Shown here: positions 1 to 64,000 of the stretch, in pieces | Layout: every line of letters begins with the position of its first letter | Position numbering within the stretch: the first letter of the stretch is position 1 | From: Candidatus Wildermuthbacteria bacterium | Lineage (GTDB): Bacteria > Patescibacteriota > Minisyncoccia > Minisyncoccales > UBA10102 | Reading direction: 5' to 3' | Length of the DNA: 64,000 nt | Assembly: GCA_016186115.1 (NCBI GenBank) | Contig: JACPMK010000002.1 | Location: 200,983-264,982, forward strand | Program-made: the position numbers and the translations under genes | Notes under the pieces: model-generated | What the model saw: only the letters and a program-made list of their open reading frames with translations | What the model was told of the DNA's origin: nothing | Database searches by the model: none

Positions 1-815
1 TTTTTCATTGCAATCATTCGCGCGGAATGTTCCGAAGCGTTGCTTTCAAAAATAAGATGCACAATTTCGACTTTCACCAGATCTCGTACTAAATTTTCAA
101 CAATTTCCTTGGCGGATGGCTCTAAAATATAAGGAATCTCGTTTCGATTATTTTTTTCCCCTCTGCGCAGTTCAGAATATTTTCCGGTTTTGGGCACAAT
201 ATTTTCAACGGTCCGGATCAGCTCTTCTCTGTCGAGCGGCAACACTTGGCGAATCTCTGCTTTCTGATTTAATGCTGAAATAAACTGCGTAGAGCAGAAA
301 AGAATTTTATCGTATTCCTTTTTTTCATAGGCATTCAATATCCAATCAGCAAGCGGCGCAATATCAGACAAGGTTACAATATCCGAAAAGCGATAAAATT
401 CTGCTACTGGTTTTAAACCCCTCTTCAGAAAAAAATCTCTGCCTTTTTTTCCCACTGCGACAATCTCAACTTCGCTCCCCTTTTCCTGAAGTTCTCTGGA
501 CAAATTCCATGCTTTTCGCAAAACTGAGCTGTTGAATGCTCCCGACAATCCCCTGTCACTCGTGGCCACCACCAGCCCTATTTTTTTCCCATCGCGGCTC
601 TCCCACAACGGGCTTGAAATATTTTCTAATTCTTTACTATATCGCAAAATTCGCGACAGCAACGCAAGAGCGCTTTTTGCATAGGGCCGTGCGCGCAACG
701 CAACCTCCTGCGCTTTGCGCATTTTTGCCGCGGCCACCATCTGCATTGCCTTGGTGATCTGCTTGATATTCCGTACCGTATGTATTTTACTTTTGAGCTG
801 TCGTTTCGATCTCAT
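1..815 (-). CDS. atpG: F1 ATP synthase gamma subunit; 3' end runs off the window
   Basis: Absent from the ORF track because no stop lies in the window. My minus-strand translation from the ATG at 815 reads [47 protein letters not shown]..., a canonical gamma N-terminus. It follows atpA in operon order and overlaps the atpA end by 29 nt. Confidence 0.85.
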
Positions 816-2355
816 GAGATTGTTTGAAATCTTCTGAAAATGCTTCGATGGCTTTTTGAAGCTCGCCCCGCGTTTCTTCGGAAAGATCCCGGCTCTCGTG
901 AATATTCTTGAGGATTTCGGGATGCTGATTCTTCAATTGCTCCAGCAATTTCGCTTCGAATTCTTTCACGCGCTCTAAAGGAATCTGATCGAGATACCCT
1001 CCTGTGCCGGCAAATAGTATTGCCACTTGTTCTTCAAAGGGCAGCACTTTGAATTGGGGCTGCTTGAGCAATTCCATCAAACGGGATCCTCGTGTAATCC
1101 TTTTTCTGGTTGCCTCGTCAAGGTCTTGCGCGAACTGCACGAACGCAGCCAATTCCTGATACTGGGCAAGTTCCAATTTCAATGGCCCTGCAACTTTTTT
1201 CATCGCTTTGGTCTGCGCCGCAGATCCCACACGCGATACCGAGATACCAATGTTTACTGCCGGCCTCTGGCCTTTCGCGAACAAATCAGCTTCCAAATAA
1301 ATTTGGCCATCAGTGATAGAAATCACATTCGTGGGAATATATGCCGAAACATCGCCTGCCTGCGTTTCCACAATTGGGAGTGCGGTCAAAGAACCTCCGC
1401 CATATTGAGAAGAAAATTTTGCTGCACGCTCCAAAAGCCGGGAATGAAGGTAGAAAATATCGCCAGGGTATGCCTCTCTGCCCGGAGGCCGTCGCAAGAG
1501 CAAAGAAATCTGACGCCACGCCCAGGCGTGCTTCGAAAGATCATCATAAATAACTAAAGCGTCTTTGCCTTTATCGCGGAAATACTCCCCAATCGTGCAG
1601 CCGGCATAAGGCGCGATATACCACAAGGGAGCCGGGTCAGATGCGCCCGCAGCAACCACAATAGTGTGCTCCATTGCTCCGCGCGATTTTAATTCTTGAA
1701 CCAGTTGGGCTACTTTGGAATATTTTTGCCCAACAGCAACATAGATACAAATAGGACGTTTTGCTTCTGGCTCATTGAGCTGATTAATAATCGTATCCAA
1801 AACGAGCGCTGTTTTTCCAGTTTGACGATCGCCAATAATAAGTTCGCGCTGGCCACGACCAATAGGGATCAAAGCATCAATAATTTTAAATCCCGTTGCC
1901 AGCGAAGCATGTACTGATTCTCGCTGAATAACCGGAGGAGCAGGTCTCTCAATGGGAAGCGTCTGCAAATTGCCGGCTGCCAAATGGCCGCGGCCATCCA
2001 ATGGCTGACCCAAAGGATTTACAACTCTTCCCAGCAGTTGCTCGCCTACAGGCACCGACAAAACTTTTCCCGTTCTTTTAACAATATCGCCCTCATGAAT
2101 TGCCGCGTCGCTGCCAAGAACAACCGCACCCACGGTGTACTCCTCAAGGTTTAATACCATTGCATAGGAAGGTTCAGTAGATACGGCTTGATTTTTCTCG
2201 ATGCGCACCATTTCAGAGAACATCACATTGGGCAAACCCTCAATCTGCACTACCCCGTCTCCCACGCTCGTGACCCTTCCCATTTCCTCCCCGTGAATGG
2301 GGGCCTCTGCGTGCTCTAATTGTTTTTTAAGAAGTTCGATAAACCCTTTGTCCAT
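787..2355 (-). CDS. atpA: F1 ATP synthase alpha subunit
   Basis: 522-aa ORF with P-loop GDRQTGKT and alpha-type sequence throughout; sits in the atp operon. Confidence 0.95.
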
Positions 2356-2362
2356 AAAAAAT

Positions 2363-2743
2363 TCAACGTAATTGTTGCCATATACTGCGCAATTTTCCTT
2401 TCACAGTTCCATCAATGACATATTCATTGCCCACAAAAATCGACATTCCCGCTCCTCTTCCCTTTTCTATTTTTTCTTCGATGGTTCCTTTCCCAACCAC
2501 ATGACGTATATTCGATTTCATATTCTCTGAAATCGGCTCCGAACTCACAACGGTAATTTTCTTTCCCTCCTCTTGCTCCTCCAATCGCTCGAATTCCTTG
2601 AGAATTTTCTCAAACATTCTTGTATCCCCATTCTTGCGCAAAACCATAACAAAATGCTTGAGCTGTTCTTTCTCGTTTTCCTTTGAAGCGGTGTGAGCAA
2701 TCTTTCTCAACACTTGGGCATATGCCTTAGCTTTGTTTTGCAT
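2363..2743 (-). CDS. atpH: ATP synthase delta (OSCP) subunit, short form
   Basis: 126-aa ORF between atpF and atpA. The C-terminal IDGTVKGKL-type motif fits delta, but the protein is shorter than typical delta subunits. Confidence 0.65.
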
Positions 2744-3245
2744 AGGTTTGCTTCAAAGAATCCACCACCTCCTTCATAAGACGTTGCCGATCGCTTTCGG
2801 CGATGGTTCTCTCCAATACTTTTTCTGCCGCCAAAAGCGCAAGATTCAAAATTGCTTCTTTTGCTTCCTGAATCGCACTCTCCTTTTCTCTCCCGATGTC
2901 CTCTTTTGCTCTTTGCAAAATTTTTTCTGCCTCTGCTTTTGCCAGTTGCACAATTTCTTGCTCTCTTTCTTGCGCCGATGCCTTTGCTTTGACAAACAAT
3001 TCCTCTGCTTCTTGTTTTGCCTGCGATAATGCACGCTTTCTTGCTTCTTTCACTCGCGCGAGTTCTTTCTCGGCATCTTCCCGCAGTTTCAATCCTTCTT
3101 CGATCTTCCGCTGTCTTTGCTCCATAAACGAAATCAATTTGCGGAAAACGAACTTATACAGCACAAATACAATAATAAGAAAATTGACCGTCTGGGCAAG
3201 CAGAAGTTTCCAATCGATCCCTAGTTGTGAAAATAATTCAGACAT
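2727..3245 (-). CDS. atpF: Fo ATP synthase subunit b
   Basis: One N-terminal TM helix followed by a long charged helix (KAEAEKILQRAKEDI...); operon position between c and delta. Confidence 0.85.
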   Translation of the reverse strand: MSELFSQLGIDWKLLLAQTVNFLIIVFVLYKFVFRKLISFMEQRQRKIEEGLKLREDAEKELARVKEARKRALSQAKQEAEELFVKAKASAQEREQEIVQLAKAEAEKILQRAKEDIGREKESAIQEAKEAILNLALLAAEKVLERTIAESDRQRLMKEVVDSLKQTYAKQS

Positions 3246-3260
3246 TTGACCCTGCTCCTT

Positions 3261-4249
<989 letters not shown>

Positions 4250-4304
4250 ACAATAACCTATCCTATTATAGAGAGAAAAATCAAATATGTAAATACCTTC
4301 GATT

Positions 4305-5060
4305 TTACCCCTTGCCCATCCCTCCCTTCCGCCATTTTGTGGCAGTAAGAACAGGAGCAAAAATATCGTCTTCTAAAGAGATATGAAGATCTCGGAGTTC
4401 TTTTGCGCTTGGATCGCGTTTTTGAAATTTTACAAAAGGGACATCTTCTACAATAGCAATTGGAGTTTGCTCTGACCCTTCGCCCATTGCCAACACAGCA
4501 GAAACCGCGAGCTCGTCGGCAATATTGCCAACCTGCATCTCAAATTTTCTTCCAAAAATATCCTTTTCTCCGATGTAATAATGAAGAGCCGCAAATCCGC
4601 TATACCCTATGCTTACTCCTATGGTACCCCTGCGCAAAGGAGCCAATCTGCTGTCGGTAATCACCACCCCAACATTTTTGAGTTGAAAACGTTTGAGCAG
4701 ATATTTCCGAATATTATTCGCGGTCTGTTGAGGATATTTTGGCCAAAGAATCAAATACCCATTTGCATTCGACTCATCAATTCCGGAGGAAGCAATAATC
4801 GTATTATTCTTGATCGTGAGGAGAACATTATATCTGTTGCTCGACCGCGGAAGGTAATACTCTGCTTCCTTCATAATAAGCTGATCCTTGTCGTGTTCTT
4901 TTGGATTTGCAATACGGCCTTCGCAAATTGCCACAATTTTTGAGGTTATAACCACAACAGACCGTTCTTTGATCGGCGGCAAATACTCATCCAAAATAAG
5001 GAACAAATTCCTATCCTTCCCCGGCAATATTTTTCTGGTCTTAATAGACGTAACAATCAT
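4305..5060 (-). CDS. CofE-like (F420-0:gamma-glutamyl ligase family) protein
   Basis: 251-aa ORF with family-typical segments (VVVITSKIVAICEGR, GIDESNA, VVITDS, ADELA..A.L..GEG). The substrate in a CPR-type host is unknown. Confidence 0.6.
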   Translation of the reverse strand: MIVTSIKTRKILPGKDRNLFLILDEYLPPIKERSVVVITSKIVAICEGRIANPKEHDKDQLIMKEAEYYLPRSSNRYNVLLTIKNNTIIASSGIDESNANGYLILWPKYPQQTANNIRKYLLKRFQLKNVGVVITDSRLAPLRRGTIGVSIGYSGFAALHYYIGEKDIFGRKFEMQVGNIADELAVSAVLAMGEGSEQTPIAIVEDVPFVKFQKRDPSAKELRDLHISLEDDIFAPVLTATKWRKGGMGKG

Positions 5061-5098
5061 ATTATAAAGCTAAAAGCGTACTTACTCGAGCTTATTAT

Positions 5099-5107
5099 AT
5101 TATACCA
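5099..5107 (-). promoter_or_regulatory. Candidate extended -10 promoter (TGGTATAAT) for the cofE-like/atp operon
   Basis: The minus strand reads ...gagaaatttGGTATAATataataag, about 40 nt upstream of the ATG at 5060 and just downstream of the terminator at 5137-5171. No good -35 box. Confidence 0.3.
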
Positions 5108-5136
5108 AATTTCTCAATAACGGAAGAGCTGGATGA

Positions 5137-5171
5137 TAAAAAAACAGGGGTTTGACCCCCTGCTTTTTTTT
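5137..5171 (-). terminator. Rho-independent terminator (A-run/T-run on both sides)
   Basis: CAGGGG-tttgac-CCCCTG stem flanked by an A-run and a T-run. On the minus strand the stem is followed by TTTTTTT. Confidence 0.6.
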
Positions 5172-5335
5172 ATCCTCTACGGGCAATGAGATAATAAAAG
5201 ACGGAGTCAATAATTGCAACGCATGCCTGCAATCATGCGGCTTAAAAACCATCAAGGCATACATAGGATGCTGCTGCATTAACTCCAATCCCAGAAGCCA
5301 ATGAAATTGCTGTCAAAGTGAACAATGTGAGCAGT

Positions 5336-5383
5336 AAAAAAATAAGGCGTCACTAAAGGGATTGTACCGCAATTAGCGACGCC
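5336..5383 (-). terminator. Rho-independent terminator downstream of tgt
   Basis: On the minus strand GGCGTCGCT...AGTGACGCC forms 9 bp including one G-U that would be an A-C mismatch on the plus strand, followed by TTATTTTTTT. Confidence 0.5.
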
Positions 5384-5410
5384 CAGCGGAAGGAAAGGAT
5401 GGACAGAAAA

Positions 5411-5466
5411 ATTCCATGGGAAGAAAACGTGGGGGTAGGTCACGTTCTCCTCCCAACCGATGGAAT
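5411..5466 (-). other. Long strand-specific hairpin in the tgt 3' region
   Basis: On the minus strand GGGAGGAGAACGTG pairs with CACGTTTTCTTCCC (14 bp, two G-U pairs, 8-nt loop). An outer TTCCAT/ATGGAA helix extends it. The G-U pairs become A-C mismatches on the plus strand. Confidence 0.45.
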
Positions 5467-5517
5467 GAAATTCTAACTTCACTCTACAATTAATAGCGGG
5501 GGGTTGTCAAGAAAAGT

Positions 5518-6672
5518 TCAGATTTCACCTTTCTGAATTTGTATTCGCAATTTCTTGAAAATCTGCTCAAGGAAATACAGATTGTGATAGGTTGCAAGAT
5601 AGTAACCCAACAGTTCGCGTTCTTTGAAAAGATGATGCAAAAACGATAAGGAAAAGATTTCACAGGTATAACACTGGCAATCTTTCTGAATCGGATTTTT
5701 ATCTTTTAGATATTTCGCTTTCGTAAGATCGATTCTATAGAATTGCTTCCCTTTGTTTTGGAACACAACGCCGTTGCGGGCAAGCCGGGTTGGCTCGACA
5801 CAGTCGAAGGTATCAATACCCAAGGGAACAAAATCCAGAATATCTTCTATTCTCCCAATTCCTAAAAGATGCTTTGGTTTTTCTTCGGGCAAAAATGGCG
5901 TAACCCACTTTACCTGTTCTCGCATTTCTTTTTTCGTCTCCCCCACCGAAACACCGCCAATCGCAATGCCGGGAGTATTTTGCTGCGCAACAAACTTCGC
6001 CGATGCAATTCGCAAATCCTTAAATACGCCTCCTTGCACAATTCCGTACAGGAATTGCTGCAATCCTGAGCGATCCCGAGCTTGTGGGGGGAGAGTCGAA
6101 GAGCTTCCTTTTGTTTGGATGCATCTCAAAAGCCAACGATGAGTCCGTTCGGTTGCTTCTGTTGTATATTGATGAGAAGCGCCGTAGTAAATGCACTCAT
6201 CAAAAGCCATGATAATATCTGCGCCGATTTTCTCTTGATAGCGAATGGACAGTTCCGGAGAAAATAAAAGTTCTCTGCCCGTACGCGGAGAACGAAAACG
6301 CACACCTTTTTCGGTAACTTTTACCAAAGGAATTCCTTCGCCTTCTCTTGTGCTTGCACGTTTCTCGGCCAATGAGAACACCTGAAACCCTCCGGAATCG
6401 CTCATCAAAGGAATAGAAAGGTTGGCATACGTATGAATTCCGCCGAATTTCTCAATTACATCAATTCCTGGATGATCCACTAAGTGAAAAATGTTCACAA
6501 ACGCAACTTGGATGCCGATTTCCCTAATATCTTTTGGCGGAATTGCTTTTAACGTTCCTTTCGTTGCCACGGGCACAAACGCCGGGGTCAAAATTTCCCC
6601 GTGCGAAGTCGTAATCTTTCCTAAGCGCGCCTGTGATCTCCTGCTTTTGTGCGTAATACAAAAAAATCGCAT
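5518..6672 (-). CDS. tgt: Queuine tRNA-ribosyltransferase (tRNA-guanine transglycosylase)
   Basis: 384-aa ORF with Tgt motifs (SDSGGFQV, MAFDEC, GIAIGGVSVGE) and a C-terminal Zn site CxCxxC...H. Confidence 0.9.
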   Translation of the reverse strand: MRFFCITHKSRRSQARLGKITTSHGEILTPAFVPVATKGTLKAIPPKDIREIGIQVAFVNIFHLVDHPGIDVIEKFGGIHTYANLSIPLMSDSGGFQVFSLAEKRASTREGEGIPLVKVTEKGVRFRSPRTGRELLFSPELSIRYQEKIGADIIMAFDECIYYGASHQYTTEATERTHRWLLRCIQTKGSSSTLPPQARDRSGLQQFLYGIVQGGVFKDLRIASAKFVAQQNTPGIAIGGVSVGETKKEMREQVKWVTPFLPEEKPKHLLGIGRIEDILDFVPLGIDTFDCVEPTRLARNGVVFQNKGKQFYRIDLTKAKYLKDKNPIQKDCQCYTCEIFSLSFLHHLFKERELLGYYLATYHNLYFLEQIFKKLRIQIQKGEI

Positions 6673-6746
6673 GCTATTCTTTACTCCGCAGATGATGCTT
6701 TAGCTCCCTACACAAGAATTATCTGATCGTCGCCAAGAACATATCT

Positions 6747-7730
6747 TCATGTCCGTATCTCTTTTTCTAACCAAGGGATCTTCTCCCCTTTCTTTCTTCT
6801 CCACCATAGATCTTCCCAGATGTAGTGAACGGCAAGCTGCTTGTATTCTCCGTATCGCTCAAAGTATTTCAACAGCCGCTTTACAGAAACAGGATTTTCC
6901 GGACTTTGGTTAAAGAATAGCTTTGAGTATATTTTCTGTTCCCATGGGGAAACGTGGTTGAAGAAGTCCCAGTGATGAAAAACATCAAACAAGAGGTACC
7001 ACACGGTGGCTGGTCCTACACCATAGAGTTTGAGGAGTTCTTGCATTTGCGTTTCTCTGTCTTGCTCACGGAGTTTTTCTTCATCAAGACCATTGATAAA
7101 CTGCTCATCTATCTTCTTTATGGATTTTGCTCGGTATCCTACCTTCAAAGCTCGCAGTTCTTGCTCATTTACATTCTTTAATCTTCCGGGCTCCCAGAAA
7201 CACCAAAGCTTCTTATCATCAAACTCAACTAAGGTGCCGTAGCACTCCAATAGGTTTTGGAACATTTGAATAGATCTTCTCACAGAAGCATTCTGCAAAA
7301 CAATGCCGATAATGAGGTACTCGTAGAGAGAGCTTGGATGGCCTGGGCGCATGCCTCTCAGTTTCTTGATGGCAGGCCCTACTAACCTGTCTTTGCTGAA
7401 TCTTCTGTAAAACTCTTTCAAATCAAGGTTTAAGTTGTAGCGGTACTCTACTTCTTTTTTCAACGAATCAATGAAACTTCTGCTTAACTTTTTTCCTGCA
7501 AAGATGGACAGGGCAATCAGGGGTTTGGCGACTGTGCCTTTATTCTCAAACTTTAACCCCAAACACTTTCCTTTCCACGCCCATGTCTGCCATCTTGTGC
7601 CCGGCTGCCAAAGATTATCTCCCGACGTGAAGTGGCCTGGTTTGTGAAAAGTAGGGTCAAAAGCAAAAGGAACTGTGGGCTTTATGCGAACAGTGGTTTT
7701 GTGAGTAAGTTTCTTTACCCTTTTGGCCAT
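6747..7730 (-). CDS. HhH-GPD superfamily DNA glycosylase-like protein (AlkA/Ogg-like)
   Basis: 327-aa ORF with a helix-hairpin-helix element LLKLYGVGPATVWYLL preceded by LKVGYRAKSIKKI. The exact specificity cannot be judged by eye. Confidence 0.5.
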   Translation of the reverse strand: MAKRVKKLTHKTTVRIKPTVPFAFDPTFHKPGHFTSGDNLWQPGTRWQTWAWKGKCLGLKFENKGTVAKPLIALSIFAGKKLSRSFIDSLKKEVEYRYNLNLDLKEFYRRFSKDRLVGPAIKKLRGMRPGHPSSLYEYLIIGIVLQNASVRRSIQMFQNLLECYGTLVEFDDKKLWCFWEPGRLKNVNEQELRALKVGYRAKSIKKIDEQFINGLDEEKLREQDRETQMQELLKLYGVGPATVWYLLFDVFHHWDFFNHVSPWEQKIYSKLFFNQSPENPVSVKRLLKYFERYGEYKQLAVHYIWEDLWWRRKKGEKIPWLEKEIRT

Positions 7731-8143
7731 GGGTAGTTGATAATCTCACGAAGCTTCAATCGCTCCAGTACTTTTCCATGCTCGTCTAGGAGAATAATCT
7801 CTGTATTGTGCCTTGAGCGCAAAGAACTTTCCCATAAAAGTTGCTTGCACATATGGCAGGGATAGATTGAGTCGTCTCCACCTGCGGGAGTATTCCCCAC
7901 AACGGCAATCGCCGCAATTTCATACTCTCCGTGGGCTGCCGCATGGGCGAGAACCGCCTGTTCTGCGTGAAGCGTCAGGGAGTAGGTATCTGAAAAGTAC
8001 TGGCCCGAGGAGTAAATACTGCCCTTCCCGGTTAACACCGCTGCGCCAATTCTAAAATCGCCTGGCTGATTGGTGCCGGTAAAAGCATTCCTCATTCCCT
8101 CTATCGCAGCTTGTATGAGTTTCTGTTCGATTGTTTGATCCAT
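7715..8143 (-). CDS. cdd: Cytidine deaminase family protein
   Basis: 142-aa ORF with zinc-site motifs HAEQ and PCHMCKQ (PCxxC) at the usual spacing. Confidence 0.7.
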   Translation of the reverse strand: MDQTIEQKLIQAAIEGMRNAFTGTNQPGDFRIGAAVLTGKGSIYSSGQYFSDTYSLTLHAEQAVLAHAAAHGEYEIAAIAVVGNTPAGGDDSIYPCHMCKQLLWESSLRSRHNTEIILLDEHGKVLERLKLREIINYPWPKG

Positions 8144-8149
8144 AACTCA

Positions 8150-8194
8150 ACTCTATCAAAAAATTTACCCCCACACCGTATTTTGGTTGTGGGG
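8150..8194 (-). terminator. Rho-independent terminator after the 83-aa gene
   Basis: CCCCACA...TGTGGGG stem followed on the minus strand by gtaaaTTTTTT. A second hairpin CCCCGAG-ataaa-CTCGGGG (8199-8217) precedes it. Confidence 0.5.
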
Positions 8195-8259
8195 CCCGCC
8201 CCGAGATAAACTCGGGGTAAATCTCCTTGATGATTCTTTGAAATTCAACAAAGACAAAG

Positions 8260-8511
8260 TTAGTACTCTAGTTTAATGCCCAGCTTCTCTGCGAGTTGCT
8301 GAATCCACTTTTCATGACGGTCAACCTTATGGCTCAGCATAACCATCTCTTGAAAGTAGGTATCGGCCTGCTTTGCATAGGCGTCAACAGAAGTAAGCAC
8401 ATCGGAAAACCCTTTCCTCATTTCGTCTCGAAAGGCCGCGAACTCTTCTTTTGTGGCAAAAACCGTTTGGTTTGCCTCAATGATTTGCTGGATATCCTCT
8501 TTCTCAAGCAT
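8260..8511 (-). CDS. Hypothetical small helical protein
   Basis: 83-aa ORF that fills its intergenic space and has its own terminator; no recognisable motif. Confidence 0.4.
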   Translation of the reverse strand: MLEKEDIQQIIEANQTVFATKEEFAAFRDEMRKGFSDVLTSVDAYAKQADTYFQEMVMLSHKVDRHEKWIQQLAEKLGIKLEY

Positions 8512-8589
8512 ACATTTATTGTAGAACTTCTAACTGGGGTGTCAAACAACTTCGCTTACCATCCGTCAAGTTTATGAACCCGAACAGCT

Positions 8590-8718
8590 CTAGAATAGTT
8601 TTCCTCCGAGTTTTGGATTTTTTGCGTCTGGAGTAATAAGAATCGCTCTCCCCTTTTCATCTTCAATGATTTTGCCTACGCGAATATCCAATTTTTCAAA
8701 ACCTTCAATGGTTGCCAT
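8590..8718 (-). pseudogene. Truncated CsaA/Trbp111-type tRNA-binding-domain remnant (42 codons)
   Basis: Hand translation gives MATIEGFEKLDIRVGKIIEDEKGRAILITPDAKNPKLGGKLF*. The first 17 residues match the CsaA N-terminus pattern (F.KLDIRVG.I) and the rest diverges before stopping. Below the ORF-track size cutoff. Confidence 0.4.
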
Positions 8719-8743
8719 AAGCATAGAAATCAAAAAACTTTGA

Positions 8744-9805
8744 TCAGCCGTGTTTTATTTCAATAACATCCCCGTCTCTAACAACGTATTCTTTCCCTTC
8801 GGTTCGAATCAATCCCTCTGCCATGGCTTCCGCAAGGCCGCCGGCTTCCAGCAATGCATCCCATTGAATTACCGCGGCCCGAATAAAATTTTTCTCAAAA
8901 TCGCTATGAATCACCCCTCCGGCTTGCGGCGCTTTTGCTCCCCGCACAATAGTCCATGCGCGTGTTTCATCGGGGCCGGTGGTAAAAAAAGTAATGAGAT
9001 TTAATATTTCGTACGCCCGTTGAATCAGTTCTGACAAATTCGATTGCATTCCAAGTTCTTGGCGTTCGTTGTCTGAAAGTCCGGCAATTTCTAATTCCTC
9101 TTGGAGATTTACCGCAACAAAAGAGCCGTGCGCCTTTTCTATGTTTTGTTTCAGTTCCAAAGGAATATCTTGGTTTTTTGAATTCAAAAGAAAAATAATT
9201 GGTTTGGCAGTAAGAAGCTGCAGTTCATGGAACACCGGCTCGCTTTCGGGATGCGATCTTTGATATTCCGTAGCTCGTACGCCCTGTTCAAAGAATTTTT
9301 TTGCATCCTGGAGAATTTGATTCTGCGCAATAGCTTCTTTTTTTCCCCCTCGCGCCTCCTTTTCCAAAGATAGAAGTCGTTTTTCTACTGTTTCCAAATC
9401 CTTCAGAAGCAACTCGGTGTGAATGGTATCAATATCGCGCAAAGGGTCAACGCTTTCCTCCACATGAATAATATCGGGATTCTCAAAACAGCGCACAACT
9501 TCTACAATTGCTGACACTTCTCGAATATGTGTCAAAAATTGATTGCCCAACCCTTCGCCCTTATTTGCGCCGCGCACTAACCCCGCAATATCAACAAATT
9601 CGATAACCGTAGGAATGATTTTTTGTGAATGAAAAAGCGCTGCGAGCTTTTGGAGCCGCTCATCGGGAACCTCCACTACCCCGACATTGGGATCAATCGT
9701 CGCGAACGGATAGTTGGCAATATTAACTTCTTTTTTTGTCAGCGCCTGAAATAATGTGGATTTCCCCACATTCGGCAGCCCCACAATTCCGACGGATAAG
9801 CTCAT
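8744..9805 (-). CDS. ychF: Ribosome-binding ATPase YchF
   Basis: 353-aa ORF with P-loop [11 protein letters not shown], motifs [10 protein letters not shown] and DIAGLV, and a C-terminal TGS-like end. Confidence 0.95.
   Translation of the reverse strand: MSLSVGIVGLPNVGKSTLFQALTKKEVNIANYPFATIDPNVGVVEVPDERLQKLAALFHSQKIIPTVIEFVDIAGLVRGANKGEGLGNQFLTHIREVSAIVEVVRCFENPDIIHVEESVDPLRDIDTIHTELLLKDLETVEKRLLSLEKEARGGKKEAIAQNQILQDAKKFFEQGVRATEYQRSHPESEPVFHELQLLTAKPIIFLLNSKNQDIPLELKQNIEKAHGSFVAVNLQEELEIAGLSDNERQELGMQSNLSELIQRAYEILNLITFFTTGPDETRAWTIVRGAKAPQAGGVIHSDFEKNFIRAAVIQWDALLEAGGLAEAMAEGLIRTEGKEYVVRDGDVIEIKHG
9738..9805 (-). repeat. Direct repeat copy 1 (first 68 nt of ychF)
   Basis: Identical at 66 of 68 positions (my count) to 14651-14718. 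Similarity drops sharply beyond that point. Confidence 0.85.
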
Positions 9806-9842
9806 AATTTTTACGCTATAAGGAGAAAATGTTATTGTCTAT

Positions 9843-10850
9843 TTAGTATACAGGTTTTTCTCCCAGCATCCAGTCAATCTCTTGTCGTAGTTTCTTCGTA
9901 TTACCATGGGTAATCATGCCAAGATACGATTGAACCGTTGCCATGTTCCTTCGTTTACGTTCTATGCCACGGAACATCCTTCGCTTCGTCACGGTTCGCA
10001 GTACCCGATGATCTGGGAAATGTACCCACCCGAGAAAATCTACTCCAGAAGCAACGGTTTGTATAAATGTTTTGTCGGGATGCAATTGAAGCCGCAAGTT
10101 GCTCCATAGAAAATCGCTGATTTTCGAGAGTATGTTTTCAAGCAATGTTCTATCTTTTGACAGAATAATAAAATCGTCAGCATAACGAATATAATATCTT
10201 ACCTTCAGTTTGTGCTTCAGAAACTGGTCAAACCTATTCATATATACATTCACCAAGAGCTGGGATGTAAGGTTGCCAAGCGGCAATCCAATTCCATTTC
10301 TGGTTGAATAAAAACTCCGAACGATTTGAGAAATAAGCCATACGGTATCTTCGTCTGGTATAAAACCTTTAATGATTCCCAAGAGTTTGCCTTGGTCTAT
10401 TGAGGCAAAGAACTTTTTTATATCAGATTTTAAGACCCACGCTGTTTTTGTATTATTTTTAGAAGCCCTATATGCAAAAACGCGAAACCTGTTGATTGCC
10501 CTATGTGTTCCTTTCCCAAGTCTGCAGGAATGAGAATCGGCTATAAAAGTTCTATCAAAGAACGGATATAATCTTCTGTAGAGAGCGTGGTGCAGCAATC
10601 TGTCTCTGACACTTGCCTTGTGAATGCTTCTTGGCTTCGGATCAGATATATTAAAGGCGTGATAAGGTGAATGTTTATACGTTTTGGCCACAAGGTCATC
10701 GTGGATAGAAATGATATTGCTCATCAAATTGTGTTCAAACTCTTGTACATCTTGGCGAGACCGTTTGCCAGTTACAAACTCTTTCCAAGCTTCAAGCAGA
10801 TTTTCAAGAGAAATGATATAATTATAGTTATGAGTGAATTGAACGTTCAT
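9843..10850 (-). CDS. Diversity-generating retroelement reverse transcriptase
   Basis: 335-aa ORF with RT motifs 1-7, including YIRYADDFIIL and the DGR-diagnostic motif 4 LPLGNLTSQ ([I/L]GxxxSQ). No maturase or endonuclease domain. The cognate TR/VR pair lies adjacent. Confidence 0.9.
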   Translation of the reverse strand: MNVQFTHNYNYIISLENLLEAWKEFVTGKRSRQDVQEFEHNLMSNIISIHDDLVAKTYKHSPYHAFNISDPKPRSIHKASVRDRLLHHALYRRLYPFFDRTFIADSHSCRLGKGTHRAINRFRVFAYRASKNNTKTAWVLKSDIKKFFASIDQGKLLGIIKGFIPDEDTVWLISQIVRSFYSTRNGIGLPLGNLTSQLLVNVYMNRFDQFLKHKLKVRYYIRYADDFIILSKDRTLLENILSKISDFLWSNLRLQLHPDKTFIQTVASGVDFLGWVHFPDHRVLRTVTKRRMFRGIERKRRNMATVQSYLGMITHGNTKKLRQEIDWMLGEKPVY

Positions 10851-11246
10851 AAAAAATCTTTTCAGGTAAGCCCCCCCCCACGCCTTTTACCGCTTCTTCA
10901 GAAATTGAAAGAGGCATATCTTGCGTGGTACGGCTACTACCAAATCTTACCTAAACTCCATCGCCATTCTCTTGGGCAAAGGATTGATACTCTTTTTGTC
11001 GAAATCATTGAAGCTGTTGCAATGGCAAGTTTTCTTTCTCCTCAACAAAAACATCCTTACGTGCGCCTTTCCATAAGAAAGCTTGATACATTAAAAATAC
11101 TCTTGATGGTTCTTTGGGAGACAAAATCTGTTGATGATAAAAAGTACATTGCTGTCTCTATAAAAATAAACGAGATTGGCAGAATGCTTGGCGGATGGAA
11201 CGGCCAATTACAGAAACAAAACTCTCCCGATAAGAGAGAGAAATGA
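10830..11246 (+). CDS. avd: DGR accessory variability determinant (Avd, four-helix-bundle protein)
   Basis: Avd-like pattern LP..QKLKEAYLAWYGYYQILPKLHRHSLGQRID and a C-terminal NEIGRMLGGW, comparable to EVGRILGSW of Bordetella phage bAvd. It lies on the opposite strand to RT, TR and target. The ATG at 10830 is the only canonical start, and it overlaps the RT start divergently by 21 nt, so the start is uncertain. Confidence 0.75.
   Translation: MSELNVHKKSFQVSPPPRLLPLLQKLKEAYLAWYGYYQILPKLHRHSLGQRIDTLFVEIIEAVAMASFLSPQQKHPYVRLSIRKLDTLKILLMVLWETKSVDDKKYIAVSIKINEIGRMLGGWNGQLQKQNSPDKREK
10871..10879. repeat. C9/G9 homopolymer tract
   Basis: Nine consecutive C residues encoding SPPP near the avd 5' end (codons 14-17 from ATG 10830), 21-29 nt upstream of the RT start on the other strand. 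Confidence 0.9.
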
Positions 11247-11252
11247 AGTAAG

Positions 11253-11389
11253 TTGCGGGGCAGGACGAAAGCCCACCGATTGTCAGGATTCCAGACATTG
11301 TCGGGATTGCCGTTGTTGCTGTTGAGCCATAGACCATTGTCATTGTGCTCGACATTGAACACGTTGAGGTTGCCGTCCGAGTCGGTTAT
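11253..11389 (-). repeat. DGR template repeat (TR)
   Basis: 137 nt aligning without gaps to 11739-11875 (offset 486). It reads as an Asn-codon-rich frame (ITDSDGNLNVFNVEHNDNGLWLNSNNGNPDNVWNPDNRWAFVLPRN). All but one difference from the VR are at A on the minus strand. Confidence 0.85.
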
Positions 11390-11734
11390 GCACAGAGTGT
11401 CATCTCTACCACTGCCCCTTGAATACTCTCGGGGCTGTATCGTATTCGGCATCTTTAATGCCCTAACACTCTATACCAAGTAGCTTCATTTTTTGAAGTT
11501 TCTGCGTACACCGCGCTATCTCAAACCGTAGTCGGAGATACTCTGGATGTATGGATACTGGGTTCGGCAGCAGAAAACCTTGATCTTCTGCGTATTCGCC
11601 TACTTCCATTTGTATTGTATCAAAGAAAAAGCCCCGCATCCATTCTTCGCTTGCGAGCGAAGACAGATACGGGGCTACAAACTCAAGGATCAAGTTTCGA
11701 GGATCCAAAAGATCCAAGATTCAAGACCCAAGAG

Positions 11735-12379
11735 CTACTTGCGGGGCAGGACGAAAGCCCACCGAAAGCCAGGATTCCAGACACGGTCGGGATCGCCGTT
11801 GCTGCCGTCGAGCCACAGACCACTGCCATCGTGCACGACAATGAAAACGCGGAGGTTGCCGTCCGAGTCGGTGATAGGATCCATTCCGATAAGGAACCAC
11901 TCGTCCATCGGCTGGTCAAGGTACTGCTCGCGCATGGCGGGACCAACTTCACCCGGACACCTCTGAAGACCAAGCTCCAAGGCACGCTTGTAGATGAGAT
12001 CCCGTCGCGTGGCAACCTTGAAGCCCAGCTGACTGCCAGTCACAAGCACCAGGTCCACCTCAACCACTTCCTGACTGCAGGAGGTCTTGTCGAGGATCTG
12101 GCTGGCATAGGTACCGATTTGGTACTTACCCTCGTCGAGGGCCTTGCGATACTCCCTGGGCGACTTGCGAAGACCAAGCTTGACGGTCTTCCAAATCTTG
12201 AACTCGGGGACAAGGACCTGCTGATCACGCCTTAGAATGGATGCGAAGTCCCGCTCTTCCTTGATGACCTGCAAGACATTGCAGACCTCGTCAGCGTCAC
12301 GCTTCCCGTCACGGATAAGCTCTAACACTCCCGTGGTCAGATCGAGTAACCTTGCCTTCTGCTTAGTTGTCGCAACCAT
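11735..12379 (-). CDS. DGR target (variable) protein
   Basis: 214-aa ORF whose last 46 codons are the VR. The C-terminal pattern ...NGDPDRVWNPGFRWAFVLPRK resembles FGE/C-type-lectin-fold DGR targets; the fold is an inference. Spot counts suggest higher GC than neighbouring genes. Confidence 0.8.
   Translation of the reverse strand: MVATTKQKARLLDLTTGVLELIRDGKRDADEVCNVLQVIKEERDFASILRRDQQVLVPEFKIWKTVKLGLRKSPREYRKALDEGKYQIGTYASQILDKTSCSQEVVEVDLVLVTGSQLGFKVATRRDLIYKRALELGLQRCPGEVGPAMREQYLDQPMDEWFLIGMDPITDSDGNLRVFIVVHDGSGLWLDGSNGDPDRVWNPGFRWAFVLPRK
11739..11875 (-). repeat. DGR variable repeat (VR)
   Basis: Counterpart of the TR with 19 mismatches, 18 at TR adenines. This changes 13 codons (for example N to R, I, D, S or F). 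The 3'-terminal 27 nt (11739-11765) are invariant and GC-rich, as expected of an IMH-like end. Confidence 0.85.
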
Positions 12380-12544
12380 CTTGAACCGTCCTTTCGCTCC
12401 GGTTTTCGCGGAGGATACAATGTGCTATGCGATAGATAGATCTACCGCATTCAAGATATATATAGCATAACTACTTAGAAAAGTCAAGCTTTTTGCGGTA
12501 CATTCTACTCCGAATCGCAAGTAATTTACCCAAGCCAGCCGCTA

Positions 12545-13552
12545 TTGGATACAATGGATGGCATGGTAAAACATATAACCGACAGCCAGAGAAATGAAAT
12601 CTCCGTGCTCAAACGGGCAGGACATACGCAAAAAGACATTGCCAGGATGCTTGGCAAAGATCCTTCAGCGATATCCCGAGAATTACAGAGAAACAAAAGC
12701 GACGCAGGCAGGTACTTAGCCAGAGGCGCTAAGCTGAAAACCAAGGAGCGAAGAATACAAGCGAACAAGAGGTTTAAAAAGATTGAACACAACACAAAGT
12801 TAAGAAAGTACGTTGTTAAAAAATTGAAGAAGTATCTATCTCCCGAGCAAATAGCTGGCCAATGGACCAAAAGCCATCAAAATCAGCGCATCGGCAAAGA
12901 CACCATCTACAAGTTTGTGTATGGAAAACGAAAAGACCTGGTAAAGTATCTGCGGTGTCAGAAAGGCAAGTACCGGCGCAGATATGGCACCAGGATCAGG
13001 GAAAAACAGCGAGAAGAGAGTAAAAAGCGAAGAATAGACGTGAGACCGGAAATAATCAACCTGCGCCAGAGAATCGGCGACTGGGAAGGCGATACGGTCA
13101 AGGGCAGCGGCAGATCAGGGCACATTATCACCTACGTAGAAAGAAAGTCGGGGTATCTAGTGGCCGGGGAAGCAGAGAATGCAACGGCAGAGAACATCAA
13201 CGCGTTTACCATGGGAGAGTTTAACAAGATTCCTCGCGGCAAGAGACTATCTATTACCTATGACAATGGGTCAGAGTTCGCGGGGTATGCTACCATAGAA
13301 CAAAAGACTGGAATGACCGCGTACTTCGCCTTTCCGTACCACTCATGGGAACGGGGAACCAACGAAAATACCAATGGATTGGTCAGACAGTACTTTCCGA
13401 AAGGAACCGACTTTACCGATGCGTCTCTTTCAGCAATCAGGGAAGCTGAACAGAGGTTAAACTCCAGACCAAGAAAAACGCTGGGCTTCTACACTCCATC
13501 AGAGAGGTTTTACCAACTAATCACCGGGAAGAAAATTGCGTTGGAAACTTGA
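12545..13552 (+). CDS. IS30-family DDE transposase
   Basis: 335-aa ORF with an N-terminal HTH (QRNEISVLKRAGHTQKDIARMLGKDPSAISRELQRN) and a DDE core (GDWEGD...DNGSEF...ENTNGL). I could not define the terminal inverted repeats by eye. Confidence 0.9.
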   Translation: MDTMDGMVKHITDSQRNEISVLKRAGHTQKDIARMLGKDPSAISRELQRNKSDAGRYLARGAKLKTKERRIQANKRFKKIEHNTKLRKYVVKKLKKYLSPEQIAGQWTKSHQNQRIGKDTIYKFVYGKRKDLVKYLRCQKGKYRRRYGTRIREKQREESKKRRIDVRPEIINLRQRIGDWEGDTVKGSGRSGHIITYVERKSGYLVAGEAENATAENINAFTMGEFNKIPRGKRLSITYDNGSEFAGYATIEQKTGMTAYFAFPYHSWERGTNENTNGLVRQYFPKGTDFTDASLSAIREAEQRLNSRPRKTLGFYTPSERFYQLITGKKIALET

Positions 13553-13572
13553 ATTCAGCTTGCGCAAGAAAA

Positions 13573-13595
13573 AGGGCAAGCAGGTACTGCTTGCC
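13573..13595 (+). terminator. Hairpin after the transposase gene
   Basis: Perfect 10-bp stem GGGCAAGCAG/CTGCTTGCCC about 20 nt after the stop. Only a weak T tract follows. Confidence 0.4.
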
Positions 13596-13807
13596 CTTAA
13601 TGGGGAAAGGGCTGTTCGCCTAGCGAGGTCCCCATATATCCACTATAGACGAATTCCAATATGAATGTCAAGTGCAACGTCAGGAATCAATGTCTCATAG
13701 CTTCCCTGCCTTGCCTTAGCGGGAGGCCGGAAACCATAATCCACTCCCCTTTGGAGCGGGGGCGGGAGCGCTATTTCAAACGAAAAGGGAACTAGCTTTG
13801 TCTCTGG

Positions 13808-13836
13808 ATGTCGGGTTGTGAGCTGACCATACCTAC
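13808..13836. repeat. Conserved site, copy A (ATGTCGGGTTGTG-agctga-CCATACCTAC)
   Basis: The 13-nt left arm and 10-nt right arm are identical to copy C; the 6-nt spacer differs at 2 positions. It lies 25 nt 3' of the DUF5615 toxin stop. Confidence 0.8.
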
Positions 13837-13860
13837 GGATAGTGCAGACATTAATATGGG

Positions 13861-14226
13861 TTACAGGAGGGGGCGCGAACGGACACTGCCCGGCTCGATT
13901 ACAATTATCCGTTTACGGAAGTCTTGTTCCTCCATTCCTTCAATCAACCTTTCAACTTCTTTATAAAGGGTAGTCACCGAAACTTCATTGGGAAATCGCA
14001 AAACAACCAAACCGAGCAGTTGAGTTAATGGGAACCTAGTGGGATTGGCAAATCCGAGATCTTTTGTAACAATAACGGCTTGCTTGGCGACCGCGTAGTC
14101 AAAAACGACTTCGTCGGGTTGACCGCGAAGTTCCTGTATGTTTTTTACGCATTCTGCCTCAAATCCTTTTTCTTCAAATAAAATCCTTATTGAAGATGTG
14201 ATATTTTCATCAATAAGAAAAATCAT
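13861..14226 (-). CDS. DUF5615-type (PIN-like) putative toxin
   Basis: 121-aa ORF starting MIFLIDENI..., with a 1-nt overlap onto an upstream DUF433-like gene, which is the usual pairing for this family. Confidence 0.65.
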   Translation of the reverse strand: MIFLIDENITSSIRILFEEKGFEAECVKNIQELRGQPDEVVFDYAVAKQAVIVTKDLGFANPTRFPLTQLLGLVVLRFPNEVSVTTLYKEVERLIEGMEEQDFRKRIIVIEPGSVRSRPLL

Positions 14227-14450
14227 TATTTGGCTATGAGCATTTCTTCGCCGACAAGCTTTGCGGCATATTTCAAAGCGGCTAAAACTTGCGCGCGGGT
14301 CAATCCATACTCTTTCATCACCGCTTCAGTTGTATCCCCTGCGGCAATATGGCCAACGACAACCTCCACCGGCACTCTTGTTCCGGTGATCACAGGTTTG
14401 CCAAACTGAACTTTTGCATCTACTGTAACTTGGGGGAAAATCTCCTTCAT
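14226..14450 (-). CDS. DUF433-type putative antitoxin
   Basis: 74-aa ORF with FGKPVITGTRVPVEVVV and a C-terminal HTH-like EYGLTRAQVLAALKYA, characteristic of DUF433. Confidence 0.7.
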   Translation of the reverse strand: MKEIFPQVTVDAKVQFGKPVITGTRVPVEVVVGHIAAGDTTEAVMKEYGLTRAQVLAALKYAAKLVGEEMLIAK

Positions 14451-14484
14451 ATAGGTTCATTGTATTCAAAACTTGCCGGAAAAG

Positions 14485-14718
14485 TCAAGCCAAACCCGCA
14501 ATATCATAAAATTCTACAATGGCAGGCACCACTTTTGCCGAATGAAAAAGCTGGGCAAGTTTATCAAGCCGTTCGTCTGGAACCTGAACCACGCCCACAT
14601 TAGGGTCAATGGTAGCAAAGGGATAATTTGCTATTGTTACCGGCTTTCTCGTCAGCGCCTGAAACAACGTGGATTTCCCCACATTCGGCAGCCCCACAAT
14701 TCCGACGGATAAGCTCAT
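14485..14718 (-). pseudogene. Truncated second copy of the ychF 5' end (77 codons)
   Basis: [51 protein letters not shown]...DIAGLA* is collinear with YchF residues 1-77 and stops right after the DxxG motif. The first 68 nt are nearly identical to ychF; the rest is diverged. Confidence 0.85.
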
Positions 14719-14751
14719 ATCATAAATATCCTATCATAAAACTCTCTTTCT

Positions 14752-14796
14752 CAAAAGAAAAGACCCTCTGCCCCGGTATAGAACCAGGACAGAGGG
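14752..14796 (-). terminator. Rho-independent terminator of purL
   Basis: On the minus strand CCCTCTGTCCTGG-ttctata-CCGGGGCAGAGGG forms 13 bp (two G-U pairs), followed by TCTTTTCTTTT, 29 nt after the purL stop. Confidence 0.65.
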
Positions 14797-14824
14797 CTTT
14801 ATTCAGCAAGACCACATATGGCTG

Positions 14825-17800
14825 CTACTTAGCGCACCATTCGTAGGCGTTGCTAAACATTTTGAGCCAAGGGCTTACCTCCATTCTCCGCCATTCCTCT
14901 GGCATCCAGGGCCACTGCCACAAACGGAAACAACGTTCTGGATGAGGCATCATCGCAAGATGACGTCCGTCCGGAGAGCACAGAGCCGTAATCCCGAGTG
15001 GCGAACCATTCGGATTGTACGGATACACTTCCGTTCGATCGCCGTATGGATCGATGAATGCGAGAGGCGAAAGCTTGCGCTCTGAAACCTCCTGCGCGAC
15101 CGACTGATCAGGGTAGACCAGCAAGCCTTCACCATGAGCGACCCACACACCGAGCTTCGTCCCTTCCATGCCGGCAAGAAGCACCGACGGGCTAGGCAGA
15201 ACTTCCACCTGTACCCATCGAGACTCAAACCGGCCCGAAGTGTTGTGAACGAATCTCGGCTGCTTTTCACCGGCGATCCCTTTCCATGGAACCCATCCGA
15301 GCAGCGCCATCAGCTGACAGCCGTTGCACACGCCGAGCGAGAACGTATCCTTGCGGGCGTAGAAGCGGTCGAACATCTCCCTCAGCTTCTCATTGAAAAG
15401 AATTGTCCCTGCCCATCCTTTCGCGCTATCGAACACGTCCATGTAGGAGAAGCCACCGGCAAAGATTATGCCCTGGAATTGATCCAGATCGATCCTGCCT
15501 TCAAGGAGATCACTCATCGTGACATCCCATGGAGCAAAACCGGCAGCTGCACATGCAGCCTGCATTTCTCTGTCGCCGTTCGTGCCTTCCTCGCGCAATA
15601 CTGCAACGCGAGGCTTGTCCGACGCCTCCAAAACTTCCGGAAGCGTTGCCACTGGAGTAAACGAGAGCTGATACGACGGAGCCGTACCGATGCCGGGAAG
15701 CTGGTCATCGTGACCAGAATGTTCTTCTTCGGCACACGCAGAGTTCATCTGCAGCCCTTCGATCTTGGCACTTGTCGCCTCCCACCAGCACCGGAGTTCC
15801 ATCGTCGTACTTCTGAACAGTTCTCCGGTATCTTTCGCATCGACGCTGCATGCTGTGCTGTCGAGGGTGATTCCGATCATCGAGATCGGCACTCCGAACG
15901 ATTCGCAGATTTCAAAAACCCGCTTTTCATTCTCGGTCCCGAGTTCAATGACGAACCCGAGCTCCTCGCCAAACAGACTCGCCAGAGCTTCAGCAGCATA
16001 AGGGATGCTCACGCTGAATCCGCACCGACTCGCCATACACATCTCGGCAACTGCGGTTATGAGGCCGCCATCGCTTCGATCATGTAGAGACAGAATCAAC
16101 CTTTCGTCGATCATCTGCTGCACCGCAAGAAACTCGTTCTTGAGGAGTTTGGGATTTTCAACGTCAGGCGACTCATCGCCGAGCTGGTCGAACGCTTGAG
16201 CCAAAGCTGAACCGCCGAGGCGATTTTTACCCTGTCCAAGATCGATGAGTGCCAACGCACTTCGCCCTGGTTTCTTAATGTCCGGCGTGACCTTCTTCGT
16301 GATGTCGGGCACGGGTGCGTATCCGAGCATCACCAAACTTCCGGGAGCCTTTACGAGCTCTCCCGAAATCGTCGCAGCCATTGAAAGGCTATCCTTTCCG
16401 CCATCAACCGCGATACCGAGCCCGACCATGAGGTCAGACATAGCAACCGCAGCGTCATAGAGGAGGGCACCTTCGTGAGGCAGCTTCGCAGGCCACATCC
16501 AGTTTGCACGGCACCGGATTTCTCCGATGTCGCTGATCCGAGCCGAAGCCATGTTGGTCAGCATTTCTGCCACCGCCATTCGGGCTCCGGCTTTTGCATC
16601 GATGAGCATCTTGATCGGCTGTTCGCCGACCGCAGAAGCACTTCCTGTAAGAGCGAAGTGACTCTGCGCATTGATGCTGACATTCGCAATCGGAATCTGA
16701 GCGATCCCGCAGCATTGCTGCTGCGCTACGAGCCCAGTGACACTACGATCCACCTTGTGAACCAAGAATCCCTTAGAGCCCACGCCAGGAAGTTTGAACA
16801 CCGCCTGGATTGCTTCGCCGACAGTGACATCCGGCAAACAGAGAGGTTTGAAGCCTTCGGTCCGCCGTGTTGACTCGAACGTCTTCTGAGGCATGTTCGT
16901 GAGAATCTGCTCCAGGTTCAGTTCGACGGACGTTGTCCCGTTTTTAGTGTCTTCGACAACAACGTTTCCACTGCCATCAATTTCACCGAGGACTTCGCAG
17001 TTGACGCGCTCGCGTTTGCAGACCGACTTGAAAAGCTCGATCTGCTCCGCCCTGATCAGGAGTCCGTATCCCTCTTGGAATTCGGCGCTCCAGATTTTGA
17101 GGACGGACATCGTCTTATCGCCAAGCACGATGCCACGAATGTCGATCTTGCCGCCAAGTGGCTCAAGCAACTCCGTGAGGACATTGCTCGGACCGCCGGC
17201 GCCTTGATCGTGAATGCTCGAGATGGGATTCTTGTCTCCCATTTCGACGCAGGCCCGAATTACTCGGTTCGCACGATTCTCCATCTCCGCGTTGCCGCGT
17301 TGAACGGAGTTGAAATCGAGGTCCTCGGTATTCTCGCCCTGCATCATGCTTGAGGCTGAGCCTCCGCCTACTCCGATGGGGTAAGCAGGACCGCCGATGC
17401 GCACGATGAGCATTCCAACTTCAGACTTCTCCTTCGCAGTATGTCCGTCGAACAGATGTCCAACGCCACCGCTGTAAAGGATCGGCTTACGTGGCTCGCG
17501 CCATTCGCTTCCGAGTGTCTGACCGAAAGTTCGGGTAAAGCCCAGTGTGAGGGGTTCGCCGAACTGATTGCCGTAGCTCGATACGCCGTTGCTGCCCTCG
17601 ATGAGAATCGAAAGCGGCGAAGCGTACTTCGACGGCTTGTCCTTGCCGACAACCTCGCCCGGAATTTGATATCCAGGAATGAAAAGGTTCCCGACAAAGT
17701 AACCGGCGACGCCGATGCCAACGATGCCTCCGCGTCCGACCGCACTGTTGTCGCGTATCCGTCCGCCGGAACCCGTTTGGGCTCCAGGGAAAGGCGCGAC

Positions 17801-18646
17801 GAAGGTCGGATGGTTATGCGTTTCCGCGGTGCAGGTGATGTGAACCACCTTATCGAGAATTCGCATTTCCGAAGGCTTGCCCGGAGTGACTGGAAGGATC
17901 AGGCGTGTGTCAAATCCCTTGATCACGCCGGCGTTGTCTTTGAAGGCAACGAGGCTGCAGTTGTCACTGCCGAGACTTTTCAGCGGTCGCTGAACGATCT
18001 CAAACAACGTCTCCTGCATTGGTGTTCCGTCGATGACGATTTGGCCTTTGAAGTACCAATGCCGGCTGTGCTCGCTGTTTGCGTTGCCCAGCTGGAACAA
18101 TTCGACATCGGTCGGATTCCTGCGAAGGACTTCCGCAAAGAGATGTTGATAGTACTCAAGATCCCGGGCATCCATGCCAAGGCCAAAAGCACCGTTCATC
18201 TCCTCGAGCGCGACTTTTCCGCGACCCATGAGGTCGATCACTCGGACATCTTCCGGCGTGGTACCGGTGTCAAAGCTCTCGATCCCGTTCGGGTAGTGCT
18301 GCTCGGTCATCCGATCAAAACGAGTCTTGAGGATGTCTGCCGACTGGCCGTTTCCGGCAGCGTAGCGGTGAGTGCGTTCAATGCGCGTGATCTGCCAAAG
18401 CCCCATGGCCTGACAAATCGATACGGCATTCGACGAGAACGGAGTCTCGATCGAAAGCCGGGGTCCGATTTCCACAGCTTCCGAAGCTGAGATGTAAGGT
18501 TCGATTCCGGTGTTACCGGGCTCGAACGTTTCTGCGATGAGCCATTGGAGCTGCTTGAGCTCCGGCTCGGACAACTGATCTATGGTCTCGATGTAGAAAC
18601 CAAGATCCAAGCCGTCATTGATCTGGCGGTACATGCGATAGATCAT
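14825..18646 (-). CDS. purL: Phosphoribosylformylglycinamidine synthase, single-chain large form
   Basis: 1273-aa ORF with an N-terminal domain, duplicated PurM-like synthetase domains, and a C-terminal glutaminase domain (GVCNGCQLM nucleophile, HGEG, PHPER). It appears intact. Sampled lines run 55-60% GC. Confidence 0.95.
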   Translation of the reverse strand: MIYRMYRQINDGLDLGFYIETIDQLSEPELKQLQWLIAETFEPGNTGIEPYISASEAVEIGPRLSIETPFSSNAVSICQAMGLWQITRIERTHRYAAGNGQSADILKTRFDRMTEQHYPNGIESFDTGTTPEDVRVIDLMGRGKVALEEMNGAFGLGMDARDLEYYQHLFAEVLRRNPTDVELFQLGNANSEHSRHWYFKGQIVIDGTPMQETLFEIVQRPLKSLGSDNCSLVAFKDNAGVIKGFDTRLILPVTPGKPSEMRILDKVVHITCTAETHNHPTFVAPFPGAQTGSGGRIRDNSAVGRGGIVGIGVAGYFVGNLFIPGYQIPGEVVGKDKPSKYASPLSILIEGSNGVSSYGNQFGEPLTLGFTRTFGQTLGSEWREPRKPILYSGGVGHLFDGHTAKEKSEVGMLIVRIGGPAYPIGVGGGSASSMMQGENTEDLDFNSVQRGNAEMENRANRVIRACVEMGDKNPISSIHDQGAGGPSNVLTELLEPLGGKIDIRGIVLGDKTMSVLKIWSAEFQEGYGLLIRAEQIELFKSVCKRERVNCEVLGEIDGSGNVVVEDTKNGTTSVELNLEQILTNMPQKTFESTRRTEGFKPLCLPDVTVGEAIQAVFKLPGVGSKGFLVHKVDRSVTGLVAQQQCCGIAQIPIANVSINAQSHFALTGSASAVGEQPIKMLIDAKAGARMAVAEMLTNMASARISDIGEIRCRANWMWPAKLPHEGALLYDAAVAMSDLMVGLGIAVDGGKDSLSMAATISGELVKAPGSLVMLGYAPVPDITKKVTPDIKKPGRSALALIDLGQGKNRLGGSALAQAFDQLGDESPDVENPKLLKNEFLAVQQMIDERLILSLHDRSDGGLITAVAEMCMASRCGFSVSIPYAAEALASLFGEELGFVIELGTENEKRVFEICESFGVPISMIGITLDSTACSVDAKDTGELFRSTTMELRCWWEATSAKIEGLQMNSACAEEEHSGHDDQLPGIGTAPSYQLSFTPVATLPEVLEASDKPRVAVLREEGTNGDREMQAACAAAGFAPWDVTMSDLLEGRIDLDQFQGIIFAGGFSYMDVFDSAKGWAGTILFNEKLREMFDRFYARKDTFSLGVCNGCQLMALLGWVPWKGIAGEKQPRFVHNTSGRFESRWVQVEVLPSPSVLLAGMEGTKLGVWVAHGEGLLVYPDQSVAQEVSERKLSPLAFIDPYGDRTEVYPYNPNGSPLGITALCSPDGRHLAMMPHPERCFRLWQWPWMPEEWRRMEVSPWLKMFSNAYEWCAK

Positions 18647-18662
18647 GGCTCTCCCCTTTCTT

Positions 18663-19031
18663 TTAGCCGCGTGGGAAAAGTATCCCCGCGACCTGTTTTG
18701 CTACCGCGAGGATTGCGTGCTCTCCCTCACGCACGAGGGGTTCGGAACGTATCAGTTCGCGAACTCGGCTCTCTGAGAACGCAAGGAGCGTCTCAATTTG
18801 CAGCCTGTGTTCTTGCGGGAGAACTCTCTCTTGGAGTGTTGCCACATTGTCGTCAGGATTGATGGAGATTGTGATCCGTTGTCGAACTCAGGCGCCACCC
18901 GCATCCGGTTTTGACGCAATGACGAGCACCGGTTCGACTCGCGAGAGGAACCCGGACTTCACCGCCCGGAGAATCTCACGCATAGTCGTTCCGCCGCCTG
19001 AAACGAGCATAGCAATACGCAGTTTGTCCAC
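18663..19031 (-). pseudogene. purN: Decayed phosphoribosylglycinamide formyltransferase remnant
   Basis: A GTG start at 19031 follows an AAGGAG SD and gives VDKLRIAMLVSGGGTTMREILRAVKSGFLSRVEPVLVIASKPDAGGA, a PurN N-terminus. An in-frame TGA at 18888-18890 follows. The same frame then continues ...ITISINPDDNVATLQERVLPQEHRLQIETLLAF, the PurN C-terminal RV..QEH region. The catalytic middle (roughly 100 codons, including the NIHPSLLP region) is missing. Confidence 0.7.
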
Positions 19032-19145
19032 GCTCTTCTTCTCCTTCTTATTTAGTTGGGAATGTGCGACTCTGCTTCTCTATTAACAGATTCCAGTTAA
19101 GAAAACAACTGACAAGAAAATCTGTAAATCGCTGTGGGTATAAAC

Positions 19146-19176
19146 AAAAAAAACCGCCAATTTGGCGATTCTTTTA
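19146..19176 (-). terminator. Weak-stem terminator with a long U tract
   Basis: A short CGCC...GGCG stem is followed on the minus strand by nine T residues. It lies downstream of the NYN gene and site B. Confidence 0.4.
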
Positions 19177-19208
19177 AACGGGCTACTCCTGCGAAACTTA
19201 AACCCTTT

Positions 19209-19286
19209 CAGAAAGTTGGATTTTGAACTCAAAGAGTACCAAGCTCTGGCTTTCTTCGTGTCGGGTTGTGTTCCAACCATGCCGCA
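19209..19286. repeat. Conserved site, copy B (extended element)
   Basis: 19209-19283 aligns without gaps to 20943-21017 at 61 of 75 identities (my count). The core is GTGTCGGGTTGTG-ttccaa-CCATGCCGCA at 19258-19286. Confidence 0.8.
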
Positions 19287-19433
19287 AGAAAGCTTCCTAA
19301 CGAAAACATCTTAACACAAAATGTCCTCATGTAAATCAGTGGCTCAGAAACCTAACCACTTGACAGGAAAAACGAGGGGTGTATACTAAAAATACTAGAC
19401 CTGAACGGCATCCTTCGTGGGTGCCGTTCGCTT

Positions 19434-20078
19434 TTATAGGCCGCTACTCTCCCTATCTTCGTATTCCAGATATGTCCGCAAATATTCAAAGTCGAGAAAC
19501 TTACTCCCCGCGAAGCGCTTGATTTCTTTAGCCGTACGCGGCCCGCGAGCGAGCACCAAGACCTCTCTGCCGCTCTCGCATAGGTACTTGAACACCGGCA
19601 AGAAGTCGCCGTCGCCAGAGAGTACAATGGCACGATCGAAAGAATCTTTTTCGGTCGCCATCATCAAAGTCATATCTACATCGCAATTCGCCTTACGGAG
19701 CGGGTTGCCATCCATATCGTTGTAGGTCTTAACCGGCTTCAAGACGAGTGTGTATCCAAACGATTCCAGTTTGAGGAAGAAACACACGCGATTGTGATGG
19801 CGCGCGACAAGCTTGAGCTCGGCGTCGTTCATCTGATCACCGCGTTCCTTGACGTACCTGGAGAGATACTGGTCGAGCTTACGGACATTGACTGTCTTTT
19901 CAGTAAGATAGTCAAACGGAAAGTGATGGATCTCCACGCCGCCGAAATAGTAGAGCTGCGAGACGCCGTACTTCCGTTCCAAATAGCCGCGCAGTTTTTC
20001 ATAATCAATCTTCCAACCAAGGGATTTCTCGCCGCCGTAAAAAAGATTTGAAGCATCAATAAATGCAAATGTCTTCAT
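19434..20078 (-). CDS. NYN (LabA/DUF88-like) domain nuclease-fold protein
   Basis: From internal Met MKTFAFIDASNLFYG..., with later acidic motifs CDVDM and LSGDGDF typical of NYN/PIN-like domains. The longer ORF-track start (20333) would overlap the upstream gene. Confidence 0.65.
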   Translation of the reverse strand: MKTFAFIDASNLFYGGEKSLGWKIDYEKLRGYLERKYGVSQLYYFGGVEIHHFPFDYLTEKTVNVRKLDQYLSRYVKERGDQMNDAELKLVARHHNRVCFFLKLESFGYTLVLKPVKTYNDMDGNPLRKANCDVDMTLMMATEKDSFDRAIVLSGDGDFLPVFKYLCESGREVLVLARGPRTAKEIKRFAGSKFLDFEYLRTYLEYEDRESSGL

Positions 20079-20172
20079 GGATTTATCATAGCAAAAGATA
20101 GTTTCTTTGGCGATTGGTGCAAAAGAAAAGGCCGCTTGGCGAACCATGCGGCCTGAATAGGATACATCCTCG

Positions 20173-20529
20173 TTATTCGACTGGCTTATGTTCCACGAAC
20201 TCGTTCTTGGCGTGGGTTTTGAGCCAGATGCCAAAGTGGTAGGTCTTGATTCCAGGACATCTCTGAATGAGAAGCTCCTTGATGCGCTCGGCGCATTCCT
20301 TTTCTTGATCGATCGTGCGAACGCCAGAGTCAATCACGATCTCCAGAGGCAATGCGTTATCGGTGAACTCCGGGTCCTCAACAGAAGAGTAGAAGGCCAC
20401 ATCTTCAGCGGGATATCCTAACGCTTCAGCAATGGTCGTTCGAATTCGACTCTTCTGAAACCGGAGCAAATCCTTGAGATTTTGGGTACCGGTACCGCTC
20501 GCGAGGAATCTTGCTGTTATCTGTGGCAC
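20173..20529 (-). CDS. Hypothetical protein; possible tautomerase-superfamily member (Met-Pro start)
   Basis: 118-aa ORF starting MPQITARF. A Pro-1 start is suggestive of a tautomerase, but no other motif can be verified by eye. Confidence 0.3.
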   Translation of the reverse strand: MPQITARFLASGTGTQNLKDLLRFQKSRIRTTIAEALGYPAEDVAFYSSVEDPEFTDNALPLEIVIDSGVRTIDQEKECAERIKELLIQRCPGIKTYHFGIWLKTHAKNEFVEHKPVE

Positions 20530-20560
20530 TGCACACCTCCTTCAAAATAACCTTGGGAAT

Positions 20561-20857
20561 CTACTTGAGAAGACCCATCTGACGCCTCCAATAAAGATCT
20601 CGAATCTTCTCAATCATCAAGGGGCATACTGTATTTGAGTGGGTAACCTCGGCCCGCGTTTCCGGAAGATCAGAGGATTGGATCTCTTGACCCAGAGCTT
20701 TAGCTTCCACATCGGTTAGATTTCCAGCATCTTTATGCTGGAGAACATCCTCATAACCCATATCTCGTGCCCATACCTCACGACTCTCCGAACTATCAGA
20801 GAAAACGATCCTCCCATGAGCTTTGCATTGAGGGCAAACCTCAAAATGAATATCCAC
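20561..20857 (-). CDS. Hypothetical protein with a CPQC motif
   Basis: I prefer the GTG start at 20857 because AGGAGG lies 7 nt upstream. The ORF track starts at a TTG at 20932. No family recognised. Confidence 0.4.
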   Translation of the reverse strand: MDIHFEVCPQCKAHGRIVFSDSSESREVWARDMGYEDVLQHKDAGNLTDVEAKALGQEIQSSDLPETRAEVTHSNTVCPLMIEKIRDLYWRRQMGLLK

Positions 20858-20942
20858 GGGCTTTCCTCCTTGGAGCCAGATTTGTTGTTCTAATGCTGGT
20901 GATATGATATAGCAAATCGTCGCTTTTGTCAAACTGCCGCGT

Positions 20943-21020
20943 CAGAAAGTTGGATTTTGAACTCGAATGGTATCAAGCTCTCCCCTTCTTCATGTCGGGT
21001 TGTGAACTGCCCATACCTAC
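20943..21020. repeat. Conserved site, copy C (extended element)
   Basis: Core ATGTCGGGTTGTG-aactgc-CCATACCTAC at 20992-21020, beginning 9 nt 3' of the pyrH stop. The extended part matches copy B. Confidence 0.8.
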
Positions 21021-21028
21021 AGACAAAG

Positions 21029-21748
21029 TCATGATATGAGAGTTCCGGTAAATTCTTTGCCTTCAATGGCTTTTTTCAAATTCTCAAGATCGGTTCCCTT
21101 TACGGTTTTTACCACAAGGTGGATTTCTTCAGCCAACCTTGCCGCCACGGGGTCAATGGGCGAAGCAAGCCCCGGCTTCCATTTAGCAGGAATGAGTTTC
21201 CGGTATGTTTGCCAAGAGATTTCCGAAAATGGTTTTGCGTCTTTGTAGATCTTTGGATCTTTATCGTATACGAACGGAGTATCTCCGGCATCAATCATTT
21301 CTTTGGCATGGAATTTTTGCGCCAGCCGCACCGCAACATAGTCGGTGGACCAGCCCGGCCTCCAACCAGAAGCGATAAATAGTTTCGCCTTTTCCGCTTT
21401 CAGATCGAGGGCTTCCCCAAACGACGGGTCGTGATCAATCACAACCGGATGCGCTTCTTTTACAAAAATAGTGCGCATCAAATGGGCGTTCAAGCGAGTC
21501 GCGTGGATTCCAATCCAGTCCAAGTCCTCATCGGTCATCTTCACCACTTCTGCCGCAGAGCGATTATATACCCGCGCAGTTTTCCCTCCTCCGATTATCA
21601 AAATAAATCTTCTCCCATTGTTAAGCTCCTGTAATAAAAATCTCCGAAACTCTCGGAGAAATGAAACATTAATACCATCCTCGTCTGTCAAATGCGGAAC
21701 CACGATGGAACCCCCAAGCGCTATAACAACGAATTTTGAGTTGTCCAT
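21029..21748 (-). CDS. pyrH: Amino-acid-kinase family protein, archaeal-type UMP kinase-like
   Basis: From Met MDNSKFVVIALGGS, with IIGGGKTAR, GIHATRLNA and GWRPGWSTDYVA, matching the archaeal PyrH pattern. The ORF-track start at 21841 is less likely. Confidence 0.6.
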   Translation of the reverse strand: MDNSKFVVIALGGSIVVPHLTDEDGINVSFLREFRRFLLQELNNGRRFILIIGGGKTARVYNRSAAEVVKMTDEDLDWIGIHATRLNAHLMRTIFVKEAHPVVIDHDPSFGEALDLKAEKAKLFIASGWRPGWSTDYVAVRLAQKFHAKEMIDAGDTPFVYDKDPKIYKDAKPFSEISWQTYRKLIPAKWKPGLASPIDPVAARLAEEIHLVVKTVKGTDLENLKKAIEGKEFTGTLIS

Positions 21749-21885
21749 ACCCTGCCAGCCATTATATCCGCTTTTGCTCCCCGTGTCTATACCTCTATGA
21801 ATAAGAATATCCTCCGCGACAAACGCACAGAGGATTTTCATATTATTCCCCTATCACTGCGCAGAGTCCTGAAAATTTCCAGGAG

Positions 21886-21916
21886 ATAAAAAAGAAACGC
21901 CAGCATTGCTGACGCC
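21886..21916 (-). terminator. Rho-independent terminator/attenuator immediately upstream of pyrH
   Basis: On the minus strand CGTCAGC-aat-GCTGGCG (one G-U pair) is followed by TTTCTTTTTTAT. It lies about 140 nt upstream of the preferred pyrH start. Confidence 0.6.
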
Positions 21917-21946
21917 TTTCTGTCGATAACGGCCCGATTGAGGTGT

Positions 21947-22086
21947 GGGAGCGTCCCAAAATGGGACGCTCCCACTGCCCGGGTCTTCTTACCACCAGAA
22001 GACCCACATAAGAATAAACGAAACTAGCAACTGACGCATAACCGCCTCCTTTCCACCCTCCTGTTAGGGTAACTTCCACAGGAGGG
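21947..22086 (-). promoter_or_regulatory. Cluster of three strong hairpins (structured leader or ncRNA)
   Basis: Perfect stems of 12 bp (21947-21973), 9 bp (21981-22005) and 9 bp (22056-22086) lie between the nuclease stop and the terminator. Confidence 0.45.
21989..22039 (-). CDS. Candidate 16-codon sORF MRQLLVSFILMWVFWW
   Basis: The ATG lies 5 nt after AAGGAGG (ggaAAGGAGGcggttATG). The last codons TGG-GTC-TTC-TGG-TGG-TAA form the 5' arm and loop of the 21981-22005 hairpin. Too short for the ORF track. Confidence 0.3.
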   Translation of the reverse strand: MRQLLVSFILMWVFWW

Positions 22087-22126
22087 TTAAGATCGGCGTT
22101 TATGCTAAGCTATCTCGCTGAACTTG

Positions 22127-23014
22127 TCAAGAGCGAGTTTTGTATCGCCAACGCCGAGTTTGTTTTCGGGGCGATCCTGCGTATTTGGCCATAAAGGCGG
22201 GAAATCCGATTCTTTTGAGCTCCTGATGAAACTTGTAGTAGCCGCACCATTCTTTTGAACAGATCCAGCTATCAGCCGGGTGCAAACAATAAAAAATATT
22301 TCTTTGAATGGCGTCCATAATAGTGGCAACGTTTCTTAGAACAGTTTTTTTATCAATAAATGGGCGCACCACACGGAATCGCACAATTTTTGAATTATTT
22401 TTGGAGAGCACAATAAAATCCTTTGAAATACCCCTGGACGCCTGCCCGGTGATGCTTTGATAGCCAACTTGATAAATCGCAAGTTGAGGATCGGTCCGGA
22501 CATCTTGCGTATTTGGAGTTACCCTTGTTGTTTTGAGTTCATGGATAACTCCTTTGGTATCGGTCATATCGATACGGCCAACCAGTTCCAGGTTTGGCCG
22601 CACAGCAAAAGCGAAAGATGCCTCAACTAAGTCGGGCTCAATGTAGGGGTTTAAACGTTTGAAATATGTTTCGAGCCCCTGCAAACCCGTGTCAATCATG
22701 TCGCCAACTTTTATATTCCTTTCTTTGGAAAGATATTCTCTGGTAAGAAAGGGGCGCGCCTGCTCCAACTCCTGTTTGTATTCTTCCAAAGCATTCCCAA
22801 ATGATTCCACAAAAAATTCTTGCGCTTCAACCAATTTCAGCCCATTCCCGTCTTCTTTTTTCTGTTCAAAGTGATACTGCAGCGTTTCGTGCAAAGCAAA
22901 ACCATGCTTAAACACTTTGCGCGGAGATTTCACTACGCCAAGCACATAGTGAAAAAGATAATGCTCCGGACATCTGATATACGTCATGAGTCCAGAGAAA
23001 CTAATTTGTTTCAT
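22127..23014 (-). CDS. PD-(D/E)XK nuclease, Cas4/RecB-like with Cys cluster
   Basis: 295-aa ORF with an N-terminal Cys (IRCPEHY), a GRIDMTD...ELKT core, QLAIYQ, and C-terminal Cys residues (C...C..WC). Confidence 0.65.
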   Translation of the reverse strand: MKQISFSGLMTYIRCPEHYLFHYVLGVVKSPRKVFKHGFALHETLQYHFEQKKEDGNGLKLVEAQEFFVESFGNALEEYKQELEQARPFLTREYLSKERNIKVGDMIDTGLQGLETYFKRLNPYIEPDLVEASFAFAVRPNLELVGRIDMTDTKGVIHELKTTRVTPNTQDVRTDPQLAIYQVGYQSITGQASRGISKDFIVLSKNNSKIVRFRVVRPFIDKKTVLRNVATIMDAIQRNIFYCLHPADSWICSKEWCGYYKFHQELKRIGFPAFMAKYAGSPRKQTRRWRYKTRS

Positions 23015-23078
23015 AGCATTACAAAATCATACCGAAAAATAACGCACTTAACAAATTAAATAATATTTTCAAATAAAA

Positions 23079-23118
23079 TGTACATCAACTTCATCCCATC
23101 GCATAAAGTTGATGTACA
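23079..23118. repeat. Perfect 13-bp inverted repeat with a 14-nt spacer
   Basis: TGTACATCAACTT (23079-23091) and AAGTTGATGTACA (23106-23118) lie between the Zn-ribbon gene terminator and the nuclease gene start. Confidence 0.85.
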
Positions 23119-23121
23119 GTA

Positions 23122-23166
23122 GTAGAAAGAAAAAGAAAGGGCCCCTGGCTATGTTGGGCCAGGGGC
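23122..23166 (-). terminator. Terminator overlapping the end of the second Zn-ribbon gene
   Basis: 9-bp stem GCCCCTGGC/GCCAGGGGC, followed on the minus strand by CTTTCTTTTTCTTTC. A T-run also follows on the plus strand. Confidence 0.5.
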
Positions 23167-23463
23167 TTTTTTCTTGGATCGTGGAATGCGATACTCTTCC
23201 GGGTAAAGCGTACGGCGGCGGCTTTTCCTTGCGCTTGGATCCCTTTGAGCAGTAGCAAAAGTTGGGAGGGTCGGCCTGCTTATGGGATTATCCGTGGGAT
23301 TGGGATTATCCATGGGATGATGAACAATCTGTTTTCCAGTCGCATCAAGATAAACGTAATACCCGCACTGGATACAATTGTAGTAAACATCAGACCCATC
23401 GGCCTGGATTGTTAAGTCACCACAACATCGCCGGCATCCGCGGAAAATAACTGACTGCATCAT
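23149..23463 (-). CDS. Zn-ribbon small protein, paralogue 2
   Basis: From Met MMQSVIFRGCRRCCGDL...YYNCIQCGYY. The ATGA overlap with the upstream paralogue's stop suggests translational coupling. The tail is basic and proline-rich. Confidence 0.5.
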   Translation of the reverse strand: MMQSVIFRGCRRCCGDLTIQADGSDVYYNCIQCGYYVYLDATGKQIVHHPMDNPNPTDNPISRPTLPTFATAQRDPSARKSRRRTLYPEEYRIPRSKKKAPGPT

Positions 23464-23699
23464 TGTTCTCTCCTTGCAGGATCGAAACGTTTTACAGTAG
23501 CTTCTTCTGTCTCCGTCAGATAATACCCGCACTGAATACAATAGATATAATTCCCATACCGGTCACGATCTGGCGTAAGATCGCCATTACACCGTGGGCA
23601 CCCTTTAAGCCATACCGCGCAAGGGTGCGCATCTGTCGAGAATCCAACAAACTCTACAATTTTTTGGGGCAGATTGCGAAACCTCGAAACAGTAATCAT
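23460..23699 (-). CDS. Zn-ribbon small protein, paralogue 1
   Basis: 79-aa ORF with GCPRCNGDL...YIYCIQCGYY, the same CxxC...CxxC motif as the downstream gene. Confidence 0.5.
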   Translation of the reverse strand: MITVSRFRNLPQKIVEFVGFSTDAHPCAVWLKGCPRCNGDLTPDRDRYGNYIYCIQCGYYLTETEEATVKRFDPARREQ

Positions 23700-23768
23700 T
23701 CCTACCCCTCCTTTTTGTATTTAGCGCAACAATACCATGAAAATAGAAAAACTGCAAGCTAATCTTTT

Positions 23769-24530
23769 TCACATGCGAAGCTCTGCCTCCGCAGTACATT
23801 TGCGGTAGCGGCAAAAATCGCATTGAGCAGCTGCTGCGGGCAATGCGTCTGATATAAGGCAGGCATGCGCTTTTGCAAGCGCGTCCTCAACCCATGAATC
23901 ATTCCCCTCGTACGGAATAATCTTCACATCGAATTTCAATTTGCCGTCGAACGCTTTTGCGTCGGTTTTCCCGTTCACGTATACAAAATATCCAATCTCT
24001 GAAACATCGAATCCATTCTTTCGAAAAAGCCATTGATAAATTTCTATCTGCCGCCTGTATCCCTCTTGCCAGTCAGCATCAATGCCAATTTCTCCGTTTT
24101 TTGCAGTGGCCTTGTAATCAACAATGTGGAGTTTGCCTTGAGAATTAATCCAGACATCATCAATTCCTCCCCGAACAATAAAATTAGCTGCCTCGTAAAA
24201 AAATCTAATTCCGGCGGTGCGCGCATCGCGCCATTCTTCCATTTTTTCATGCTGAAAAGGAATCGCATCAATGCCGTACGTTTCCACCAAAGGATGCTTC
24301 GTACCCTCTGCGCGGTGAATATCAAATTCTTTTTTGAGTAAAATATCCACTGCATTATTCAAACTGAATGGAAATCCCGGCGGCTGGGCTATGCCTAAAC
24401 GCTGATCAAAATAAAAACAGCGGGCGCAGTTCATAAAAAGATCAAGCTTGGTCCGGCTTAGCACAAATGGCTCTTTTGATTTTGGGTCGAATAGTCCTCT
24501 TACCCGTTGTCCTGAATAATATTGCGACAT
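23769..24530 (-). CDS. PD-(D/E)XK nuclease, Cas4-like with Cys cluster
   Basis: 253-aa ORF with N-terminal CARC, GGIDD...IVDYK, RRQIEIYQ, and C-terminal CDFCRYRKC. Confidence 0.65.
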   Translation of the reverse strand: MSQYYSGQRVRGLFDPKSKEPFVLSRTKLDLFMNCARCFYFDQRLGIAQPPGFPFSLNNAVDILLKKEFDIHRAEGTKHPLVETYGIDAIPFQHEKMEEWRDARTAGIRFFYEAANFIVRGGIDDVWINSQGKLHIVDYKATAKNGEIGIDADWQEGYRRQIEIYQWLFRKNGFDVSEIGYFVYVNGKTDAKAFDGKLKFDVKIIPYEGNDSWVEDALAKAHACLISDALPAAAAQCDFCRYRKCTAEAELRM

Positions 24531-24533
24531 AAA

Positions 24534-24923
24534 TTACGCGCAATGCACAGTAATATTTCTTTCCCTGGGCCCGCCCAATTCAATCAGAATTACTTTCTGC
24601 CATGGCCCGAGCATCAACTCGCCTTTCTCGACCGGGATGCACAACGATGGCCCTATAATAGAAGTGAGAATATGATACTTCACGTGCTCTGGTTTATGGG
24701 GATGGCGATATTTTAAAGCAGGCACCACCAGTTCAAAAGCATCAAGCATGTCCAGATCAGTTCCTTCATCAAGATCTGCCGTAGTAAGCGCGGCTGATGT
24801 ATGCACAACAAATAAATGACAGACACCATCTTTAATTCCCTTTTCCCCCACGATCTTCTGAACTTCAGCAGTGATATCAACAATTTCCCTTTCTTTTTTC
24901 GTTTTGATGATAATCTCTTCCAT
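24534..24923 (-). CDS. yjbQ: YjbQ/UPF0047 family (secondary thiamine-phosphate synthase-like)
   Basis: 129-aa ORF with HTSAALT..ADLD, RHP..PEH and ELGGPRER motifs typical of the family. Confidence 0.8.
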   Translation of the reverse strand: MEEIIIKTKKEREIVDITAEVQKIVGEKGIKDGVCHLFVVHTSAALTTADLDEGTDLDMLDAFELVVPALKYRHPHKPEHVKYHILTSIIGPSLCIPVEKGELMLGPWQKVILIELGGPRERNITVHCA

Positions 24924-24924
24924 A

Positions 24925-25593
24925 TCAGAATGCTCCTTTCTCTTCAGAGAAGGGCGGCTTTTTTGTTTCCGGGCGCACGGGCTGGCGCACTTTTGGGATA
25001 ATCAACGGACGAATAGGAAACAGAAGAATCACTGCGAACATCGTGAACGCGCTCACGAAAATAAATACAGCAGAAAACCCAAATGTACTTGCCATCCATC
25101 CTCCCAGGGCACCTGCGACTCCAGCGCCAAATCCAAGGGCCGTGCTTTCGATACTCCAATCAAATGCCTCCTGCCCTTTGTCGATATGCCTCGTAAAAAT
25201 GCCGGCCCATGTTGGCACCGCACAAGCCATGGCTATGCCATGAATAAATTCAAGCGCATACAACTGCCATGCAGAATTAATAAACAGATACCCAAGCGGC
25301 ACAAGACCCGAGAGAAATAAACCCCACACAAGAAAATAAAAATCATCGATTTCTCCATGATTCTTATCCACATGGCGCGCGATAAAAGGTTGAGCTATAG
25401 ATTTCGTTATCCAATACAGGCCCGCTGAAAATCCCACCACTCGGAGATCGCCATCTGCAATTTGCTCTGTCACAAAAACAGCAAAAATTGGGGCAATAAA
25501 TCCCCAACCCATCGAAAGCGAAAGATCACTCGTAATTAAAAAACGAACTACTTTATTGAGCGAAATTCGAAAGGTAAATTTAATCGTCTTCAT
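24925..25593 (-). CDS. Six-TM MFS-like membrane protein (half-size)
   Basis: 222-aa hydrophobic ORF resembling one MFS half. No partner half is adjacent, so it could be a truncated or a genuinely half-size transporter. Confidence 0.45.
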   Translation of the reverse strand: MKTIKFTFRISLNKVVRFLITSDLSLSMGWGFIAPIFAVFVTEQIADGDLRVVGFSAGLYWITKSIAQPFIARHVDKNHGEIDDFYFLVWGLFLSGLVPLGYLFINSAWQLYALEFIHGIAMACAVPTWAGIFTRHIDKGQEAFDWSIESTALGFGAGVAGALGGWMASTFGFSAVFIFVSAFTMFAVILLFPIRPLIIPKVRQPVRPETKKPPFSEEKGAF

Positions 25594-25661
25594 ATGGTAT
25601 GCACTACCCGAATATTACTTCAGCATACACTCGAACCTTCCCATCCGCAATATCCTTCCGA

Positions 25662-26228
25662 TTATTTTGGCAAAAGTTTCTGATACTCTTTCAAAAGAAA
25701 ACGCCAATGGCGGCGGGACCAATAAGGGCCGGCGTATGCAATGCCAATGCGAGGAGTCGCAATAATACCCGACGGTTTTATCTCTACTCCCCTATCTTCC
25801 AACCAAACTTTCTTGCTCATCACCAAATTCTCGCCATAAAAACTCTTGTCGAGTTTTAGATGCCTGCAAAGTTTACCGGGCCCGTTCGCCTCGCTAATCT
25901 TCCCGTCCACTGCCAAAGCGCGAATCAACACGCATTCTGGCGCCCCCGCTTTATAGGTAGAGATATTGAATTGCCAGTACATTCCGTATACGAGATAAAT
26001 ATAGATATGCCCGCCTTCCAGCCACTCGGCTTTGTTGCGAAGAGTCACCTTTCCCCTATACGCATGGGAGGCCTTATCGCGGGGCCCGATGTAGGCCTCT
26101 GTCTCAATAATTTTGCCCTCAATCTGCTTTTTGCCAATTTTCCTGATGATATATTTTCCGAGCAAATCTTTTGCAACCTGCAGCGTGGGCCGGATATAAA
26201 ATTTTCTTGCGAGGCGCTTGCTTTTCAT
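25662..26228 (-). CDS. mpg: DNA-3-methyladenine glycosylase (Mpg/AAG family)
   Basis: 188-aa ORF with VAKDLLGK, ETEAY and SHAYRG motifs and YIYLVYGMY. Confidence 0.85.
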   Translation of the reverse strand: MKSKRLARKFYIRPTLQVAKDLLGKYIIRKIGKKQIEGKIIETEAYIGPRDKASHAYRGKVTLRNKAEWLEGGHIYIYLVYGMYWQFNISTYKAGAPECVLIRALAVDGKISEANGPGKLCRHLKLDKSFYGENLVMSKKVWLEDRGVEIKPSGIIATPRIGIAYAGPYWSRRHWRFLLKEYQKLLPK

Positions 26229-27376
26229 TTTTTCACCAAGCGATGCAAAGCTCTGTTTTTCTCGCTCGCTGGAATCTTGGTCTGCCTGACCGCCTTTGCC
26301 AACATCTCAATCGTGTGGTCATAAGTTTCGCGATCAACCGGATAAGGAATTTCATCTTTGCCCCCATGGGCAAAACTGTATCTGGCTGGATCTTCATAGG
26401 ATGGCCGCGCGCCATAGATCACTTCTGACACCAAGGCCAAAGCGCGCATTGTTTTTGGCCCCACGCCTTCTAACGCCAGAAGTTTTTCGTATGTCGTGGG
26501 TTTATAGTAAGAAATTTTTGCAAAAATCTTATCAAGATATTTGCTCCTCGAAAAATCCTCCTCTGCAACGGGATGCCACATGGGCTCTTTGCCTTCGAGC
26601 TTTAAAAGCGTAAGCTGATCATTGCCTTGTTTTAAGGCAGCCATTTTTGAAAATTCTGTTGAGTGTTTCCTCATTAATTCCAAATCCTGTTTCAAAGTTT
26701 GATACCCCTGCTGCGCAAGTTCAGTTGAAATCTTGCGGGTATTGCCGCTTTGCTTAGCGGTAAGATTGAGCACATATTTTTGAAATTGCTGCGAGGCAAT
26801 TCCAGTATGTGGCTCTTCTACCAGCTCGTGCACGTTTTCTGAAAACCAGTGATAACGCCGGGCGGTTTGATCTGCAATATTCATCCCCTGCTGCACTACC
26901 GACCATACGCCATTTCTAGAGAAGAAAAAACTATGATGATAAATCTGGTAGCCATCTTGCACTAAAGCACTGTCTACCTTTGCCGCCATTCTCGAATTAT
27001 ATTCAAGATTCTGCGTATACTCTGCCGGAAGATATAATCTTTCGCCCCATTCATGAATTTGCTCTGGAGTTTTACGCGATGTTTTGCCTTTACCGCCGCA
27101 AATAAAAATTTCGAGCTCCCGCTCCTGCCCGCGGATGGCTTCTTTGAGCGCCGCGGTCAAAATAGTGGTCAAACCCGAAGCATTCCAATCAAACGCCAGC
27201 ACCGTTCCCAACGACTGAAACCACACCGGGTCTGCAATTCTCTTGATAAATTCATCTGGGCCGTACTCTTCCACCAATACCCTTGTCATCTCGCGACCAA
27301 GTCGAACCATCCGCTCAAAGAGCCATTTTGGACATTTCCCATAGTCGAGTGTAAATGTGGCGATGCCGCGATACAT
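26225..27376 (-). CDS. DUF763 family protein
   Basis: 383-aa ORF with KCPKWLFERM and DPVWFQSLGTVLAFDWNASGLTT, characteristic of DUF763. Confidence 0.7.
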   Translation of the reverse strand: MYRGIATFTLDYGKCPKWLFERMVRLGREMTRVLVEEYGPDEFIKRIADPVWFQSLGTVLAFDWNASGLTTILTAALKEAIRGQERELEIFICGGKGKTSRKTPEQIHEWGERLYLPAEYTQNLEYNSRMAAKVDSALVQDGYQIYHHSFFFSRNGVWSVVQQGMNIADQTARRYHWFSENVHELVEEPHTGIASQQFQKYVLNLTAKQSGNTRKISTELAQQGYQTLKQDLELMRKHSTEFSKMAALKQGNDQLTLLKLEGKEPMWHPVAEEDFSRSKYLDKIFAKISYYKPTTYEKLLALEGVGPKTMRALALVSEVIYGARPSYEDPARYSFAHGGKDEIPYPVDRETYDHTIEMLAKAVRQTKIPASEKNRALHRLVKK

Positions 27377-27497
27377 ACCTTAATAAAATTCTTAATTTTT
27401 AATGGAAAAGAGCCCACAAGTTCATTATACCAAAATACCAAAAATAAATTGGGCTTCATTGAAAAGCCCATACATGAGACAGGCTAATCCTGTCTAG

Positions 27498-28412
27498 CTA
27501 TTGTGTTGCGAGATGATATTTTGGCGCGGTTTGGGCGTATAAACTCTGAATCTCCCCTGCCGTCAAAATCTTTCCATAAATTTTCAGATCATCTATAGCA
27601 CCCTTAAACATAATATCGGCGTAGCCACCGAGTCGCAAACACGAGTCAATAGGATCTATGGGAATGATTCCCTCCTTTTGAGAATTACTGACTCCATCAA
27701 CATAAATTTTCCCGTCATTCATTGACGCGTCCCATGTCATAGCAACAAAATGCCACTCACCTGTCTGCCAATTGCCGACCGATGTAAAGATATTAGCACC
27801 TCCACCTACTATGCCGGTTCGCCATGTCATTTGAAGCCTTCTGACATTACCGGACTCATTCTTTAGCGTCACTGACCAGCGTTCTGATTGAGGATTACTC
27901 CTCATGCGAAAGACACCAATCGAAGTTCCGCTAGCTCCCCATGTAGCAAATCCTCGTTTAATCCACATAGTGACAGTCCCTTTTTGACGATCAATTGCAG
28001 AGGAGGGCAATACCACATAATCATTGGTACCGTCAAATTCGAGCGCAAAACTGTTTTTGGCATTGTCTTCATAGTATGTCGGGCAATTTCCATTGCCAGA
28101 AGTACAATTAATGGTATTGCAACTCGCGCCCGTACCTCCAAGCGTTCCATTCTGATTGTTTCCCGATGTATCCAATGCGGTGCTGCCCGAACCTTCGTCG
28201 AATTTCCATTCGGCTCGCAAATCAGTTCTCAACACACTATCAAAAGCAGAGCTGACTTCTTTTAATCCGCCCACTCTGCCGCGTTCTCTCATTGTTTTGA
28301 GGCCAAGCACAACAACTCCTGCCAGAATGCCAATAATAACAACGACCACCAAAAGCTCCATCAATGTGAATCCTTGAGATGCAGCTCTGTTCTGCTTTAT
28401 GGTTTCGGCCAT
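27498..28412 (-). CDS. Type IV pilin-like protein with a LamG/concanavalin-like domain
   Basis: From Met MAETIKQNRAASQGFTLMELLVVVVIIGILAG, a prepilin-type N-terminus. The following WKFDEGSGSTALDTSGN... region is typical of LamG-like jelly rolls. Confidence 0.6.
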   Translation of the reverse strand: MAETIKQNRAASQGFTLMELLVVVVIIGILAGVVVLGLKTMRERGRVGGLKEVSSAFDSVLRTDLRAEWKFDEGSGSTALDTSGNNQNGTLGGTGASCNTINCTSGNGNCPTYYEDNAKNSFALEFDGTNDYVVLPSSAIDRQKGTVTMWIKRGFATWGASGTSIGVFRMRSNPQSERWSVTLKNESGNVRRLQMTWRTGIVGGGANIFTSVGNWQTGEWHFVAMTWDASMNDGKIYVDGVSNSQKEGIIPIDPIDSCLRLGGYADIMFKGAIDDLKIYGKILTAGEIQSLYAQTAPKYHLATQ

Positions 28413-29065
28413 ATATGTGCGGCAGCTGGATAAATTTTTGTTAAGGGATGATTTTTGCAATCGTGTTTTCTCGCTGGGCAAATCTGTCGGCCGTACTCAA
28501 TCATGAGATACGTAAAGTCCTTCCATTCTTCTCTCGGCAAAAGCTCCATAAGGTCTTTCTCAATCTTTTCGGGAGTATTATATTCTGTAAGCCCAAATTT
28601 TCGGCAAAGCCGCTTCACATGTGTATCCACCGCAACGCCTTCCACAAAGCCATACACCGTACCTTGGATAACGATTGCACTTTTTCGCCCAACTCCCGGA
28701 AGCGTAATCAATTCTGCTACTGTTTTTGGCACTGTCTCGCCAAACCTCTCTTTCACAATTTTTGCTGCTGCAAGAATATTCTTTGCCTTGTTTTTGTAAT
28801 AATTAATGCTTCGAAGATCCTGCTCAAATTCTTTTGGACTCACTTTCACATAGTCTTCAAGCGTTTGATATTTCTGGAATAATTTTTCTGTTACTTCGTT
28901 GACTTTTTTATCGGTATTCTGCGCAGAAAGCACAACCGCAACCAACAGTTCCCACGGACTTGAAAATTTGAGAGCAATTGTGGCCTTTGAAAAAAGTTTT
29001 TCGAGTGCCTTGACAATCTTTGCAACCCGCTGGCGCCTTACTGCAGCTGACTCATTCGTTTTCAT
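28397..29065 (-). CDS. nth: Endonuclease III
   Basis: 222-aa ORF with HhH (LPGVGRKSA), a catalytic region, and a C-terminal Cys cluster. Confidence 0.9.
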   Translation of the reverse strand: MKTNESAAVRRQRVAKIVKALEKLFSKATIALKFSSPWELLVAVVLSAQNTDKKVNEVTEKLFQKYQTLEDYVKVSPKEFEQDLRSINYYKNKAKNILAAAKIVKERFGETVPKTVAELITLPGVGRKSAIVIQGTVYGFVEGVAVDTHVKRLCRKFGLTEYNTPEKIEKDLMELLPREEWKDFTYLMIEYGRQICPARKHDCKNHPLTKIYPAAAHIWPKP

Positions 29066-30242
29066 TTTTCTCTACCTTTTCTGGAGTTGGGGATGAGGAG
29101 AGTTTTCGCAAAATATTCCTTGCATTTGCTTCTGCTGCTGTTGCCTGGCCAAATGCCTCGCCGTACTTCATTTGAGCAAATGCTTCTTTTGCTTTTTGAA
29201 GATGCTGCTCTACGCCAGCTTGCAAAACCTTCATTGACTGCGGAACTTCCTTTAACTCACTCATTTTCTTCTTTGCTTCTGCCAATTTCTCCTCTGCATG
29301 TTCTATTTGTTCTGCCGCTTTCGACTTTCTCTCGGCTTCATCCCCCAACTTCTCTTCTACCTGTTTTTTTGCCCTTTCAATAGCTTCTCCTGCACCAGTC
29401 GAAACATTCTTTTTTATCTCTTCAAGAATTACGGCTCTTTTCGCCGGATCGCCCGGAATACGCTTGACCATCTCCGATAACCCCTCTACGCTTTTATCTC
29501 CTTTCGCAGCCTTTTCTTCTATTTTCTCTTCCAAGCGATCCTGCAGTTCGATTCGCAACTCTTCGAGTCGCTCTTTTTTCTCTGCAGGCAAATTGGGAGC
29601 AATGCGATCGATCATCTCAATAGCGCGCAATTCTTTTAATGCGCTGCCCTTTGATTTTTCAAATGCATTTTTCATTCTCTGCTGAAACTTTTGTGAAGTA
29701 TCTTTTTCGGCTGCTTTCTCAATCGTATCCGCGATCTTTTCTTTTACTGCCTCTAATGATGCTGCACGGTCTTGATGCTTTTCTTGCAATTGTTCGAAAA
29801 GCTTTTCATGAACTACACTCTTTTCCGCAAGCCGATCCAGCAGCCGATCGATATTTGGATTTTGCGATGTTTCTTTCAGTGCCTCCAATCTTGCTCCCAA
29901 ACGCTCGTGGGATTTTTGATAATTCGTCAAAGCACGCGTAATCGACTTCTCATCGTTTTTTGTTTCCAAAATTTGTTTTGCTTCAGCTGCCTTTTCATCA
30001 GCAATACGCAACTCTAATTCTGCCTTCTTTTCTGAATTGAAAGTGAATATCCGCTGCAAACCCCTCCCCCATTCCTTGAAGAAATAGAGCCGACTGGTAG
30101 GAAGAGTCCCGGGATCTGTAACGCCTAAATCTGCATTGGTTATTGTTTCTTCCTGAACCGCTGTTTGCACTTCTACATCCGCAAACGCAATTCCCACGAA
30201 CATAAAAACTCCTACGAAAACAAAAAGAAAATATGCCTTCAT
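29052..30242 (-). CDS. Secreted Lys/Glu-rich coiled-coil protein
   Basis: 396-aa ORF with a signal peptide followed by long charged helical sequence; no catalytic motif. Confidence 0.5.
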   Translation of the reverse strand: MKAYFLFVFVGVFMFVGIAFADVEVQTAVQEETITNADLGVTDPGTLPTSRLYFFKEWGRGLQRIFTFNSEKKAELELRIADEKAAEAKQILETKNDEKSITRALTNYQKSHERLGARLEALKETSQNPNIDRLLDRLAEKSVVHEKLFEQLQEKHQDRAASLEAVKEKIADTIEKAAEKDTSQKFQQRMKNAFEKSKGSALKELRAIEMIDRIAPNLPAEKKERLEELRIELQDRLEEKIEEKAAKGDKSVEGLSEMVKRIPGDPAKRAVILEEIKKNVSTGAGEAIERAKKQVEEKLGDEAERKSKAAEQIEHAEEKLAEAKKKMSELKEVPQSMKVLQAGVEQHLQKAKEAFAQMKYGEAFGQATAAEANARNILRKLSSSPTPEKVEKNENE

Positions 30243-30256
30243 AATTTTATTATTAG

Positions 30257-30493
30257 CTACTTCACCTCTTGTTTTTTAAAAATGGCGAACTTTCCTTTGC
30301 TGAAGACAAAGATATACAAAATCTCAAGAATCGCAAAAGTGTTTAAAATAAGAATTGCAATAAACCAAATTTTTTCTTCGCGATGAGCTGCTTTCCATAG
30401 GGCAATTCCTTTCCAAGGCAATGTCCATAGCGCAATAACGAGAAGAACGAGAGAATCCGCCCACGAATTCACAAAAGATAATTGCTGCGACAT
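30257..30493 (-). CDS. Small two/three-TM membrane protein (DUF5652-like)
   Basis: 78-aa ORF with WKGIALWKAAHREEKIWF and ILNTFAILEILY. The family assignment is from memory of CPR genomes and is unverified. Confidence 0.45.
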   Translation of the reverse strand: MSQQLSFVNSWADSLVLLVIALWTLPWKGIALWKAAHREEKIWFIAILILNTFAILEILYIFVFSKGKFAIFKKQEVK

Positions 30494-30505
30494 ATATGTA
30501 CAAAA

Positions 30506-30994
30506 TTATCTGATAGGAGAAGATTGAGGAATTGCCGGTGCCGCACTTTCGACAGAAATCCGAACTTGTCTCGTAAAGCACTGCCGCCCTATTCCGTGAT
30601 CCCACGACTCTTCAAAAAATGGTTTTGGCATGCCCATTTCTTCTGCTTCTGACGATGTATCAGTTGCAAATGCCGCACAGAGCTCATAGGTAGTGGCATT
30701 CTGAACGCGATATTCATACAGTTCACCTGTTAAGGGATCCCTTATGGATGACACATACGTATAGGGCTGCTGATTTCTTAAATCCTCCAAGCTCGAAGGG
30801 AGCTCTTTGTTCCGTTGCCAATAAGAGTCGATCGCATAGGAAATACCCTGAAGATCAGAAATCCTTCGCTGGTCGAATTGAACTGCGCGTTGTTGAGAGG
30901 GCGAGCCAACCAAAACAAGCCCGTATACTACCGCGCCAACGACAAGTACGATCACGACGACAAAAAATATTTTTAGCCAAAGAGGAGTTCTCAT
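30506..30994 (-). CDS. Membrane-anchored hypothetical protein
   Basis: From Met MRTPLWLKIFFVVVIV (ATGA overlap with the upstream stop). One TM helix followed by a soluble domain. Confidence 0.45.
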   Translation of the reverse strand: MRTPLWLKIFFVVVIVLVVGAVVYGLVLVGSPSQQRAVQFDQRRISDLQGISYAIDSYWQRNKELPSSLEDLRNQQPYTYVSSIRDPLTGELYEYRVQNATTYELCAAFATDTSSEAEEMGMPKPFFEESWDHGIGRQCFTRQVRISVESAAPAIPQSSPIR

Positions 30995-31629
30995 ACGGCT
31001 ATTTCTTCTTTTTCTGCTTGTCTTAATTTCCAAAGGTAATATCCAAAAATACTTCCCGTAATCACGAGCACGGTCAAGGCCTTGAGAGTAAAGCGAGGGG
31101 TCAGTTCTCCGCCCAAAAGATTTGTCAAAAGCGTAATGAGATCGCCAATGATAATTCCGGCTCCGATAACCAGAGTAAGATATGTCAGCCATTTTGCGAT
31201 CCTCGATTTCTTTCGTTCGGGATCCCGTGCTTCGCTTTTGGTAAGCTGCCAGATTAAAGCCAAATAGATCGGAAACGCAACAATAATAGCGGAGATGGCT
31301 GCCCGCAAACCCGAAGAGTAAAATCTCCCTCCCACAGCCAATGGATCTGGAAATGCCCTGTCGATAAAAGCAAAAACAAGCGCCCCAAAGCTAAACGCCG
31401 TAATGTAGAGGGTGATAAAAGAAACGAGATAGAGAAATGCTTCCCTTGCCTGAAGATAGGGCTTGGGTTTGGGGACTGGCACAGGAAAATTCAATTCGGC
31501 AAAAGAGGACAATGCTTGTTTCACTTCTTCCTTTTGCCACCCGGCCCTGATTAATGCCTCTTCAATTTCTCTTCTTCCAGCCCCTTTTTCTAAGGATTCT
31601 TTTACGAATATATAGAGTTCGTTAGTCAT
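30991..31629 (-). CDS. Multi-TM membrane protein (DUF5671-like)
   Basis: 212-aa ORF with a small N-terminal soluble domain followed by four TM helices. Family assignment unverified. Confidence 0.45.
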   Translation of the reverse strand: MTNELYIFVKESLEKGAGRREIEEALIRAGWQKEEVKQALSSFAELNFPVPVPKPKPYLQAREAFLYLVSFITLYITAFSFGALVFAFIDRAFPDPLAVGGRFYSSGLRAAISAIIVAFPIYLALIWQLTKSEARDPERKKSRIAKWLTYLTLVIGAGIIIGDLITLLTNLLGGELTPRFTLKALTVLVITGSIFGYYLWKLRQAEKEEIAV

Positions 31630-31639
31630 AAAATTAAAA

Positions 31640-33361
31640 TCAGTCCTGAATAAATAGCACTTGAGCCATAAACCGCAGAGCTTTTCTTAAGATACTCTGC
31701 GATTGCGGCTGTTCTTGAGGCGCAGATGGTGCCTGCTCCTCTGCTGGAGGAGGCGCTACTTCTTGTGGTTGAAGTTGCTCTTGGGGTTGCTCTTGAAATT
31801 GGAGAGGTGCTTGCATCTCTTGCTGCTCTTGAGGAAATCCTTGATTCATCATTTGTTCTTTGCATTCTTCTTCTGAAGTGCACCCTCCCGGACCCTGAAA
31901 CGGCACGGGCATATTTTCGGGAGGCCTGTTTTCGCCCTCCATTTCATGCCTTTCTTCTCTTGGCCCCATTTCCTCACGAAATTCCTGCGGCATTTGTTCT
32001 CCTCCTTGCGAACCTCCGAAATTCATGCACGTTTCCTGATTCGCGGAATCAGAACAAAATGCTCTACACTCTTCTTCTGACGTACAGCCACCCGGCCCAG
32101 TGAAGCCCGGCGGCATTTGCCCTTCGCCTCCAGCGCCGGGAGGCATCGGCCCCTCCCCGTTTGGACCTTGCTGGGGCATAAATTGCTCAAAACATACTCT
32201 CATCTGATCCCCTATTTGAGAGCCCGGAAGCAAGGTTCCTGCCTGAATTTTCTCTATTGTTTCTGTGCCCAAAGAATCGCGAAGACAATTGGTAACTTCA
32301 GGCGGCGCGTTTTGCAGTCCTTCTTTCAAGCTGCTCATGCCTTCTTGCATTTTCTGCAATTCTTCTTCTGAAATGAGGCCGTGCTCTTTTGCAAAATTGA
32401 AACATGTCTCTTGATTTGCAGGATCATTACAAAATGCTTCGCATTCTTCCTTGCCCTTGCAATCGCCCGGCCCTTTGCCACCGGTTTTCTTAAACATTTC
32501 GAGTTCTTCCTGTGTCATAAAACCTGCCTTTGCAGCAAACTCTGCGCATTCTTCTATATTTGCATCCTCTGAGCAATATGCCTCACACTCCTTTTTTTCT
32601 CTACACCCTCCAGGCATTTCTCCGCTTATCATCAAGGGAAGAATTTTCCGTGCTTCGGCAGCCTCTTCGGCAGAAATGAAGCCGGCTTGTTCTGCGAAAT
32701 TCAGACATGCTTCCATATTGGTGGGCTCGGCACAATATGCCTCACACTCATTCTTGGTTCTGCATCCGCCCGGCAATTGCGCGCCCGCCTCCAGAGCCGC
32801 AGCCACCTGTCTTGCCTCCTGTAGTTCTTCCGGGGGAATCAAACCTGCCTTTTCCGCAAAATCCAAACACTCTCCTATATGTGTACCATCCTCACAATAT
32901 GCATCGCATTCCTCTTTTGTGCGACATCCGCCCGGCAATTGCGCGCCTTCTTGAAGGACTTTTGCCACTGCTCTCGCCTCCTCTATCTCTTTAGACGACA
33001 ATAACCCATTCTCACTTGCAAAAACGAGGCATTCTTCAATATTGGAAATATCTTCACAATATCCTTCACATTCCTCTCGGCTCTTGCAGCCGCCGGGTCC
33101 TTCCTTTACTGCATCTACAATTTTTGCCTTTTCAATCTCATCTTCAGAAAGAAGACCGTGCTTTTCGGCAAAATCAAGACATGCTGTTTTATTGTCGGGA
33201 TTGTCGCAATAGCTCTTGCATTCTTCCTGATTGGCACAGTTGCCAAGTTCTTCAATAGGATAGAGAATATCATCTTGACTTTGGGCAAAAGCAATATATC
33301 CTGCGAACAACCCAAAGCTCAAAAGCATGAATGAAATAAAATAAATAAAGCGTGAATTCAT
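31640..33361 (-). CDS. Secreted Cys-rich modular repeat protein with a Q/E/P-rich tail
   Basis: 573-aa ORF with a signal peptide, then seven or more modules of pattern GGC-x5-C-x3-C-x8/9-C-LxFAxxxGL, then a low-complexity tail. Confidence 0.6.
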   Translation of the reverse strand: MNSRFIYFISFMLLSFGLFAGYIAFAQSQDDILYPIEELGNCANQEECKSYCDNPDNKTACLDFAEKHGLLSEDEIEKAKIVDAVKEGPGGCKSREECEGYCEDISNIEECLVFASENGLLSSKEIEEARAVAKVLQEGAQLPGGCRTKEECDAYCEDGTHIGECLDFAEKAGLIPPEELQEARQVAAALEAGAQLPGGCRTKNECEAYCAEPTNMEACLNFAEQAGFISAEEAAEARKILPLMISGEMPGGCREKKECEAYCSEDANIEECAEFAAKAGFMTQEELEMFKKTGGKGPGDCKGKEECEAFCNDPANQETCFNFAKEHGLISEEELQKMQEGMSSLKEGLQNAPPEVTNCLRDSLGTETIEKIQAGTLLPGSQIGDQMRVCFEQFMPQQGPNGEGPMPPGAGGEGQMPPGFTGPGGCTSEEECRAFCSDSANQETCMNFGGSQGGEQMPQEFREEMGPREERHEMEGENRPPENMPVPFQGPGGCTSEEECKEQMMNQGFPQEQQEMQAPLQFQEQPQEQLQPQEVAPPPAEEQAPSAPQEQPQSQSILRKALRFMAQVLFIQD

Positions 33362-33367
33362 ACAATA

Positions 33368-33652
33368 CTACTTTTCAAAAGGATTGGTATAGGTATCTTT
33401 GAAGGGATTGGTTTTTGCCTCGCCAAAAGGATTGGTTTTTGCATCGAAGGGGTTTGTTTCGGGAATTTTTTCTCCGGGATTTTGCACCTGCTGATAAATT
33501 TCACTCCCTAATCCTCTGGCTGGCGCTTGAGGAGAAGCAGCTGGTGCTTTCTCGCTTTTAGAACGAATAAAAAACGCGTAATAAAGCGCTGCGGTAGCCA
33601 ATAGGATAACAAAAACAAGAAAGAGAAGGAAAAAAATCTTTTTCTTCGCCAT
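33368..33652 (-). CDS. Small membrane-anchored protein with four TNPF repeats
   Basis: 94-aa ORF with an N-terminal TM helix. The C-terminus reads ETNPFDAKTNPFGEAKTNPFKDTYTNPFEK. Confidence 0.5.
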   Translation of the reverse strand: MAKKKIFFLLFLVFVILLATAALYYAFFIRSKSEKAPAASPQAPARGLGSEIYQQVQNPGEKIPETNPFDAKTNPFGEAKTNPFKDTYTNPFEK

Positions 33653-33708
33653 AGTACATTATACCTATTCTCTTTAGCTCAAGCGAATGTACTTTTCCAC
33701 AAGGCACT

Positions 33709-34674
33709 TTAAGCAATGAGGCGTTTAAATTCCTCGACCATGGGGACTTTTTCTGGCTCTACCCCGTAATAAAGAGCAAGGTGGTATGCTGCCCAATCAG
33801 CGCAAAGCAATGAAGAAAAAGTTCTTTCCATCGTGGAAAGGCCCTCCATGTTTATATTTTCCACCGACAATCCCCTTGCTGCGTAAAGTTTTTGAAGAAT
33901 ATCCATTCTCTTGAGAATTTTCGGATGATCCAAGCGATCCCGAAGAATAATGCAATAAAAATTATGGGAAAGTTGTCTCGTGTTTTCTTTCGCGTCAAAT
34001 CCAGTCATTTCGTTGTGATTGAGTTCCGGGAATACGTTATAAAACGCAGGAATTTTTCCTGTTTCATTGAATTTAATTTTCCAGTTATAAGCAATTGCAT
34101 AATTTCGCTGGGAAGAATACATAAGAGGAATCTTCCCCTTGAGTCGCTCGGCCAATGCCTTCCCTTTCTGCTCTAGGGAATCCACTTCAAGCTTTGAGGC
34201 AAGCGCCGCGGCCTGTTCCTCAACATCTCTTTGACCCATCACGCGCGCCAATGCCTTGAAACTAAATCCGAGAGCCATACGCGGCTGAATTCCCGTATCG
34301 GGCATCTGAATAAAAGGGACACGATATTGTTTGGCAAGATCAAGCAATTGCCCCCCAATTGAAATCGCTGCTACCGGCACGCCTTTTACGATTGCTTCCC
34401 GAAAAACGCTCAAGGTCTCCTCGGTATTGCCGGAATAGGAACTGGCGATAACCAATGCCTTTTCCAAAACTTCCATTGGCCAGCTCGGAAGCCCGTAATC
34501 CTGATGCACGGATAAATCAAATCCGGGCACAATAGTTTGAAAAAGATCGCCCTGCAAATGCGATCCACCCATTCCAGCCAGAATATACTTTCCTGTTCGG
34601 CGAAGTTTATGCTCATTTTCGATAAATGGCTCCCATGCAAATTGTTTTGCAAATTCTCGTATCGCCTTTTCCAT
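33709..34674 (-). CDS. Bifunctional phosphoglucose/phosphomannose isomerase (SIS domain)
   Basis: From Met MEKAIREF, with ILAGMGGSHL and SYSGNTEE SIS motifs and a PGI/PMI-type C-terminal half. Confidence 0.7.
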   Translation of the reverse strand: MEKAIREFAKQFAWEPFIENEHKLRRTGKYILAGMGGSHLQGDLFQTIVPGFDLSVHQDYGLPSWPMEVLEKALVIASSYSGNTEETLSVFREAIVKGVPVAAISIGGQLLDLAKQYRVPFIQMPDTGIQPRMALGFSFKALARVMGQRDVEEQAAALASKLEVDSLEQKGKALAERLKGKIPLMYSSQRNYAIAYNWKIKFNETGKIPAFYNVFPELNHNEMTGFDAKENTRQLSHNFYCIILRDRLDHPKILKRMDILQKLYAARGLSVENINMEGLSTMERTFSSLLCADWAAYHLALYYGVEPEKVPMVEEFKRLIA

Positions 34675-34706
34675 GTTTGTATTATAGCTCACCCAAAGTA
34701 AGAGCA

Positions 34707-35063
34707 CTAGCCGGTAATATTTTCGTAATGGTCGATGCGAATGAGATTGCCGCTTTCATCGAGAACGATACAAACAGCATCGATGCGATAGGGTTTGGAA
34801 ATGCGGCGTATCGCGGCATAGGCATTTGCATTACGCATCAATCTTTGCATTTTTCTATAGTTGAGTGTCTCTTCTGGCAGCCCAAATTGCTCCCCGATCT
34901 TTGTCCGCACCTCGATAAGAACGCACCATTCCTTGTTCTCGGCGACTAAATCGATCTCACCATATTTCGTATGCCAGTTCTGTTCAATAATTTTGTATCC
35001 TTTGCCGCGGATATATTTTTTTGCAAGCTCTTCTCCCCTTTTGCCTACTTCGATATGGTTCAT
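34707..35063 (-). CDS. yraN: YraN family (UPF0102) endonuclease-fold protein
   Basis: 118-aa ORF with GKRGEELA..YI and GEIDLVA...IEVR motifs. Confidence 0.8.
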   Translation of the reverse strand: MNHIEVGKRGEELAKKYIRGKGYKIIEQNWHTKYGEIDLVAENKEWCVLIEVRTKIGEQFGLPEETLNYRKMQRLMRNANAYAAIRRISKPYRIDAVCIVLDESGNLIRIDHYENITG

Positions 35064-36595
35064 ACGGCATCGTATACTCTCGAACGATACTGAAGGGCTT
35101 CTGCAAGATGCGGGACGCCAATCGAAGACGCGCCTTCGAGATCTGCAATCGTTCTGGCGATTTTAATCAGTTTAAAGTAGCTTCTCGCCGAAACATGAAA
35201 TGCCGCAGCCGCTTTTGCCAGCATCTGCTGCGCTTCCAAAGGAAGAGAGCAATGCTTTTTGATATGAACATTTTTCATTTCGGCATTGGTATGAATACGA
35301 TCGCTATGAAATCTTTTTTCTTGGAGATGCCGGGCTTTCATGACTCTGTCTTTGATGACATCTGACGCTTCAACGAATTTTGCCGCCCGGCTGTCTTGGG
35401 CGAGATCGCGAATGTCAACATCGGGAACCTCAATGTGAATATCGATCCGATCGAGAATGGGCCCGGAAACGCGTTTTCGATATCGTTCGATTTCCCTTGG
35501 CGAACAAATGCACGGCTTCTTTGAATGATTCAGATAGCCGCACGGGCAGGGATTTGCCGAAGCAACAAGCATAAATCTGCTGGGGTATGTAACCCGTTCT
35601 CTGCTGCGGGAAATGGTCACTTCGCCATCTTCCAATGGCTGTCGCAACGATTCCAATACAGACCGCGGAAATTCGTTGAACTCGTCAAGAAAAAGCACGC
35701 CACGGTGAGAGAGGGTAATTTCTCCGGGCTGTGGTCTGCTCCCTCCGCCCGTAAGCCCGATCTGGGAAATGGTATGGTGAGGCGCGCGGAAAGGTCGCAG
35801 TCGAACCAACGAACCTCCGGGCGGAATAATGCCAGCAGCAGAACAAATTTTCGTGACTTCGAGCGACTCTTCTTCGGAAAGCAACGGCAAAATCCCGGGA
35901 ATTGCTCTTGCGAGCATGGTTTTCCCTGCGCCCGGACTCCCCATCAAAAGAATATTGTGGCCGCCTGCTGCTGCAATTTCTACTGCTCGTTTTGCTTTTT
36001 CCTGCCCCAAAATCTCCTCCATATTAAATTCTGCCTGCGGAATTATCTCTGAAAAATCATCTTGATATTCGATGGGGCTAATTTCATTCTCCCCCTTGAG
36101 ATGAACAACAATTTCCTGCAAATTCTCCACGGGATGAACATGAATTCCGCGAATAATTGCTGCTTCGTTCGCAGATGGAAGTGGCAGAAAAAGATGTTCA
36201 AAACCCGCTTTTCTCGCAAAAAGCGCAAAAAGCAAAGCGCCCTTTGTATGGCGCAACGAACCATCGAGAGATACCTCACCGAAAAATAAACTTCTGGACG
36301 GAATCTCGAATTGCAATATTGCTGCCAATATCCCAACCGCAATCGGAAGATCGTAAAAAGAACCTTCTTTGGGAATATCAGCCGGGGCCAAGTTCACCGT
36401 AATTTTCTTTTGCGGAAATTCAACGCCAGAATTAATGATCGCGGTGCGCACCCGCTCTTTGCTTTCGTCAACTGCCTTATCGGGCAATCCGACAATATCA
36501 AAACCTGGCAATCCTCTGTTTGCAAGATTTATTTCTACCTCCACCCCAATAGAATCCAGTCCAAAATGCGAAGCCGAGGGAACCTTGATCAACAC
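35060..36595 (-). CDS. yifB: YifB/ComM Mg-chelatase-like AAA+ ATPase
   Basis: 511-aa ORF (GTG start) with a Lon-like N-terminal domain, Walker A GSPGAGKT, LFLDE, and a C-terminal ChlI-like domain. Confidence 0.9.
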   Translation of the reverse strand: MLIKVPSASHFGLDSIGVEVEINLANRGLPGFDIVGLPDKAVDESKERVRTAIINSGVEFPQKKITVNLAPADIPKEGSFYDLPIAVGILAAILQFEIPSRSLFFGEVSLDGSLRHTKGALLFALFARKAGFEHLFLPLPSANEAAIIRGIHVHPVENLQEIVVHLKGENEISPIEYQDDFSEIIPQAEFNMEEILGQEKAKRAVEIAAAGGHNILLMGSPGAGKTMLARAIPGILPLLSEEESLEVTKICSAAGIIPPGGSLVRLRPFRAPHHTISQIGLTGGGSRPQPGEITLSHRGVLFLDEFNEFPRSVLESLRQPLEDGEVTISRSRERVTYPSRFMLVASANPCPCGYLNHSKKPCICSPREIERYRKRVSGPILDRIDIHIEVPDVDIRDLAQDSRAAKFVEASDVIKDRVMKARHLQEKRFHSDRIHTNAEMKNVHIKKHCSLPLEAQQMLAKAAAAFHVSARSYFKLIKIARTIADLEGASSIGVPHLAEALQYRSRVYDAV

Positions 36596-36756
36596 AGTAT
36601 TTAGTATCTAGTATTTAGTAGAAAAACAAAGAGCGAGAACCGCCTCTGACGTGGCGAGAGTAATTGATTTTTTCGCAGACGCGTAGGTGCCCACGTTGAG
36701 TTCCGCCGCAGGCGGAGCGAAATGTGGGGTAAAGCGCAAGAAAAAATAAATTACTC

Positions 36757-36796
36757 GAGCTATCAATTCTTGATATGAGCTATCAATTCTTGATAT
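36757..36796. repeat. Perfect 20-bp tandem duplication spanning the dprA stop
   Basis: GAGCTATCAATTCTTGATAT occurs twice back to back (36757-36776 and 36777-36796). The second copy holds the last codons and the TGA of dprA. Confidence 0.9.
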
Positions 36797-37676
36797 AATA
36801 CTTTCCATTCTCTTCGGCGATCAGACCATTCAATTGCATTAAAGAAAGCACCGTGCCGATTTGAGCGGCAGAAATTCCAAGCGTTCGCGCAAGATTGTCA
36901 ATTTCCATCGGCTCTCTTTGTAAATATTCAAGGATATTTCGCTCGATTTTTTTCTGCGGCGTGTCGCGCTCCGGAGCTACAGCTTTTTCTCTTCCTTGCG
37001 CTCTTTGCGAAAGTTCCGGCACGTTTTCTTTGTACCACGAAATAATCCTTTGGGCATTTTTTACTACGGTCGCTCCCTCTTCCAAAAGTTTTAGAGTTCC
37101 TTGCGAAACACTGCTGGTTACAGGGCCGGGAACTGCAAAAAGTTTTCTGTGAAATTTCTTTGCAAAATTTGCTGTAATTAAAGATCCGCTTTTCTCCCCT
37201 GCTTCAATCACTAATGTTGCTTGGGATAATCCCGCAATAATTCGATTCCTGCGCGGAAAACTCCACAATGTTGGAACGAAACCACCCTCGTATTCAGAAA
37301 CAATAAGACCATCTTGCTTCATAATTGCTTCATACAAATCCTTTTGATACTCGGGATGAATAACATCGATACCGCAGGGCATGACTGCAATTGTTTTCCC
37401 TCCCACGCCCACAGCCGACTTGTGCGCGGTGGCATCAACCCCATACATAAACCCAGAGACAATCGTAACGCCAGCCGCGGCAATTTCTCCCACCAGTTCC
37501 TCGGCAACTCTTTTCCCATATCCTGTCATTCTTCTTGTCCCCACCACCGCGAGACATGCCCGAAACAATGACGGATCCCATGTGCCTTTGTAATACAATT
37601 TTTTCGGCGCGTCAGAAATTGTTTTCAACAACGCAGGATACCGTTCATCTTCTTTCGCAACAACACCTCTGTTCAT
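36783..37676 (-). CDS. dprA: DNA processing protein DprA (Smf)
   Basis: 297-aa ORF with a Rossmann-like DprA core (VVGTRR.T.YG, SG.A.GID..AH, VEA...SG) and a C-terminal winged-helix domain. Confidence 0.9.
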   Translation of the reverse strand: MNRGVVAKEDERYPALLKTISDAPKKLYYKGTWDPSLFRACLAVVGTRRMTGYGKRVAEELVGEIAAAGVTIVSGFMYGVDATAHKSAVGVGGKTIAVMPCGIDVIHPEYQKDLYEAIMKQDGLIVSEYEGGFVPTLWSFPRRNRIIAGLSQATLVIEAGEKSGSLITANFAKKFHRKLFAVPGPVTSSVSQGTLKLLEEGATVVKNAQRIISWYKENVPELSQRAQGREKAVAPERDTPQKKIERNILEYLQREPMEIDNLARTLGISAAQIGTVLSLMQLNGLIAEENGKYYIKN

Positions 37677-38620
37677 TTGCCTAACAATACATCAATGATG
37701 TTTTTTGCGGCGAGCTCTGACATTTTGGAACGGGCTTCGAAAGTTGCGGAAGCGATATGAGGAGTAAGCACAACATTGGAAATTCTTCTTAACCCTGAAG
37801 TAATTGCCGGCTCATTTTCGAATACGTCGAGCGCTGCTCCCGCAATCCATTTCTGTTCCAAAGCCGTGAGAAGGGCTTTTTCATTAACCACTGGTCCCCG
37901 CGCAGTGTTGATAAGATATGAGGTTGGTTTCATCATTTTCAATTGCTGTTCCCCTATCAAATGACGAGTTTCAGGAAGCAATGGAACATGAATGCTCACG
38001 ACATCGGACTGCTGCAGCAATTCCTCAATAGAAGCGTACTTTGCATTGCACGCCTTCTCAACTTCTGCCCTTGGATTTTTGTCATAATACAATATGCGCA
38101 TTCCGAATGCCAGAAACATTTTTTTTGCCACTTCAAAACCAATTCTTCCGCACCCCAAAATCCCAAGCGTTTTCTCTTGGAGCTCTGCTCCCAAAAACAA
38201 TTCCGGCTCCCATCCTTTGTACTTTCCCGCTCGGGTAAAGGCGTCTGCCTCAACAATTCTTCTCGCAATCGCCAGGATCAAAGCAACCGCATGCCCCGCG
38301 ACTGCTTCGGTAAGCACATCCGGAGTATTGCCCACAATAATATTTCTCTTTTTTGCCTCGTCCAATGCAATATTGTCTAACCCGACCGCATAATTGGAAA
38401 TGACCTTCAGCTGTGGCCCGATTGCATCCATAACCTCGCCATCAATTTTATCGGTCAGCAAACAAAGAAGCGCATCTGCCCCGGTTGCTTTTTGCATAAT
38501 ATCTTTTTGCGACGGGCTCTTATTCCCCGACCAAACTTCAACGTCATATCCCCGCTGTTTTAACATCGCAATGCCCTGCCCCGGAATCTTTCTCGTAACA
38601 AATACCCGAAATGTTTTCAT
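37673..38620 (-). CDS. D-isomer-specific 2-hydroxyacid dehydrogenase (glyoxylate/hydroxypyruvate reductase-like)
   Basis: From Met MKTFRVFVTRK, with NAD motif GILGCGRIG and a catalytic R...E...H arrangement (NTARG, TPHIAS). Confidence 0.8.
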   Translation of the reverse strand: MKTFRVFVTRKIPGQGIAMLKQRGYDVEVWSGNKSPSQKDIMQKATGADALLCLLTDKIDGEVMDAIGPQLKVISNYAVGLDNIALDEAKKRNIIVGNTPDVLTEAVAGHAVALILAIARRIVEADAFTRAGKYKGWEPELFLGAELQEKTLGILGCGRIGFEVAKKMFLAFGMRILYYDKNPRAEVEKACNAKYASIEELLQQSDVVSIHVPLLPETRHLIGEQQLKMMKPTSYLINTARGPVVNEKALLTALEQKWIAGAALDVFENEPAITSGLRRISNVVLTPHIASATFEARSKMSELAAKNIIDVLLGK

Positions 38621-38636
38621 TGTTTTGGAAATTTCT

Positions 38637-39278
38637 TTAGTAATACACTTTATTCTCCAAATATTCCAGAAAAGATTTATATTCCTCTTTTTGAAGATTC
38701 GAGGAATACTCACGCGAAAGAACTTTTTGTTTATTTATGCATGCCTTATCCATCTGATCTTTTTCTATCACGGTAAATTTCTCTCGTACGGAAGCGCTAT
38801 ATAAATGAAAGGTTGTCGTACATTGCGTACATGGATTTGTGCAACTGCGCGCTGCCCAGTAGACCTCTTCTTTTTTGTCGCCATTCACATCTTCCACCGA
38901 AGGGCCGTTATAGTCCTTGGCAAATTCATCCTGCACCACAATCTTGCCATTTTCATCAAAAATATAGAGCACGCGCTTTTGCGGCGGAGTAGCAGTCGCG
39001 GTTCCGCAGAACATAAGGTCACCGGCTCCACCAGGAGATTGATTGGCAAACCGGATGGGTACAAGGCCAAGCACGTCAAGATTATTCTCTTTGCAAATAG
39101 TGCTCGGATTTTTTCCTGCATTCTGCGCAGTTGGCAATACTACTGTATTTTCGATTTGGGTTGAAGTAGGAGTAGGGCTCGGCATACCGTTGCGAATCTT
39201 CAACCACAATGCATCTCCTCCAATCACAAGAAGTAAAATAATAAGAGCGCTGCCTACAATAAAAAGAGAACGTTTCAT
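38637..39278 (-). CDS. Membrane-anchored secreted hypothetical protein
   Basis: From Met MKRSLFIVGSALIILLLVIGG, just after the upstream gene's stop; no family recognised. Confidence 0.4.
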   Translation of the reverse strand: MKRSLFIVGSALIILLLVIGGDALWLKIRNGMPSPTPTSTQIENTVVLPTAQNAGKNPSTICKENNLDVLGLVPIRFANQSPGGAGDLMFCGTATATPPQKRVLYIFDENGKIVVQDEFAKDYNGPSVEDVNGDKKEEVYWAARSCTNPCTQCTTTFHLYSASVREKFTVIEKDQMDKACINKQKVLSREYSSNLQKEEYKSFLEYLENKVYY

Positions 39279-39292
39279 AAAAAGAATGAAAA

Positions 39293-40276
39293 CTACAGCG
39301 AGGCGGGCTGGAAATCGGGATGCTCTTCTAAAATTTTCCCCATTGCTGGTTTCGATAACAATCCCTCGCGAGCGCCGATATATTGAATTACTGATGCAGA
39401 ATTTACTGCGCCCCAACGCATCGCCTCTTTTGTATCGCATCCATAGGCAAGTGCAGAAATAAATCCCGCAGAATAAGCATCTCCTGCTCCTGTCATTTCT
39501 ACCACGGGAACGCGGAAAATATCAAGATAGTAGTAATTCTGCCCATCGAAACAATACGAACCCTTCCCATCGTCGGTGATCACCACGGTCTTTGGACCTC
39601 GCTGGCGCAACTCATGCAAAAGTTTTTTCACATCACTCGAATTTCCCAACAAGGTCTGCGCTTCATCCTTGTTTACCAGAAACACGGCCGTAACATCCAA
39701 AATTGGCTGCAAAACTTGCAGTCCTTCTTTCAATTGATGACTGCCGGGATTAAATCCTAATTGAGTTCCTGATTTTTTGATATACTCCGGGATCTGGGTA
39801 TGCAGTTTTTCGTGTTCAGGAGCAAGAGAACTAAAATACATCCACCTTGCAGGAGCAAGATTTGGCAAATCATAATCCCTTGGCTCATGATGCACAATAA
39901 TAGTGCGTTCGCCCTTGTAATTCAACACCGCAGAAAAATTGCTGCCATGCTTTTTGTCCCAAATAATATAATCAGTCGCAACTTTTTCTTTTTTGAAAAC
40001 TTCCCACTCTTCTTTGCCAACTCCGTCATGCCCAAGATGCGTATAGAACGCTGCTTTCAGCCCTAGGCGCGAGGCACCAATTGCAACGTTTGCCGAATTT
40101 CCCACTGCCGCAACCACGGTATATTTTTTCGCCGGCATTTTCTCTGCAAAAATCAACCCCAAATATTGTCGTCCATCTTCGGGGTCAGTCAAAACCTTTG
40201 TTTCTTCCTCCAATTCCAAGAACACGTCGTACTGCGTATCTCCCACTGAAATTAAATCAAACTTTGGCTTGGACAT
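39293..40276 (-). CDS. PfkB-family carbohydrate/nucleoside kinase
   Basis: Contains GGSAxN-like VGNSANVA and the C-terminal signature DTTGAGD-like EMTGAGDAYSAGF. Confidence 0.75.
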   Translation of the reverse strand: MSKPKFDLISVGDTQYDVFLELEEETKVLTDPEDGRQYLGLIFAEKMPAKKYTVVAAVGNSANVAIGASRLGLKAAFYTHLGHDGVGKEEWEVFKKEKVATDYIIWDKKHGSNFSAVLNYKGERTIIVHHEPRDYDLPNLAPARWMYFSSLAPEHEKLHTQIPEYIKKSGTQLGFNPGSHQLKEGLQVLQPILDVTAVFLVNKDEAQTLLGNSSDVKKLLHELRQRGPKTVVITDDGKGSYCFDGQNYYYLDIFRVPVVEMTGAGDAYSAGFISALAYGCDTKEAMRWGAVNSASVIQYIGAREGLLSKPAMGKILEEHPDFQPASL

Positions 40277-40301
40277 AATAAAAAATATTCTTGGCAATCT
40301 T

Positions 40302-41309
40302 TTATACCTTGCGTTTCAAAACCTTTTTTACTGCTTTGATAATGTGGGGATGGGTTAGGCCAAAGGCATCCATTAATTCGTCGGGGGAGCCGGACTCGCC
40401 AAAACGGTCTTGCACGCCAATACATTCTACTGGCACGGGACATTCTCGGCTAAGCAATTCCGCAACCGCCCCTCCCAATCCTCCAGCGATCTGATGTTCT
40501 TCAACCGTCACTACTGCTTTTGTTTTACTCACCGATTGCAAAATTGTTTTTTTATCAAGCGGTTTCACCGTATGGCTGTTTAATACTTCAACCGATACTC
40601 CCTGTTTTTCGAGCAAGTGCGCGGCAAGCAATGCCTCGTAGAGCACTGGGCCGCAGGCAATAATTGTTGCATCTTTACCTTGCAAAAAAATTTCGGCCCG
40701 TCCAAATTGAAATGGGGTCTGAAGAGTTGTAAACAAAGGCGTCTTTTCTCTTGCGAAACGAAGATACACAGGGCCTTCGATTGCGGCAGCGGCCACGGTT
40801 GCTTTTTTTGCTTCAATCGCGTCGCACGGAACAATCACCCGCATGTTGGGTAGTACACGCATCAACGCAATATCCTCGAGCGCCTGATGGGTTGCGCCGT
40901 CAGGCCCCACAGAAATACCAGCGTGCGCCCCTGCTATTTTCACATTGGCATTGTTCAACGCAACGGTCGTGCGAATCTGTTCATTGTTGCGGCCGGGAGA
41001 AAACGCTGCATAAGACGAGATGAAAGGAACTTTTCCAGCCAAGGCCATTCCCGCGGCAAGCGAGGCCATGTTTTGCTCTGCAACGCCAACTTCAACGAAG
41101 CGCTCCGGAAACTTTTTCTGGAAATATTCAGATCGAGTTGACTCTGACAAATCTGCGCACAGCACCAAAATTCTTTTGTCTTTCTCCCCTGCCTCAACCA
41201 ATCCCTCTCCATACCCATTTCTCGTTGGGATTTTTTCGATATCTTTCTCAAAAATTTTTTCCGCCAAATGCGCTTTTGAATTACTCATGTTCTGAAACAA
41301 TTTTGCCAT
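40302..41309 (-). CDS. Transketolase, C-terminal (pyrimidine-binding) subunit
   Basis: 335-aa ORF with FVEVGVAEQNM and the remainder typical of split transketolase subunit B. Confidence 0.9.
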   Translation of the reverse strand: MAKLFQNMSNSKAHLAEKIFEKDIEKIPTRNGYGEGLVEAGEKDKRILVLCADLSESTRSEYFQKKFPERFVEVGVAEQNMASLAAGMALAGKVPFISSYAAFSPGRNNEQIRTTVALNNANVKIAGAHAGISVGPDGATHQALEDIALMRVLPNMRVIVPCDAIEAKKATVAAAAIEGPVYLRFAREKTPLFTTLQTPFQFGRAEIFLQGKDATIIACGPVLYEALLAAHLLEKQGVSVEVLNSHTVKPLDKKTILQSVSKTKAVVTVEEHQIAGGLGGAVAELLSRECPVPVECIGVQDRFGESGSPDELMDAFGLTHPHIIKAVKKVLKRKV

Positions 41310-42171
41310 GCAATGTTCGCAATTCTTTCAAGGCAATCTTCACCTGCTGATTTTTGGGCGGCTCGCCCGGAATATCCGAAATGCCGGGCGGAACGCCGTG
41401 CCACTTGAAATCGTTTTCCATATAACTCACGCCCTTGCCGGGAATCGTTTGCGCAATGATAATTGTTGGCTTTTGGTGAATGGCCTTGGCCTGATTGCAG
41501 GCATCAATAATCTGTTCCAGATTGTGCCCGTCAATTTCAAGCACATGCCAATTGAATGCCTCGTATTTTGCTTTTAACGGCTCAAGGGGCATGACATCTT
41601 CCGTGCAGCCATCGATTTGAATATTGTTGCGATCGATAATCGCGGTGAGATTGTCGAGCCGGTTTTTCCCTGCAAACATTGCTGCTTCCCAAATTTGGCC
41701 TGATTCCTGCTCAGCATCAGACATTGCGCAGTACACCCGCCAGCGGGTTTTGTCGATATACTTTCCCACATAGGCCATACCTGCTGCTTGCGACAAACCA
41801 GAGCCCAAAGGTCCCGACGTGGTTTCAACTCCGGGGAGTTTTTCCCGCTCCGGATGCCCCTGCAATCGAGATCCGAATTTTCGCAAGGTCATAAGCTCTT
41901 TCAATGGAAAATAGCCGGCCCGGGCCATGGTTGCGTATCGCACAGGGCAAATATGCCCATTGGATAAAATCAAGCGATCTCGTTCTTCCCACGCTGGATT
42001 TTTGGGGTCGTGGTTCATTACGGCAAAATACAACGCGCAAAAAACATCGGCCATGCCCAAAGGCCCGGCTGAATGCCCCGATCCCGCCTCGACCAGCATC
42101 TTTATAATATCCTGCCGTATCTCGTTTGCGATTTTCTCTAGCTCCTCAATAGAGTACTGTCTCTTTATCAT
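41281..42171 (-). CDS. Transketolase, N-terminal (ThDP-binding) subunit
   Basis: 296-aa ORF with GSGHSAGPLG, GHPE and SDAEQESGQ(I)WEA motifs; overlaps the partner subunit gene. Confidence 0.9.
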   Translation of the reverse strand: MIKRQYSIEELEKIANEIRQDIIKMLVEAGSGHSAGPLGMADVFCALYFAVMNHDPKNPAWEERDRLILSNGHICPVRYATMARAGYFPLKELMTLRKFGSRLQGHPEREKLPGVETTSGPLGSGLSQAAGMAYVGKYIDKTRWRVYCAMSDAEQESGQIWEAAMFAGKNRLDNLTAIIDRNNIQIDGCTEDVMPLEPLKAKYEAFNWHVLEIDGHNLEQIIDACNQAKAIHQKPTIIIAQTIPGKGVSYMENDFKWHGVPPGISDIPGEPPKNQQVKIALKELRTLHGKIVSEHE

Positions 42172-42241
42172 AGAAATAAGCGATTCCCTTATTATACCAA
42201 ACCTCCCCGCTTTAGAGGAGATTGGATATTAACAGATAATT

Positions 42242-42901
42242 TTACTCCACGAACCGAAATGTGGAAAGAATTTGCTGATAAATATCCTGCGGGAAATCTC
42301 CCCATCCGCTGCTAATTGCATCAATTCTGTATACCCTTTCTAAATCTCCCTGAATAATGGTAGTAGAGGTCATATCGCTTACCGAAATAAATTCTACCTT
42401 TGCAGCATTTCTTCCATTGAAGAGTATCTCCTGGAGATTCCTGTGGCCCACTGCTGGCTCGCCAGAAGGTACTTGTGATATAGGTTCTCTATATGCCTTA
42501 ACCCAATCATAAGGAGCGAGGTCAGTGTGTATGACACTAATAGTCAAAACTGGATAGTGTCCCGTTGTCCATTTCTGATCATGGAACTTTATTCCAAATT
42601 CTTCCCCGCTACGAAGTCCAGGAGGGTATTCTTCGCTAACAAAATCATCTGGATACCTTACCTCAAACCCATACTCTTCATTGCGATAGGTTTGCCACCC
42701 TGAAGTATTGATCGATGACGTAGGTGTGGACGTATGCACCGTAATTTGACTCTCTGCCAATTGCTGGATTTCTTGGATAAGACGCTTCTCTTGCGTCTTT
42801 CCGAACCACCATACTCCCCCGCCCGCAAGGACGGCAATAATAAAAACAACACATATGAACTTCCAGTTAATTTTGCTTGATATATCAATAAGTTTCATCA
42901 T
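42242..42901 (-). CDS. Membrane-anchored hypothetical protein (paralogue of 43443-44093)
   Basis: An N-terminal TM helix is followed by WQTYRNEEYGFEVRYPDDF. The same architecture and motif occur in the gene at 43443. Confidence 0.5.
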   Translation of the reverse strand: MMKLIDISSKINWKFICVVFIIAVLAGGGVWWFGKTQEKRLIQEIQQLAESQITVHTSTPTSSINTSGWQTYRNEEYGFEVRYPDDFVSEEYPPGLRSGEEFGIKFHDQKWTTGHYPVLTISVIHTDLAPYDWVKAYREPISQVPSGEPAVGHRNLQEILFNGRNAAKVEFISVSDMTSTTIIQGDLERVYRIDAISSGWGDFPQDIYQQILSTFRFVE

Positions 42902-43176
42902 TATTTTCGAAATCGTTTATATACTCTACTGCGGTGTTCAACGCCATAAAGGGTAATCTCTTTCCTTGAATGGTCGACCCAAAATAAAACTCGCCAATCA
43001 CCTACTCTGTATTTCTGGAGATTAGCAAGGTCTTGAGGAAGATATTTTAAAGTATGTCTCAAAAGTTTTGGACTGTCAGCAAGCTGCTCTACCTTATCGA
43101 TAATTCTTTTTGCAATTGGGCGATCTAACTTTTTGATATATGCATCGAAGGTGAGAGTAGTACGAATACGATACAT
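42901..43176 (-). CDS. RelE/ParE-family toxin
   Basis: 91-aa ORF with KYRVGDWRVLFWVDHSRKEITLYGVEHRSRVY, the typical RelE/ParE C-terminal pattern. Confidence 0.75.
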   Translation of the reverse strand: MYRIRTTLTFDAYIKKLDRPIAKRIIDKVEQLADSPKLLRHTLKYLPQDLANLQKYRVGDWRVLFWVDHSRKEITLYGVEHRSRVYKRFRK

Positions 43177-43182
43177 AAAAAG

Positions 43183-43440
43183 CTAGAGTTTTCTCTTGAG
43201 TTCTGCCAAGCTGTGAGTTCGTCCTTTCACATGCTCTCTTCTGGCTTTTCTCATCTTTTTGATAAACTCGGGGTCGCTTGCGAGGGCAAAATCTTCCAAC
43301 TCATCACGAAATTTCTCCCACTTATCGTAGGCCTCCAACATAGAATCTACCACGCGTTTTGGCACCTCAACTGTTTTTATCCCATTTCTTTTAATCATAG
43401 TTCTATGATAGTTCCTCTTACTCTTGATGTCAAAGAACAT
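43183..43440 (-). CDS. Putative cognate antitoxin
   Basis: Small charged ORF immediately upstream of the RelE-like gene. The start could be the internal Met at 43398. No family recognised. Confidence 0.4.
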   Translation of the reverse strand: MFFDIKSKRNYHRTMIKRNGIKTVEVPKRVVDSMLEAYDKWEKFRDELEDFALASDPEFIKKMRKARREHVKGRTHSLAELKRKL

Positions 43441-43442
43441 AT

Positions 43443-44093
43443 CTACTCAATAAATCGAAATGTGAAAAGGATATGGTTAAGGGTAAAGAGGAGTTGCTGC
43501 TTAGCTTCGGCGTCGCGACGCTCAAGATCACGGATTTTTTCCTCGTCGACGTAGAAATTTCCAGCATTGCCAAGGTGCGTTTGAAGAGTGATGCGATAAC
43601 ATGCATTTTCTTTTTTCGCGGTATAAACAGTGCCCTCGTAGATATTTCCGGCTGCTGACCCCGTCCATTCGCTTTGTTCAAAACTCATGCCATTCTTTAC
43701 GACAATTTTTTTGACGGGAAAATTGGGGCATACATTGTTTCCAACCAAAATATTGATATTTGCATCAAAAAAATTCTCCACCGGAATATATTTTTTGGGA
43801 AATACCAAAGCAGCGCCTTTTGCCTCTACATCTTGCGCAATAATATCGCTATTTTCCTTGAGAAAAAAATCTGAAGGATAAGAAATTTGGTAGCCGTGTT
43901 CCGCGTTACGATACGTTGCCCAACCTTGAGGAATTTTTTCTCGCGATAGAGAAAAGATATTTGTCGGCACTTCCTGAATTTGCTTTTTGGTCATCTGAAA
44001 ATACCCTGCCATTCCCCCTCCCACCACAATCCCCAGCGCAAGGATTATCGCGATAAACTTCCAATTGGTTTGGGGATTAGAAAATAAATTCAT
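43443..44093 (-). CDS. Membrane-anchored hypothetical protein (paralogue of 42242-42901)
   Basis: An N-terminal TM helix is followed by WATYRNAEHGYQISYPSDFF. Confidence 0.5.
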   Translation of the reverse strand: MNLFSNPQTNWKFIAIILALGIVVGGGMAGYFQMTKKQIQEVPTNIFSLSREKIPQGWATYRNAEHGYQISYPSDFFLKENSDIIAQDVEAKGAALVFPKKYIPVENFFDANINILVGNNVCPNFPVKKIVVKNGMSFEQSEWTGSAAGNIYEGTVYTAKKENACYRITLQTHLGNAGNFYVDEEKIRDLERRDAEAKQQLLFTLNHILFTFRFIE

Positions 44094-44102
44094 ATTGTTA
44101 AG

Positions 44103-44741
44103 TTATTGCACGATTTCCTGTAATTTTTTTAAAGAATCGGCTGGATCGTGCGATTTCCAGATGCCGCTGCCGACCACAGCGTAATCCGCGCCTGCGGCAA
44201 AAATATCTCTGATATTTTCTTCTTTTACTCCCCCATCCATTCCGACAAGGATATCTCTTCTCTGGAAACGAATCTGCGGGATTTTTTGCATGGTGTCGGG
44301 AATAAATTCTTTTCCCTGAAATCCAGGGTCAATGCCCATGCAAAGCGCAGAATCAACTTGAGACAAATAAGGTTGAACTTTCTCAACCGTTGTTTCTGGA
44401 TTCAATGCCATTCCAATATGAAATTGACACTGATGAGCTTTCTCCAAAACCGTGTCGATACTTTGAGATGCTTCGTAATGAAAAATGACCCGCTTTGCTC
44501 CAACCTCGTCGCAGTCGCGAAAGTATTTTTCCGGCTCCAATACCATCAAATGAAATTCAAGATTAAACACTTCGTATACGCCGCTCAATTCAAAAATGCT
44601 TACCGAATTATTCGGCACAAAATACCCGTCCATGATATCGATATGAACCCAATTGGTGTGGCCCTTCAATATCTCGAGTTTGCCGCGCAAATCAGCAGGA
44701 TCAGCCGTTAGAATTGCAGGGATGACTTTTTGCATTGCCAT
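44103..44741 (-). CDS. rpe: Ribulose-phosphate 3-epimerase
   Basis: 212-aa ORF with VHIDIMDG, H.M and GMDGG motifs. Confidence 0.9.
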   Translation of the reverse strand: MAMQKVIPAILTADPADLRGKLEILKGHTNWVHIDIMDGYFVPNNSVSIFELSGVYEVFNLEFHLMVLEPEKYFRDCDEVGAKRVIFHYEASQSIDTVLEKAHQCQFHIGMALNPETTVEKVQPYLSQVDSALCMGIDPGFQGKEFIPDTMQKIPQIRFQRRDILVGMDGGVKEENIRDIFAAGADYAVVGSGIWKSHDPADSLKKLQEIVQ

Positions 44742-44750
44742 CGCTAAAAA

Positions 44751-45209
44751 CTAAGCTTCTAAGTCCTCAATTTTCTTTAGACGGCGTTCATGCCTTCCGC
44801 CCTCAAAAGGTGTCTCGAGCCATACCTTCACGGCTTCGAGCGCTTCGTTCTTGGAAAGAAACCTTGCGCCCAAAGCAAGAATATTTGCATTATTATGCTG
44901 GCGCGAAAGTTTCACGATATCAATAGGACCCCCATAATATACCACGGCACGGATGCCATTTATCTTATTTGCCGCAATGGCCTCGCCCTGACCCGAGCCG
45001 CCAAGCACAATACCGAGAGTATCGTCCTTGCCCTGAGTCCATCGAAGGGCAACAGCTTCAGCAGCTGGGCGAACGAAATCCGGATAATCGTCATCCGGAT
45101 TCAATGCAAAAGCTCCCATGTCTTCCACTTCAAAACCATTTTTCTGGAGATATTTCTTTATCTCCTCTTTGAGTTCAAACCCTGCGTGATCCGCGCCAAG
45201 ATAAATCAT
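44751..45209 (-). CDS. rpiB: Ribose 5-phosphate isomerase B
   Basis: 152-aa ORF with MIYLGADHAGFELK, GSGQGEAIAANK and RQHNNANILALGAR. Confidence 0.9.
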   Translation of the reverse strand: MIYLGADHAGFELKEEIKKYLQKNGFEVEDMGAFALNPDDDYPDFVRPAAEAVALRWTQGKDDTLGIVLGGSGQGEAIAANKINGIRAVVYYGGPIDIVKLSRQHNNANILALGARFLSKNEALEAVKVWLETPFEGGRHERRLKKIEDLEA

Positions 45210-45291
45210 ATTCTTCCAGTATACAAGATGACAAAGATTCCAACAATCCGTTTACATCCCCGGAGTTTACACCCCCGGGGTGTAAGTGGGG

Positions 45292-45765
45292 TTATTGACC
45301 CTCTTTGTTGCCGGTGCGTTTCCAAAGAACGCGGTCGCCGCCTTTGAGAATATACTGGCTTGCGCCGACTTGCGCGTATTCATCATTCACCCAGAATTGC
45401 CAATACATAGTATTGGTATTGCGCACTCCATTGATACCTTCGATAAATATGCCAACGCCAGGAAAATTTCTTGTATCCAGCTGCACTCCGTGGCGTTGTT
45501 CGACTGCTTTCAATAAATCGAATACAGTGTTTCTCTCCAATACAATTTCTCTGGGAAACGCCTGAACATCACCATTGCCATAGTCGACTTCCAAATCAAC
45601 CGCAATATCACGGCCAAGAAGATTGGCATCCGAATGTGCACCGAGCGGCACTGCTCCAGTGCCAGACACAACAATACCAGTTATCATTCCTGCAGCAAAT
45701 ATTCCCATGAAAGAAACTGCTGCAAGAACATATGGCGAGCGAAATGCATTCGTTACCCTGTTCAT
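45292..45765 (-). CDS. DUF4430-domain protein (transcobalamin beta-domain-like), membrane-anchored
   Basis: From Met MNRVTNAF (ATGA overlap with the upstream stop). The C-terminal part FIEGINGVRN....YWQFWVNDEYAQVGASQYILKGGDRVLW fits DUF4430. Confidence 0.6.
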   Translation of the reverse strand: MNRVTNAFRSPYVLAAVSFMGIFAAGMITGIVVSGTGAVPLGAHSDANLLGRDIAVDLEVDYGNGDVQAFPREIVLERNTVFDLLKAVEQRHGVQLDTRNFPGVGIFIEGINGVRNTNTMYWQFWVNDEYAQVGASQYILKGGDRVLWKRTGNKEGQ

Positions 45766-46343
45766 AAAAATTTTGCAAAATACAAAGATAACCGATGAAT
45801 AGCAAAAAGAAGCACGCCAATGAAAATGCCCAGCCATACCCATTGCATTGCGCTTCCAAAAACGAAATCAGCCGCAGCAAGGAGAACGCTCTGACGCTGT
45901 TCCGCCGCAATTCGGTTTTCGTTTGCAACTGCGTATGGTATTTCCAAACCCGTGCCCGTTGCCAATCCTTCTGGCGAGACGCGCTTTGCAACAATTCTGA
46001 TTTTGCCGGATTCTTCCTGACGCTGCGGTTCTGCCATTGTCAAAAGGATCACCTTTCTTTCTTTTGCATAAAGCGCAAAACGCGCCGGCTGCGCCGAAAT
46101 ATCATACGGCGCGTCTTTTGCAACAGTTACTTCGATCCACTCGGCATCAGAAGAAAAATTAGTCACCAATACTTTTTCTGTATGGGGCCACGACTCTGCC
46201 TTCTGCACCCGAATCTTTGAAGGCGTTACTCCAATGCCGCGTTCTGCAGCATTAACTTTAAAAAATCCAAAAACCAAAAGCAATGCCAATACGCCAACCA
46301 ATACCACTTTCTGTTCTTTCTTTATTCTGTTGGCGTACCCCAT
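45762..46343 (-). CDS. Hypothetical protein with a signal peptide and C-terminal TM helix
   Basis: 193-aa ORF between the two DUF4430-containing genes; no family recognised. Confidence 0.4.
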   Translation of the reverse strand: MGYANRIKKEQKVVLVGVLALLLVFGFFKVNAAERGIGVTPSKIRVQKAESWPHTEKVLVTNFSSDAEWIEVTVAKDAPYDISAQPARFALYAKERKVILLTMAEPQRQEESGKIRIVAKRVSPEGLATGTGLEIPYAVANENRIAAEQRQSVLLAAADFVFGSAMQWVWLGIFIGVLLFAIHRLSLYFAKFL

Positions 46344-48166
46344 AAGATGAGTGTCCCCTGCTTTGACCCAAACGAACTAAACCCAGCGGGAATAGACAAC
46401 GACACATCAAGATGCTCTGACGCGTCGATATCGAGCATTCTTTCAAACGCAGACCAAAGCATTCCTGCAATCTTCAAAAAGAGAAATACGGAATCGCCCT
46501 CCACCTCAGAACGCATCTTCAATTTCTTTTGCCCGGTATTGGTAAGGGTAACTTGCTTTGCCGCGCTGCTGCCGGGATTAAGTTTTCCGAATGCCAAGAA
46601 AGACGGCGATACAGAAAAACCAACATCTGACTTTTCTGGCTCCTCGGGGATATCTCCGAGTTCTGACACCTCAACTGACATCGCAACTGCTCTTGAGACC
46701 CCACCAACAATAACTGAAATAGAATCAGAACGTACACTACCCTCTTTTGTTGCAACAAACTCAAATACGCCATCTTTGGATAACGGAATTTCAAAAGATC
46801 CGTCTTCCAAGGCAATCCATTCTTTTCCATCGAACCAAAGCCGTGAGGCGCCTGCGCCATTCCATTGCGTTCCATCGAATTCTTTCACTACGCCCGACAT
46901 ACTCTCCCCTGTTTTGTATGAGGATTTCCCTTCGGTGAGCTGTATGCGCAAAGGGTTAATTCCCCATTCGCCGTAATACCACAACACCTCTTCACCCACG
47001 GAAAGAGCATATTCTGCTGCTCCGACAGCAGGAGAAACCCACTCGACAAAGTACATCCAGCCCGACATTCCCTGTGCTGCGTCGTTGCCAATACGAGAGA
47101 GATACGGGCCGAAATCCGTTTGTTCAATGCTGTAGGTATAGCCACATTGCTCTGATGCGTTTTTCACCACATCCATTGCGGTTGCCGCATGAACCACGCC
47201 CCTACAGAACAAAGCGCTGGAACCCTCAATCCGAAACGAAACTTCCTGCAACAAGGGCTGCCCCGGAGTTGCAATTTTTTTGATTGGAAAACTATTGCCG
47301 CTCAGTGCAATGAGTGCATCAGCGGTAGCTGCTTTATTATTAAAGTCAGAAGTCTCGGGCTGCACCCACCAAAATCCTCCATCTTGATCTTGGAGCGACA
47401 AAAGATGCTCAACGGGATTGTGCCCATTTATAGTCCATGAATACGGATCTTCACCAAGTTTATTGATGGCAACAATAACCCACGCATCACTGTTTGCATC
47501 AGAAGGCCTCCCAAATTTACTCTGGGGATCATAGGGAAAGCCGCCGTCATCATTTTGGGCACTTTTTATATATGAAATTGCCTTCTGAATCGCGGGGTCT
47601 TCTTTTGCCAGCCCCGCTTCCAAGAGCGCCACTATGGCAATTGCCGCATCATTGGTGTCGCTTGTTCCGCCAACGTTCCACCCCCAGCCGCCATCGCTGT
47701 TTTGATGATCAAGAATAAACTGTTTGGAATTTGCAATGATGAAATCATCCGCCGAAGTTCCCGCAGAACTCAACGCTAAAATTCCCCAGAAATCATCATT
47801 CAACTGATTTGGATCTCCCAGTTGGGTTGTACCTGCAAAGCCCCTGATTTTCTCAATGAAATTTTCTTTTGGGTATGTACGGGGATCTTTCTCGGCGGCA
47901 ACAAGCGCGAGAATTGGTTTTGCATAAGCAATTGCTGTGCTTGCAGAAAAATCTTTGAGATACGAAACATCGACGTCCTCATTCTGATCAACCGCGACAA
48001 ACGCCAATGTAATTCCGGGAGATGTCTCCTGTACGCGCAGATACGCGACCGCATCCGCGACATCGCCGTCAATGGCATCTGCTCTTGTGTCGCCCAACCC
48101 GGCAAACGATGTGCTGATGATAATGAGTATTACAACTATGAAACGAACGAAATACAATGTGTTCAT
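46322..48166 (-). CDS. Secreted alpha/alpha-toroid (prenyltransferase/terpene-cyclase-like repeat) + DUF4430 + Ig-like protein
   Basis: Repeated DGGWGW, DDGGFPY and DQDGGFWW motifs are followed by a DUF4430-like segment (GPYLSRIGNDAAQGMSGWMYFVEWVSPAVGAAEYALSVGEEVLWYYG). The start at Met MNTLYF is preferred but uncertain. Confidence 0.6.
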   Translation of the reverse strand: MNTLYFVRFIVVILIIISTSFAGLGDTRADAIDGDVADAVAYLRVQETSPGITLAFVAVDQNEDVDVSYLKDFSASTAIAYAKPILALVAAEKDPRTYPKENFIEKIRGFAGTTQLGDPNQLNDDFWGILALSSAGTSADDFIIANSKQFILDHQNSDGGWGWNVGGTSDTNDAAIAIVALLEAGLAKEDPAIQKAISYIKSAQNDDGGFPYDPQSKFGRPSDANSDAWVIVAINKLGEDPYSWTINGHNPVEHLLSLQDQDGGFWWVQPETSDFNNKAATADALIALSGNSFPIKKIATPGQPLLQEVSFRIEGSSALFCRGVVHAATAMDVVKNASEQCGYTYSIEQTDFGPYLSRIGNDAAQGMSGWMYFVEWVSPAVGAAEYALSVGEEVLWYYGEWGINPLRIQLTEGKSSYKTGESMSGVVKEFDGTQWNGAGASRLWFDGKEWIALEDGSFEIPLSKDGVFEFVATKEGSVRSDSISVIVGGVSRAVAMSVEVSELGDIPEEPEKSDVGFSVSPSFLAFGKLNPGSSAAKQVTLTNTGQKKLKMRSEVEGDSVFLFLKIAGMLWSAFERMLDIDASEHLDVSLSIPAGFSSFGSKQGTLILWGTPTE

Positions 48167-48299
48167 AAAAATAAAAAACTCCTGGGATGGGAGTAGAGAC
48201 ATTTCCAAATTCACGCCTTCGCTGAATTGGGCTACATGCCTTCGTCCCTCCCTCGAGGGGCGAAAAACAAATCGTGTCTTTCGCGAACCCGCTTTTTGC

Positions 48300-48450
48300 G
48301 GGCTATTCAATGGATAGTGAACAACCGCCAGTCGACCAGACTTACCCTTGCATGCTCTTATACATGAAAGAGATCACTGTTACGGGGTAGTGTGGGAATA
48401 CTTGCAGACCGTATCTGCAAGGTCACCTACTTCCTCTGGCTCGTTATTAT
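48300..48450 (-). promoter_or_regulatory. Candidate cobalamin-riboswitch-like aptamer in the operon leader
   Basis: The minus strand contains AGGAAGUAGGUGA, ACGGUC, CCCACACUAC and AAGUCUGGUCGACUGGCGG. These resemble but do not exactly match the GGGAAG..GGUGA, CACGGUC, CCGCCACUG and B12-box AGUCAGGAGACCUGCC elements. The DUF4430 genes downstream fit the context. Confidence 0.3.
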
Positions 48451-48535
48451 TTTTCGACGTTCTGTATACTGAACCTGTATTTTTATTTGTATTCTGTTCA
48501 GTAACCGTTGTCAAGAACTCCAGAACACATCCCTT

Positions 48536-48997
48536 CTATTCTTTTTTTGTTTTCATGAGCTTTTTCTCGAAGAATCGGAAAGGAGAAAATATCAACAGCG
48601 CCAGCAAAGCAACAAACACCGCAATAATATAGAGTTGAAATCCAACCGCAACTCCTATAGCTGCTACCACCCAAAGTCCTGCAGCTGTTGTAATACCCTC
48701 AACATGAGATTCTCGATGAAGAATAGCTCCTGCGCCGATAAACCCGATGCCAATTGCAACTGCGTAGATCACTCTGCTTGGATCAAAACTCACTCCCGGG
48801 CTTGTGCCCAACGCTTTTAATATTTCGATACCCACAATGGTGAACAGCGCAGACCCCAACGCCACCAAGGCATAGGTTCGCATTCCTGCTTCCTTTCCCT
48901 TCAATTCTCTTTCGATACCTACAAGTCCGCCAAGAACCACGGCCAAAAGCAATTGCAAGAATAGTTCGGGAGACGTTTGCGTAAAAAGATTGGCCAT
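48536..48997 (-). CDS. MgtC/SapB family membrane protein
   Basis: 153-aa ORF with VLGGLVGIERE and GMRTYALVALGSALF motifs. Confidence 0.8.
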   Translation of the reverse strand: MANLFTQTSPELFLQLLLAVVLGGLVGIERELKGKEAGMRTYALVALGSALFTIVGIEILKALGTSPGVSFDPSRVIYAVAIGIGFIGAGAILHRESHVEGITTAAGLWVVAAIGVAVGFQLYIIAVFVALLALLIFSPFRFFEKKLMKTKKE

Positions 48998-49009
48998 AAA
49001 AATAAAGTA

Positions 49010-50653
49010 TCAGTTATGATGCATGATATGAGATATTGCGTATTGCAAGGATGTGCCGACCTTTTTTCGCGGATTAAAAATTCCCTTCGGATCAAAGATT
49101 TCTTTGGTTTTGCGAAAAAGATTGCATACTTCTTTTCCATACATTTGTTTCAAGAATGGCGTACGAATCAATCCATCATTATGTTCTGCGGTAATCGATC
49201 CCCTGTAGCGCATCACCAGATCATACACTTTTTTTGAGAGCGACGGGATGCTGTTTCTCACTTTTGCATCAGTGAGGTCCATCAATGGAATAATATGAAA
49301 ATTCCCATCGCCTGCATGCCCCGCAACGGTGTAAATCAAATCTGGATATTTGGCGAGAATAACATTTAGCTCGGGAAGAAACTTCGGCAGTAGTTCGGGG
49401 CGCACAATGATATCATCAATAAAAGGCGAGCTCTTTTTGTTCTTAACATGATGACGCAAGAGATTGAAGCTCTGTCTGCGAATGGTAAGATATTTTTGCA
49501 CATCGAGGGGTTTTGCTGCGATCCGCGTTTGGATATGAAAATCCGCGATATTCTGCTGCGCTGCCCTTGCCATCTCTTTGGCATTCTTGAGCGAATCAGC
49601 AGTAAACTCTGCCAAGAGTACAAGCTTGGGTAATCCTCCGCTGATCAACATCCGCAATTCCGGCAAAAATTGCCATAATAATGCCAGTATATTTTTTGCT
49701 CCCAAAAGCGAAACGAATTCCAGGAGAAAGCGCAGAACAAGTTTTAGAGTATGATCATCGTACGACTCAAAACTTTCCGGCTTTGATTTAAGAACTCTTC
49801 CTACAATGTCAGCAAGCGGAGATAAATTTTTCAAAAAGATAACCAAAAGCACAGAATGTCTTTTTGCGTCAACAAGCCGTACTTTTGCCTCGGTAATAAT
49901 TCCAAGAGTTCCTTGAGAACCCACCAGAAGTTTCGTCAGGTCGAATATCTCTTTTTCTTTATCCCATACATTCCACAAGAAATATCCTGCGGAATTCTTT
50001 GAAACATTGGGTTTTGCTTTCTGCAAAAGATCCCAGTTCTCATTGATAAGCTTATATATCTTGCTGTAAATTTCTCCTTCCAATCCTTTTTTCCGCAACT
50101 TGGCAGACAATTCTTTTTTTGTGAGAGGGCGGAAGACATATTCGTTGCCGTCGCGCAAAATCACCTTGAGCTCTTCCACGTAGTTTTCTGTTTTTCCGTA
50201 CACCAAACTCTTTTCCCCTCCCGAGTTATTGGCGAGTATGCCGCCGAAAGCGCACATGTCTTTTGAAGCAGGGTATGTTGGAAATAACAAATGATGCCGG
50301 CCGGCCTCTTTTTCAAACACGCGATACAGCAATCCCGGCTCCACTACCGCAGCATGCCCCTCGATTTCTTTCAATTGATTCATGTAGCGGCTGACATCAA
50401 TAATAATCCCTTCATTCAGGGGCCCTCCCGACATATCACTCCCAGCAGATCTGCAGGTTACTGAAAGCTTTTCTTTTGGATGAACATCAATAAAATGGAT
50501 AATCGCTTTGATATCCTCTTTGCCCTTTGGGAACACAACAAGACGCGGCCTGACCTCGAAAATGCTTGCGTCGGTACTGTATTTTTTGAGAGTATTCTCG
50601 TCATCTACAACCTCTCCCCGCACCACACGCTGCAGTTCTTCTTTGATATTCAT
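49010..50653 (-). CDS. FAD-linked oxidase (GlcD/D-lactate dehydrogenase-like)
   Basis: 547-aa ORF with an FAD-binding PCMH-type N-terminal domain (RSAGSDMSGG) and a C-terminal HAGDGNFH motif. Confidence 0.8.
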   Translation of the reverse strand: MNIKEELQRVVRGEVVDDENTLKKYSTDASIFEVRPRLVVFPKGKEDIKAIIHFIDVHPKEKLSVTCRSAGSDMSGGPLNEGIIIDVSRYMNQLKEIEGHAAVVEPGLLYRVFEKEAGRHHLLFPTYPASKDMCAFGGILANNSGGEKSLVYGKTENYVEELKVILRDGNEYVFRPLTKKELSAKLRKKGLEGEIYSKIYKLINENWDLLQKAKPNVSKNSAGYFLWNVWDKEKEIFDLTKLLVGSQGTLGIITEAKVRLVDAKRHSVLLVIFLKNLSPLADIVGRVLKSKPESFESYDDHTLKLVLRFLLEFVSLLGAKNILALLWQFLPELRMLISGGLPKLVLLAEFTADSLKNAKEMARAAQQNIADFHIQTRIAAKPLDVQKYLTIRRQSFNLLRHHVKNKKSSPFIDDIIVRPELLPKFLPELNVILAKYPDLIYTVAGHAGDGNFHIIPLMDLTDAKVRNSIPSLSKKVYDLVMRYRGSITAEHNDGLIRTPFLKQMYGKEVCNLFRKTKEIFDPKGIFNPRKKVGTSLQYAISHIMHHN

Positions 50654-50698
50654 AATGTATCTCTTCCATTGTATAAAGAAATCAGATTTTTTTCTACA

Positions 50699-51256
50699 TT
50701 ATGAATTTTTCAACTGAAATGATTCGAAAATGCGCTGCAATTCTTTTTTACCGTCGGTGCTTTCTGCAAATGCTTTATATGCGACCACCTGAATGATATA
50801 GAGATTGCCTTGTTCCGGATGCTCCCCAAACCCTGACGTGCCATATAACGCATATCCTTCGTTTCCAAACTCCTCGGGAACCGAGATTCCCAGAGGATTT
50901 TCGCAACTATCAACCCTTTCTCCAAACGCAGTAATAAGAGTGGTAAAAAGCACTTCTTTATCTAGTGCTTTACAATCAAATGAAGTGCCGCTCGATTCGG
51001 GAACTTTTGGAAAAATCCCTACAGAGATGAGACGGACTGGAGTATTTTCTCTGCTTGCAACGTAAGTAACCAATGCGGCATTGGAACGGACTTCCTGCGT
51101 TTCCTCTGGTAAAAAAATAGAAAATGTTTTCCCATCGATAACTCCTTGATGGTATCCGGATGAAAGAATCGGCTTTGATCTATACAAAAGATACCCCACT
51201 CCTCCGAGCAGGAAAATTGTGCAAAGAATAAATACGATGGCGTATCTGCGAGACAT
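50699..51256 (-). CDS. Membrane-anchored hypothetical protein
   Basis: 185-aa ORF with an N-terminal TM helix; no family recognised. Confidence 0.4.
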   Translation of the reverse strand: MSRRYAIVFILCTIFLLGGVGYLLYRSKPILSSGYHQGVIDGKTFSIFLPEETQEVRSNAALVTYVASRENTPVRLISVGIFPKVPESSGTSFDCKALDKEVLFTTLITAFGERVDSCENPLGISVPEEFGNEGYALYGTSGFGEHPEQGNLYIIQVVAYKAFAESTDGKKELQRIFESFQLKNS

Positions 51257-51264
51257 AGAAAATA

Positions 51265-51471
51265 TTATTGTTGTATTTCCAATTCTGCTTTCAGTTTTTT
51301 GAATTCATTTTCTGTTTTTTGAAGCTGAGCGCGAATAAATGTAATGAGCTCCACCCCTTCTTTAAATTTCTCCAATCCAAGCTCCACGTCCACATCTTTT
51401 CTGCTCAATTCTTCAATAATTTGTTCGAGCCGCTTTTTCGCTGCTTGAATGGTCTCTTTCTCTTTCGTCAT
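51265..51471 (-). CDS. xseB: Exodeoxyribonuclease VII small subunit
   Basis: From Met MTKEKETIQAAKKRLEQIIEEL...LEKFKEGVEL, an XseB-like helical pattern directly downstream of xseA. Confidence 0.75.
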   Translation of the reverse strand: MTKEKETIQAAKKRLEQIIEELSRKDVDVELGLEKFKEGVELITFIRAQLQKTENEFKKLKAELEIQQ

Positions 51472-51487
51472 ATTTTTCGAATACACA

Positions 51488-52744
51488 TCAATTGGTATCA
51501 ATAATATTCTCGACCTGCGAGCCAACTTCCCCTTGCGAAAATTTCGTAAAAATCTTATCCCCCTTCTTTACATCAGACGCACGCTTGATCACTTTTCTAT
51601 CTTCGCTATATACCACACTGTACCCTCTTTGCAAGATATTCTCGGGATTCAAAGACAAAAGCAAAGAATGAGCTGTCTTGAGTTCGCCTTCAAGTGATTG
51701 AAGGATCGCCTCTTTTGCATAGATCAACTGCATGAAATTATTTTCTATGCGGTGAAACTGCTCGAGAATGCCTCCGAATGTATGATGGAGCCGTTCACCC
51801 ATAGTAGCAATAAGAGAAAGACGTTCCTCAAAAATCTCTTCCGTACGACTCGCGCATGCGCTTGCCAGCTCTTCAACAGTACGCATCAATTCTTCTCTGC
51901 TGGTGCGTAAAAATACCGCGGCTGCTGTGGGAGTAGAACAATTTTTATCGGCAACATCGCCTGCGATTGTTTCATCCTTTTCATGGCCAATGCCGCAAAG
52001 AACAGGGATACGCGAGGTTATAATCGCTTCGGCAATTTTCTCTGAATGAAACACCTTGAGATTTTCAAACCCTCCGCCGCCGCGGATCAATACCAGTACA
52101 TCCATATCCGGCCTGTTTTTATTGAACCATTCAAATGCAGAAGCGATACTTTCCTCTGCCTTCTCCCCTTCCACCCATACGCCGTAGAAAAAAATCTGGA
52201 ATCCGTATTCGCCCAGATTGGTTTTGAAATCAAAAATTGCATCCCCATCTTCGGAAGTAATCAATCCGATCTTTTGTATAAATTCAGGAAGTGCACGTTT
52301 TCTTGCCGGATCAAAATATCCTTTTGCGGCCAGTTTCTTTTTTAACTCTTCCAGCGCTCTTTTCCATGCACCTTCTCCATAGGGTTCAATAGCGTCTAAT
52401 ACAATACTAAAATTGCCAGTTTTGTATAAATTTGGCTTTCCCGTAATCACAACTTCCATGCCTTCTTGCAGTAAATGGTTGAATCTGCCGAATTGCCAGC
52501 CGAATAAAGCGCATTTCAACACAAACTCTTTGCCATTGGAATCTTTCAAATCAAAAAAGGCCATTGCTCCCTTTCTTTTTGCGATGTTGCTTATCTCGCC
52601 CCTCACCTTGAGAATGCCGAGTTTTGAAACCGCTTCATTCACAAGGAAATGGCACTCCTCCACCGACAAAATAACCCGGCCATCCGCATCAACCTCGGGC
52701 TTTCGATACGAACTTGGAACAGATTGAGGAAAATTCTCTTCCAT
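51488..52744 (-). CDS. xseA: Exodeoxyribonuclease VII large subunit
   Basis: 418-aa ORF with an N-terminal OB fold (VRGEISN), RGGGS-like IRGGGGFENL, and a GHE.D motif. Confidence 0.9.
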   Translation of the reverse strand: MEENFPQSVPSSYRKPEVDADGRVILSVEECHFLVNEAVSKLGILKVRGEISNIAKRKGAMAFFDLKDSNGKEFVLKCALFGWQFGRFNHLLQEGMEVVITGKPNLYKTGNFSIVLDAIEPYGEGAWKRALEELKKKLAAKGYFDPARKRALPEFIQKIGLITSEDGDAIFDFKTNLGEYGFQIFFYGVWVEGEKAEESIASAFEWFNKNRPDMDVLVLIRGGGGFENLKVFHSEKIAEAIITSRIPVLCGIGHEKDETIAGDVADKNCSTPTAAAVFLRTSREELMRTVEELASACASRTEEIFEERLSLIATMGERLHHTFGGILEQFHRIENNFMQLIYAKEAILQSLEGELKTAHSLLLSLNPENILQRGYSVVYSEDRKVIKRASDVKKGDKIFTKFSQGEVGSQVENIIDTN

Positions 52745-52851
52745 TTTTTTATTTTCTCATGATTACGCAATACAGGTCAAATGGAAAGAACGCATTTGAC
52801 TAATTGAACGCTATAGCATATAAACCAAGCAGCATAAGAAGGAGGCACAGC

Positions 52852-53757
52852 ATGGTATTTTTTGTATTCACCGCATATCTTGCCGTGGCAGGAAGCGGCC
52901 AGATTTTAATGAAATCCGTAGCCGACGAACTTCCGAGAGCGAAGGCGTTGGCTGTGCAATTCCTATGCGCTGCAATCCTTGGGTGGGCTATAGCCCTTTT
53001 CATGCGCGATATCCGACTAGAACGGGAACTGCTGATCATTGTAGGGGTGGGGTTTATAAACGCATTCGGGGCTTTTGCGCAATGGGAGGCGATAGGAATC
53101 AGTTTGTCAAAAACCGCGATTCTCTATCCCCTCTCGGGGGTTCTTACTGCTGCGCTCGCTGCCTTGTTCTTGAAAGAGGCCGAACTTTACGCAAACAGCT
53201 GGCTTGTCGGAGGAGTTCTATTGCTCTTCGTCGCTGCCTTCTTACTCAACCTAGGCAAGAAAAACAAAAAAAGTAAAGAGGCGAGTGACGAAATTCCTGC
53301 TAAAAAGCGTGTGATCAAGTGGGCCATTGCTATCGCGGCAATGGTGGCGATCTTCGGAATAGTCCAGTTTATGATGAAGGCCTTTGCTGTAGACGGCATT
53401 GGCAAGGTTGCCTTTATTAGCCATTGGTATTCCGGCGCATTTTTGGGATCTCTTGGAATACTGGCTATTGCAGCACTTCGAAAGCAAAAGGATCAAAGAA
53501 AGTTCTTTGGGGAGCATACTTGGAAACTTCCGCTGTTGGCAACTTTTATCTTCCTAAACCTTGGGGCAACCTATTGGGCATTCCAAGTAGCTCCGGCTGG
53601 AGTGGTGGCACCGCTATTCAACTTTGCACAGGCAGTGCTACCAATTGGCATTGGCCTCTTGATTTTTCACGAGAGAAAAGGGCTGAAAATCAGCCATACC
53701 CTTGGATTTCTGCTCGGATTAATGGGAATTCTGGCGATTGCCATCGGATTCTATTGA
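52852..53757 (+). CDS. EamA/DMT-family transporter
   Basis: Ten-TM-like ORF. The ATG at 52852 lies 6 nt after AGGAGG; the ORF-track start at 52804 is less likely. Confidence 0.65.
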   Translation: MVFFVFTAYLAVAGSGQILMKSVADELPRAKALAVQFLCAAILGWAIALFMRDIRLERELLIIVGVGFINAFGAFAQWEAIGISLSKTAILYPLSGVLTAALAALFLKEAELYANSWLVGGVLLLFVAAFLLNLGKKNKKSKEASDEIPAKKRVIKWAIAIAAMVAIFGIVQFMMKAFAVDGIGKVAFISHWYSGAFLGSLGILAIAALRKQKDQRKFFGEHTWKLPLLATFIFLNLGATYWAFQVAPAGVVAPLFNFAQAVLPIGIGLLIFHERKGLKISHTLGFLLGLMGILAIAIGFY

Positions 53758-53775
53758 ATAAGAACCAGCCAAGAA

Positions 53776-53797
53776 GGGCGCATCCAAGGATGCGCCC
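53776..53797. terminator. Bidirectional hairpin between convergent genes
   Basis: GGGCGCATCC-aa-GGATGCGCCC, a perfect 10-nt palindromic pair, lies between the EamA stop and the prmC stop. Confidence 0.55.
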
Positions 53798-54571
53798 TTA
53801 TGATTTATGGTCTTCGGCAACAGCATACCTCCATTTGCCGTATTGGTCGCGGAAGAATGCAAAATGCTCCCAGCCGAATTTATGCAACAATTTTGCGATG
53901 GCATTTTTCTGAAAAGAATCAAATTCCATGTATAATTTGCCCCCCGGCGCGAGATGGTCCTGTGCCCTCTGCAACAGTACACGTATATAGCGCAAACCGT
54001 CTTTACCGCCAAAGAGCGCGCTCTTTGGCTCCCATTGCAATACTGATTTTTGCACTCTGTTTTTTCTTGATTCTGCAATATACGGCGGATTTGCAAAAAT
54101 ATAATCGTATTTTCCGGCTATATTTGAAAAAACATTTGATTGCAAAATTCTATATCTCTTGGAATCAATGCGATTTATCTCTGCATTGATCTTTATTTGT
54201 TCTCCAAATTTCTTGCTCTTCTCCACAAAATCCAATACTGCATGAGGAACGTGTTTGAGTATCGCAATGCCAACACAGCCAGAACCAGCGAACAAATCCA
54301 AAACTTGTATTTTGTATTTAGTGTTTGATATTTGGTATTTTATCTCTTCAACAACTCGCTCAACCCAGTATTCGGTTTCGGGGCGAGGAATAAAAGGCCC
54401 TTTCGATAAATCGATTTTACAGCCGAGAAACTGTACAGAGCCAATAACATAATCAAGCGGCTCCCCTGCTTTGAGCCGCTCTATATCTTTTTGGGCTTCT
54501 CTCGTCATTCTGCCGCCGTATTTCTCTTCCAGAAGCCAACAAATCTCTCGCTGTAAATTTCTTTTGCTCAA
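53798..54571 (-). CDS. prmC: Release-factor glutamine N5-methyltransferase
   Basis: 257-aa ORF with a SAM motif (LDLFAGSGC) and the NPPY motif (FANPPYI). Confidence 0.85.
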   Translation of the reverse strand: MSKRNLQREICWLLEEKYGGRMTREAQKDIERLKAGEPLDYVIGSVQFLGCKIDLSKGPFIPRPETEYWVERVVEEIKYQISNTKYKIQVLDLFAGSGCVGIAILKHVPHAVLDFVEKSKKFGEQIKINAEINRIDSKRYRILQSNVFSNIAGKYDYIFANPPYIAESRKNRVQKSVLQWEPKSALFGGKDGLRYIRVLLQRAQDHLAPGGKLYMEFDSFQKNAIAKLLHKFGWEHFAFFRDQYGKWRYAVAEDHKS

Positions 54572-54757
54572 TTATTTAATACCCAGATACTCCCCGGCAT
54601 GAAGATGAGGGGCAATCCGGCCGAGCTTTTTTACTACATCCTCTTTTTGTTCCTTGGTCTTTGCAGCAGCAAACTGCTTTCGTAGTTTTCGCAGTTTTGC
54701 CTTAAGCTGCTGCTTGCGACGAATGACGAATTTTCTTCTTCTAACAGATATTTTCAT
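54572..54757 (-). CDS. Small highly basic protein
   Basis: From Met MKISVRRRKFVIRRKQQLKAKLRKLRKQF... (61 aa), abutting the prmC start; function unknown. Confidence 0.4.
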   Translation of the reverse strand: MKISVRRRKFVIRRKQQLKAKLRKLRKQFAAAKTKEQKEDVVKKLGRIAPHLHAGEYLGIK

Positions 54758-55120
54758 ACTTGTTGTATACCAGAGGAGCTCGAAAAAATCAAGACATAAA
54801 AAAATCCCGCCCCGGTTCCTCTGAAAGGAAAGGCCGAAGCGAGATTGCATAGTAACCAGTACCTAGCAAAACCTTGGAAGGTTTTTGAGAGATATGAAGT
54901 TGTAGAATAATGAGTATTTTCCGTCTTAAGTATCGTCGTACAGATAAAGCATTGCAGAAAAACTTCTGCGGTATTGCGCCAAACGTATTGCGTTGCGCAG
55001 TATTTCCAAAATTCGCTTTACCATAAATAAATACATTAATTGAGTATAGAAACGACCTTGAAAGAAGCAGCACTTCTTATCCCTATCTATCTTTACTAAC
55101 CAATCTCCATAAAAAAGGTT

Positions 55121-55672
55121 TCATTTTAAAAGCGCGGTTTCTTCCAAACGTCTCCGCGCCCTGAAAAGCAAAAGTTTGATTGCATTCTCGCTTTTCGCCA
55201 TTGCGTGGGCAATTTCTTTCACCGGAAGCTCCTCGCGATAATATCTGGTCACAACCTCTTTCTCTCTCAAGGGAAGCACCTCAATTGCCTTTGTGACAAT
55301 TTCTGCTTCCAGTTTTCGCTCGACCTTCTCGGCAACGTTTTCCTTATCGTCTTTGATATATTCTTGGAGCGATTCATCAAGCGGTACATACCCCTTTCTG
55401 CGGTAGTGATTAACCAACAAATTATGAGCAATACGGAGTAGATATGTTAGATAAGAATACCCTTGAGCGTGAAATTTTGGCAGGCCCCGAAACGCCCGCA
55501 AAAAGGTCTCCTGCATTAAATCCTCTGCCAGTTCTTTTTTCCTTCCTATCCTCCGCCACAGATAGCCGTATACTCTTTTGGTATATTTCGAATAAAGGCC
55601 GCCAAACATCTCTTTATTGCTCTTTGCTGCAGCAATAAGGCGAGAATCTTCGTGGTTTTGCTTCGCGCTCAT
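55121..55672 (-). CDS. Sigma-70 family (ECF-like) RNA polymerase sigma factor
   Basis: Region 2 (DLMQETFLRAFRGLPKF) and a region 4 HTH (ELPVKEIAHAMAKSENAIKLLLFRARRRL). Confidence 0.8.
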   Translation of the reverse strand: MSAKQNHEDSRLIAAAKSNKEMFGGLYSKYTKRVYGYLWRRIGRKKELAEDLMQETFLRAFRGLPKFHAQGYSYLTYLLRIAHNLLVNHYRRKGYVPLDESLQEYIKDDKENVAEKVERKLEAEIVTKAIEVLPLREKEVVTRYYREELPVKEIAHAMAKSENAIKLLLFRARRRLEETALLK

Positions 55673-55773
55673 AAGATTGGAGACGCATAGGAAAAACAAT
55701 TCTTTCAGCCGAGAATTAAAATAGACAGGCTAAGCCTGTCTAATGAATAAAATGATCAATAAATGATCAAGAT

Positions 55774-56448
55774 TCAGAAGCACTTGGTCTGATCTGGATT
55801 AGAGGCAGGATCTTGCGCGCAGTTTAAGCAATATCCCGGATAATTCATGGGCCTTTTGTGATGAGAACGACACGGTCCGGAAATGCAGTAATAAATAGAA
55901 CTATTGGCCTTAAAATTTGCTGCCCAGTCAAGTTTGGGTATCGTACAGCCCGTAAGATTATTGTCATCATCTCTATACTCGGGGCAAAAACGAAGACCCA
56001 CTTGATACACTTCTTCGCAAGGGACATACCATGTTGCTGTTCCATTGGGCGGAGGATCATTGGGATCCGCAAAATCCCAGTCATACAAAGTTCCCGGCCA
56101 AGGCCCCACAGGCCAACCGCCCAAGTACTTGTTCCCAAAGTTTGCTGGATCAGGATCAATACCCCTGTCAGCATCAGAAGGATACTTCCCATTCTGTTCC
56201 TTATAGAGATACGCCGCAAGAGCAATTGAGCGAAGCTCTTGTTTTGCCCTTGCGAAATATGCTTTCTCTTTTGCGCTGCTCAAATTTACAAAAACAATGT
56301 TTGCGAGAATCCCAAGAACGGCGATCACAATCAACAATTCAATAAGCGTAAAGCTCCTCTTTTTTCGCTTTCGCCAAGCATGACTCGACTTTCGCTTAAA
56401 AAACGAATGGACTAATCTCCAAAGATTTAACTTTCCAAAGATGAGCAT
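55774..56448 (-). CDS. Type IV pilin-like protein
   Basis: Prepilin-type N-terminus RSFTLIELLIVIAVLGILANI followed by a Cys-containing globular domain. The start at Met MLIFGK is uncertain. Confidence 0.6.
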   Translation of the reverse strand: MLIFGKLNLWRLVHSFFKRKSSHAWRKRKKRSFTLIELLIVIAVLGILANIVFVNLSSAKEKAYFARAKQELRSIALAAYLYKEQNGKYPSDADRGIDPDPANFGNKYLGGWPVGPWPGTLYDWDFADPNDPPPNGTATWYVPCEEVYQVGLRFCPEYRDDDNNLTGCTIPKLDWAANFKANSSIYYCISGPCRSHHKRPMNYPGYCLNCAQDPASNPDQTKCF

Positions 56449-56455
56449 TGTTTTA

Positions 56456-56962
56456 TTATATACCGCTCTCCGCCCTTGTCCACTTGCAGCCGATTTTCCT
56501 TTCCATTGCGTCTTTTTCCGCCTGCACAATTTCATCTCTATACTTTGCCTGCTCTGAATAAAAGCGCACGATTACGAGCCCTTCCTCGGCAAGCTGTGTG
56601 CTCGCGTTCCGACTACCGACAAAAAGAAATCTTAAATATCGCTGATACTGATCCTTGTCTTCCGTATCTTTTTCGAGCCCAACCTCTTTGTTGAGAACAA
56701 GTTCTTCGAGACGCTTTTTTGCTGCTTCATAGCATGGATATCCTTTTTCATCAGCATCAATTCCTAAAAGGCGTATGGCGCGGCCTCCTTGCCCAATAAC
56801 AGTATCGCCATCAATAATTTTTGTAATAAAGATGCGAGAAGGAACTCCCTCTGATTCCCTCACGTTTTCCTCGCTGGACCCGCTAAGATATATTCCTGCG
56901 ATTGAAACAAAGGCGATAAAAACAATGAAAACGACGGGTTGCGTATGGAATAAATTTTTCAT
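56456..56962 (-). CDS. Thermonuclease (staphylococcal nuclease-like), secreted
   Basis: Signal/TM segment, then IDGDTV...IRLLGIDADE and later YLRF...LAEEGL, a SNase-like pattern. Confidence 0.75.
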   Translation of the reverse strand: MKNLFHTQPVVFIVFIAFVSIAGIYLSGSSEENVRESEGVPSRIFITKIIDGDTVIGQGGRAIRLLGIDADEKGYPCYEAAKKRLEELVLNKEVGLEKDTEDKDQYQRYLRFLFVGSRNASTQLAEEGLVIVRFYSEQAKYRDEIVQAEKDAMERKIGCKWTRAESGI

Positions 56963-57072
56963 AGTTACTTTCTCCTATTATTGCACAATGTAAGAAATCC
57001 TTCCTCCTCTCGTCTTTGCAAAATGCATACTCTCCGCTTGATCTGTTTTTTAAAAATTATACAATAAAACTT

Positions 57073-58065
57073 ATGTACCGCATCTTATCTTCTGTCCTTA
57101 CGCTTGCCATTCTGCTCCTCCTTGTGGGGGCAAGCAGTTTTTATATTGGCACTGGATTGATGATGAAAAAGTTATCGAGTCAGGAGACCTCGTTCAATGA
57201 AAAAATCGCCTCATTGGAACAACAGCTCAACGACGTAAACAGCCAATTGCAAAATGGACAGAAACAAATAACGCAACTAAGCATAGACACCCTCAACTCT
57301 CATATCCCCACAGCTGAACTACAGCGACGACAAGAGGTTATCGTACAACAGTCAAAAGAGGACACTCTTACAAATATAGTAGAGCGAACTACGCCGGGAG
57401 TTGTTTCGATTGTGGTATCAAAGGATGTCCCACAGCTAGAGGTTGTATACCAGAATCCTTTTGGCGATGATCCCTTTTTCAAGAATTTTGGTTTTCAGGT
57501 TCCCGTATATCGCCAGAAAGGAACAATTCGTCAAAAAGTAGGGGCCGGCACAGGATTCCTGATCACGCGTGACGGATATATCCTGACAAATAAACATGTC
57601 GTTGATGATTCTGCCGCAATCTATACCGTTCTTCTCGCCAATGGAGATCAAAAACAGGCCAAAGTAATATACAGAGATTCAAACCAAGATATCGCTCTCA
57701 TCAAAATTGACGGGTCCCATACTCCTCTCATGCTTGGCGACTCAACCACTTCCAAGCTTGGAGAGACGGTTGTAGCAATTGGAAATGCATTAGGCGAATA
57801 CAATAACTCCGTGTCGGTTGGTATTATCTCGGGACTCGATCGTACGATTCAGGCAGCCGATTCTCGCGGCCGCATCGAGACCATTAAAGGTGTCATTCAA
57901 ACCGATGCTGCCATTAACCGCGGAAATTCTGGAGGGCCTTTAATCAATCTCGAAGGCAAGGTCATCGGAATCAATGTCGCGACTGTTGCGGGCTCCAATA
58001 ATATCAGTTTTGCCATTCCGATCAACATAGCAAAAAGCATCCTTGTTTCAGTGCTCGAAAAATAA
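57073..58065 (+). CDS. Trypsin-like serine protease (S1C/HtrA-like, no PDZ seen)
   Basis: An N-terminal TM helix with the catalytic triad in context: TNKHVV, DIALIKI and GNSGGPLIN. Confidence 0.85.
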   Translation: MYRILSSVLTLAILLLLVGASSFYIGTGLMMKKLSSQETSFNEKIASLEQQLNDVNSQLQNGQKQITQLSIDTLNSHIPTAELQRRQEVIVQQSKEDTLTNIVERTTPGVVSIVVSKDVPQLEVVYQNPFGDDPFFKNFGFQVPVYRQKGTIRQKVGAGTGFLITRDGYILTNKHVVDDSAAIYTVLLANGDQKQAKVIYRDSNQDIALIKIDGSHTPLMLGDSTTSKLGETVVAIGNALGEYNNSVSVGIISGLDRTIQAADSRGRIETIKGVIQTDAAINRGNSGGPLINLEGKVIGINVATVAGSNNISFAIPINIAKSILVSVLEK

Positions 58066-58094
58066 AACGTGCAAGTTTTGTATTGTTATTTTCC

Positions 58095-58859
58095 CTAGGA
58101 ATTTTCTTTGAGAAATTTAAGAATCGCCTGCGCAATACCCTGTGCGGCCATAGCAGGGTTTGTCACGAGAATTGCCCGATCGCGAGGATTCGAAAGATAC
58201 CCAGTTTCGATAATCGCAGCCGGGGTTGTGGGATGAACTGCGTACAGAAACTTTTTCCAATTGAATGCGTAATAGTAAGGCATGGTCGCTGGAATATACC
58301 TTTCTTGATTGAGCCAAGTTGCTGTACGGTATTCTTTATTGAGCAGTTGCGCAAGTTGTTTTGCTTTGCCGCTTTGATCATACGCAGAAGCCGCGGCTTT
58401 AAATCCCGAGGCATAAGGCAAAAGCGGATTTTGATCCGCATGAATTGCGACAAAGACATCCGCCTTGTACACGCCTGGCAAAACAGCCGGCAGCAATGTA
58501 ACTCCAATTCCCTCTTTTTCAAGAAGCGCTGCCGTTTTTTGGGCAATTTCAAGATTCACTTCCCATTCTATTTTTCCTCCGCCTCGCGCCTGTCTCGACT
58601 GATACAATCTCTGCAATTCCCAAGGAATTCCTTCTAACTTCCAATGCCCCACCTGCAAAGCCACCTGCCAGCGTTTGCCAGAAGCAGAAGACGCTTTGAC
58701 CGGATTCTCAAAAGCGAGCGCTCGCACCTGTTCCCTCAATAAAAGAGCCTGCTGCTGGATTTGTGCAAGTTGATTCTTGATTCCCGTATCTGCGGAAACA
58801 AAAAAAGGGGCAAGCCCAATCGCTACTACTCCTAATCCAATCAGAAGAGGTTTTTTCAT
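58095..58859 (-). CDS. N-acetylmuramoyl-L-alanine amidase (amidase_3-like)
   Basis: Signal peptide from Met MKKPLLIGLG, with VAIHADQN and ETGYLSN motifs. Confidence 0.75.
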   Translation of the reverse strand: MKKPLLIGLGVVAIGLAPFFVSADTGIKNQLAQIQQQALLLREQVRALAFENPVKASSASGKRWQVALQVGHWKLEGIPWELQRLYQSRQARGGGKIEWEVNLEIAQKTAALLEKEGIGVTLLPAVLPGVYKADVFVAIHADQNPLLPYASGFKAAASAYDQSGKAKQLAQLLNKEYRTATWLNQERYIPATMPYYYAFNWKKFLYAVHPTTPAAIIETGYLSNPRDRAILVTNPAMAAQGIAQAILKFLKENS

Positions 58860-58964
58860 GCTATCTATGGTATCTCCTCCATGCTTCCTGTACAAGCTCT
58901 TCTTCAGGAAGAATAAAAATTTCTTATACTCTGCGAAATAAATTTCGCAGAGCGAAAGAAACTT

Positions 58965-59168
58965 CTATTTTGCAAATTTCTTTGGAAGTATCGTGACAGC
59001 CATGTAAAGGGCGGAGAGTCCCACCAAAACATAAACTACACGCGCGACGATGGACTCTTCTCCTCCAAAAATTGTTGCAACGATATCCAAGTTCAAAAGA
59101 CCAACCAGCCCCCAGTTCAAACCGCCGATAAGAACAAGAATGAGTGCGACCAATTCCAACATCTTCAT
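58965..59168 (-). CDS. DUF378 family small membrane protein
   Basis: 67-aa ORF with LILVLIGGLNWGLVG and VYVLVGLSALY, typical of DUF378. Confidence 0.75.
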   Translation of the reverse strand: MKMLELVALILVLIGGLNWGLVGLLNLDIVATIFGGEESIVARVVYVLVGLSALYMAVTILPKKFAK

Positions 59169-59256
59169 ATATGATGTATAAAAATAAGCATCTATTTCTT
59201 AACCGACCTTTTATGTATTGTACCATGCCCAGCCAATAAAATAATCCACAGCCGCG

Positions 59257-59478
59257 CTATTGCTGAATGTCAAGAATTTTACTTTTCGAGGTAAACCCGG
59301 AAATAATTCGTATATTCGACGGCGAAATCAGAAAATACAATGCCAAAACTTTAATAATAGCCGCATTTGCCCTCCCCTGCACCGGCGGCTCTTTTACCGA
59401 AACGATAAAATGTTCCTCATCAATTTTTTCCAGTTTCTCTTCTTTCGCATTCGGTTTTGCCTTCACGAAAATTTTCAT
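59257..59478 (-). CDS. DUF167 (YggU) family protein
   Basis: 73-aa ORF with VKAKPNAKEEKL, PPVQGRANAAIIK and GFTSKSK. Confidence 0.75.
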   Translation of the reverse strand: MKIFVKAKPNAKEEKLEKIDEEHFIVSVKEPPVQGRANAAIIKVLALYFLISPSNIRIISGFTSKSKILDIQQ

Positions 59479-59484
59479 CTTTTT

Positions 59485-60081
59485 CTATGCCAACACCTTC
59501 TCGATCAGTTGCACTAATTCTGGAAAATGTTCTTGACTAAAATGCCCACGATTTTTAAAGACGTGCGGCTCTATCTCGGGTAACTTTGCTTTGTATTTTT
59601 CGGCCTCTTTTGGCGACACCACCGGATCGTCCAAACTTTGATATACATGAATACTCTTGCATTGCTTTGCTATTTTTTGCAAAGAACCCTTGGGCGCAAA
59701 ATCTCCGTAATCGTAGGGCGGAGCTACCAAAAGAAGTCCTGAAATTTTCTTTGGGAAAGAATTTTCCGATAAGTATTTCGCAAGAAACGCTCCTCCCAAA
59801 GAATGCCCTACGAGCACCACGCCATTTTTCAAATACGGAAACATGCGCTCGAACCAGATTTTCCATTCCACGTATCGGGCATTCGTCCTATTTGGCATCC
59901 GCGGCATCAATACGTCATATTTCTTCCCGAGATCCTTCGATAAATTGCCCTTCCAGTCCGTCTTGGCTCTAAACGAACCAATCGAAACTTTCCAATGCTT
60001 TAAAGACCTAACATACTCTTTATAAGTATGAAAAGAATCCCCTCCATGTATCACCACCACTTGTTTTATCTTCTTTACCAT
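59485..60081 (-). CDS. Alpha/beta hydrolase (YdeN/RBBP9-like serine hydrolase)
   Basis: 198-aa ORF with nucleophile elbow GHSLGG, and a later D and H in context (SLDDPVV, GHF). Confidence 0.65.
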   Translation of the reverse strand: MVKKIKQVVVIHGGDSFHTYKEYVRSLKHWKVSIGSFRAKTDWKGNLSKDLGKKYDVLMPRMPNRTNARYVEWKIWFERMFPYLKNGVVLVGHSLGGAFLAKYLSENSFPKKISGLLLVAPPYDYGDFAPKGSLQKIAKQCKSIHVYQSLDDPVVSPKEAEKYKAKLPEIEPHVFKNRGHFSQEHFPELVQLIEKVLA

Positions 60082-60485
60082 TTTTATTTGTGGCGAGTTA
60101 TTTGAATGATCTCTTTTTTTTAAATCTCCAATCTAGTGTCATGTATTCCCGTCGAGAAATTGAATGCTCAAAACCTCGCCCTGCTTAAACGGAGCAGCTT
60201 TTTTGCTGATTTTAGAAATACAATGCGTAACTCCATATATTACTTTACTCTACCGTTTTGACAAATTCGGCGCAAGATTCAAAAAATCAAGCAACATATT
60301 GACAAATTTATTAATTGGACGCAGATCGCATAGGCAATAACCTATCACAACAAGGGTGGTCTCCAAAAGAGATAGACCTCGTCAAAGAAGCAATAAAGAA
60401 GCTCCCAGCAAAAGCACAACAAAAGAAGTTATGAAGGAGTTATGAAGGAAGTTTAACTTCCTTCTTCGCATCCTTCATGAAAAAT

Positions 60486-60517
60486 AAGAGAGCGGCACTT
60501 GTCGCTCTCTTTTATTT
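60486..60517. terminator. Bidirectional rho-independent terminator
   Basis: 9-bp stem AAGAGAGCG/CGCTCTCTT with an 8-nt loop, flanked by an A-run and a T-run. Confidence 0.6.
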
Positions 60518-60585
60518 AAGGACGCAGCTCTGAATCATCAGAACCAAGGTACTAGATAAGATAATCGATGTATACCTCCTTGAAT

Positions 60586-60759
60586 TTATGAAATCCCGTG
60601 AGAGCAGAAAGGGCGTTTGCAGTACGTTCCAGTGAAAATACTGCCATGTCCAGAATCATGAAATCCCCACTGATGAAACCCCATCCAACAAAGGATGATG
60701 CCCGGAATTTCCCACACTCCAACAACGGCCGCCATTAAAATCCTATCGAACCAGACCAT
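60586..60759 (-). CDS. Candidate 57-aa small membrane protein with a His/Cys-rich tail
   Basis: The ATG at 60759 follows AAGGAGGGAG. The sequence is MVWFDRILMAAVVGVWEIPGIILCWMGFHQWGFHDSGHGS..., with a terminator downstream. Confidence 0.35.
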   Translation of the reverse strand: MVWFDRILMAAVVGVWEIPGIILCWMGFHQWGFHDSGHGSIFTGTYCKRPFCSHGIS

Positions 60760-61103
60760 CGCTCCCTCCTTTGAATTTACTACCACTCTAGCACATCTCT
60801 ACAATTTTTCCAGCATCATAAAAAAGCACCGCGTGATGGGACGCGGTGCGGACCCTTGTTATGGCTACGATGATCGAAGAAATTTGCCCAATCGATCGCT
60901 CCTCTTGGGATGACGCAATCTGCTAAGTCCGACCTTTAGAAAATCAAGTACAAAGCTCTCTGGCATATTCATATTTCGCTACCTCGTCTTGCAATGGAAT
61001 ATCCGTTGTGGAAAATACAAGAGATAAAAGAATTTCAAATCAAGCTCTTGACCATTGCAATCGATGAGATATAATAGAAGCAACAACAAGAGGGAGGTGC
61101 ACA

Positions 61104-61265
61104 ATGATGCCGTGGGTCCTACTGGGAACGGGGCTTGGAGCAATTGTTTGGATCGTAGGGCTCGTTTATCTGCTTCGTCTTCTTCATTGGGTAGCTTGTC
61201 TCGACCAAGACGCTCAATACCAATACATGGAAGGGCGAAATCTCTCCCATCCTGCAGCTGACTAA
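61104..61265 (+). CDS. Candidate 53-aa single-TM protein
   Basis: The ATG follows GGGAGGTG. The sequence is MMPWVLLGTGLGAIVWIVGLVYLLRLLHW..., and the stop lies inside a strong terminator. Below the ORF-track size cutoff. Confidence 0.45.
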   Translation: MMPWVLLGTGLGAIVWIVGLVYLLRLLHWVACLDQDAQYQYMEGRNLSHPAAD

Positions 61266-61285
61266 AATCAGCTGCAATTTTTATT
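61254..61285 (+). terminator. Rho-independent terminator
   Basis: 8-bp stem GCAGCTGA/TCAGCTGC with a 6-nt loop, followed by AATTTTTATT. Confidence 0.7.
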
Positions 61286-61324
61286 GCATCAAATTTTCGC
61301 CTTATAAAAAACTAAGCTGCCATC

Positions 61325-61558
61325 TCACGATGACAGCTTTTCTGCGATCTTTTTACGCCTGGAGCGACGGTAACGTGCAATAAAACTTCCTGGAAGAAAC
61401 ACATCCGTGCAATGCCTACTTGCCCTCTTTCGAATGGCCTCATACAATTTGTTCACTTGATGCATAGGCCATAGATGCAAGACCCTAAGATGTATCAGCT
61501 GATTCGGACCCCTCGGCTTCCCTCCGCATTCATTACAAACCCACCATACTGTTGCCAT
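61325..61558 (-). CDS. Hypothetical basic protein with a CxxC motif
   Basis: 77-aa ORF (WWVCNECGG..., Arg/Lys-rich tail) directly downstream of ybaB; no family recognised. Confidence 0.3.
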   Translation of the reverse strand: MATVWWVCNECGGKPRGPNQLIHLRVLHLWPMHQVNKLYEAIRKRASRHCTDVFLPGSFIARYRRSRRKKIAEKLSS

Positions 61559-61569
61559 TATACTCCTCC

Positions 61570-61815
61570 TTACATCATCCCGCGGAATTTTTGGGCCATG
61601 GCAAGCTGCGCCTTCTTAATCACCTCATTGAAACATTCCTGCAAAATTCTTTGCTGCTGCTCTTGCGAAATTTCTGGGTTGAGAATTATTTCTTCTACCA
61701 TAAAAGCGCCGTTCATGACAACTTTTACGCCTTCCTTTTCTGATTCAAATTTTTCTTTGGCAACCTCGCCCTGCAAATCCCGCAACTGTTTCAATTGTTT
61801 TATTTTCTCAAACAT
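61570..61815 (-). CDS. ybaB: YbaB/EbfC family nucleoid-associated protein
   Basis: From Met MFEKIKQLKQLRDLQ..., with GVKVVMNG and a later LILNPEI-type segment typical of YbaB. Confidence 0.8.
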   Translation of the reverse strand: MFEKIKQLKQLRDLQGEVAKEKFESEKEGVKVVMNGAFMVEEIILNPEISQEQQQRILQECFNEVIKKAQLAMAQKFRGMM

Positions 61816-61822
61816 ATACTCT

Positions 61823-63850
61823 CTATAATTCCAACGTTTTAATTTTTTGCCAATTGGTTTCGTCAAATACAGTAATTTCCTGCTCCCCTATCAGATAAAG
61901 ATACTCATCAAGATAGATTGCCCGTTTCACTGCGGTTTGGCTTGCCGCCTTTACAAGTTTCAATTGATCCTGATCATACGAGAATATGTAGCCGCCCCTT
62001 CCTCCGGGCAGGAAAAATATCTTATGTTTGGTATCAAGCAAAAAGGCATGGTGAGTAGAAAGCACTTCCGACCATGACTCGTCGAGCGTATATTTTGCAA
62101 TCTCTTTTGGATTTGCTACATTTGATACATCAAAAAGTGAAACCTTCACCTTCCAATCGTCCTGACCAATGCCGAGAATCCTGTCTTTGGTAATGGGCTC
62201 CAGATACGAAGAATACCCCGGAATTTTCAGCTCTCCTTTGAGCTGGGGGTTCTTGGGATTGGAAAGATCAAGCACGTAGAAAGGATCGATTTGTCTAAAG
62301 GTAACAAGATACCCCTTGTCTTCCACAAAACGCACTGAATAGATACGTTCTGAAAGTCCAAGGTCCTTTACCGATCCCTGAATTTCCAAATCATTATTAA
62401 GAATATACACATCATTCGCGCTCTTTTGCCCCTGCGAATGAAAGCCGTAGCCAAAGCCAAACCATTGTTCTCCCACTGTTGTGGCAATGCGAAGATTGCG
62501 TTGATATTCGTCGAGCGAAAATTGATTGAGAGGCCGCCCCGGAACATTGCCCACTGCCCGCACGATAAAACTACCCAATGGAATTTGGACAATTCCTGTT
62601 TTTTCTAAATCTCGCTTATGGGCTTGGTAGAAATCGCTCATGCGATTGGCAATTTCATTCTGCAATCTCAAAACCTCATCTTGATCGAGCGAGGCGAAAT
62701 ATCGTTCAAGAATCACTTGCAATTCTGTTGTCTTTGCCTGATCGCTCAAATCATACGCGGCAAGCCGGGTGATCTTGGTTCGTATCGATTCCGGGAAAAG
62801 ATCTTTCCCCTTTTCTTCGATAAATTTTACAATAAAAGAAAATGTGCTCTCGCTCAAAGAATAGGTGATATACAGCGCATGCTCTGACATATAGAGAACC
62901 GAGAGATCCGCGGATCCAACAAAAGAAACTTTCTTGTTTACTGCTCCAGTGCGAGGATCAATATTCATTGCAACAAATGTCGAATCAACCAGCGCCGAGG
63001 CAACAGGGTGATAAATTTCCCTGCAAGGAATAATCAAATCGGTTCCCCTGCTCGATAAAGGCTTCAAAGGGCACGGATGAATCGTATTCACCGTGTCTCT
63101 CGTCACAACATACAAAGCGCCGTTATACATTCTCGCATCAACAAGCATGGTGCGATCGCTCAATGTAATATCCCAAAGTTTTTTCGGAGCAGCTGGATCT
63201 GCAACGTCATAGCCAAGAATTTCCTGCCCCGCGAACACGACAAGAATGTTATCAGACAAAAGCAGGTTTCCATTCTTTTCAATTTCAGAATCTAACTTAA
63301 GATCGGCCACCGGAAATGCCTTGATCACCTTTGTCTTTGCCTGATATTCGGGATAAGGCGGCATAATACCGATTTCCCCCTCGCGAAGAGGCATGGGCTT
63401 GGGCATTGCGTAGTACACAAGGGGCTGCGAAGAAAAATAAATTTCTTTGCCATCGGTTTTTACGATATCGGGCTCATCGATCCCTTTCACCTGCACGGTT
63501 GTTTCAGAAACACGGGAAGGAACGGACGTTTTTGCGCCCTGATCAATTGATGGCGCTGGAGTCATAAGAGGAGCTGGCGCTTCCATGGCACCCCGCCCCA
63601 TTCCAGACAAGAATTGAGACGATGATTTTGCGAGATACGCTTTAAATTCCTCTTCACTTTGGAAAAGCGCAAGCTCGGAAGCGCTCGCCAAAGGAAGAGA
63701 AATATTCTGCACGAGAACTTGCGTAGAGGAAAACTCTTGCAATACTCGAAAAGATGCATATCCTATCACAAGAAGCGCCAGCAGGAATACGCCCAAAAGA
63801 GTAGAGATGGCGAACTTCCGATCGATGGGACGGGTAAGTAATGCTTTCAT
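61823..63850 (-). CDS. Secreted beta-propeller-domain protein (COG4880/PF09826-like)
   Basis: 675-aa ORF with an N-terminal TM helix. The motifs SRVSETTVQVKGIDEPDIVKTDG and later FYVLDLSNPKNPQLKGELKIPGYSSYL are characteristic of this family, as I recall it. Confidence 0.6.
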   Translation of the reverse strand: MKALLTRPIDRKFAISTLLGVFLLALLVIGYASFRVLQEFSSTQVLVQNISLPLASASELALFQSEEEFKAYLAKSSSQFLSGMGRGAMEAPAPLMTPAPSIDQGAKTSVPSRVSETTVQVKGIDEPDIVKTDGKEIYFSSQPLVYYAMPKPMPLREGEIGIMPPYPEYQAKTKVIKAFPVADLKLDSEIEKNGNLLLSDNILVVFAGQEILGYDVADPAAPKKLWDITLSDRTMLVDARMYNGALYVVTRDTVNTIHPCPLKPLSSRGTDLIIPCREIYHPVASALVDSTFVAMNIDPRTGAVNKKVSFVGSADLSVLYMSEHALYITYSLSESTFSFIVKFIEEKGKDLFPESIRTKITRLAAYDLSDQAKTTELQVILERYFASLDQDEVLRLQNEIANRMSDFYQAHKRDLEKTGIVQIPLGSFIVRAVGNVPGRPLNQFSLDEYQRNLRIATTVGEQWFGFGYGFHSQGQKSANDVYILNNDLEIQGSVKDLGLSERIYSVRFVEDKGYLVTFRQIDPFYVLDLSNPKNPQLKGELKIPGYSSYLEPITKDRILGIGQDDWKVKVSLFDVSNVANPKEIAKYTLDESWSEVLSTHHAFLLDTKHKIFFLPGGRGGYIFSYDQDQLKLVKAASQTAVKRAIYLDEYLYLIGEQEITVFDETNWQKIKTLEL

Positions 63851-63900
63851 AGTGTTTTATTCTAGCACACCCCATCCCATCTCGTAAATTGATTTTCCCC

Positions 63901-64000
63901 CTACTTTTTTTCGTTCTTGCGGATCTGTTCAATAAGATACGCTAACTTTCGTTCTGCTCTGGTCTCGTAGATACTGCGCAAAATGTGATTGCTCACGTAG
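63901..64000 (-). CDS. 3' end of an unidentified gene that enters from beyond the window
   Basis: The minus-strand frame reads ...YVSNHILRSIYETRAERKLAYLIEQIRKNEKK* with the stop at 63901-63903. Only 32 codons are visible. Confidence 0.3.
   Translation of the reverse strand, partial: YVSNHILRSIYETRAERKLAYLIEQIRKNEKK

What the first reader, a model, noticed from the sequence alone, without database searches (positions are those of the whole stretch)
13808..21020. Three same-orientation copies of a conserved site (conserved arms, variable 6-nt spacer) delimiting GC-richer gene modules
The copies are A at 13808-13836, B at 19258-19286 and C at 20992-21020. A and C share an identical 13-nt left arm (ATGTCGGGTTGTG) and an identical 10-nt right arm (CCATACCTAC) around a 6-nt spacer that differs (agctga versus aactgc). 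B keeps 12 of 13 left-arm positions and 7 of 10 right-arm positions, with spacer ttccaa. B and C additionally share about 50 nt on one side, giving 61 of 75 identities over the whole element. Each copy lies 9-150 nt 3' of a minus-strand gene (DUF5615 toxin, NYN gene, pyrH). Together they partition the accessory DNA into two modules: A-B holds the TA pair, the ychF fragment, purL and the purN remnant, and B-C holds the NYN gene and two unknowns. C abuts the first core gene, pyrH. Conserved arms with a variable central spacer suggest a site-specific-recombinase target, with modules accreted in tandem at one att site next to pyrH. No recombinase gene is in the window and the arms are only weakly inverted (about 6 of 10). 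On the minus strand each copy also begins with ATGG and a short conserved frame, M(G/V)(S/G)(S/T)QPD.
Basis: seen in the sequence. Interest (0 to 1): 0.65.

Follow-up and report, generated by a model that had tools for sequence, protein, structure and literature searches.

The report
Serine-integrase junction scars upstream of ychF
The three repeats are junction scars left where mobile DNA was inserted by a large serine integrase into the first codons of the housekeeping gene ychF. Each scar carries the cut-off tail of the integrase gene, because in this family the integrase gene itself spans its own attachment site.

Summary
The three same-orientation copies are real (3 hits against 0.02 expected). 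Each is part of a 100-150 nt element, here called X, on the minus (gene-sense) strand.

X has three parts:
- the displaced first 5-6 codons of ychF (M.LS[I/V]G);
- an invariant half-site, ATGG-N6-CACAACCCGACAT;
- in the -1 frame, the last 27-55 codons of a large serine recombinase (LSR) gene.

About 24 homologous copies occur in Patescibacteria (CPR). In the eight loci that reach ychF, X lies 0.6-10.6 kb upstream of it. In intact elements (L053, L064/L065) the LSR gene ends by running into ychF. Joining its body to X restores the C-terminus seen in full-length homologues. At least 68 of the 120 best homologues end in the -1 frame of the ychF P-loop.

attP is a 50-bp imperfect palindrome inside the integrase gene, centred on the GG of a ychF glycine codon.

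The window holds three decayed, integrase-less modules. Relatives have none (pyrH directly followed by ychF) or one.

The anchor gene (ychF, not pyrH) and the site anatomy are wrong.

The parts
20929..21032 (-). X_C: an attL-type junction. B arm (old ychF start, ATGACTTTGTCTGTA) at 21018-21032, its ATG overlapping the pyrH TGA. Central GG at 21016-21017. P' half-site at 20992-21015. Orphan integrase tail YGQFTTRHEEGESLIPFEFKIQLSDAAV* running down to 20929.
   Evidence: (nhmmer E=1.5e-27).
19198..19298 (-). X_B: an attL-type junction. B arm at 19284-19298, AGGAAGCTTTCTTGC, with the ATG decayed to AGG. Central GG at 19282-19283. P' half-site at 19258-19281. Tail HGWNTTRHEESQSLVLFEFKIQLSERV*.
   Evidence: One search shows that its upstream DNA and its B arm are colinear with L038's NYN-ychF intergenic region and ychF start, and that the two diverge right after GGNAT.
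13700..13851 (-). X_A: an attL-type junction. B arm at 13834-13851 (ATGTCTGCACTATCCGTA). Central GG at 13832-13833. P' half-site at 13808-13831. Long integrase tail of a different class: YGQLTTRHPETKLVPFSFEIALPPPLQRGVDYGF...
   Evidence: tblastn of P0076 residues 526-579 gives 50% identity, E=4e-12; P0060 residues 547-601 give E=2e-10. Also.
8744..9805 (-). ychF, the gene whose 5' end is the attachment site. Present start is the native short type: ATGAGCTTATCCGTC at 9791-9805, GG at 9789-9790.
19299..20928 (-). Module C, the one farthest from ychF. It holds a promoter-like site, two unknown ORFs (20561-20932 and 20173-20529) and the NYN gene (19434-20333).
   Evidence: The NYN block is 93% identical to L038. 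NYN is also adjacent to X in Saccharibacteria loci L025/L048.
13852..19197 (-). Module B. It holds a terminator-like hairpin, a purN remnant (18888-19031), purL (14825-18646, GC 56%), a ychF 5' fragment (14485-14718), a DUF433 antitoxin (14226-14450) and a DUF5615 toxin (13861-14226).
9806..13699 (-). Module A, nearest ychF. It holds an IS30-family transposase ORF (12545-13552, + strand) and a diversity-generating retroelement: target gene 11735-12379 with VR 11739-11875, TR 11253-11389, RT 9843-10850.
21029..21841 (-). pyrH, the original upstream neighbour of ychF. It is not the integration target.
   Evidence: pyrH is directly followed by ychF in L071/L072. pyrH is followed by X in L038 and L047.

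Best explanation
Each copy is the left junction (B-O-P', attL type) made when a mobile element carrying a large serine recombinase (LSR) integrated into ychF at the GG of the glycine codon in M-x-L-S-(I/V)-G.

**How the site is built**
- In this LSR family the 50-bp attP lies inside the integrase gene, about 30-60 codons before its stop.
- Integration therefore does two things.
  - It leaves the old ychF start fused to the P' half-site and the orphaned integrase tail. This is the repeat, X.
  - It leaves the integrase body reading into ychF in the -1 frame at the other end.
- The 'spacer' is the poorly constrained stretch between the distal and proximal motifs.
- In the 'right arm', CCAT is the proximal motif and the next base (A or G) completes the 24-nt half-site. 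CC is the crossover dinucleotide and TAC is a ychF codon.

**What the window shows**
- Three such scars head three modules stacked between pyrH and ychF.
- All three have lost the integrase body.
- The cargo is toxin-antitoxin, NYN, purL, an IS and a DGR.

**Shown and inferred**
- Shown:
  - homology of X to LSR C-termini;
  - LSR-ychF fusions;
  - the palindromic attP;
  - colinearity of X_B with an unoccupied junction;
  - presence and absence of modules among relatives.
- Inferred:
  - the exact crossover at GG;
  - which protein domains read which motif;
  - that each module arrived by its own integration;
  - that the scars are now inert.
For: **The repeat belongs to a wider family**
- About 24 homologous X copies come from Patescibacteria genomes and metagenomes.
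- Their invariant parts are GGYATGG and CACAACCCGACA.

**Two coding signals, in different frames**
- The leader before GGY varies at third positions, including a TCN/AGC serine switch.
- The tail has mean column entropy of 0.76, 0.47 and 1.52 bits at codon positions 1, 2 and 3.

**X lies upstream of ychF**
- In every locus long enough to reach ychF, X is upstream and in the same orientation, at 0.6-10.6 kb: L029, L038, L037, L059, L025, L048 (same sequence as L025), L053 and the window.

**An intact element, L053**
- X lies at 3014.
- The cargo includes a Prim-Pol/AAA_25 gene and an AAA-plus-subtilase pair.
- The LSR gene (12044-13675) overlaps the ychF start at 13641.
- Joining the LSR body to X gives one ORF ending ...KTIHRHGQSTTRH..IPFAFTIKLPAPDW.

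**Full-length homologues carry the same tails**
- P0059, P0060, P0076 and P0114 are examples.
- Window X_A matches P0076 residues 526-579 at E=4e-12.

**Most homologues are fused to ychF**
- Of the 120 best LSR homologues, 68 fit a strict pattern for the -1 frame of the ychF P-loop.
- 32 carry the full tail.
- L064/L065 show HTH_17, then LSR, then ychF overlapped by 53 nt.

**Protein family**
- Pfam finds Resolvase, Recombinase and Zn_ribbon_recom.
- The AF2 model matches solved serine integrases at E about 1e-18.

**attP anatomy**
- attP reads ATGTCG...CCATCGG|CATGG...CGACAT, 24+2+24 bp, in L063, L068 and L066.

**Junction and empty site**
- The window X_B junction is colinear with L038's NYN-ychF junction up to GGNAT.
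- The empty site, pyrH-47 nt-ychF with no X, is seen in L071/L072.
Against: - The window has no LSR body, so activity here cannot be claimed.
- In integrase-less loci (window, L038, L048, L037, L029) the ychF start to the right of the island is the native short type.
  - It is not the longer ATGTCG... P-arm type seen next to intact LSRs.
  - Islands there are flanked by a 17-21-nt direct repeat of the ychF start.
  - A simple attP x attB event followed by decay does not predict this.
- The ychF fragment at 14485-14718 shares its first 50 nt exactly with ychF and then drops to about 70%. This points to homologous recombination also adding DNA here.
- The NYN block is 93% identical to L038 while the flanks are 63-69%. 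The locus is therefore a mosaic, and not every module need have integrated in situ.
- On their own, the tails of B and C match LSR proteins only weakly (E 0.02-0.3). Their assignment rests on homology to A and to the family profile.
Confidence: 0.85

Rival explanations
1. One old LSR junction was copied around the locus by segmental duplication or homologous recombination between strains. On this view the three copies do not record three integrations.
For: - ychF and its fragment share an identity tract of 50 nt, 65 of the first 68.
- The locus is a mosaic: the NYN block is 93% identical to L038 while pyrH and X_C are about 69%.
- Native-type ychF starts lie on the right of integrase-less islands.
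Against: - X_A carries a different tail class (…LPPPLQRGVDYGF) from B and C (…IQLS + stop), as in different LSR subfamilies.
- The three B arms differ from one another.
- X_B's B arm continues the sequence that in L038 is the live ychF start.
Confidence: 0.1
2. X is a functional small gene or leader upstream of ychF. It would be translated with a programmed -1 frameshift, or act as a regulatory upstream ORF, and would be duplicated along with its cargo.
For: - Coding-like variation occurs in two frames with an invariant 13-mer between them.
- X is consistently placed upstream of ychF.
- Gene callers elsewhere have called small ORFs of 46-78 aa over such fragments.
Against: - The tail is simply the C-terminus of full-length LSRs.
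- The leader is the ychF start.
- The -1 frame has no start codon.
- There is no slippery heptamer.
- Frame 0 carries TGA right after ATG-GAG in L011, L023 and L032, and after ATG-GTC in L044.
- Pfam finds nothing.
Confidence: 0.04
3. The copies are tyrosine-recombinase sites: Xer/dif-like 11-6-11 sites bounding modules, or integron attC sites.
For: - The look of two arms around a 6-nt spacer.
- Same-orientation repeats between small cassettes that include a toxin-antitoxin pair.
Against: - The arms are not inverted repeats of each other.
- The single strand forms no hairpin: z-scores were +1.8 to -2.5 and the structures were inconsistent.
- No RYYYAAC...GTTRRRY pair bounds the unit (sequence inspection).
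- The associated recombinase found in relatives is a serine enzyme.
Confidence: 0.02
4. The copies are a structured RNA, terminator or UTR motif.
For: - They lie in intergenic positions just 3' of genes.
- They are conserved at the nucleotide level across phyla.
Against: - No Rfam family reaches threshold in the window or at X in 9 loci.
- No shared fold was found.
- The consensus fold of 22 copies is only -1 to -2 kcal/mol with no covariation, and variation has a period of three.
Confidence: 0.01

Closest known systems
Large serine recombinase (serine integrase) elements: phiC31, Bxb1, Listeria A118 (comK), SPbeta, the skin element
   Same: - Same enzyme architecture: Resolvase, Recombinase and zinc-ribbon domains, with a coiled coil.
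- An attP of about 50 bp that is an imperfect palindrome around a central dinucleotide.
- Integration inside a protein-coding host gene.
   Different: - The target is the first codons of ychF, and ychF is kept intact by the element.
- attP lies inside the integrase's own 3' coding region, so integration swaps the integrase C-terminus.
- I recall that Streptomyces phage R4 may have attP in the 3' end of its sre gene. I could not confirm this in the library.
Archaeal SSV-type ('suicidal') tyrosine integrases
   Same: The recombination site sits within the integrase gene, so integration partitions the gene and leaves its pieces at the two ends of the element. Orphan pieces persist in genomes (PMC8371274).
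   Different: - Those are tyrosine recombinases (PF16795).
- The review states they are found exclusively in Archaea.
- Here the enzyme is a serine recombinase in Bacteria.
- Here only the last 30-60 codons are split off, while all catalytic and DNA-binding Pfam domains stay in the large piece.
SCCmec and other staphylococcal cassette chromosomes (Ccr serine recombinases at rlmH/orfX); from my own knowledge
   Same: - Serine recombinases insert cassettes at the end of one conserved housekeeping gene.
- Arrays build up.
- Recombinase-less pseudo-cassettes sit between repeated att sequences.
   Different: - SCC uses the 3' end of rlmH, whereas this family uses the 5' end of ychF.
- The ccr genes do not span the attachment site.
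Integration-dependent immunity in mycobacteriophages (attP inside the repressor gene); from my own knowledge (Broussard et al. 2013)
   Same: attP lies inside the 3' part of an element gene, so integration changes that protein's C-terminus.
   Different: There the affected gene is the repressor and the integrase is a tyrosine enzyme. The functional consequence here is untested.
Pneumococcal prophage integrated next to ychF
   Same: ychF's upstream side is used as an integration site, with the int gene immediately upstream of ychF (PMC8637289).
   Different: That attB is intergenic, between the DUF951 gene and ychF. The paper lists PPH005 among the tyrosine integrases and reports no split of the integrase gene.

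Membership tests
Large serine recombinase attachment junction (attL type) | A cognate recombinase with Resolvase, Recombinase and zinc-ribbon domains and a catalytic serine | tested here: met
   - P0059 and P0001 carry PF00239, PF07508 and PF13408, with the motif YxRVST.
- The fold matches solved serine integrases.
- The enzyme is present in relatives only. None is in the window.
Large serine recombinase attachment junction (attL type) | attP of about 50 bp, an imperfect inverted repeat around a central dinucleotide | tested here: met
   The site reads ATGTCG..CCATCGG|CATGG..CGACAT, 24+2+24 bp, in L063, L068 and L066. The P arms of L053 and L064 and 22 P' arms fit the same register. This rests on sequence inspection, not a statistical test.
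Large serine recombinase attachment junction (attL type) | A hybrid junction: one half from the host attB, the other half from attP | tested here: met
   - X_B is L038-type ychF upstream DNA plus the ychF start, followed by P'.
- In L053, X plus the LSR body restores one ORF.
Large serine recombinase attachment junction (attL type) | The other junction is P-O-B', with no long duplication of target sequence | tested here: inconclusive
   - Met in L053 and L064, where the P arm ATGTCG... supplies the ychF start.
- Not met in the window, L038, L048 and L037, where a native-type ychF start repeats 17-21 nt of the X leader.
Large serine recombinase attachment junction (attL type) | Recombination activity between attP and attB | not testable with these tools
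   This needs an in vivo or in vitro assay.
SSV-type 'suicidal' integrases | The recombination site lies within the integrase gene, and the gene is partitioned on integration | tested here: met
SSV-type 'suicidal' integrases | Tyrosine recombinase of the Phage_integr_3 type, in an archaeal host | tested here: not met
   The enzyme is a serine recombinase in Patescibacteria. It works like the family but is not a member.
Integron attC / Xer dif-like sites | Inverted arms that form a hairpin (attC), or an 11-6-11 partial palindrome (dif) | tested here: not met
   No shared fold was found. The two 'arms' are not complementary (sequence inspection).
Structured non-coding RNA or intrinsic terminator | A conserved secondary structure with covariation, or a GC hairpin followed by a T run inside the repeat | tested here: not met

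The most novel reading that the evidence does not exclude
This LSR family may be the first 'self-splitting' serine integrase and the first in Bacteria. On this reading the C-terminal swap on integration acts as a built-in directionality switch. Integrase-less cassettes, bounded by X on the left and a native-type ychF start on the right, would be mobilised in trans. X would then serve as a portable attP surrogate, giving an integron- or SCC-like cassette array of defence and toxin-antitoxin genes at ychF across Patescibacteria.
Probability: 0.2. Interest if true: 0.85.

Novelty: new variant of a known kind. Interest (0 to 1): 0.6.

Why it matters
- Mobile elements of the Candidate Phyla Radiation are poorly charted. 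This gives a concrete and apparently common integration system. It has a defined attB (the ychF start), a defined attP (inside the integrase gene) and a recognisable scar for mapping islands in metagenome bins.
- A review states that recombinases which disrupt their own gene occur only in Archaea (PMC8371274). A serine-recombinase counterpart in Bacteria would qualify that statement.
- It also makes a question testable: does losing the last three predicted beta-strands change integration or excision?
- Serine integrases with known att pairs are useful genome-engineering tools.
- For annotation, the small ORFs called over these scars (P0242, P0244, P0245) are better read as integrase-tail remnants. 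LSRs of about 545 aa that end in RNCRSAQCG-like sequence are integration-truncated forms.

Tried and rejected
- **Known RNAs.**
  - ARAGORN found no tRNA or tmRNA.
  - Rfam at gathering threshold found nothing at X. The only hits were LOOT RNAs elsewhere in L022 and L030.
- **RNA structure.**
  - Folding each copy on both strands gave no common structure.
  - Alifold on 22 copies gave nothing.
- **Tail as the end of a non-LSR protein.**
  - A word-indexed protein search with the three window peptides found nothing.
  - Pfam on hypothetical frameshift-fused peptides found nothing.
  - Comparison of the tail with YchF itself showed no similarity.
- **IS30 hypothesis.** I found no inverted repeats linking copy A to the transposase ORF.
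- **5S rRNA and integron attC.** Resemblances I saw by eye did not hold up.
- **Viral contigs.** The core pattern has no match.
- **Chance hits.**
  - 17 of the 26 genome hits were chance matches.
  - Fourteen of the 29 metagenome hits were not X.
    - Nine of them are one near-identical coding sequence that reads like a WD40-repeat protein.
    - Five are other unrelated sequences.
- **Strain variants.**
  - All Logan contigs carrying this pyrH are 100% identical to the window, so there is no excision variant.
  - An exact look-up of the window's YchF found nothing on record.
- **Profile search with the three window tails.** It found only small orphan ORFs and two repetitive false hits. No LSR with the short B/C-type tail turned up.
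- **Literature.**
  - Searches for an LSR at ychF, or for attP inside a serine integrase gene, found no description.
  - My recollection about phage R4 could not be confirmed.


Full report
**1. The observation**

- The pattern GTCGGGTTGTG-N6-CCAT occurs three times, against 0.02 expected from shuffles.
- A and C share both arms exactly.
- B has 12 of 13 positions in the left arm and 6 of 10 in the right arm.
- The repeat is longer than 29 nt.
  - B and C share 76 nt at 82% identity.
  - A aligns further to the left with more divergence.
- All genes in this region are on the minus strand, so from here on I read the element, called X, on that strand.
- The window comes from a Candidatus Wildermuthbacteria MAG. 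Its YchF is identical to P0121, on a 395-kb NCBI contig.

**2. X is not an RNA and not an ordinary gene**

- No tRNA or tmRNA was found, and no Rfam family reaches threshold.
- The six single-strand folds share no structure, and their z-scores range from +1.8 to -2.5.
- No reading frame through X is long.

**3. X is widespread in Patescibacteria**

- A scan of one genome per species with TGTCGGGTTGTG-N6-CCATNCC gave 26 hits.
  - Nine are CPR genomes: Saccharibacteria, Minisyncoccia, Wildermuth-, Yanofsky- and Wolfebacteria, and other Parcubacteria-group MAGs.
  - Only these nine share about 100 nt of flanking homology with the window copies.
- A metagenome scan added 15 more copies.
  - The other 14 hits were not X.
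  - Nine of those 14 are one near-identical coding sequence that reads like a WD40-repeat protein.
  - The remaining five are other unrelated sequences.
- Viral contigs gave no match.

**4. Anatomy of X**

The alignment of the copies shows three parts.

- **Leader.** An ATG followed by 4-6 codons reading x-L-S-(I/V)-G, varying at third positions. One copy switches the serine codon from TCN to AGC.
- **Invariant half-site.** ATGG, six variable bases, then CACAACCCGACAT.
- **Tail.** In the -1 frame, (Y/H)G..TTRH, a stretch of variable length, then (L/F)IPFxFxI(K/Q)L(P/S), followed by several alternative endings.
  - In this frame, mean column entropy is 0.76, 0.47 and 1.52 bits at codon positions 1, 2 and 3.
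  - A consensus RNA fold of 22 copies is worth only -1 to -2 kcal/mol, with no covariation.

**5. X always sits upstream of ychF**

- The leader resembles the YchF N-terminus, MSLSVGIVG.
- X lies upstream of ychF, in the same orientation, in every locus that reaches ychF.

| Locus | Distance from X to ychF |
|---|---|
| L029 | 0.6 kb |
| L038 | 1.5 kb |
| L037 | 2.3 kb |
| L059 | 3.2 kb |
| L025/L048 | 4.3 kb |
| L053 | 10.6 kb |
| Window | 3.9-11.2 kb (A to C) |

**6. The tail is the end of a serine integrase gene**

- L053 holds an intact element.
  - The last gene of its 10.6-kb island is a 543-aa serine recombinase whose ORF runs 35 nt into ychF.
  - Joining its body to X at the shared TCCATCGG gives one continuous ORF. 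That ORF ends ...NYVELKTIHR-HGQSTTRHSYDNNATKFIPFAFTIKLPAPDWQTIARTNL.
- A search with that protein found 1764 homologues at E<=1e-20.
- Full-length homologues of 560-600 aa end in exactly the X-type tails.
  - P0059 ends ...IPFTFTIKLPPPQYERMITARNSQGRILQSAPV.
  - P0060 and P0076 end ...LPPPLRSGVDYGF...
- Window X_A matches P0076 residues 526-579 at 50% identity, E=4e-12.
- Of the best 120 homologues:
  - 68 fit a strict pattern for the -1-frame reading of the ychF P-loop, for example ...RNCRSAQCG;
  - 32 carry the full tail;
  - most of the remaining 20 look like looser ychF fusions.
- A second case at the DNA level is L064/L065: D5-type primase, HTH_17, then LSR overlapping ychF by 53 nt.
- The proteins carry the Resolvase, Recombinase and Zn_ribbon_recom domains.
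- An AlphaFold model of P0059 matches solved serine integrases at E about 1e-18.
  - In that model the split falls in a low-confidence linker, residues 524-541.
  - The split-off tail forms three beta-strands.

**7. The attachment sites**

- In full-length genes the DNA around the split is a 50-bp imperfect palindrome.
  - L068 is an example: ATGTCGAGTCACTCCCTCTCCATC-GG-CATGGAGTGAACACAACCCAACAT.
  - Its distal motifs are ATGTCG and CGACAT. Its proximal motifs are CCAT and ATGG.
  - Its centre of symmetry falls on GG.
- That geometry is what is known for serine-integrase attP sites (established knowledge).
- X is therefore the host B arm plus GG plus the P' arm.

| Segment of the 29-mer | Interpretation |
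|---|---|
| 13-nt left arm | Distal motif of the P' half-site |
| 6 nt (the 'spacer') | Loosely constrained stretch between the two motifs |
| CCAT | Proximal motif of the P' half-site |
| 1 nt (A or G) | Base between CCAT and the centre, completing the 24-nt half-site |
| CC | Central dinucleotide |
| Last 3 nt | A ychF codon |

- Next to intact LSRs, the ychF start is supplied by the P arm. It reads ATGTCG..., giving N-termini MSSLKLSIG and MSGTNLSIG.
- This explains the many YchF homologues that are 3-5 residues or more longer than the native form.

**8. Gain and loss at this site**

- L071 and L072 (Wildermuthbacteria) have pyrH, a 47-nt gap, then ychF, with no X.
- L038 has pyrH, X, about 1.5 kb including NYN, then ychF.
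- The window has the same NYN block at 93% identity. Where L038 continues ...GTTATGAAACTCTCTATAGG-AATCGTGGGG (ychF), the window continues ...GTTAGGAAGCTTTCTTGCGG-CATGGTTGGAACACAACCCGACA (X_B).
- X_B's leader is therefore a former ychF start. Everything from X_B to the present ychF was added at that point.
- X_C's ATG overlaps the pyrH stop codon (ATGA), as does the X leader in L038.
- X_A carries a different tail class from B and C. This argues for separate elements.

**9. What does not fit cleanly**

- The window has no LSR body.
- In integrase-less loci, the ychF start to the right of the island is the native short type.
  - Islands there are flanked by a 17-21-nt direct repeat of the ychF start.
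  - A plain attP x attB event followed by decay does not give this.
- The ychF fragment at 14485-14718 is identical to ychF for its first 50 nt (65 of the first 68). Identity then falls to about 70%.
  - This is the pattern expected if a circular or linear piece carrying a ychF 5' fragment was inserted by homologous recombination.
- The NYN block is far more similar to L038 than its flanks are.
- I conclude that serine-integrase insertion made the X junctions. Homologous exchange anchored on ychF also reshuffles and adds modules.
- Whether integrase-less cassettes can move in trans through X is open.

**10. Comparison with what is known**

- The enzyme and the site geometry are those of large serine recombinases.
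- Stacking of cassettes, including recombinase-less ones, at the end of one housekeeping gene recalls SCCmec (my own knowledge).
- A recombination site inside the integrase gene, which splits the gene on integration, is the hallmark of the archaeal SSV-type tyrosine integrases.
  - The review states these occur only in Archaea (PMC8371274).
- A pneumococcal prophage, listed in that paper among the tyrosine integrases, uses an intergenic site next to ychF (PMC8637289).
- I found no description of an LSR targeting the ychF start, or of this family in CPR.
- A possible precedent is phage R4, which I could not confirm.

**11. Verdict**

It is wrong on the anchor gene and on the site anatomy.
- The repeats themselves are scars of a known class of enzyme.
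- The family behind them is a new variant. Its attP lies inside the integrase gene, its attB lies in the first codons of ychF, and it appears common in Patescibacteria.

Noticed in passing
window 9843-12379 (minus strand): A diversity-generating retroelement. The RT gene is at 9843-10850 (RVT_1). The template repeat is at 11253-11389. The variable repeat, 11739-11875, lies at the 3' end of target gene 11735-12379. All 19 mismatches inside the repeat are A in TR changed to another base in VR.
   Followed up: partly
window 12545-13552 (+), hairpin 13572-13598: An IS30-family transposase ORF (HTH_38 plus a weak rve match) on the opposite strand, just beyond X_A. I found no terminal inverted repeats, and nothing links it to the three copies.
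   Followed up: partly
window 14485-14718 (-) versus 9575-9805: A 77-codon ychF 5' fragment lies between purL and the toxin-antitoxin pair. Its first 50 nt are identical to ychF (65 of the first 68), and identity then falls to about 70%. Identity starts exactly at the ATG. This suggests insertion by homologous recombination anchored on ychF.
   Followed up: partly
window 14825-19031: purL (1273 aa) has 56% GC in a genome of about 45% GC. Beside it is a 47-codon purN remnant (weak Formyl_trans_N match). The block looks foreign.
   Followed up: no
window 19360-19430 (+): A near-consensus promoter-like site (TTGACA-16-TATACT) on the + strand is followed within 15 nt by a terminator-like hairpin. 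It lies between NYN and X_B, and the sequence is conserved in L038. Its meaning is unknown.
   Followed up: no
window 19287-20154 versus L038 5904-6761: The NYN gene and its downstream spacer are 93% identical to L038, while the pyrH, PD-(D/E)XK and ychF flanks are only 63-84%. An NYN gene also sits immediately upstream of X in Saccharibacteria loci L025/L048. NYN may be a recurrent right-end gene of these cassettes.
   Followed up: partly
L068 (8445-nt contig): This contig carries a full-length LSR, an HTH_36 gene and an IstB-like ATPase gene. Its two ends share 16 nt, so it may be a free circular form of such an element. The overlap is too short to be sure.
   Followed up: no
L064 9816-10004, L065 6314-6502, L063 2434-2613: A small HTH_17 (excisionase-like) gene sits directly upstream of the LSR gene and overlaps it. 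It is a candidate directionality factor.
   Followed up: no
L066/L067 and proteins P0060, P0067, P0068: Close homologues of this LSR (61-65% identity) occur full-length outside CPR. One is in a contig with ArdC, TraG-like and tyrosine-integrase genes. Others are in Bradyrhizobium chromosomes. The L066 gene still contains the palindromic site.
   Followed up: no
L030 3757-3875, L022 6069-6189: LOOT RNA (RF03000) is present in two CPR loci, 1.7 kb or more from X and unrelated to it.
   Followed up: no
L069 (Wildermuthbacteria), between pyrH 3156-3872 and ychF 7001: 3.1 kb of other genes, including an inositol monophosphatase-like gene, lie between pyrH and ychF with no X. The interval therefore also varies by means other than this integrase.
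   Followed up: no

Follow-up and report, generated by a model that had tools for sequence, protein, structure and literature searches.

Corrinoid carriers and cobalamin-sensing RNAs

In the eukaryotic carriers transcobalamin, intrinsic factor and haptocorrin (PDB 2bb5, 2pmv, 4kki), all of them secreted, a Cobalamin_bind domain is combined with a DUF4430 domain. In 2007 Burroughs, Balaji, Iyer and Aravind (PMC1796856) predicted surface scavengers of B12 with a toroid N-terminal to an SLBB domain, a signal peptide, fused Ig-type domains and a second SLBB paralogue in the operon. They described them chiefly from Gram-positive bacteria, and from some archaea as well, the genes generally adjoining those for CbiO/CbiQ (ECF); the word riboswitch is absent from that paper. 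A related arrangement is that of Lactobacillus sakei Lsa1839/Lsa1840, where extracellular transcobalamin alpha-like and beta-like modules are accessory binders for uptake, but as separate proteins whose operon includes the ECF transporter Lsa1836-1838, and where the ligand studied is haem (bioRxiv 10.1101/864751). ECF-CbrT, BtuM and the Bacteroides proteins BtuG/BtuH serve the acquisition of corrinoids by non-producers and are commonly under cobalamin riboswitches. The folds of BtuG and BtuH are not known to be related to those of proteins of the kind dealt with here.

On the RNA side, the pertinent group is the cobalamin riboswitch clan CL00101 (RF01482 AdoCbl, RF00174 Cobalamin), with its P1 and P2 helices, GGAAG junction, P4 with GGUGA...AUUCC, L5 with CCCCG.AAC, C-N-G/C-N-G helix and B12-box-like AAGUC.GG. 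For this class, regulation by way of a kissing loop between L5 and L13 was reportedly described by Johnson et al. in 2012.

A probable corrinoid-capture operon

The stretch of DNA analysed, 64 kb out of a contig of about 395 kb and referred to below as the window, is from Candidatus Wildermuthbacteria, uncultured and ultra-small members of the CPR. On its minus strand is a three-gene operon, A-B-C, whose open reading frames, as called by program, are where the original prediction placed them. That prediction, of a B12-scavenging surface system under B12 control, finds RNA, fold and gene-order evidence in agreement, and A-B-C is probably an operon for the capture of corrinoids (the vitamin B12 family) that is turned off by a cobalamin riboswitch. 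Bacterial toroid-plus-SLBB scavengers of B12 having already been predicted in 2007, what the window operon adds is a variant riboswitch.

The window operon differs from the systems of Burroughs et al. in its CPR host, in the riboswitch described below and in having no ECF genes nearby: genes of CbiO/CbiQ type, a trait of the 2007 operons, are absent from the operon and from the 45 window ORFs scanned. In the same scan neither the operon nor the 64-kb window yielded btu, ECF or any other transporter genes (ECF-CbrT, BtuM and BtuG/BtuH included), a B12-dependent enzyme or an adenosyltransferase, and cob/cbi biosynthesis genes are likewise absent from the window. In this lack of a transporter, and in the fusion of alpha and beta modules in one protein, the operon also differs from that of L. 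sakei.

Gene A and its resemblance to transcobalamin

Gene A (46322..48166, minus strand; 614 aa) is 100% identical in sequence to a Candidatus Wildermuthbacteria protein and has 303 relatives at E <= 1e-5 among the candidates scored. Pfam, a PDB sequence search, an AlphaFold model and Foldseek together give its layout: aa 9-25 form a signal peptide or anchor, after which come an alpha/alpha toroid (about aa 28-290), an SLBB/DUF4430 domain of transcobalamin type (about aa 305-400), a beta-sandwich (about aa 405-490) and an ASH/Cep192-like Ig domain (about aa 515-614). The hydrophobic N-terminal segment and the motifs DGGWGW, DDGGFPY and DQDGGFWW, all noted earlier, are confirmed, and the toroid and SLBB/DUF4430 domains follow that segment in a single chain.

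At the level of sequence the toroid is matched by SQHop_cyclase_C (aa 130-267, 3.9e-10, 39.7 bits, cut-off 26.1) and Prenyltrans (1.6e-6, 28.2 bits, cut-off 26.5), with SQHop_cyclase_N also listed in the Pfam scan at E <= 0.01, and Cobalamin_bind is not among the toroid matches in that scan. Cyclases match the toroid at about 3e-11 in the PDB sequence search, and NCBIfam gives partial matches only, to cyclases and the SCO2321 family. What such similarity to cyclase and prenyltransferase families demonstrates is no more than a common fold and common repeats. The DUF4430 match (aa 328-399, 9.7e-10) is followed by a weak Cep192_D4-like one (aa 519-586), and phmmer comparison with the human transcobalamin beta domain (5no0_A) gives E 0.0033.

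Structural comparison brings the carriers to the fore. With the AlphaFold model (pLDDT 82.7) as query, each of the 15 best Foldseek matches in the PDB is a structure of transcobalamin, intrinsic factor or haptocorrin, with E between 2e-13 and 8.5e-11, and the alignments span about 413-449 columns, so that both the toroid and the SLBB domain are covered; terpene cyclases come next, at E about 1e-7 and over the toroid only. The proposed transcobalamin-like domain order thus stands, with the carriers as the best fold matches in the PDB. Further, the SLBB helix of the model (H330-341) is directly followed by a beta-hairpin (E345-350, E353-359), which is the mark of the transcobalamin clade (Burroughs et al. 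2007, PMC1796856).

The differences from the eukaryotic carriers are nevertheless considerable. Identity is about 15-17%, the toroid is matched in Pfam by cyclase and prenyltransferase families and not by Cobalamin_bind, and the two C-terminal beta-sandwich/Ig-like domains amount to about 210 extra residues. At an rmsd of about 24 A, the model also departs from the carriers' holo crystal structures in how its two domains are oriented. Gene A is, moreover, bacterial and under predicted riboswitch control, and its likely partners are an Ig-like protein anchored in the membrane and an SLBB protein encoded by a gene of its own.

Genes B and C and the conserved trio

Gene B (45762..46343, minus strand; 193 aa), whose first 22 nt coincide with the end of gene A, encodes an Ig-like beta domain of ASH/PapD type that lies between an N-terminal signal/TM segment and a TM anchor at the C-terminus. 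Its orthologues give weak Cep192/ASH/PapD-like Pfam matches, and a search with its own sequence against the PDB gave no match. Gene C (45292..45765, minus strand; 157 aa from ATG 45765) most likely starts at this ATG, joined to the stop codon of gene B in an ATGA overlap, and not where the ORF listing (45292-45843) would have it; its assignment draws on Pfam, the overlap and the hydrophobic segment. Behind an N-terminal TM anchor (aa 12-39) it has a DUF4430/SLBB domain that stands alone (Pfam 6.8e-15, aa 106-175 of the long ORF). Conserved across related loci, it is a second SLBB protein in the operon, as in the operons of Burroughs et al. 2007. A stand-alone DUF4430 protein and a membrane protein had been predicted to follow gene A; both do so, but in the reverse order, the membrane-anchored B preceding the DUF4430 protein C.

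The trio is found with a riboswitch in at least 26 loci. Gene A is immediately followed by gene B in L161, L163, L164, L166, L168 and L169, and gene C is the third gene in related loci too. In L164 a PduO-type cobalamin adenosyltransferase is encoded 3 kb away. In a Dehalococcoidales homologue, L007, the operon goes on to CbiQ/EcfT, a double ABC ATPase and an ECF S-component, i.e. a complete ECF transporter.

A probable variant cobalamin riboswitch

The leader (48167-48535, minus strand) is far more stably folded than its shuffles (z = -4.5). With Rfam at gathering thresholds there is no match anywhere in the window, RF00174, RF01482 and RF01689 included. Below threshold, the best match in 48000-48700 is to RF01482 (AdoCbl), on the minus strand at 48285-48460 and over the full model, with 20.6 bits, where the gathering score is 50, and E = 0.26 over 4227 families; RF01482 is a family that the original prediction had named.

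Models built from the lineage itself behave differently. R1, a covariance model from two orthologous leaders with the window excluded, scores the window at 46.0 bits (E 6e-10), and R2, for which 18 leaders of homologous genes were used (Rfam thresholds are passed by many of them) and the window was again excluded, scores the aptamer at 54.4 bits over the full model (E about 1e-15). The aptamer is the sole significant match to lineage models in the 64 kb, the runner-up with R2 having 13.3 bits. Riboswitches that do pass Rfam thresholds occupy the same position in 11 orthologous loci (L002, L003, L004, L085, L087, L091, L097, L098, L111, L163 and L169), and the L091 leader aligns with that of the window from aptamer through start codon. 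Comparative evidence thus supports identification of the leader as a predicted cobalamin riboswitch despite the unmet Rfam threshold, and the riboswitch-like character first proposed for it is upheld.

The aptamer (48314..48453, minus strand), delimited by the sub-threshold Rfam match together with R1 and R2, has P1 AAUAAC/GUUGUU, P2 GCCAG/CUGGC, the junction GGAAG and P4 GUAGG/CCCAC with an A-C mismatch. The L5 loop is at 48387-48379, P6 is closed by the helix CAG/CUG, and a B12-box-like stretch, UAAGUCUGGUCGACUGGC, is at 48344-48327. Judged against verified members of the family at orthologous positions, every core helix is kept, as are the conserved motifs of the junction, and the elements listed above for clan CL00101 are common to the window RNA, which likewise stands upstream of a B12-acquisition operon. 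In the leader alignment, which was fitted to the model itself, compensatory changes occur in 17 of the 20 modelled base pairs, and pairing holds in 97% of cells, where shuffles give 66% and slid partners 30-45%.

Where the window RNA departs from the clan, besides its 20.6 bits against 50, is in an L4 hairpin and in a linker. Between GGUGA and AUUCC, where the consensus has 4 nt, there is a 26-nt L4 insert whose core, seen in the model alignments, is the lineage-specific hairpin UUGCAGA-UACGG-UCUGCAA (48402..48420, minus strand); the low Rfam score goes with this hairpin. The nearest relatives, L161, L164 and L166, have L4 inserts of 36, 30 and 37 nt at the same spot, with differing sequences that nonetheless each fold as a hairpin. 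The presence of a foldable hairpin in the three closest lineages, divergent in sequence, points to selection for structure. Corrinoid binding by an aptamer with such an insert and with the P4 mismatch is a prediction from sequence.

The linker from P1 to L13 (about 58 nt; 48260..48317, minus strand) contains in the MFE fold three extra hairpins: CUAU..AUAG (48317-48303), CCCGCaaaaaGCGGG (48302-48288) and GCGAAAG..UUUUCGC (48284-48260). L091, an orthologous leader, lacks most of it, hairpins 1 and 2 included, which places the linker outside the conserved core. The hairpin CCCGC-aaaaa-GCGGG, to which attention had earlier been drawn as a leader feature, is accordingly present, as the second of the three, but within a lineage-specific insert.

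Kissing loop and expression platform

Downstream of the linker is an L13-type hairpin, CGCCCC-UCGAGGGA-GGGACG (48243..48262, minus strand; -10.9 kcal/mol), whose loop, made up of CG, a bulged A and GGG, is complementary to the CCC-CG of L5 and so provides for a kissing loop in the window leader. Covariation backs this feature, also shared with the clan. With triplets extracted by means of hand-chosen anchors, 74 of the 75 L5/L13 cells from 25 leaders show complementarity, a level reached by none of 20000 shuffles, and six fully complementary types occur (CCC/GGG, ACC/GGU, UGC/GCA, AUC/GAU, UCC/GGA and GGC/GCC).

Next to the start codon, a terminator scan finds the hairpin ACUCC-CAUCCCA-GGAGU followed by UUUUUAUUUUU (48167..48194, minus strand), a terminator that would also sequester the Shine-Dalgarno sequence: AGGAG (48183-48179) is part of the 3' half of its stem, and the ATG is at 48166. 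The pairing of CTCC with AGGAG that had been anticipated is this stem, ACTCC/GGAGT at 48194-48178, and it belongs to a conserved terminator/sequestor element, an equivalent stem and U-run being present directly 5' of the start codon in orthologous leaders. The stem is short (5 bp, -5 kcal/mol). For three leaders that have diverged from one another, those of the window, L091 and L163, the same long-range pairing is predicted, one that involves the L13 region and would compete with this stem.

The following scheme would accommodate these elements. A candidate promoter (48486..48514, minus strand), read from the sequence as TTGACA (48514-48509), 17 nt and TACAAA (48491-48486), and absent from the pattern-scan list because its second hexamer has no final T, would precede a transcript start probably near 48480. 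The nascent RNA would fold first into a short RF01482-like aptamer (48453-48314) with its extra hairpin in L4. On corrinoid binding, L5 (CCC-CG) would kiss the L13 loop (CG-A-GGG, 48262-48243) and lock the L13 hairpin, leaving ACUCC (48194-48190) free for GGAGU, and the resulting hairpin with its U-run right before the ATG would both act as a terminator and cover the Shine-Dalgarno AGGAG. If no ligand is present, the L13 segment, rich in G, would pair with UCCCAUCCC, neither terminator nor sequestor would form, and A-B-C would be expressed. The ON state is not a clean one, since the predicted ligand-free fold still pairs the GAG of the Shine-Dalgarno sequence with CUC. Once exported, the gene A product may hold a corrinoid between toroid and SLBB domain, by analogy with transcobalamin, its two beta-sandwich/Ig-like domains serving as a stalk; the gene B product is most likely its tether or scaffold at the membrane, and that of gene C most likely receives the corrinoid or passes it to a transporter encoded elsewhere.

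Alternative interpretations and the route across the membrane

Precedent for a ligand other than complete B12 is provided by L. sakei, where the separate alpha-like and beta-like proteins beside an ECF transporter are experimentally linked to haem uptake, and Burroughs et al. themselves allow for 'B12 or its precursors' (PMC1796856). However, in at least 26 loci the operon follows a cobalamin riboswitch, and it is distinctly unlikely that the ligand is a different tetrapyrrole (haem, for example) or a corrinoid that is not complete (cobinamide, for example): one would not expect B12 to control the import of haem, and a B12-responsive switch fits corrinoid supply, precursor corrinoids included. 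That gene A instead encodes an extracellular enzyme of terpene-cyclase/prenyltransferase type or a carbohydrate-active toroid, with DUF4430 binding a cofactor or acting as anchor, would agree with squalene-hopene cyclase and prenyltransferase families being the top sequence-level toroid matches, above Pfam thresholds, and with what NCBIfam returns. It is highly improbable given that for both domains the best structural matches are non-enzymatic cobalamin carriers and that the Dehalococcoidales trio precedes an ECF importer; export, fusion to an SLBB domain of the transcobalamin clade, the adjacent second SLBB protein and the inferred B12 riboswitch control also tell against it.

A separate matter is whether the leader could be a decayed relic that has lost B12 sensing, with the operon constitutive or otherwise controlled. 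A Rfam score so far under threshold, the L4 insert, the P4 mismatch, a linker after P1 mostly missing in L091 and a weak 5-bp terminator might all be taken as signs of decay, but the retained core and junction motifs, the 54.4 bits with the lineage model, the continued complementarity of L5 and L13, an L4 hairpin under apparent selection for structure and an expression platform conserved with L091 and L163 make this quite improbable.

Corrinoid capture under riboswitch control being preferred, the route across the membrane invites conjecture. In several CPR loci the trio is directly followed by a gene for a small uncharacterised membrane protein, DUF6580. It is conceivable, though we advance this only tentatively, that riboswitch-controlled A-B-C is in CPR a self-contained, ECF-independent surface apparatus that takes corrinoids from host or community and delivers them to an importer, for which the DUF6580 protein is the best candidate. 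If so, cobalamin riboswitches would be widespread in CPR and yet under-counted, because lineage-specific L4 insertions lower their scores beneath Rfam thresholds.

Operon organization and host

The gene A product matches an annotated Candidatus Wildermuthbacteria protein at 100% identity, which places the host among the CPR/Patescibacteria bacteria. Gene A is the first of three tightly packed minus-strand ORFs, and has 614 aa (46322-48166) when counted from an ATG with AGGAG 5′ of it. Gene B (45762-46343, minus strand; 193 aa) overlaps the end of gene A by 22 nt, and gene C, also on the minus strand, with its ORF listed from 45843 and its most likely start at the ATG at 45765, has an ATGA overlap with the gene B stop. 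Upstream of gene A is a leader of 369 nt (48167-48535, minus strand). An MgtC gene is also upstream of the operon, and on the 3′ side there is a palindromic hairpin and promoter-like site, followed by rpiB.

A cobalamin riboswitch in the leader

The original prediction of a B12-riboswitch-like leader fares unevenly when Rfam is the arbiter. At gathering thresholds there are zero matches in the whole window, a null that, if taken alone, would lead to wrongful dismissal of the finding. In a permissive scan of 48000-48700, however, the family ranked first is one of those predicted, RF01482 (AdoCbl riboswitch), aligned over its full model to 48285-48460 on the minus strand, with a score of 20.6 bits versus a gathering score of 50 and an E-value of 0.26 for all 4227 families. 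As three cobalamin families and the place were named beforehand, the effective multiple-testing burden is far below what that E-value implies. The leader is also strongly structured (z = -4.5).

Comparative evidence comes from other loci encoding gene A relatives, drawn from genome and metagenome collections together with an exact-protein look-up. The homologue is immediately preceded by a cobalamin riboswitch above Rfam thresholds in L002, L003, L004, L085, L087, L091, L097, L098, L111, L163 and L169. The leader of L091, whose protein is 49% identical, scores 53.1 bits and can be aligned with that of the window over the aptamer and the expression platform as far as the start codon. In MAFFT alignments of the leaders, 1-nt indels misaligned helices P1 and P2, and a seed model was therefore made from two cleanly aligned leaders with re-alignment by Infernal. 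The covariance model with just these seeds, L091 and L163 (R1), gives 46.0 bits on the window (E 6e-10, 635-kb search), and one from 18 leaders with the window excluded (R2) gives 54.4 bits on 48314-48453 (E about 1e-15, filters off), the next-best score in the window being 13.3 bits; both E-values are approximate, calibration having been shortened, with the bit-score gap unaffected. In the 18-sequence alignment, itself fitted to the structure, 17 of 20 pairs have compensatory changes, and the share of paired cells is 97%, versus 66% after shuffling and 30-45% when partners are slid. Between them, R1 and R2 detect an aptamer ahead of the homologue at no fewer than 26 distinct loci. The R2 score and the above-threshold riboswitches upstream of homologues support the B12-riboswitch reading of the leader.

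A structured L4 insert below the standard threshold

In the window riboswitch loop L4 has 26 nt, versus 4 in the consensus, and its insert contains the hairpin UUGCAGA-UACGG-UCUGCAA (48402-48420). Inserts of 36, 30 and 37 nt are at the same position in the closest protein relatives, L161, L164 and L166 (riboswitches at L161:4787-4925, L164:4751-4882 and L166:4716-4852), and while these differ in sequence, all fold as hairpins between conserved GGUGA and AUUCC. All four riboswitches with the structured insertion of 26-37 nt are below Rfam gathering scores, whereas insert-less relatives in the same Rfam scan as the latter three (L163, L169 and L111) pass. A whole clade of cobalamin riboswitches is thus missed at the gathering score, an annotation gap due to which Rfam-based surveys would under-report B12 regulation in these genomes. 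A small L4 insert of the same type is present in L027, a locus from Anaerolineales.

The linker after P1 in the window has three extra hairpins, about 58 nt, mostly absent from L091. Among them is the CCCGC hairpin, which was considered as a functional terminator and rejected, since it sits in a lineage-specific insert absent from L091 and has no U-run after it.

The expression platform

Common to all the leaders are a hairpin with the loop C-G-A/C-G-N-N, and a stem plus U-run, containing an SD-like GGAG, that extends to the start codon. With the L5 triplet taken as the 3 nt 5′ of a conserved CG (or UAG), read by eye from hand-chosen anchors, it is complementary to the G-N-N of the L13 loop in 74 of 75 cells from 25 leaders, with six fully complementary combinations. 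That count is reached by 0 of 20000 shuffles and by 4 of 5040 permutations of the distinct classes; two leaders that pair in a shifted register, L090 (CGCAA/UUGCG) and L092 (CGCG/CGCG), were excluded from it. In the window the partners are CCC-CG (48387-48383) and CG-A-GGG (48255-48250). A regulatory L5-L13 kissing loop is known for cobalamin riboswitches from published structures, and the pairing predicted here matches it.

A terminator scan of the window yielded a candidate consisting of ACTCCCATCCCAGGAGT then TTTTTATTTT (48194-48178). When the platform is folded without constraint, the L13 region (CUC..GGGAGGGA) instead pairs with UCCC-A-UCCC..GAG, at -33.2 kcal/mol, and an equivalent long-range alternative pairing is predicted for L091 and L163. 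From the kissing loop, the terminator/SD stem and the alternative long-range fold in combination, we infer an OFF switch. With corrinoid bound, the L5-L13 kissing loop would form and lock L13, leaving the terminator or SD-masking hairpin able to form; with ligand absent, the alternative helix would form and transcription would read through. Weak points of the model are the short terminator stem, of 5 bp and -5 kcal/mol, and the fact that part of the SD stays paired in the fold predicted without ligand.

Two other elements, shared with L091, L161 and L163, are a conserved 5′ element before P1, GUUCGUCGAAAA in the subfamily and ACGUCGAAAA in the window (48463-48450), and a conserved palindrome, GUCGAC, in the junction that follows the B12-box-like stretch (window 48336-48331). 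Their pairing with each other may provide an extra helix or pseudoknot; both are nearly invariant and hence carry no covariation signal.

The encoded proteins

Pfam matches to gene A are to SQHop_cyclase_C (aa 130-267, 3.9e-10) and also Prenyltrans for the toroid, to DUF4430 (aa 328-399, 9.7e-10) and, weakly, to a Cep192_D4-like family (aa 519-586). By sequence search of PDB, the toroid resembles terpene cyclases (about 3e-11) and aa 324-394 the isolated human transcobalamin beta domain (5no0_A, E 0.0033). An AlphaFold model, for which 21 homologues were used (mean pLDDT 82.7), has about 11 helices in its first 290 residues, next a beta-grasp domain in which a beta-hairpin comes directly after the helix, and finally two beta-sandwich domains. 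The best 15 Foldseek matches of this model in PDB are to transcobalamin, intrinsic factor and haptocorrin only (E 2.1e-13 to 8.5e-11), and, as the alignments span 413-449 columns, both domains are covered; the rmsd of about 24 Å means that domain orientation in the model differs from that in the holo crystal structures. Terpene cyclases and prenyltransferases come next, at about 1e-7 and for the toroid only, and the C-terminus matches Ig domains of CEP192/ASH. The transcobalamin-like alpha-then-beta order that had been proposed is thus upheld by Pfam, by the model and by matches spanning both domains.

Gene C has DUF4430 (Pfam, 6.8e-15) after an N-terminal hydrophobic anchor. Gene B itself has no match in Pfam or PDB, some of its orthologues have weak Pfam matches to ASH, Cep192 and PapD-like Ig families, and its alignment features a signal-like N-terminal segment and a hydrophobic C-terminal anchor. 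A profile from seven orthologues found nothing in PDB. That gene B is a paralogue of the C-terminal domain of gene A was rejected, BLASTP similarity being nil.

Transport and the nature of the ligand

The trio is kept in every CPR locus examined closely. Behind it in a Dehalococcoidales locus (L007:5884-12874) come CbiQ/EcfT, a fused double ABC ATPase and an ECF S-component, so that the trio there serves an ECF importer as its extracellular front end. Judged by its gene content, the locus encodes an entire ECF importer for corrinoids, fronted by transcobalamin-like proteins, and the lineage is known to need corrinoids from outside. Similar-sized ORFs are in the same order in L009 and L012, two further homologue loci.

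In the CPR locus L002 the gene after the trio encodes a membrane protein of Pfam family DUF6580 (8706-9242, 179 aa), relatives of which adjoin the homologue in L082 (3123-3563), L086 (6917-7375), L089 (6906-7415), L092 (7628-8161), L008 (5422-5886) and L104. In several CPR loci the DUF6580 gene comes directly after the trio, and in one locus from Saccharibacteria it immediately precedes the homologue. DUF6580 has no sequence relative among PDB chains, no NCBIfam name and, in a literature search, no paper; lacking detectable similarity to any solved chain, it cannot be linked to solved B12 transporters such as BtuM or ECF S-components. It is a candidate corrinoid importer, and a lead for the membrane step. 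In the window neither it nor ECF importer genes are present, and the 45 ORFs scanned there include no B12-dependent enzyme, cob gene or btu/ECF B12 transporter. About 3 kb downstream of the trio in L164 is a PduO-type cob(I)alamin adenosyltransferase (Cob_adeno_trans; 9838-10410), consistent with imported cobalamin being used as AdoCbl.

The cobalamin-riboswitch core motif is also upstream of more distant toroid homologues, in Streptomyces, Solirubrobacterales, Anaerolineae and Neobacillus, so that B12-riboswitch control of toroid proteins extends well beyond CPR. In L031-L080 (Streptomyces and other Actinomycetota) it reads GGAAGCCGGUGC.A.UCCGGCGCUGACCCGCAACCGUGA and precedes the toroid match by about 500-600 nt; the nearest NCBIfam name for this kind of toroid protein is ‘SCO2321 family membrane protein’.

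Most cofactors of CPR bacteria are presumed to come from other cells, and for how these bacteria sense and acquire them the locus offers a concrete and testable case, with a metabolite-sensing RNA and a conserved three-protein surface module. Full-text literature searching found no paper linking Patescibacteria/CPR with cobalamin riboswitches, and a literature search found none on bacterial DUF4430 function. The SLBB superfamily was defined by Burroughs et al. 2007 (PMC1796856). They described bacterial proteins in which a toroid precedes a transcobalamin-type SLBB domain, with signal peptides and fused Ig-type domains, whose operons encode another SLBB paralogue, with CbiO/CbiQ neighbours and hosts without B12 synthesis; the role they predicted was B12 scavenging. 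The main rival ligand is haem, to whose uptake separate alpha-like and beta-like proteins with an ECF transporter have been linked in Lactobacillus sakei (bioRxiv 10.1101/864751), though the B12 riboswitch at the window operon argues against it here. Corrinoid capture under riboswitch control is probably what the operon is for; the observation behind the original prediction is confirmed and its interpretation supported. No new kind of system is revealed: the locus is a CPR-lineage case of one already predicted, with a riboswitch variant that escapes the standard threshold, and the toroid plus SLBB architecture foreseen in 2007 now reaches CPR, Dehalococcoidia and Bathyarchaeia.

Other features of the window

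What looks like a diversity-generating retroelement is at 9843-12379 on the minus strand. Its reverse transcriptase (RVT_1, 1.6e-23) is at 9843-10850, and a 137-nt repeat pair (11253-11389 and 11739-11875) is 86% identical, with 18 of the 19 differences being + strand T (coding-strand A) in the first copy versus any base in the second, which lies at the 3′ end of an ORF at 11735-12379. Adjoining this putative retroelement is an IS30-like transposase ORF (HTH_38 plus rve integrase core) at 12545-13552 on the + strand.
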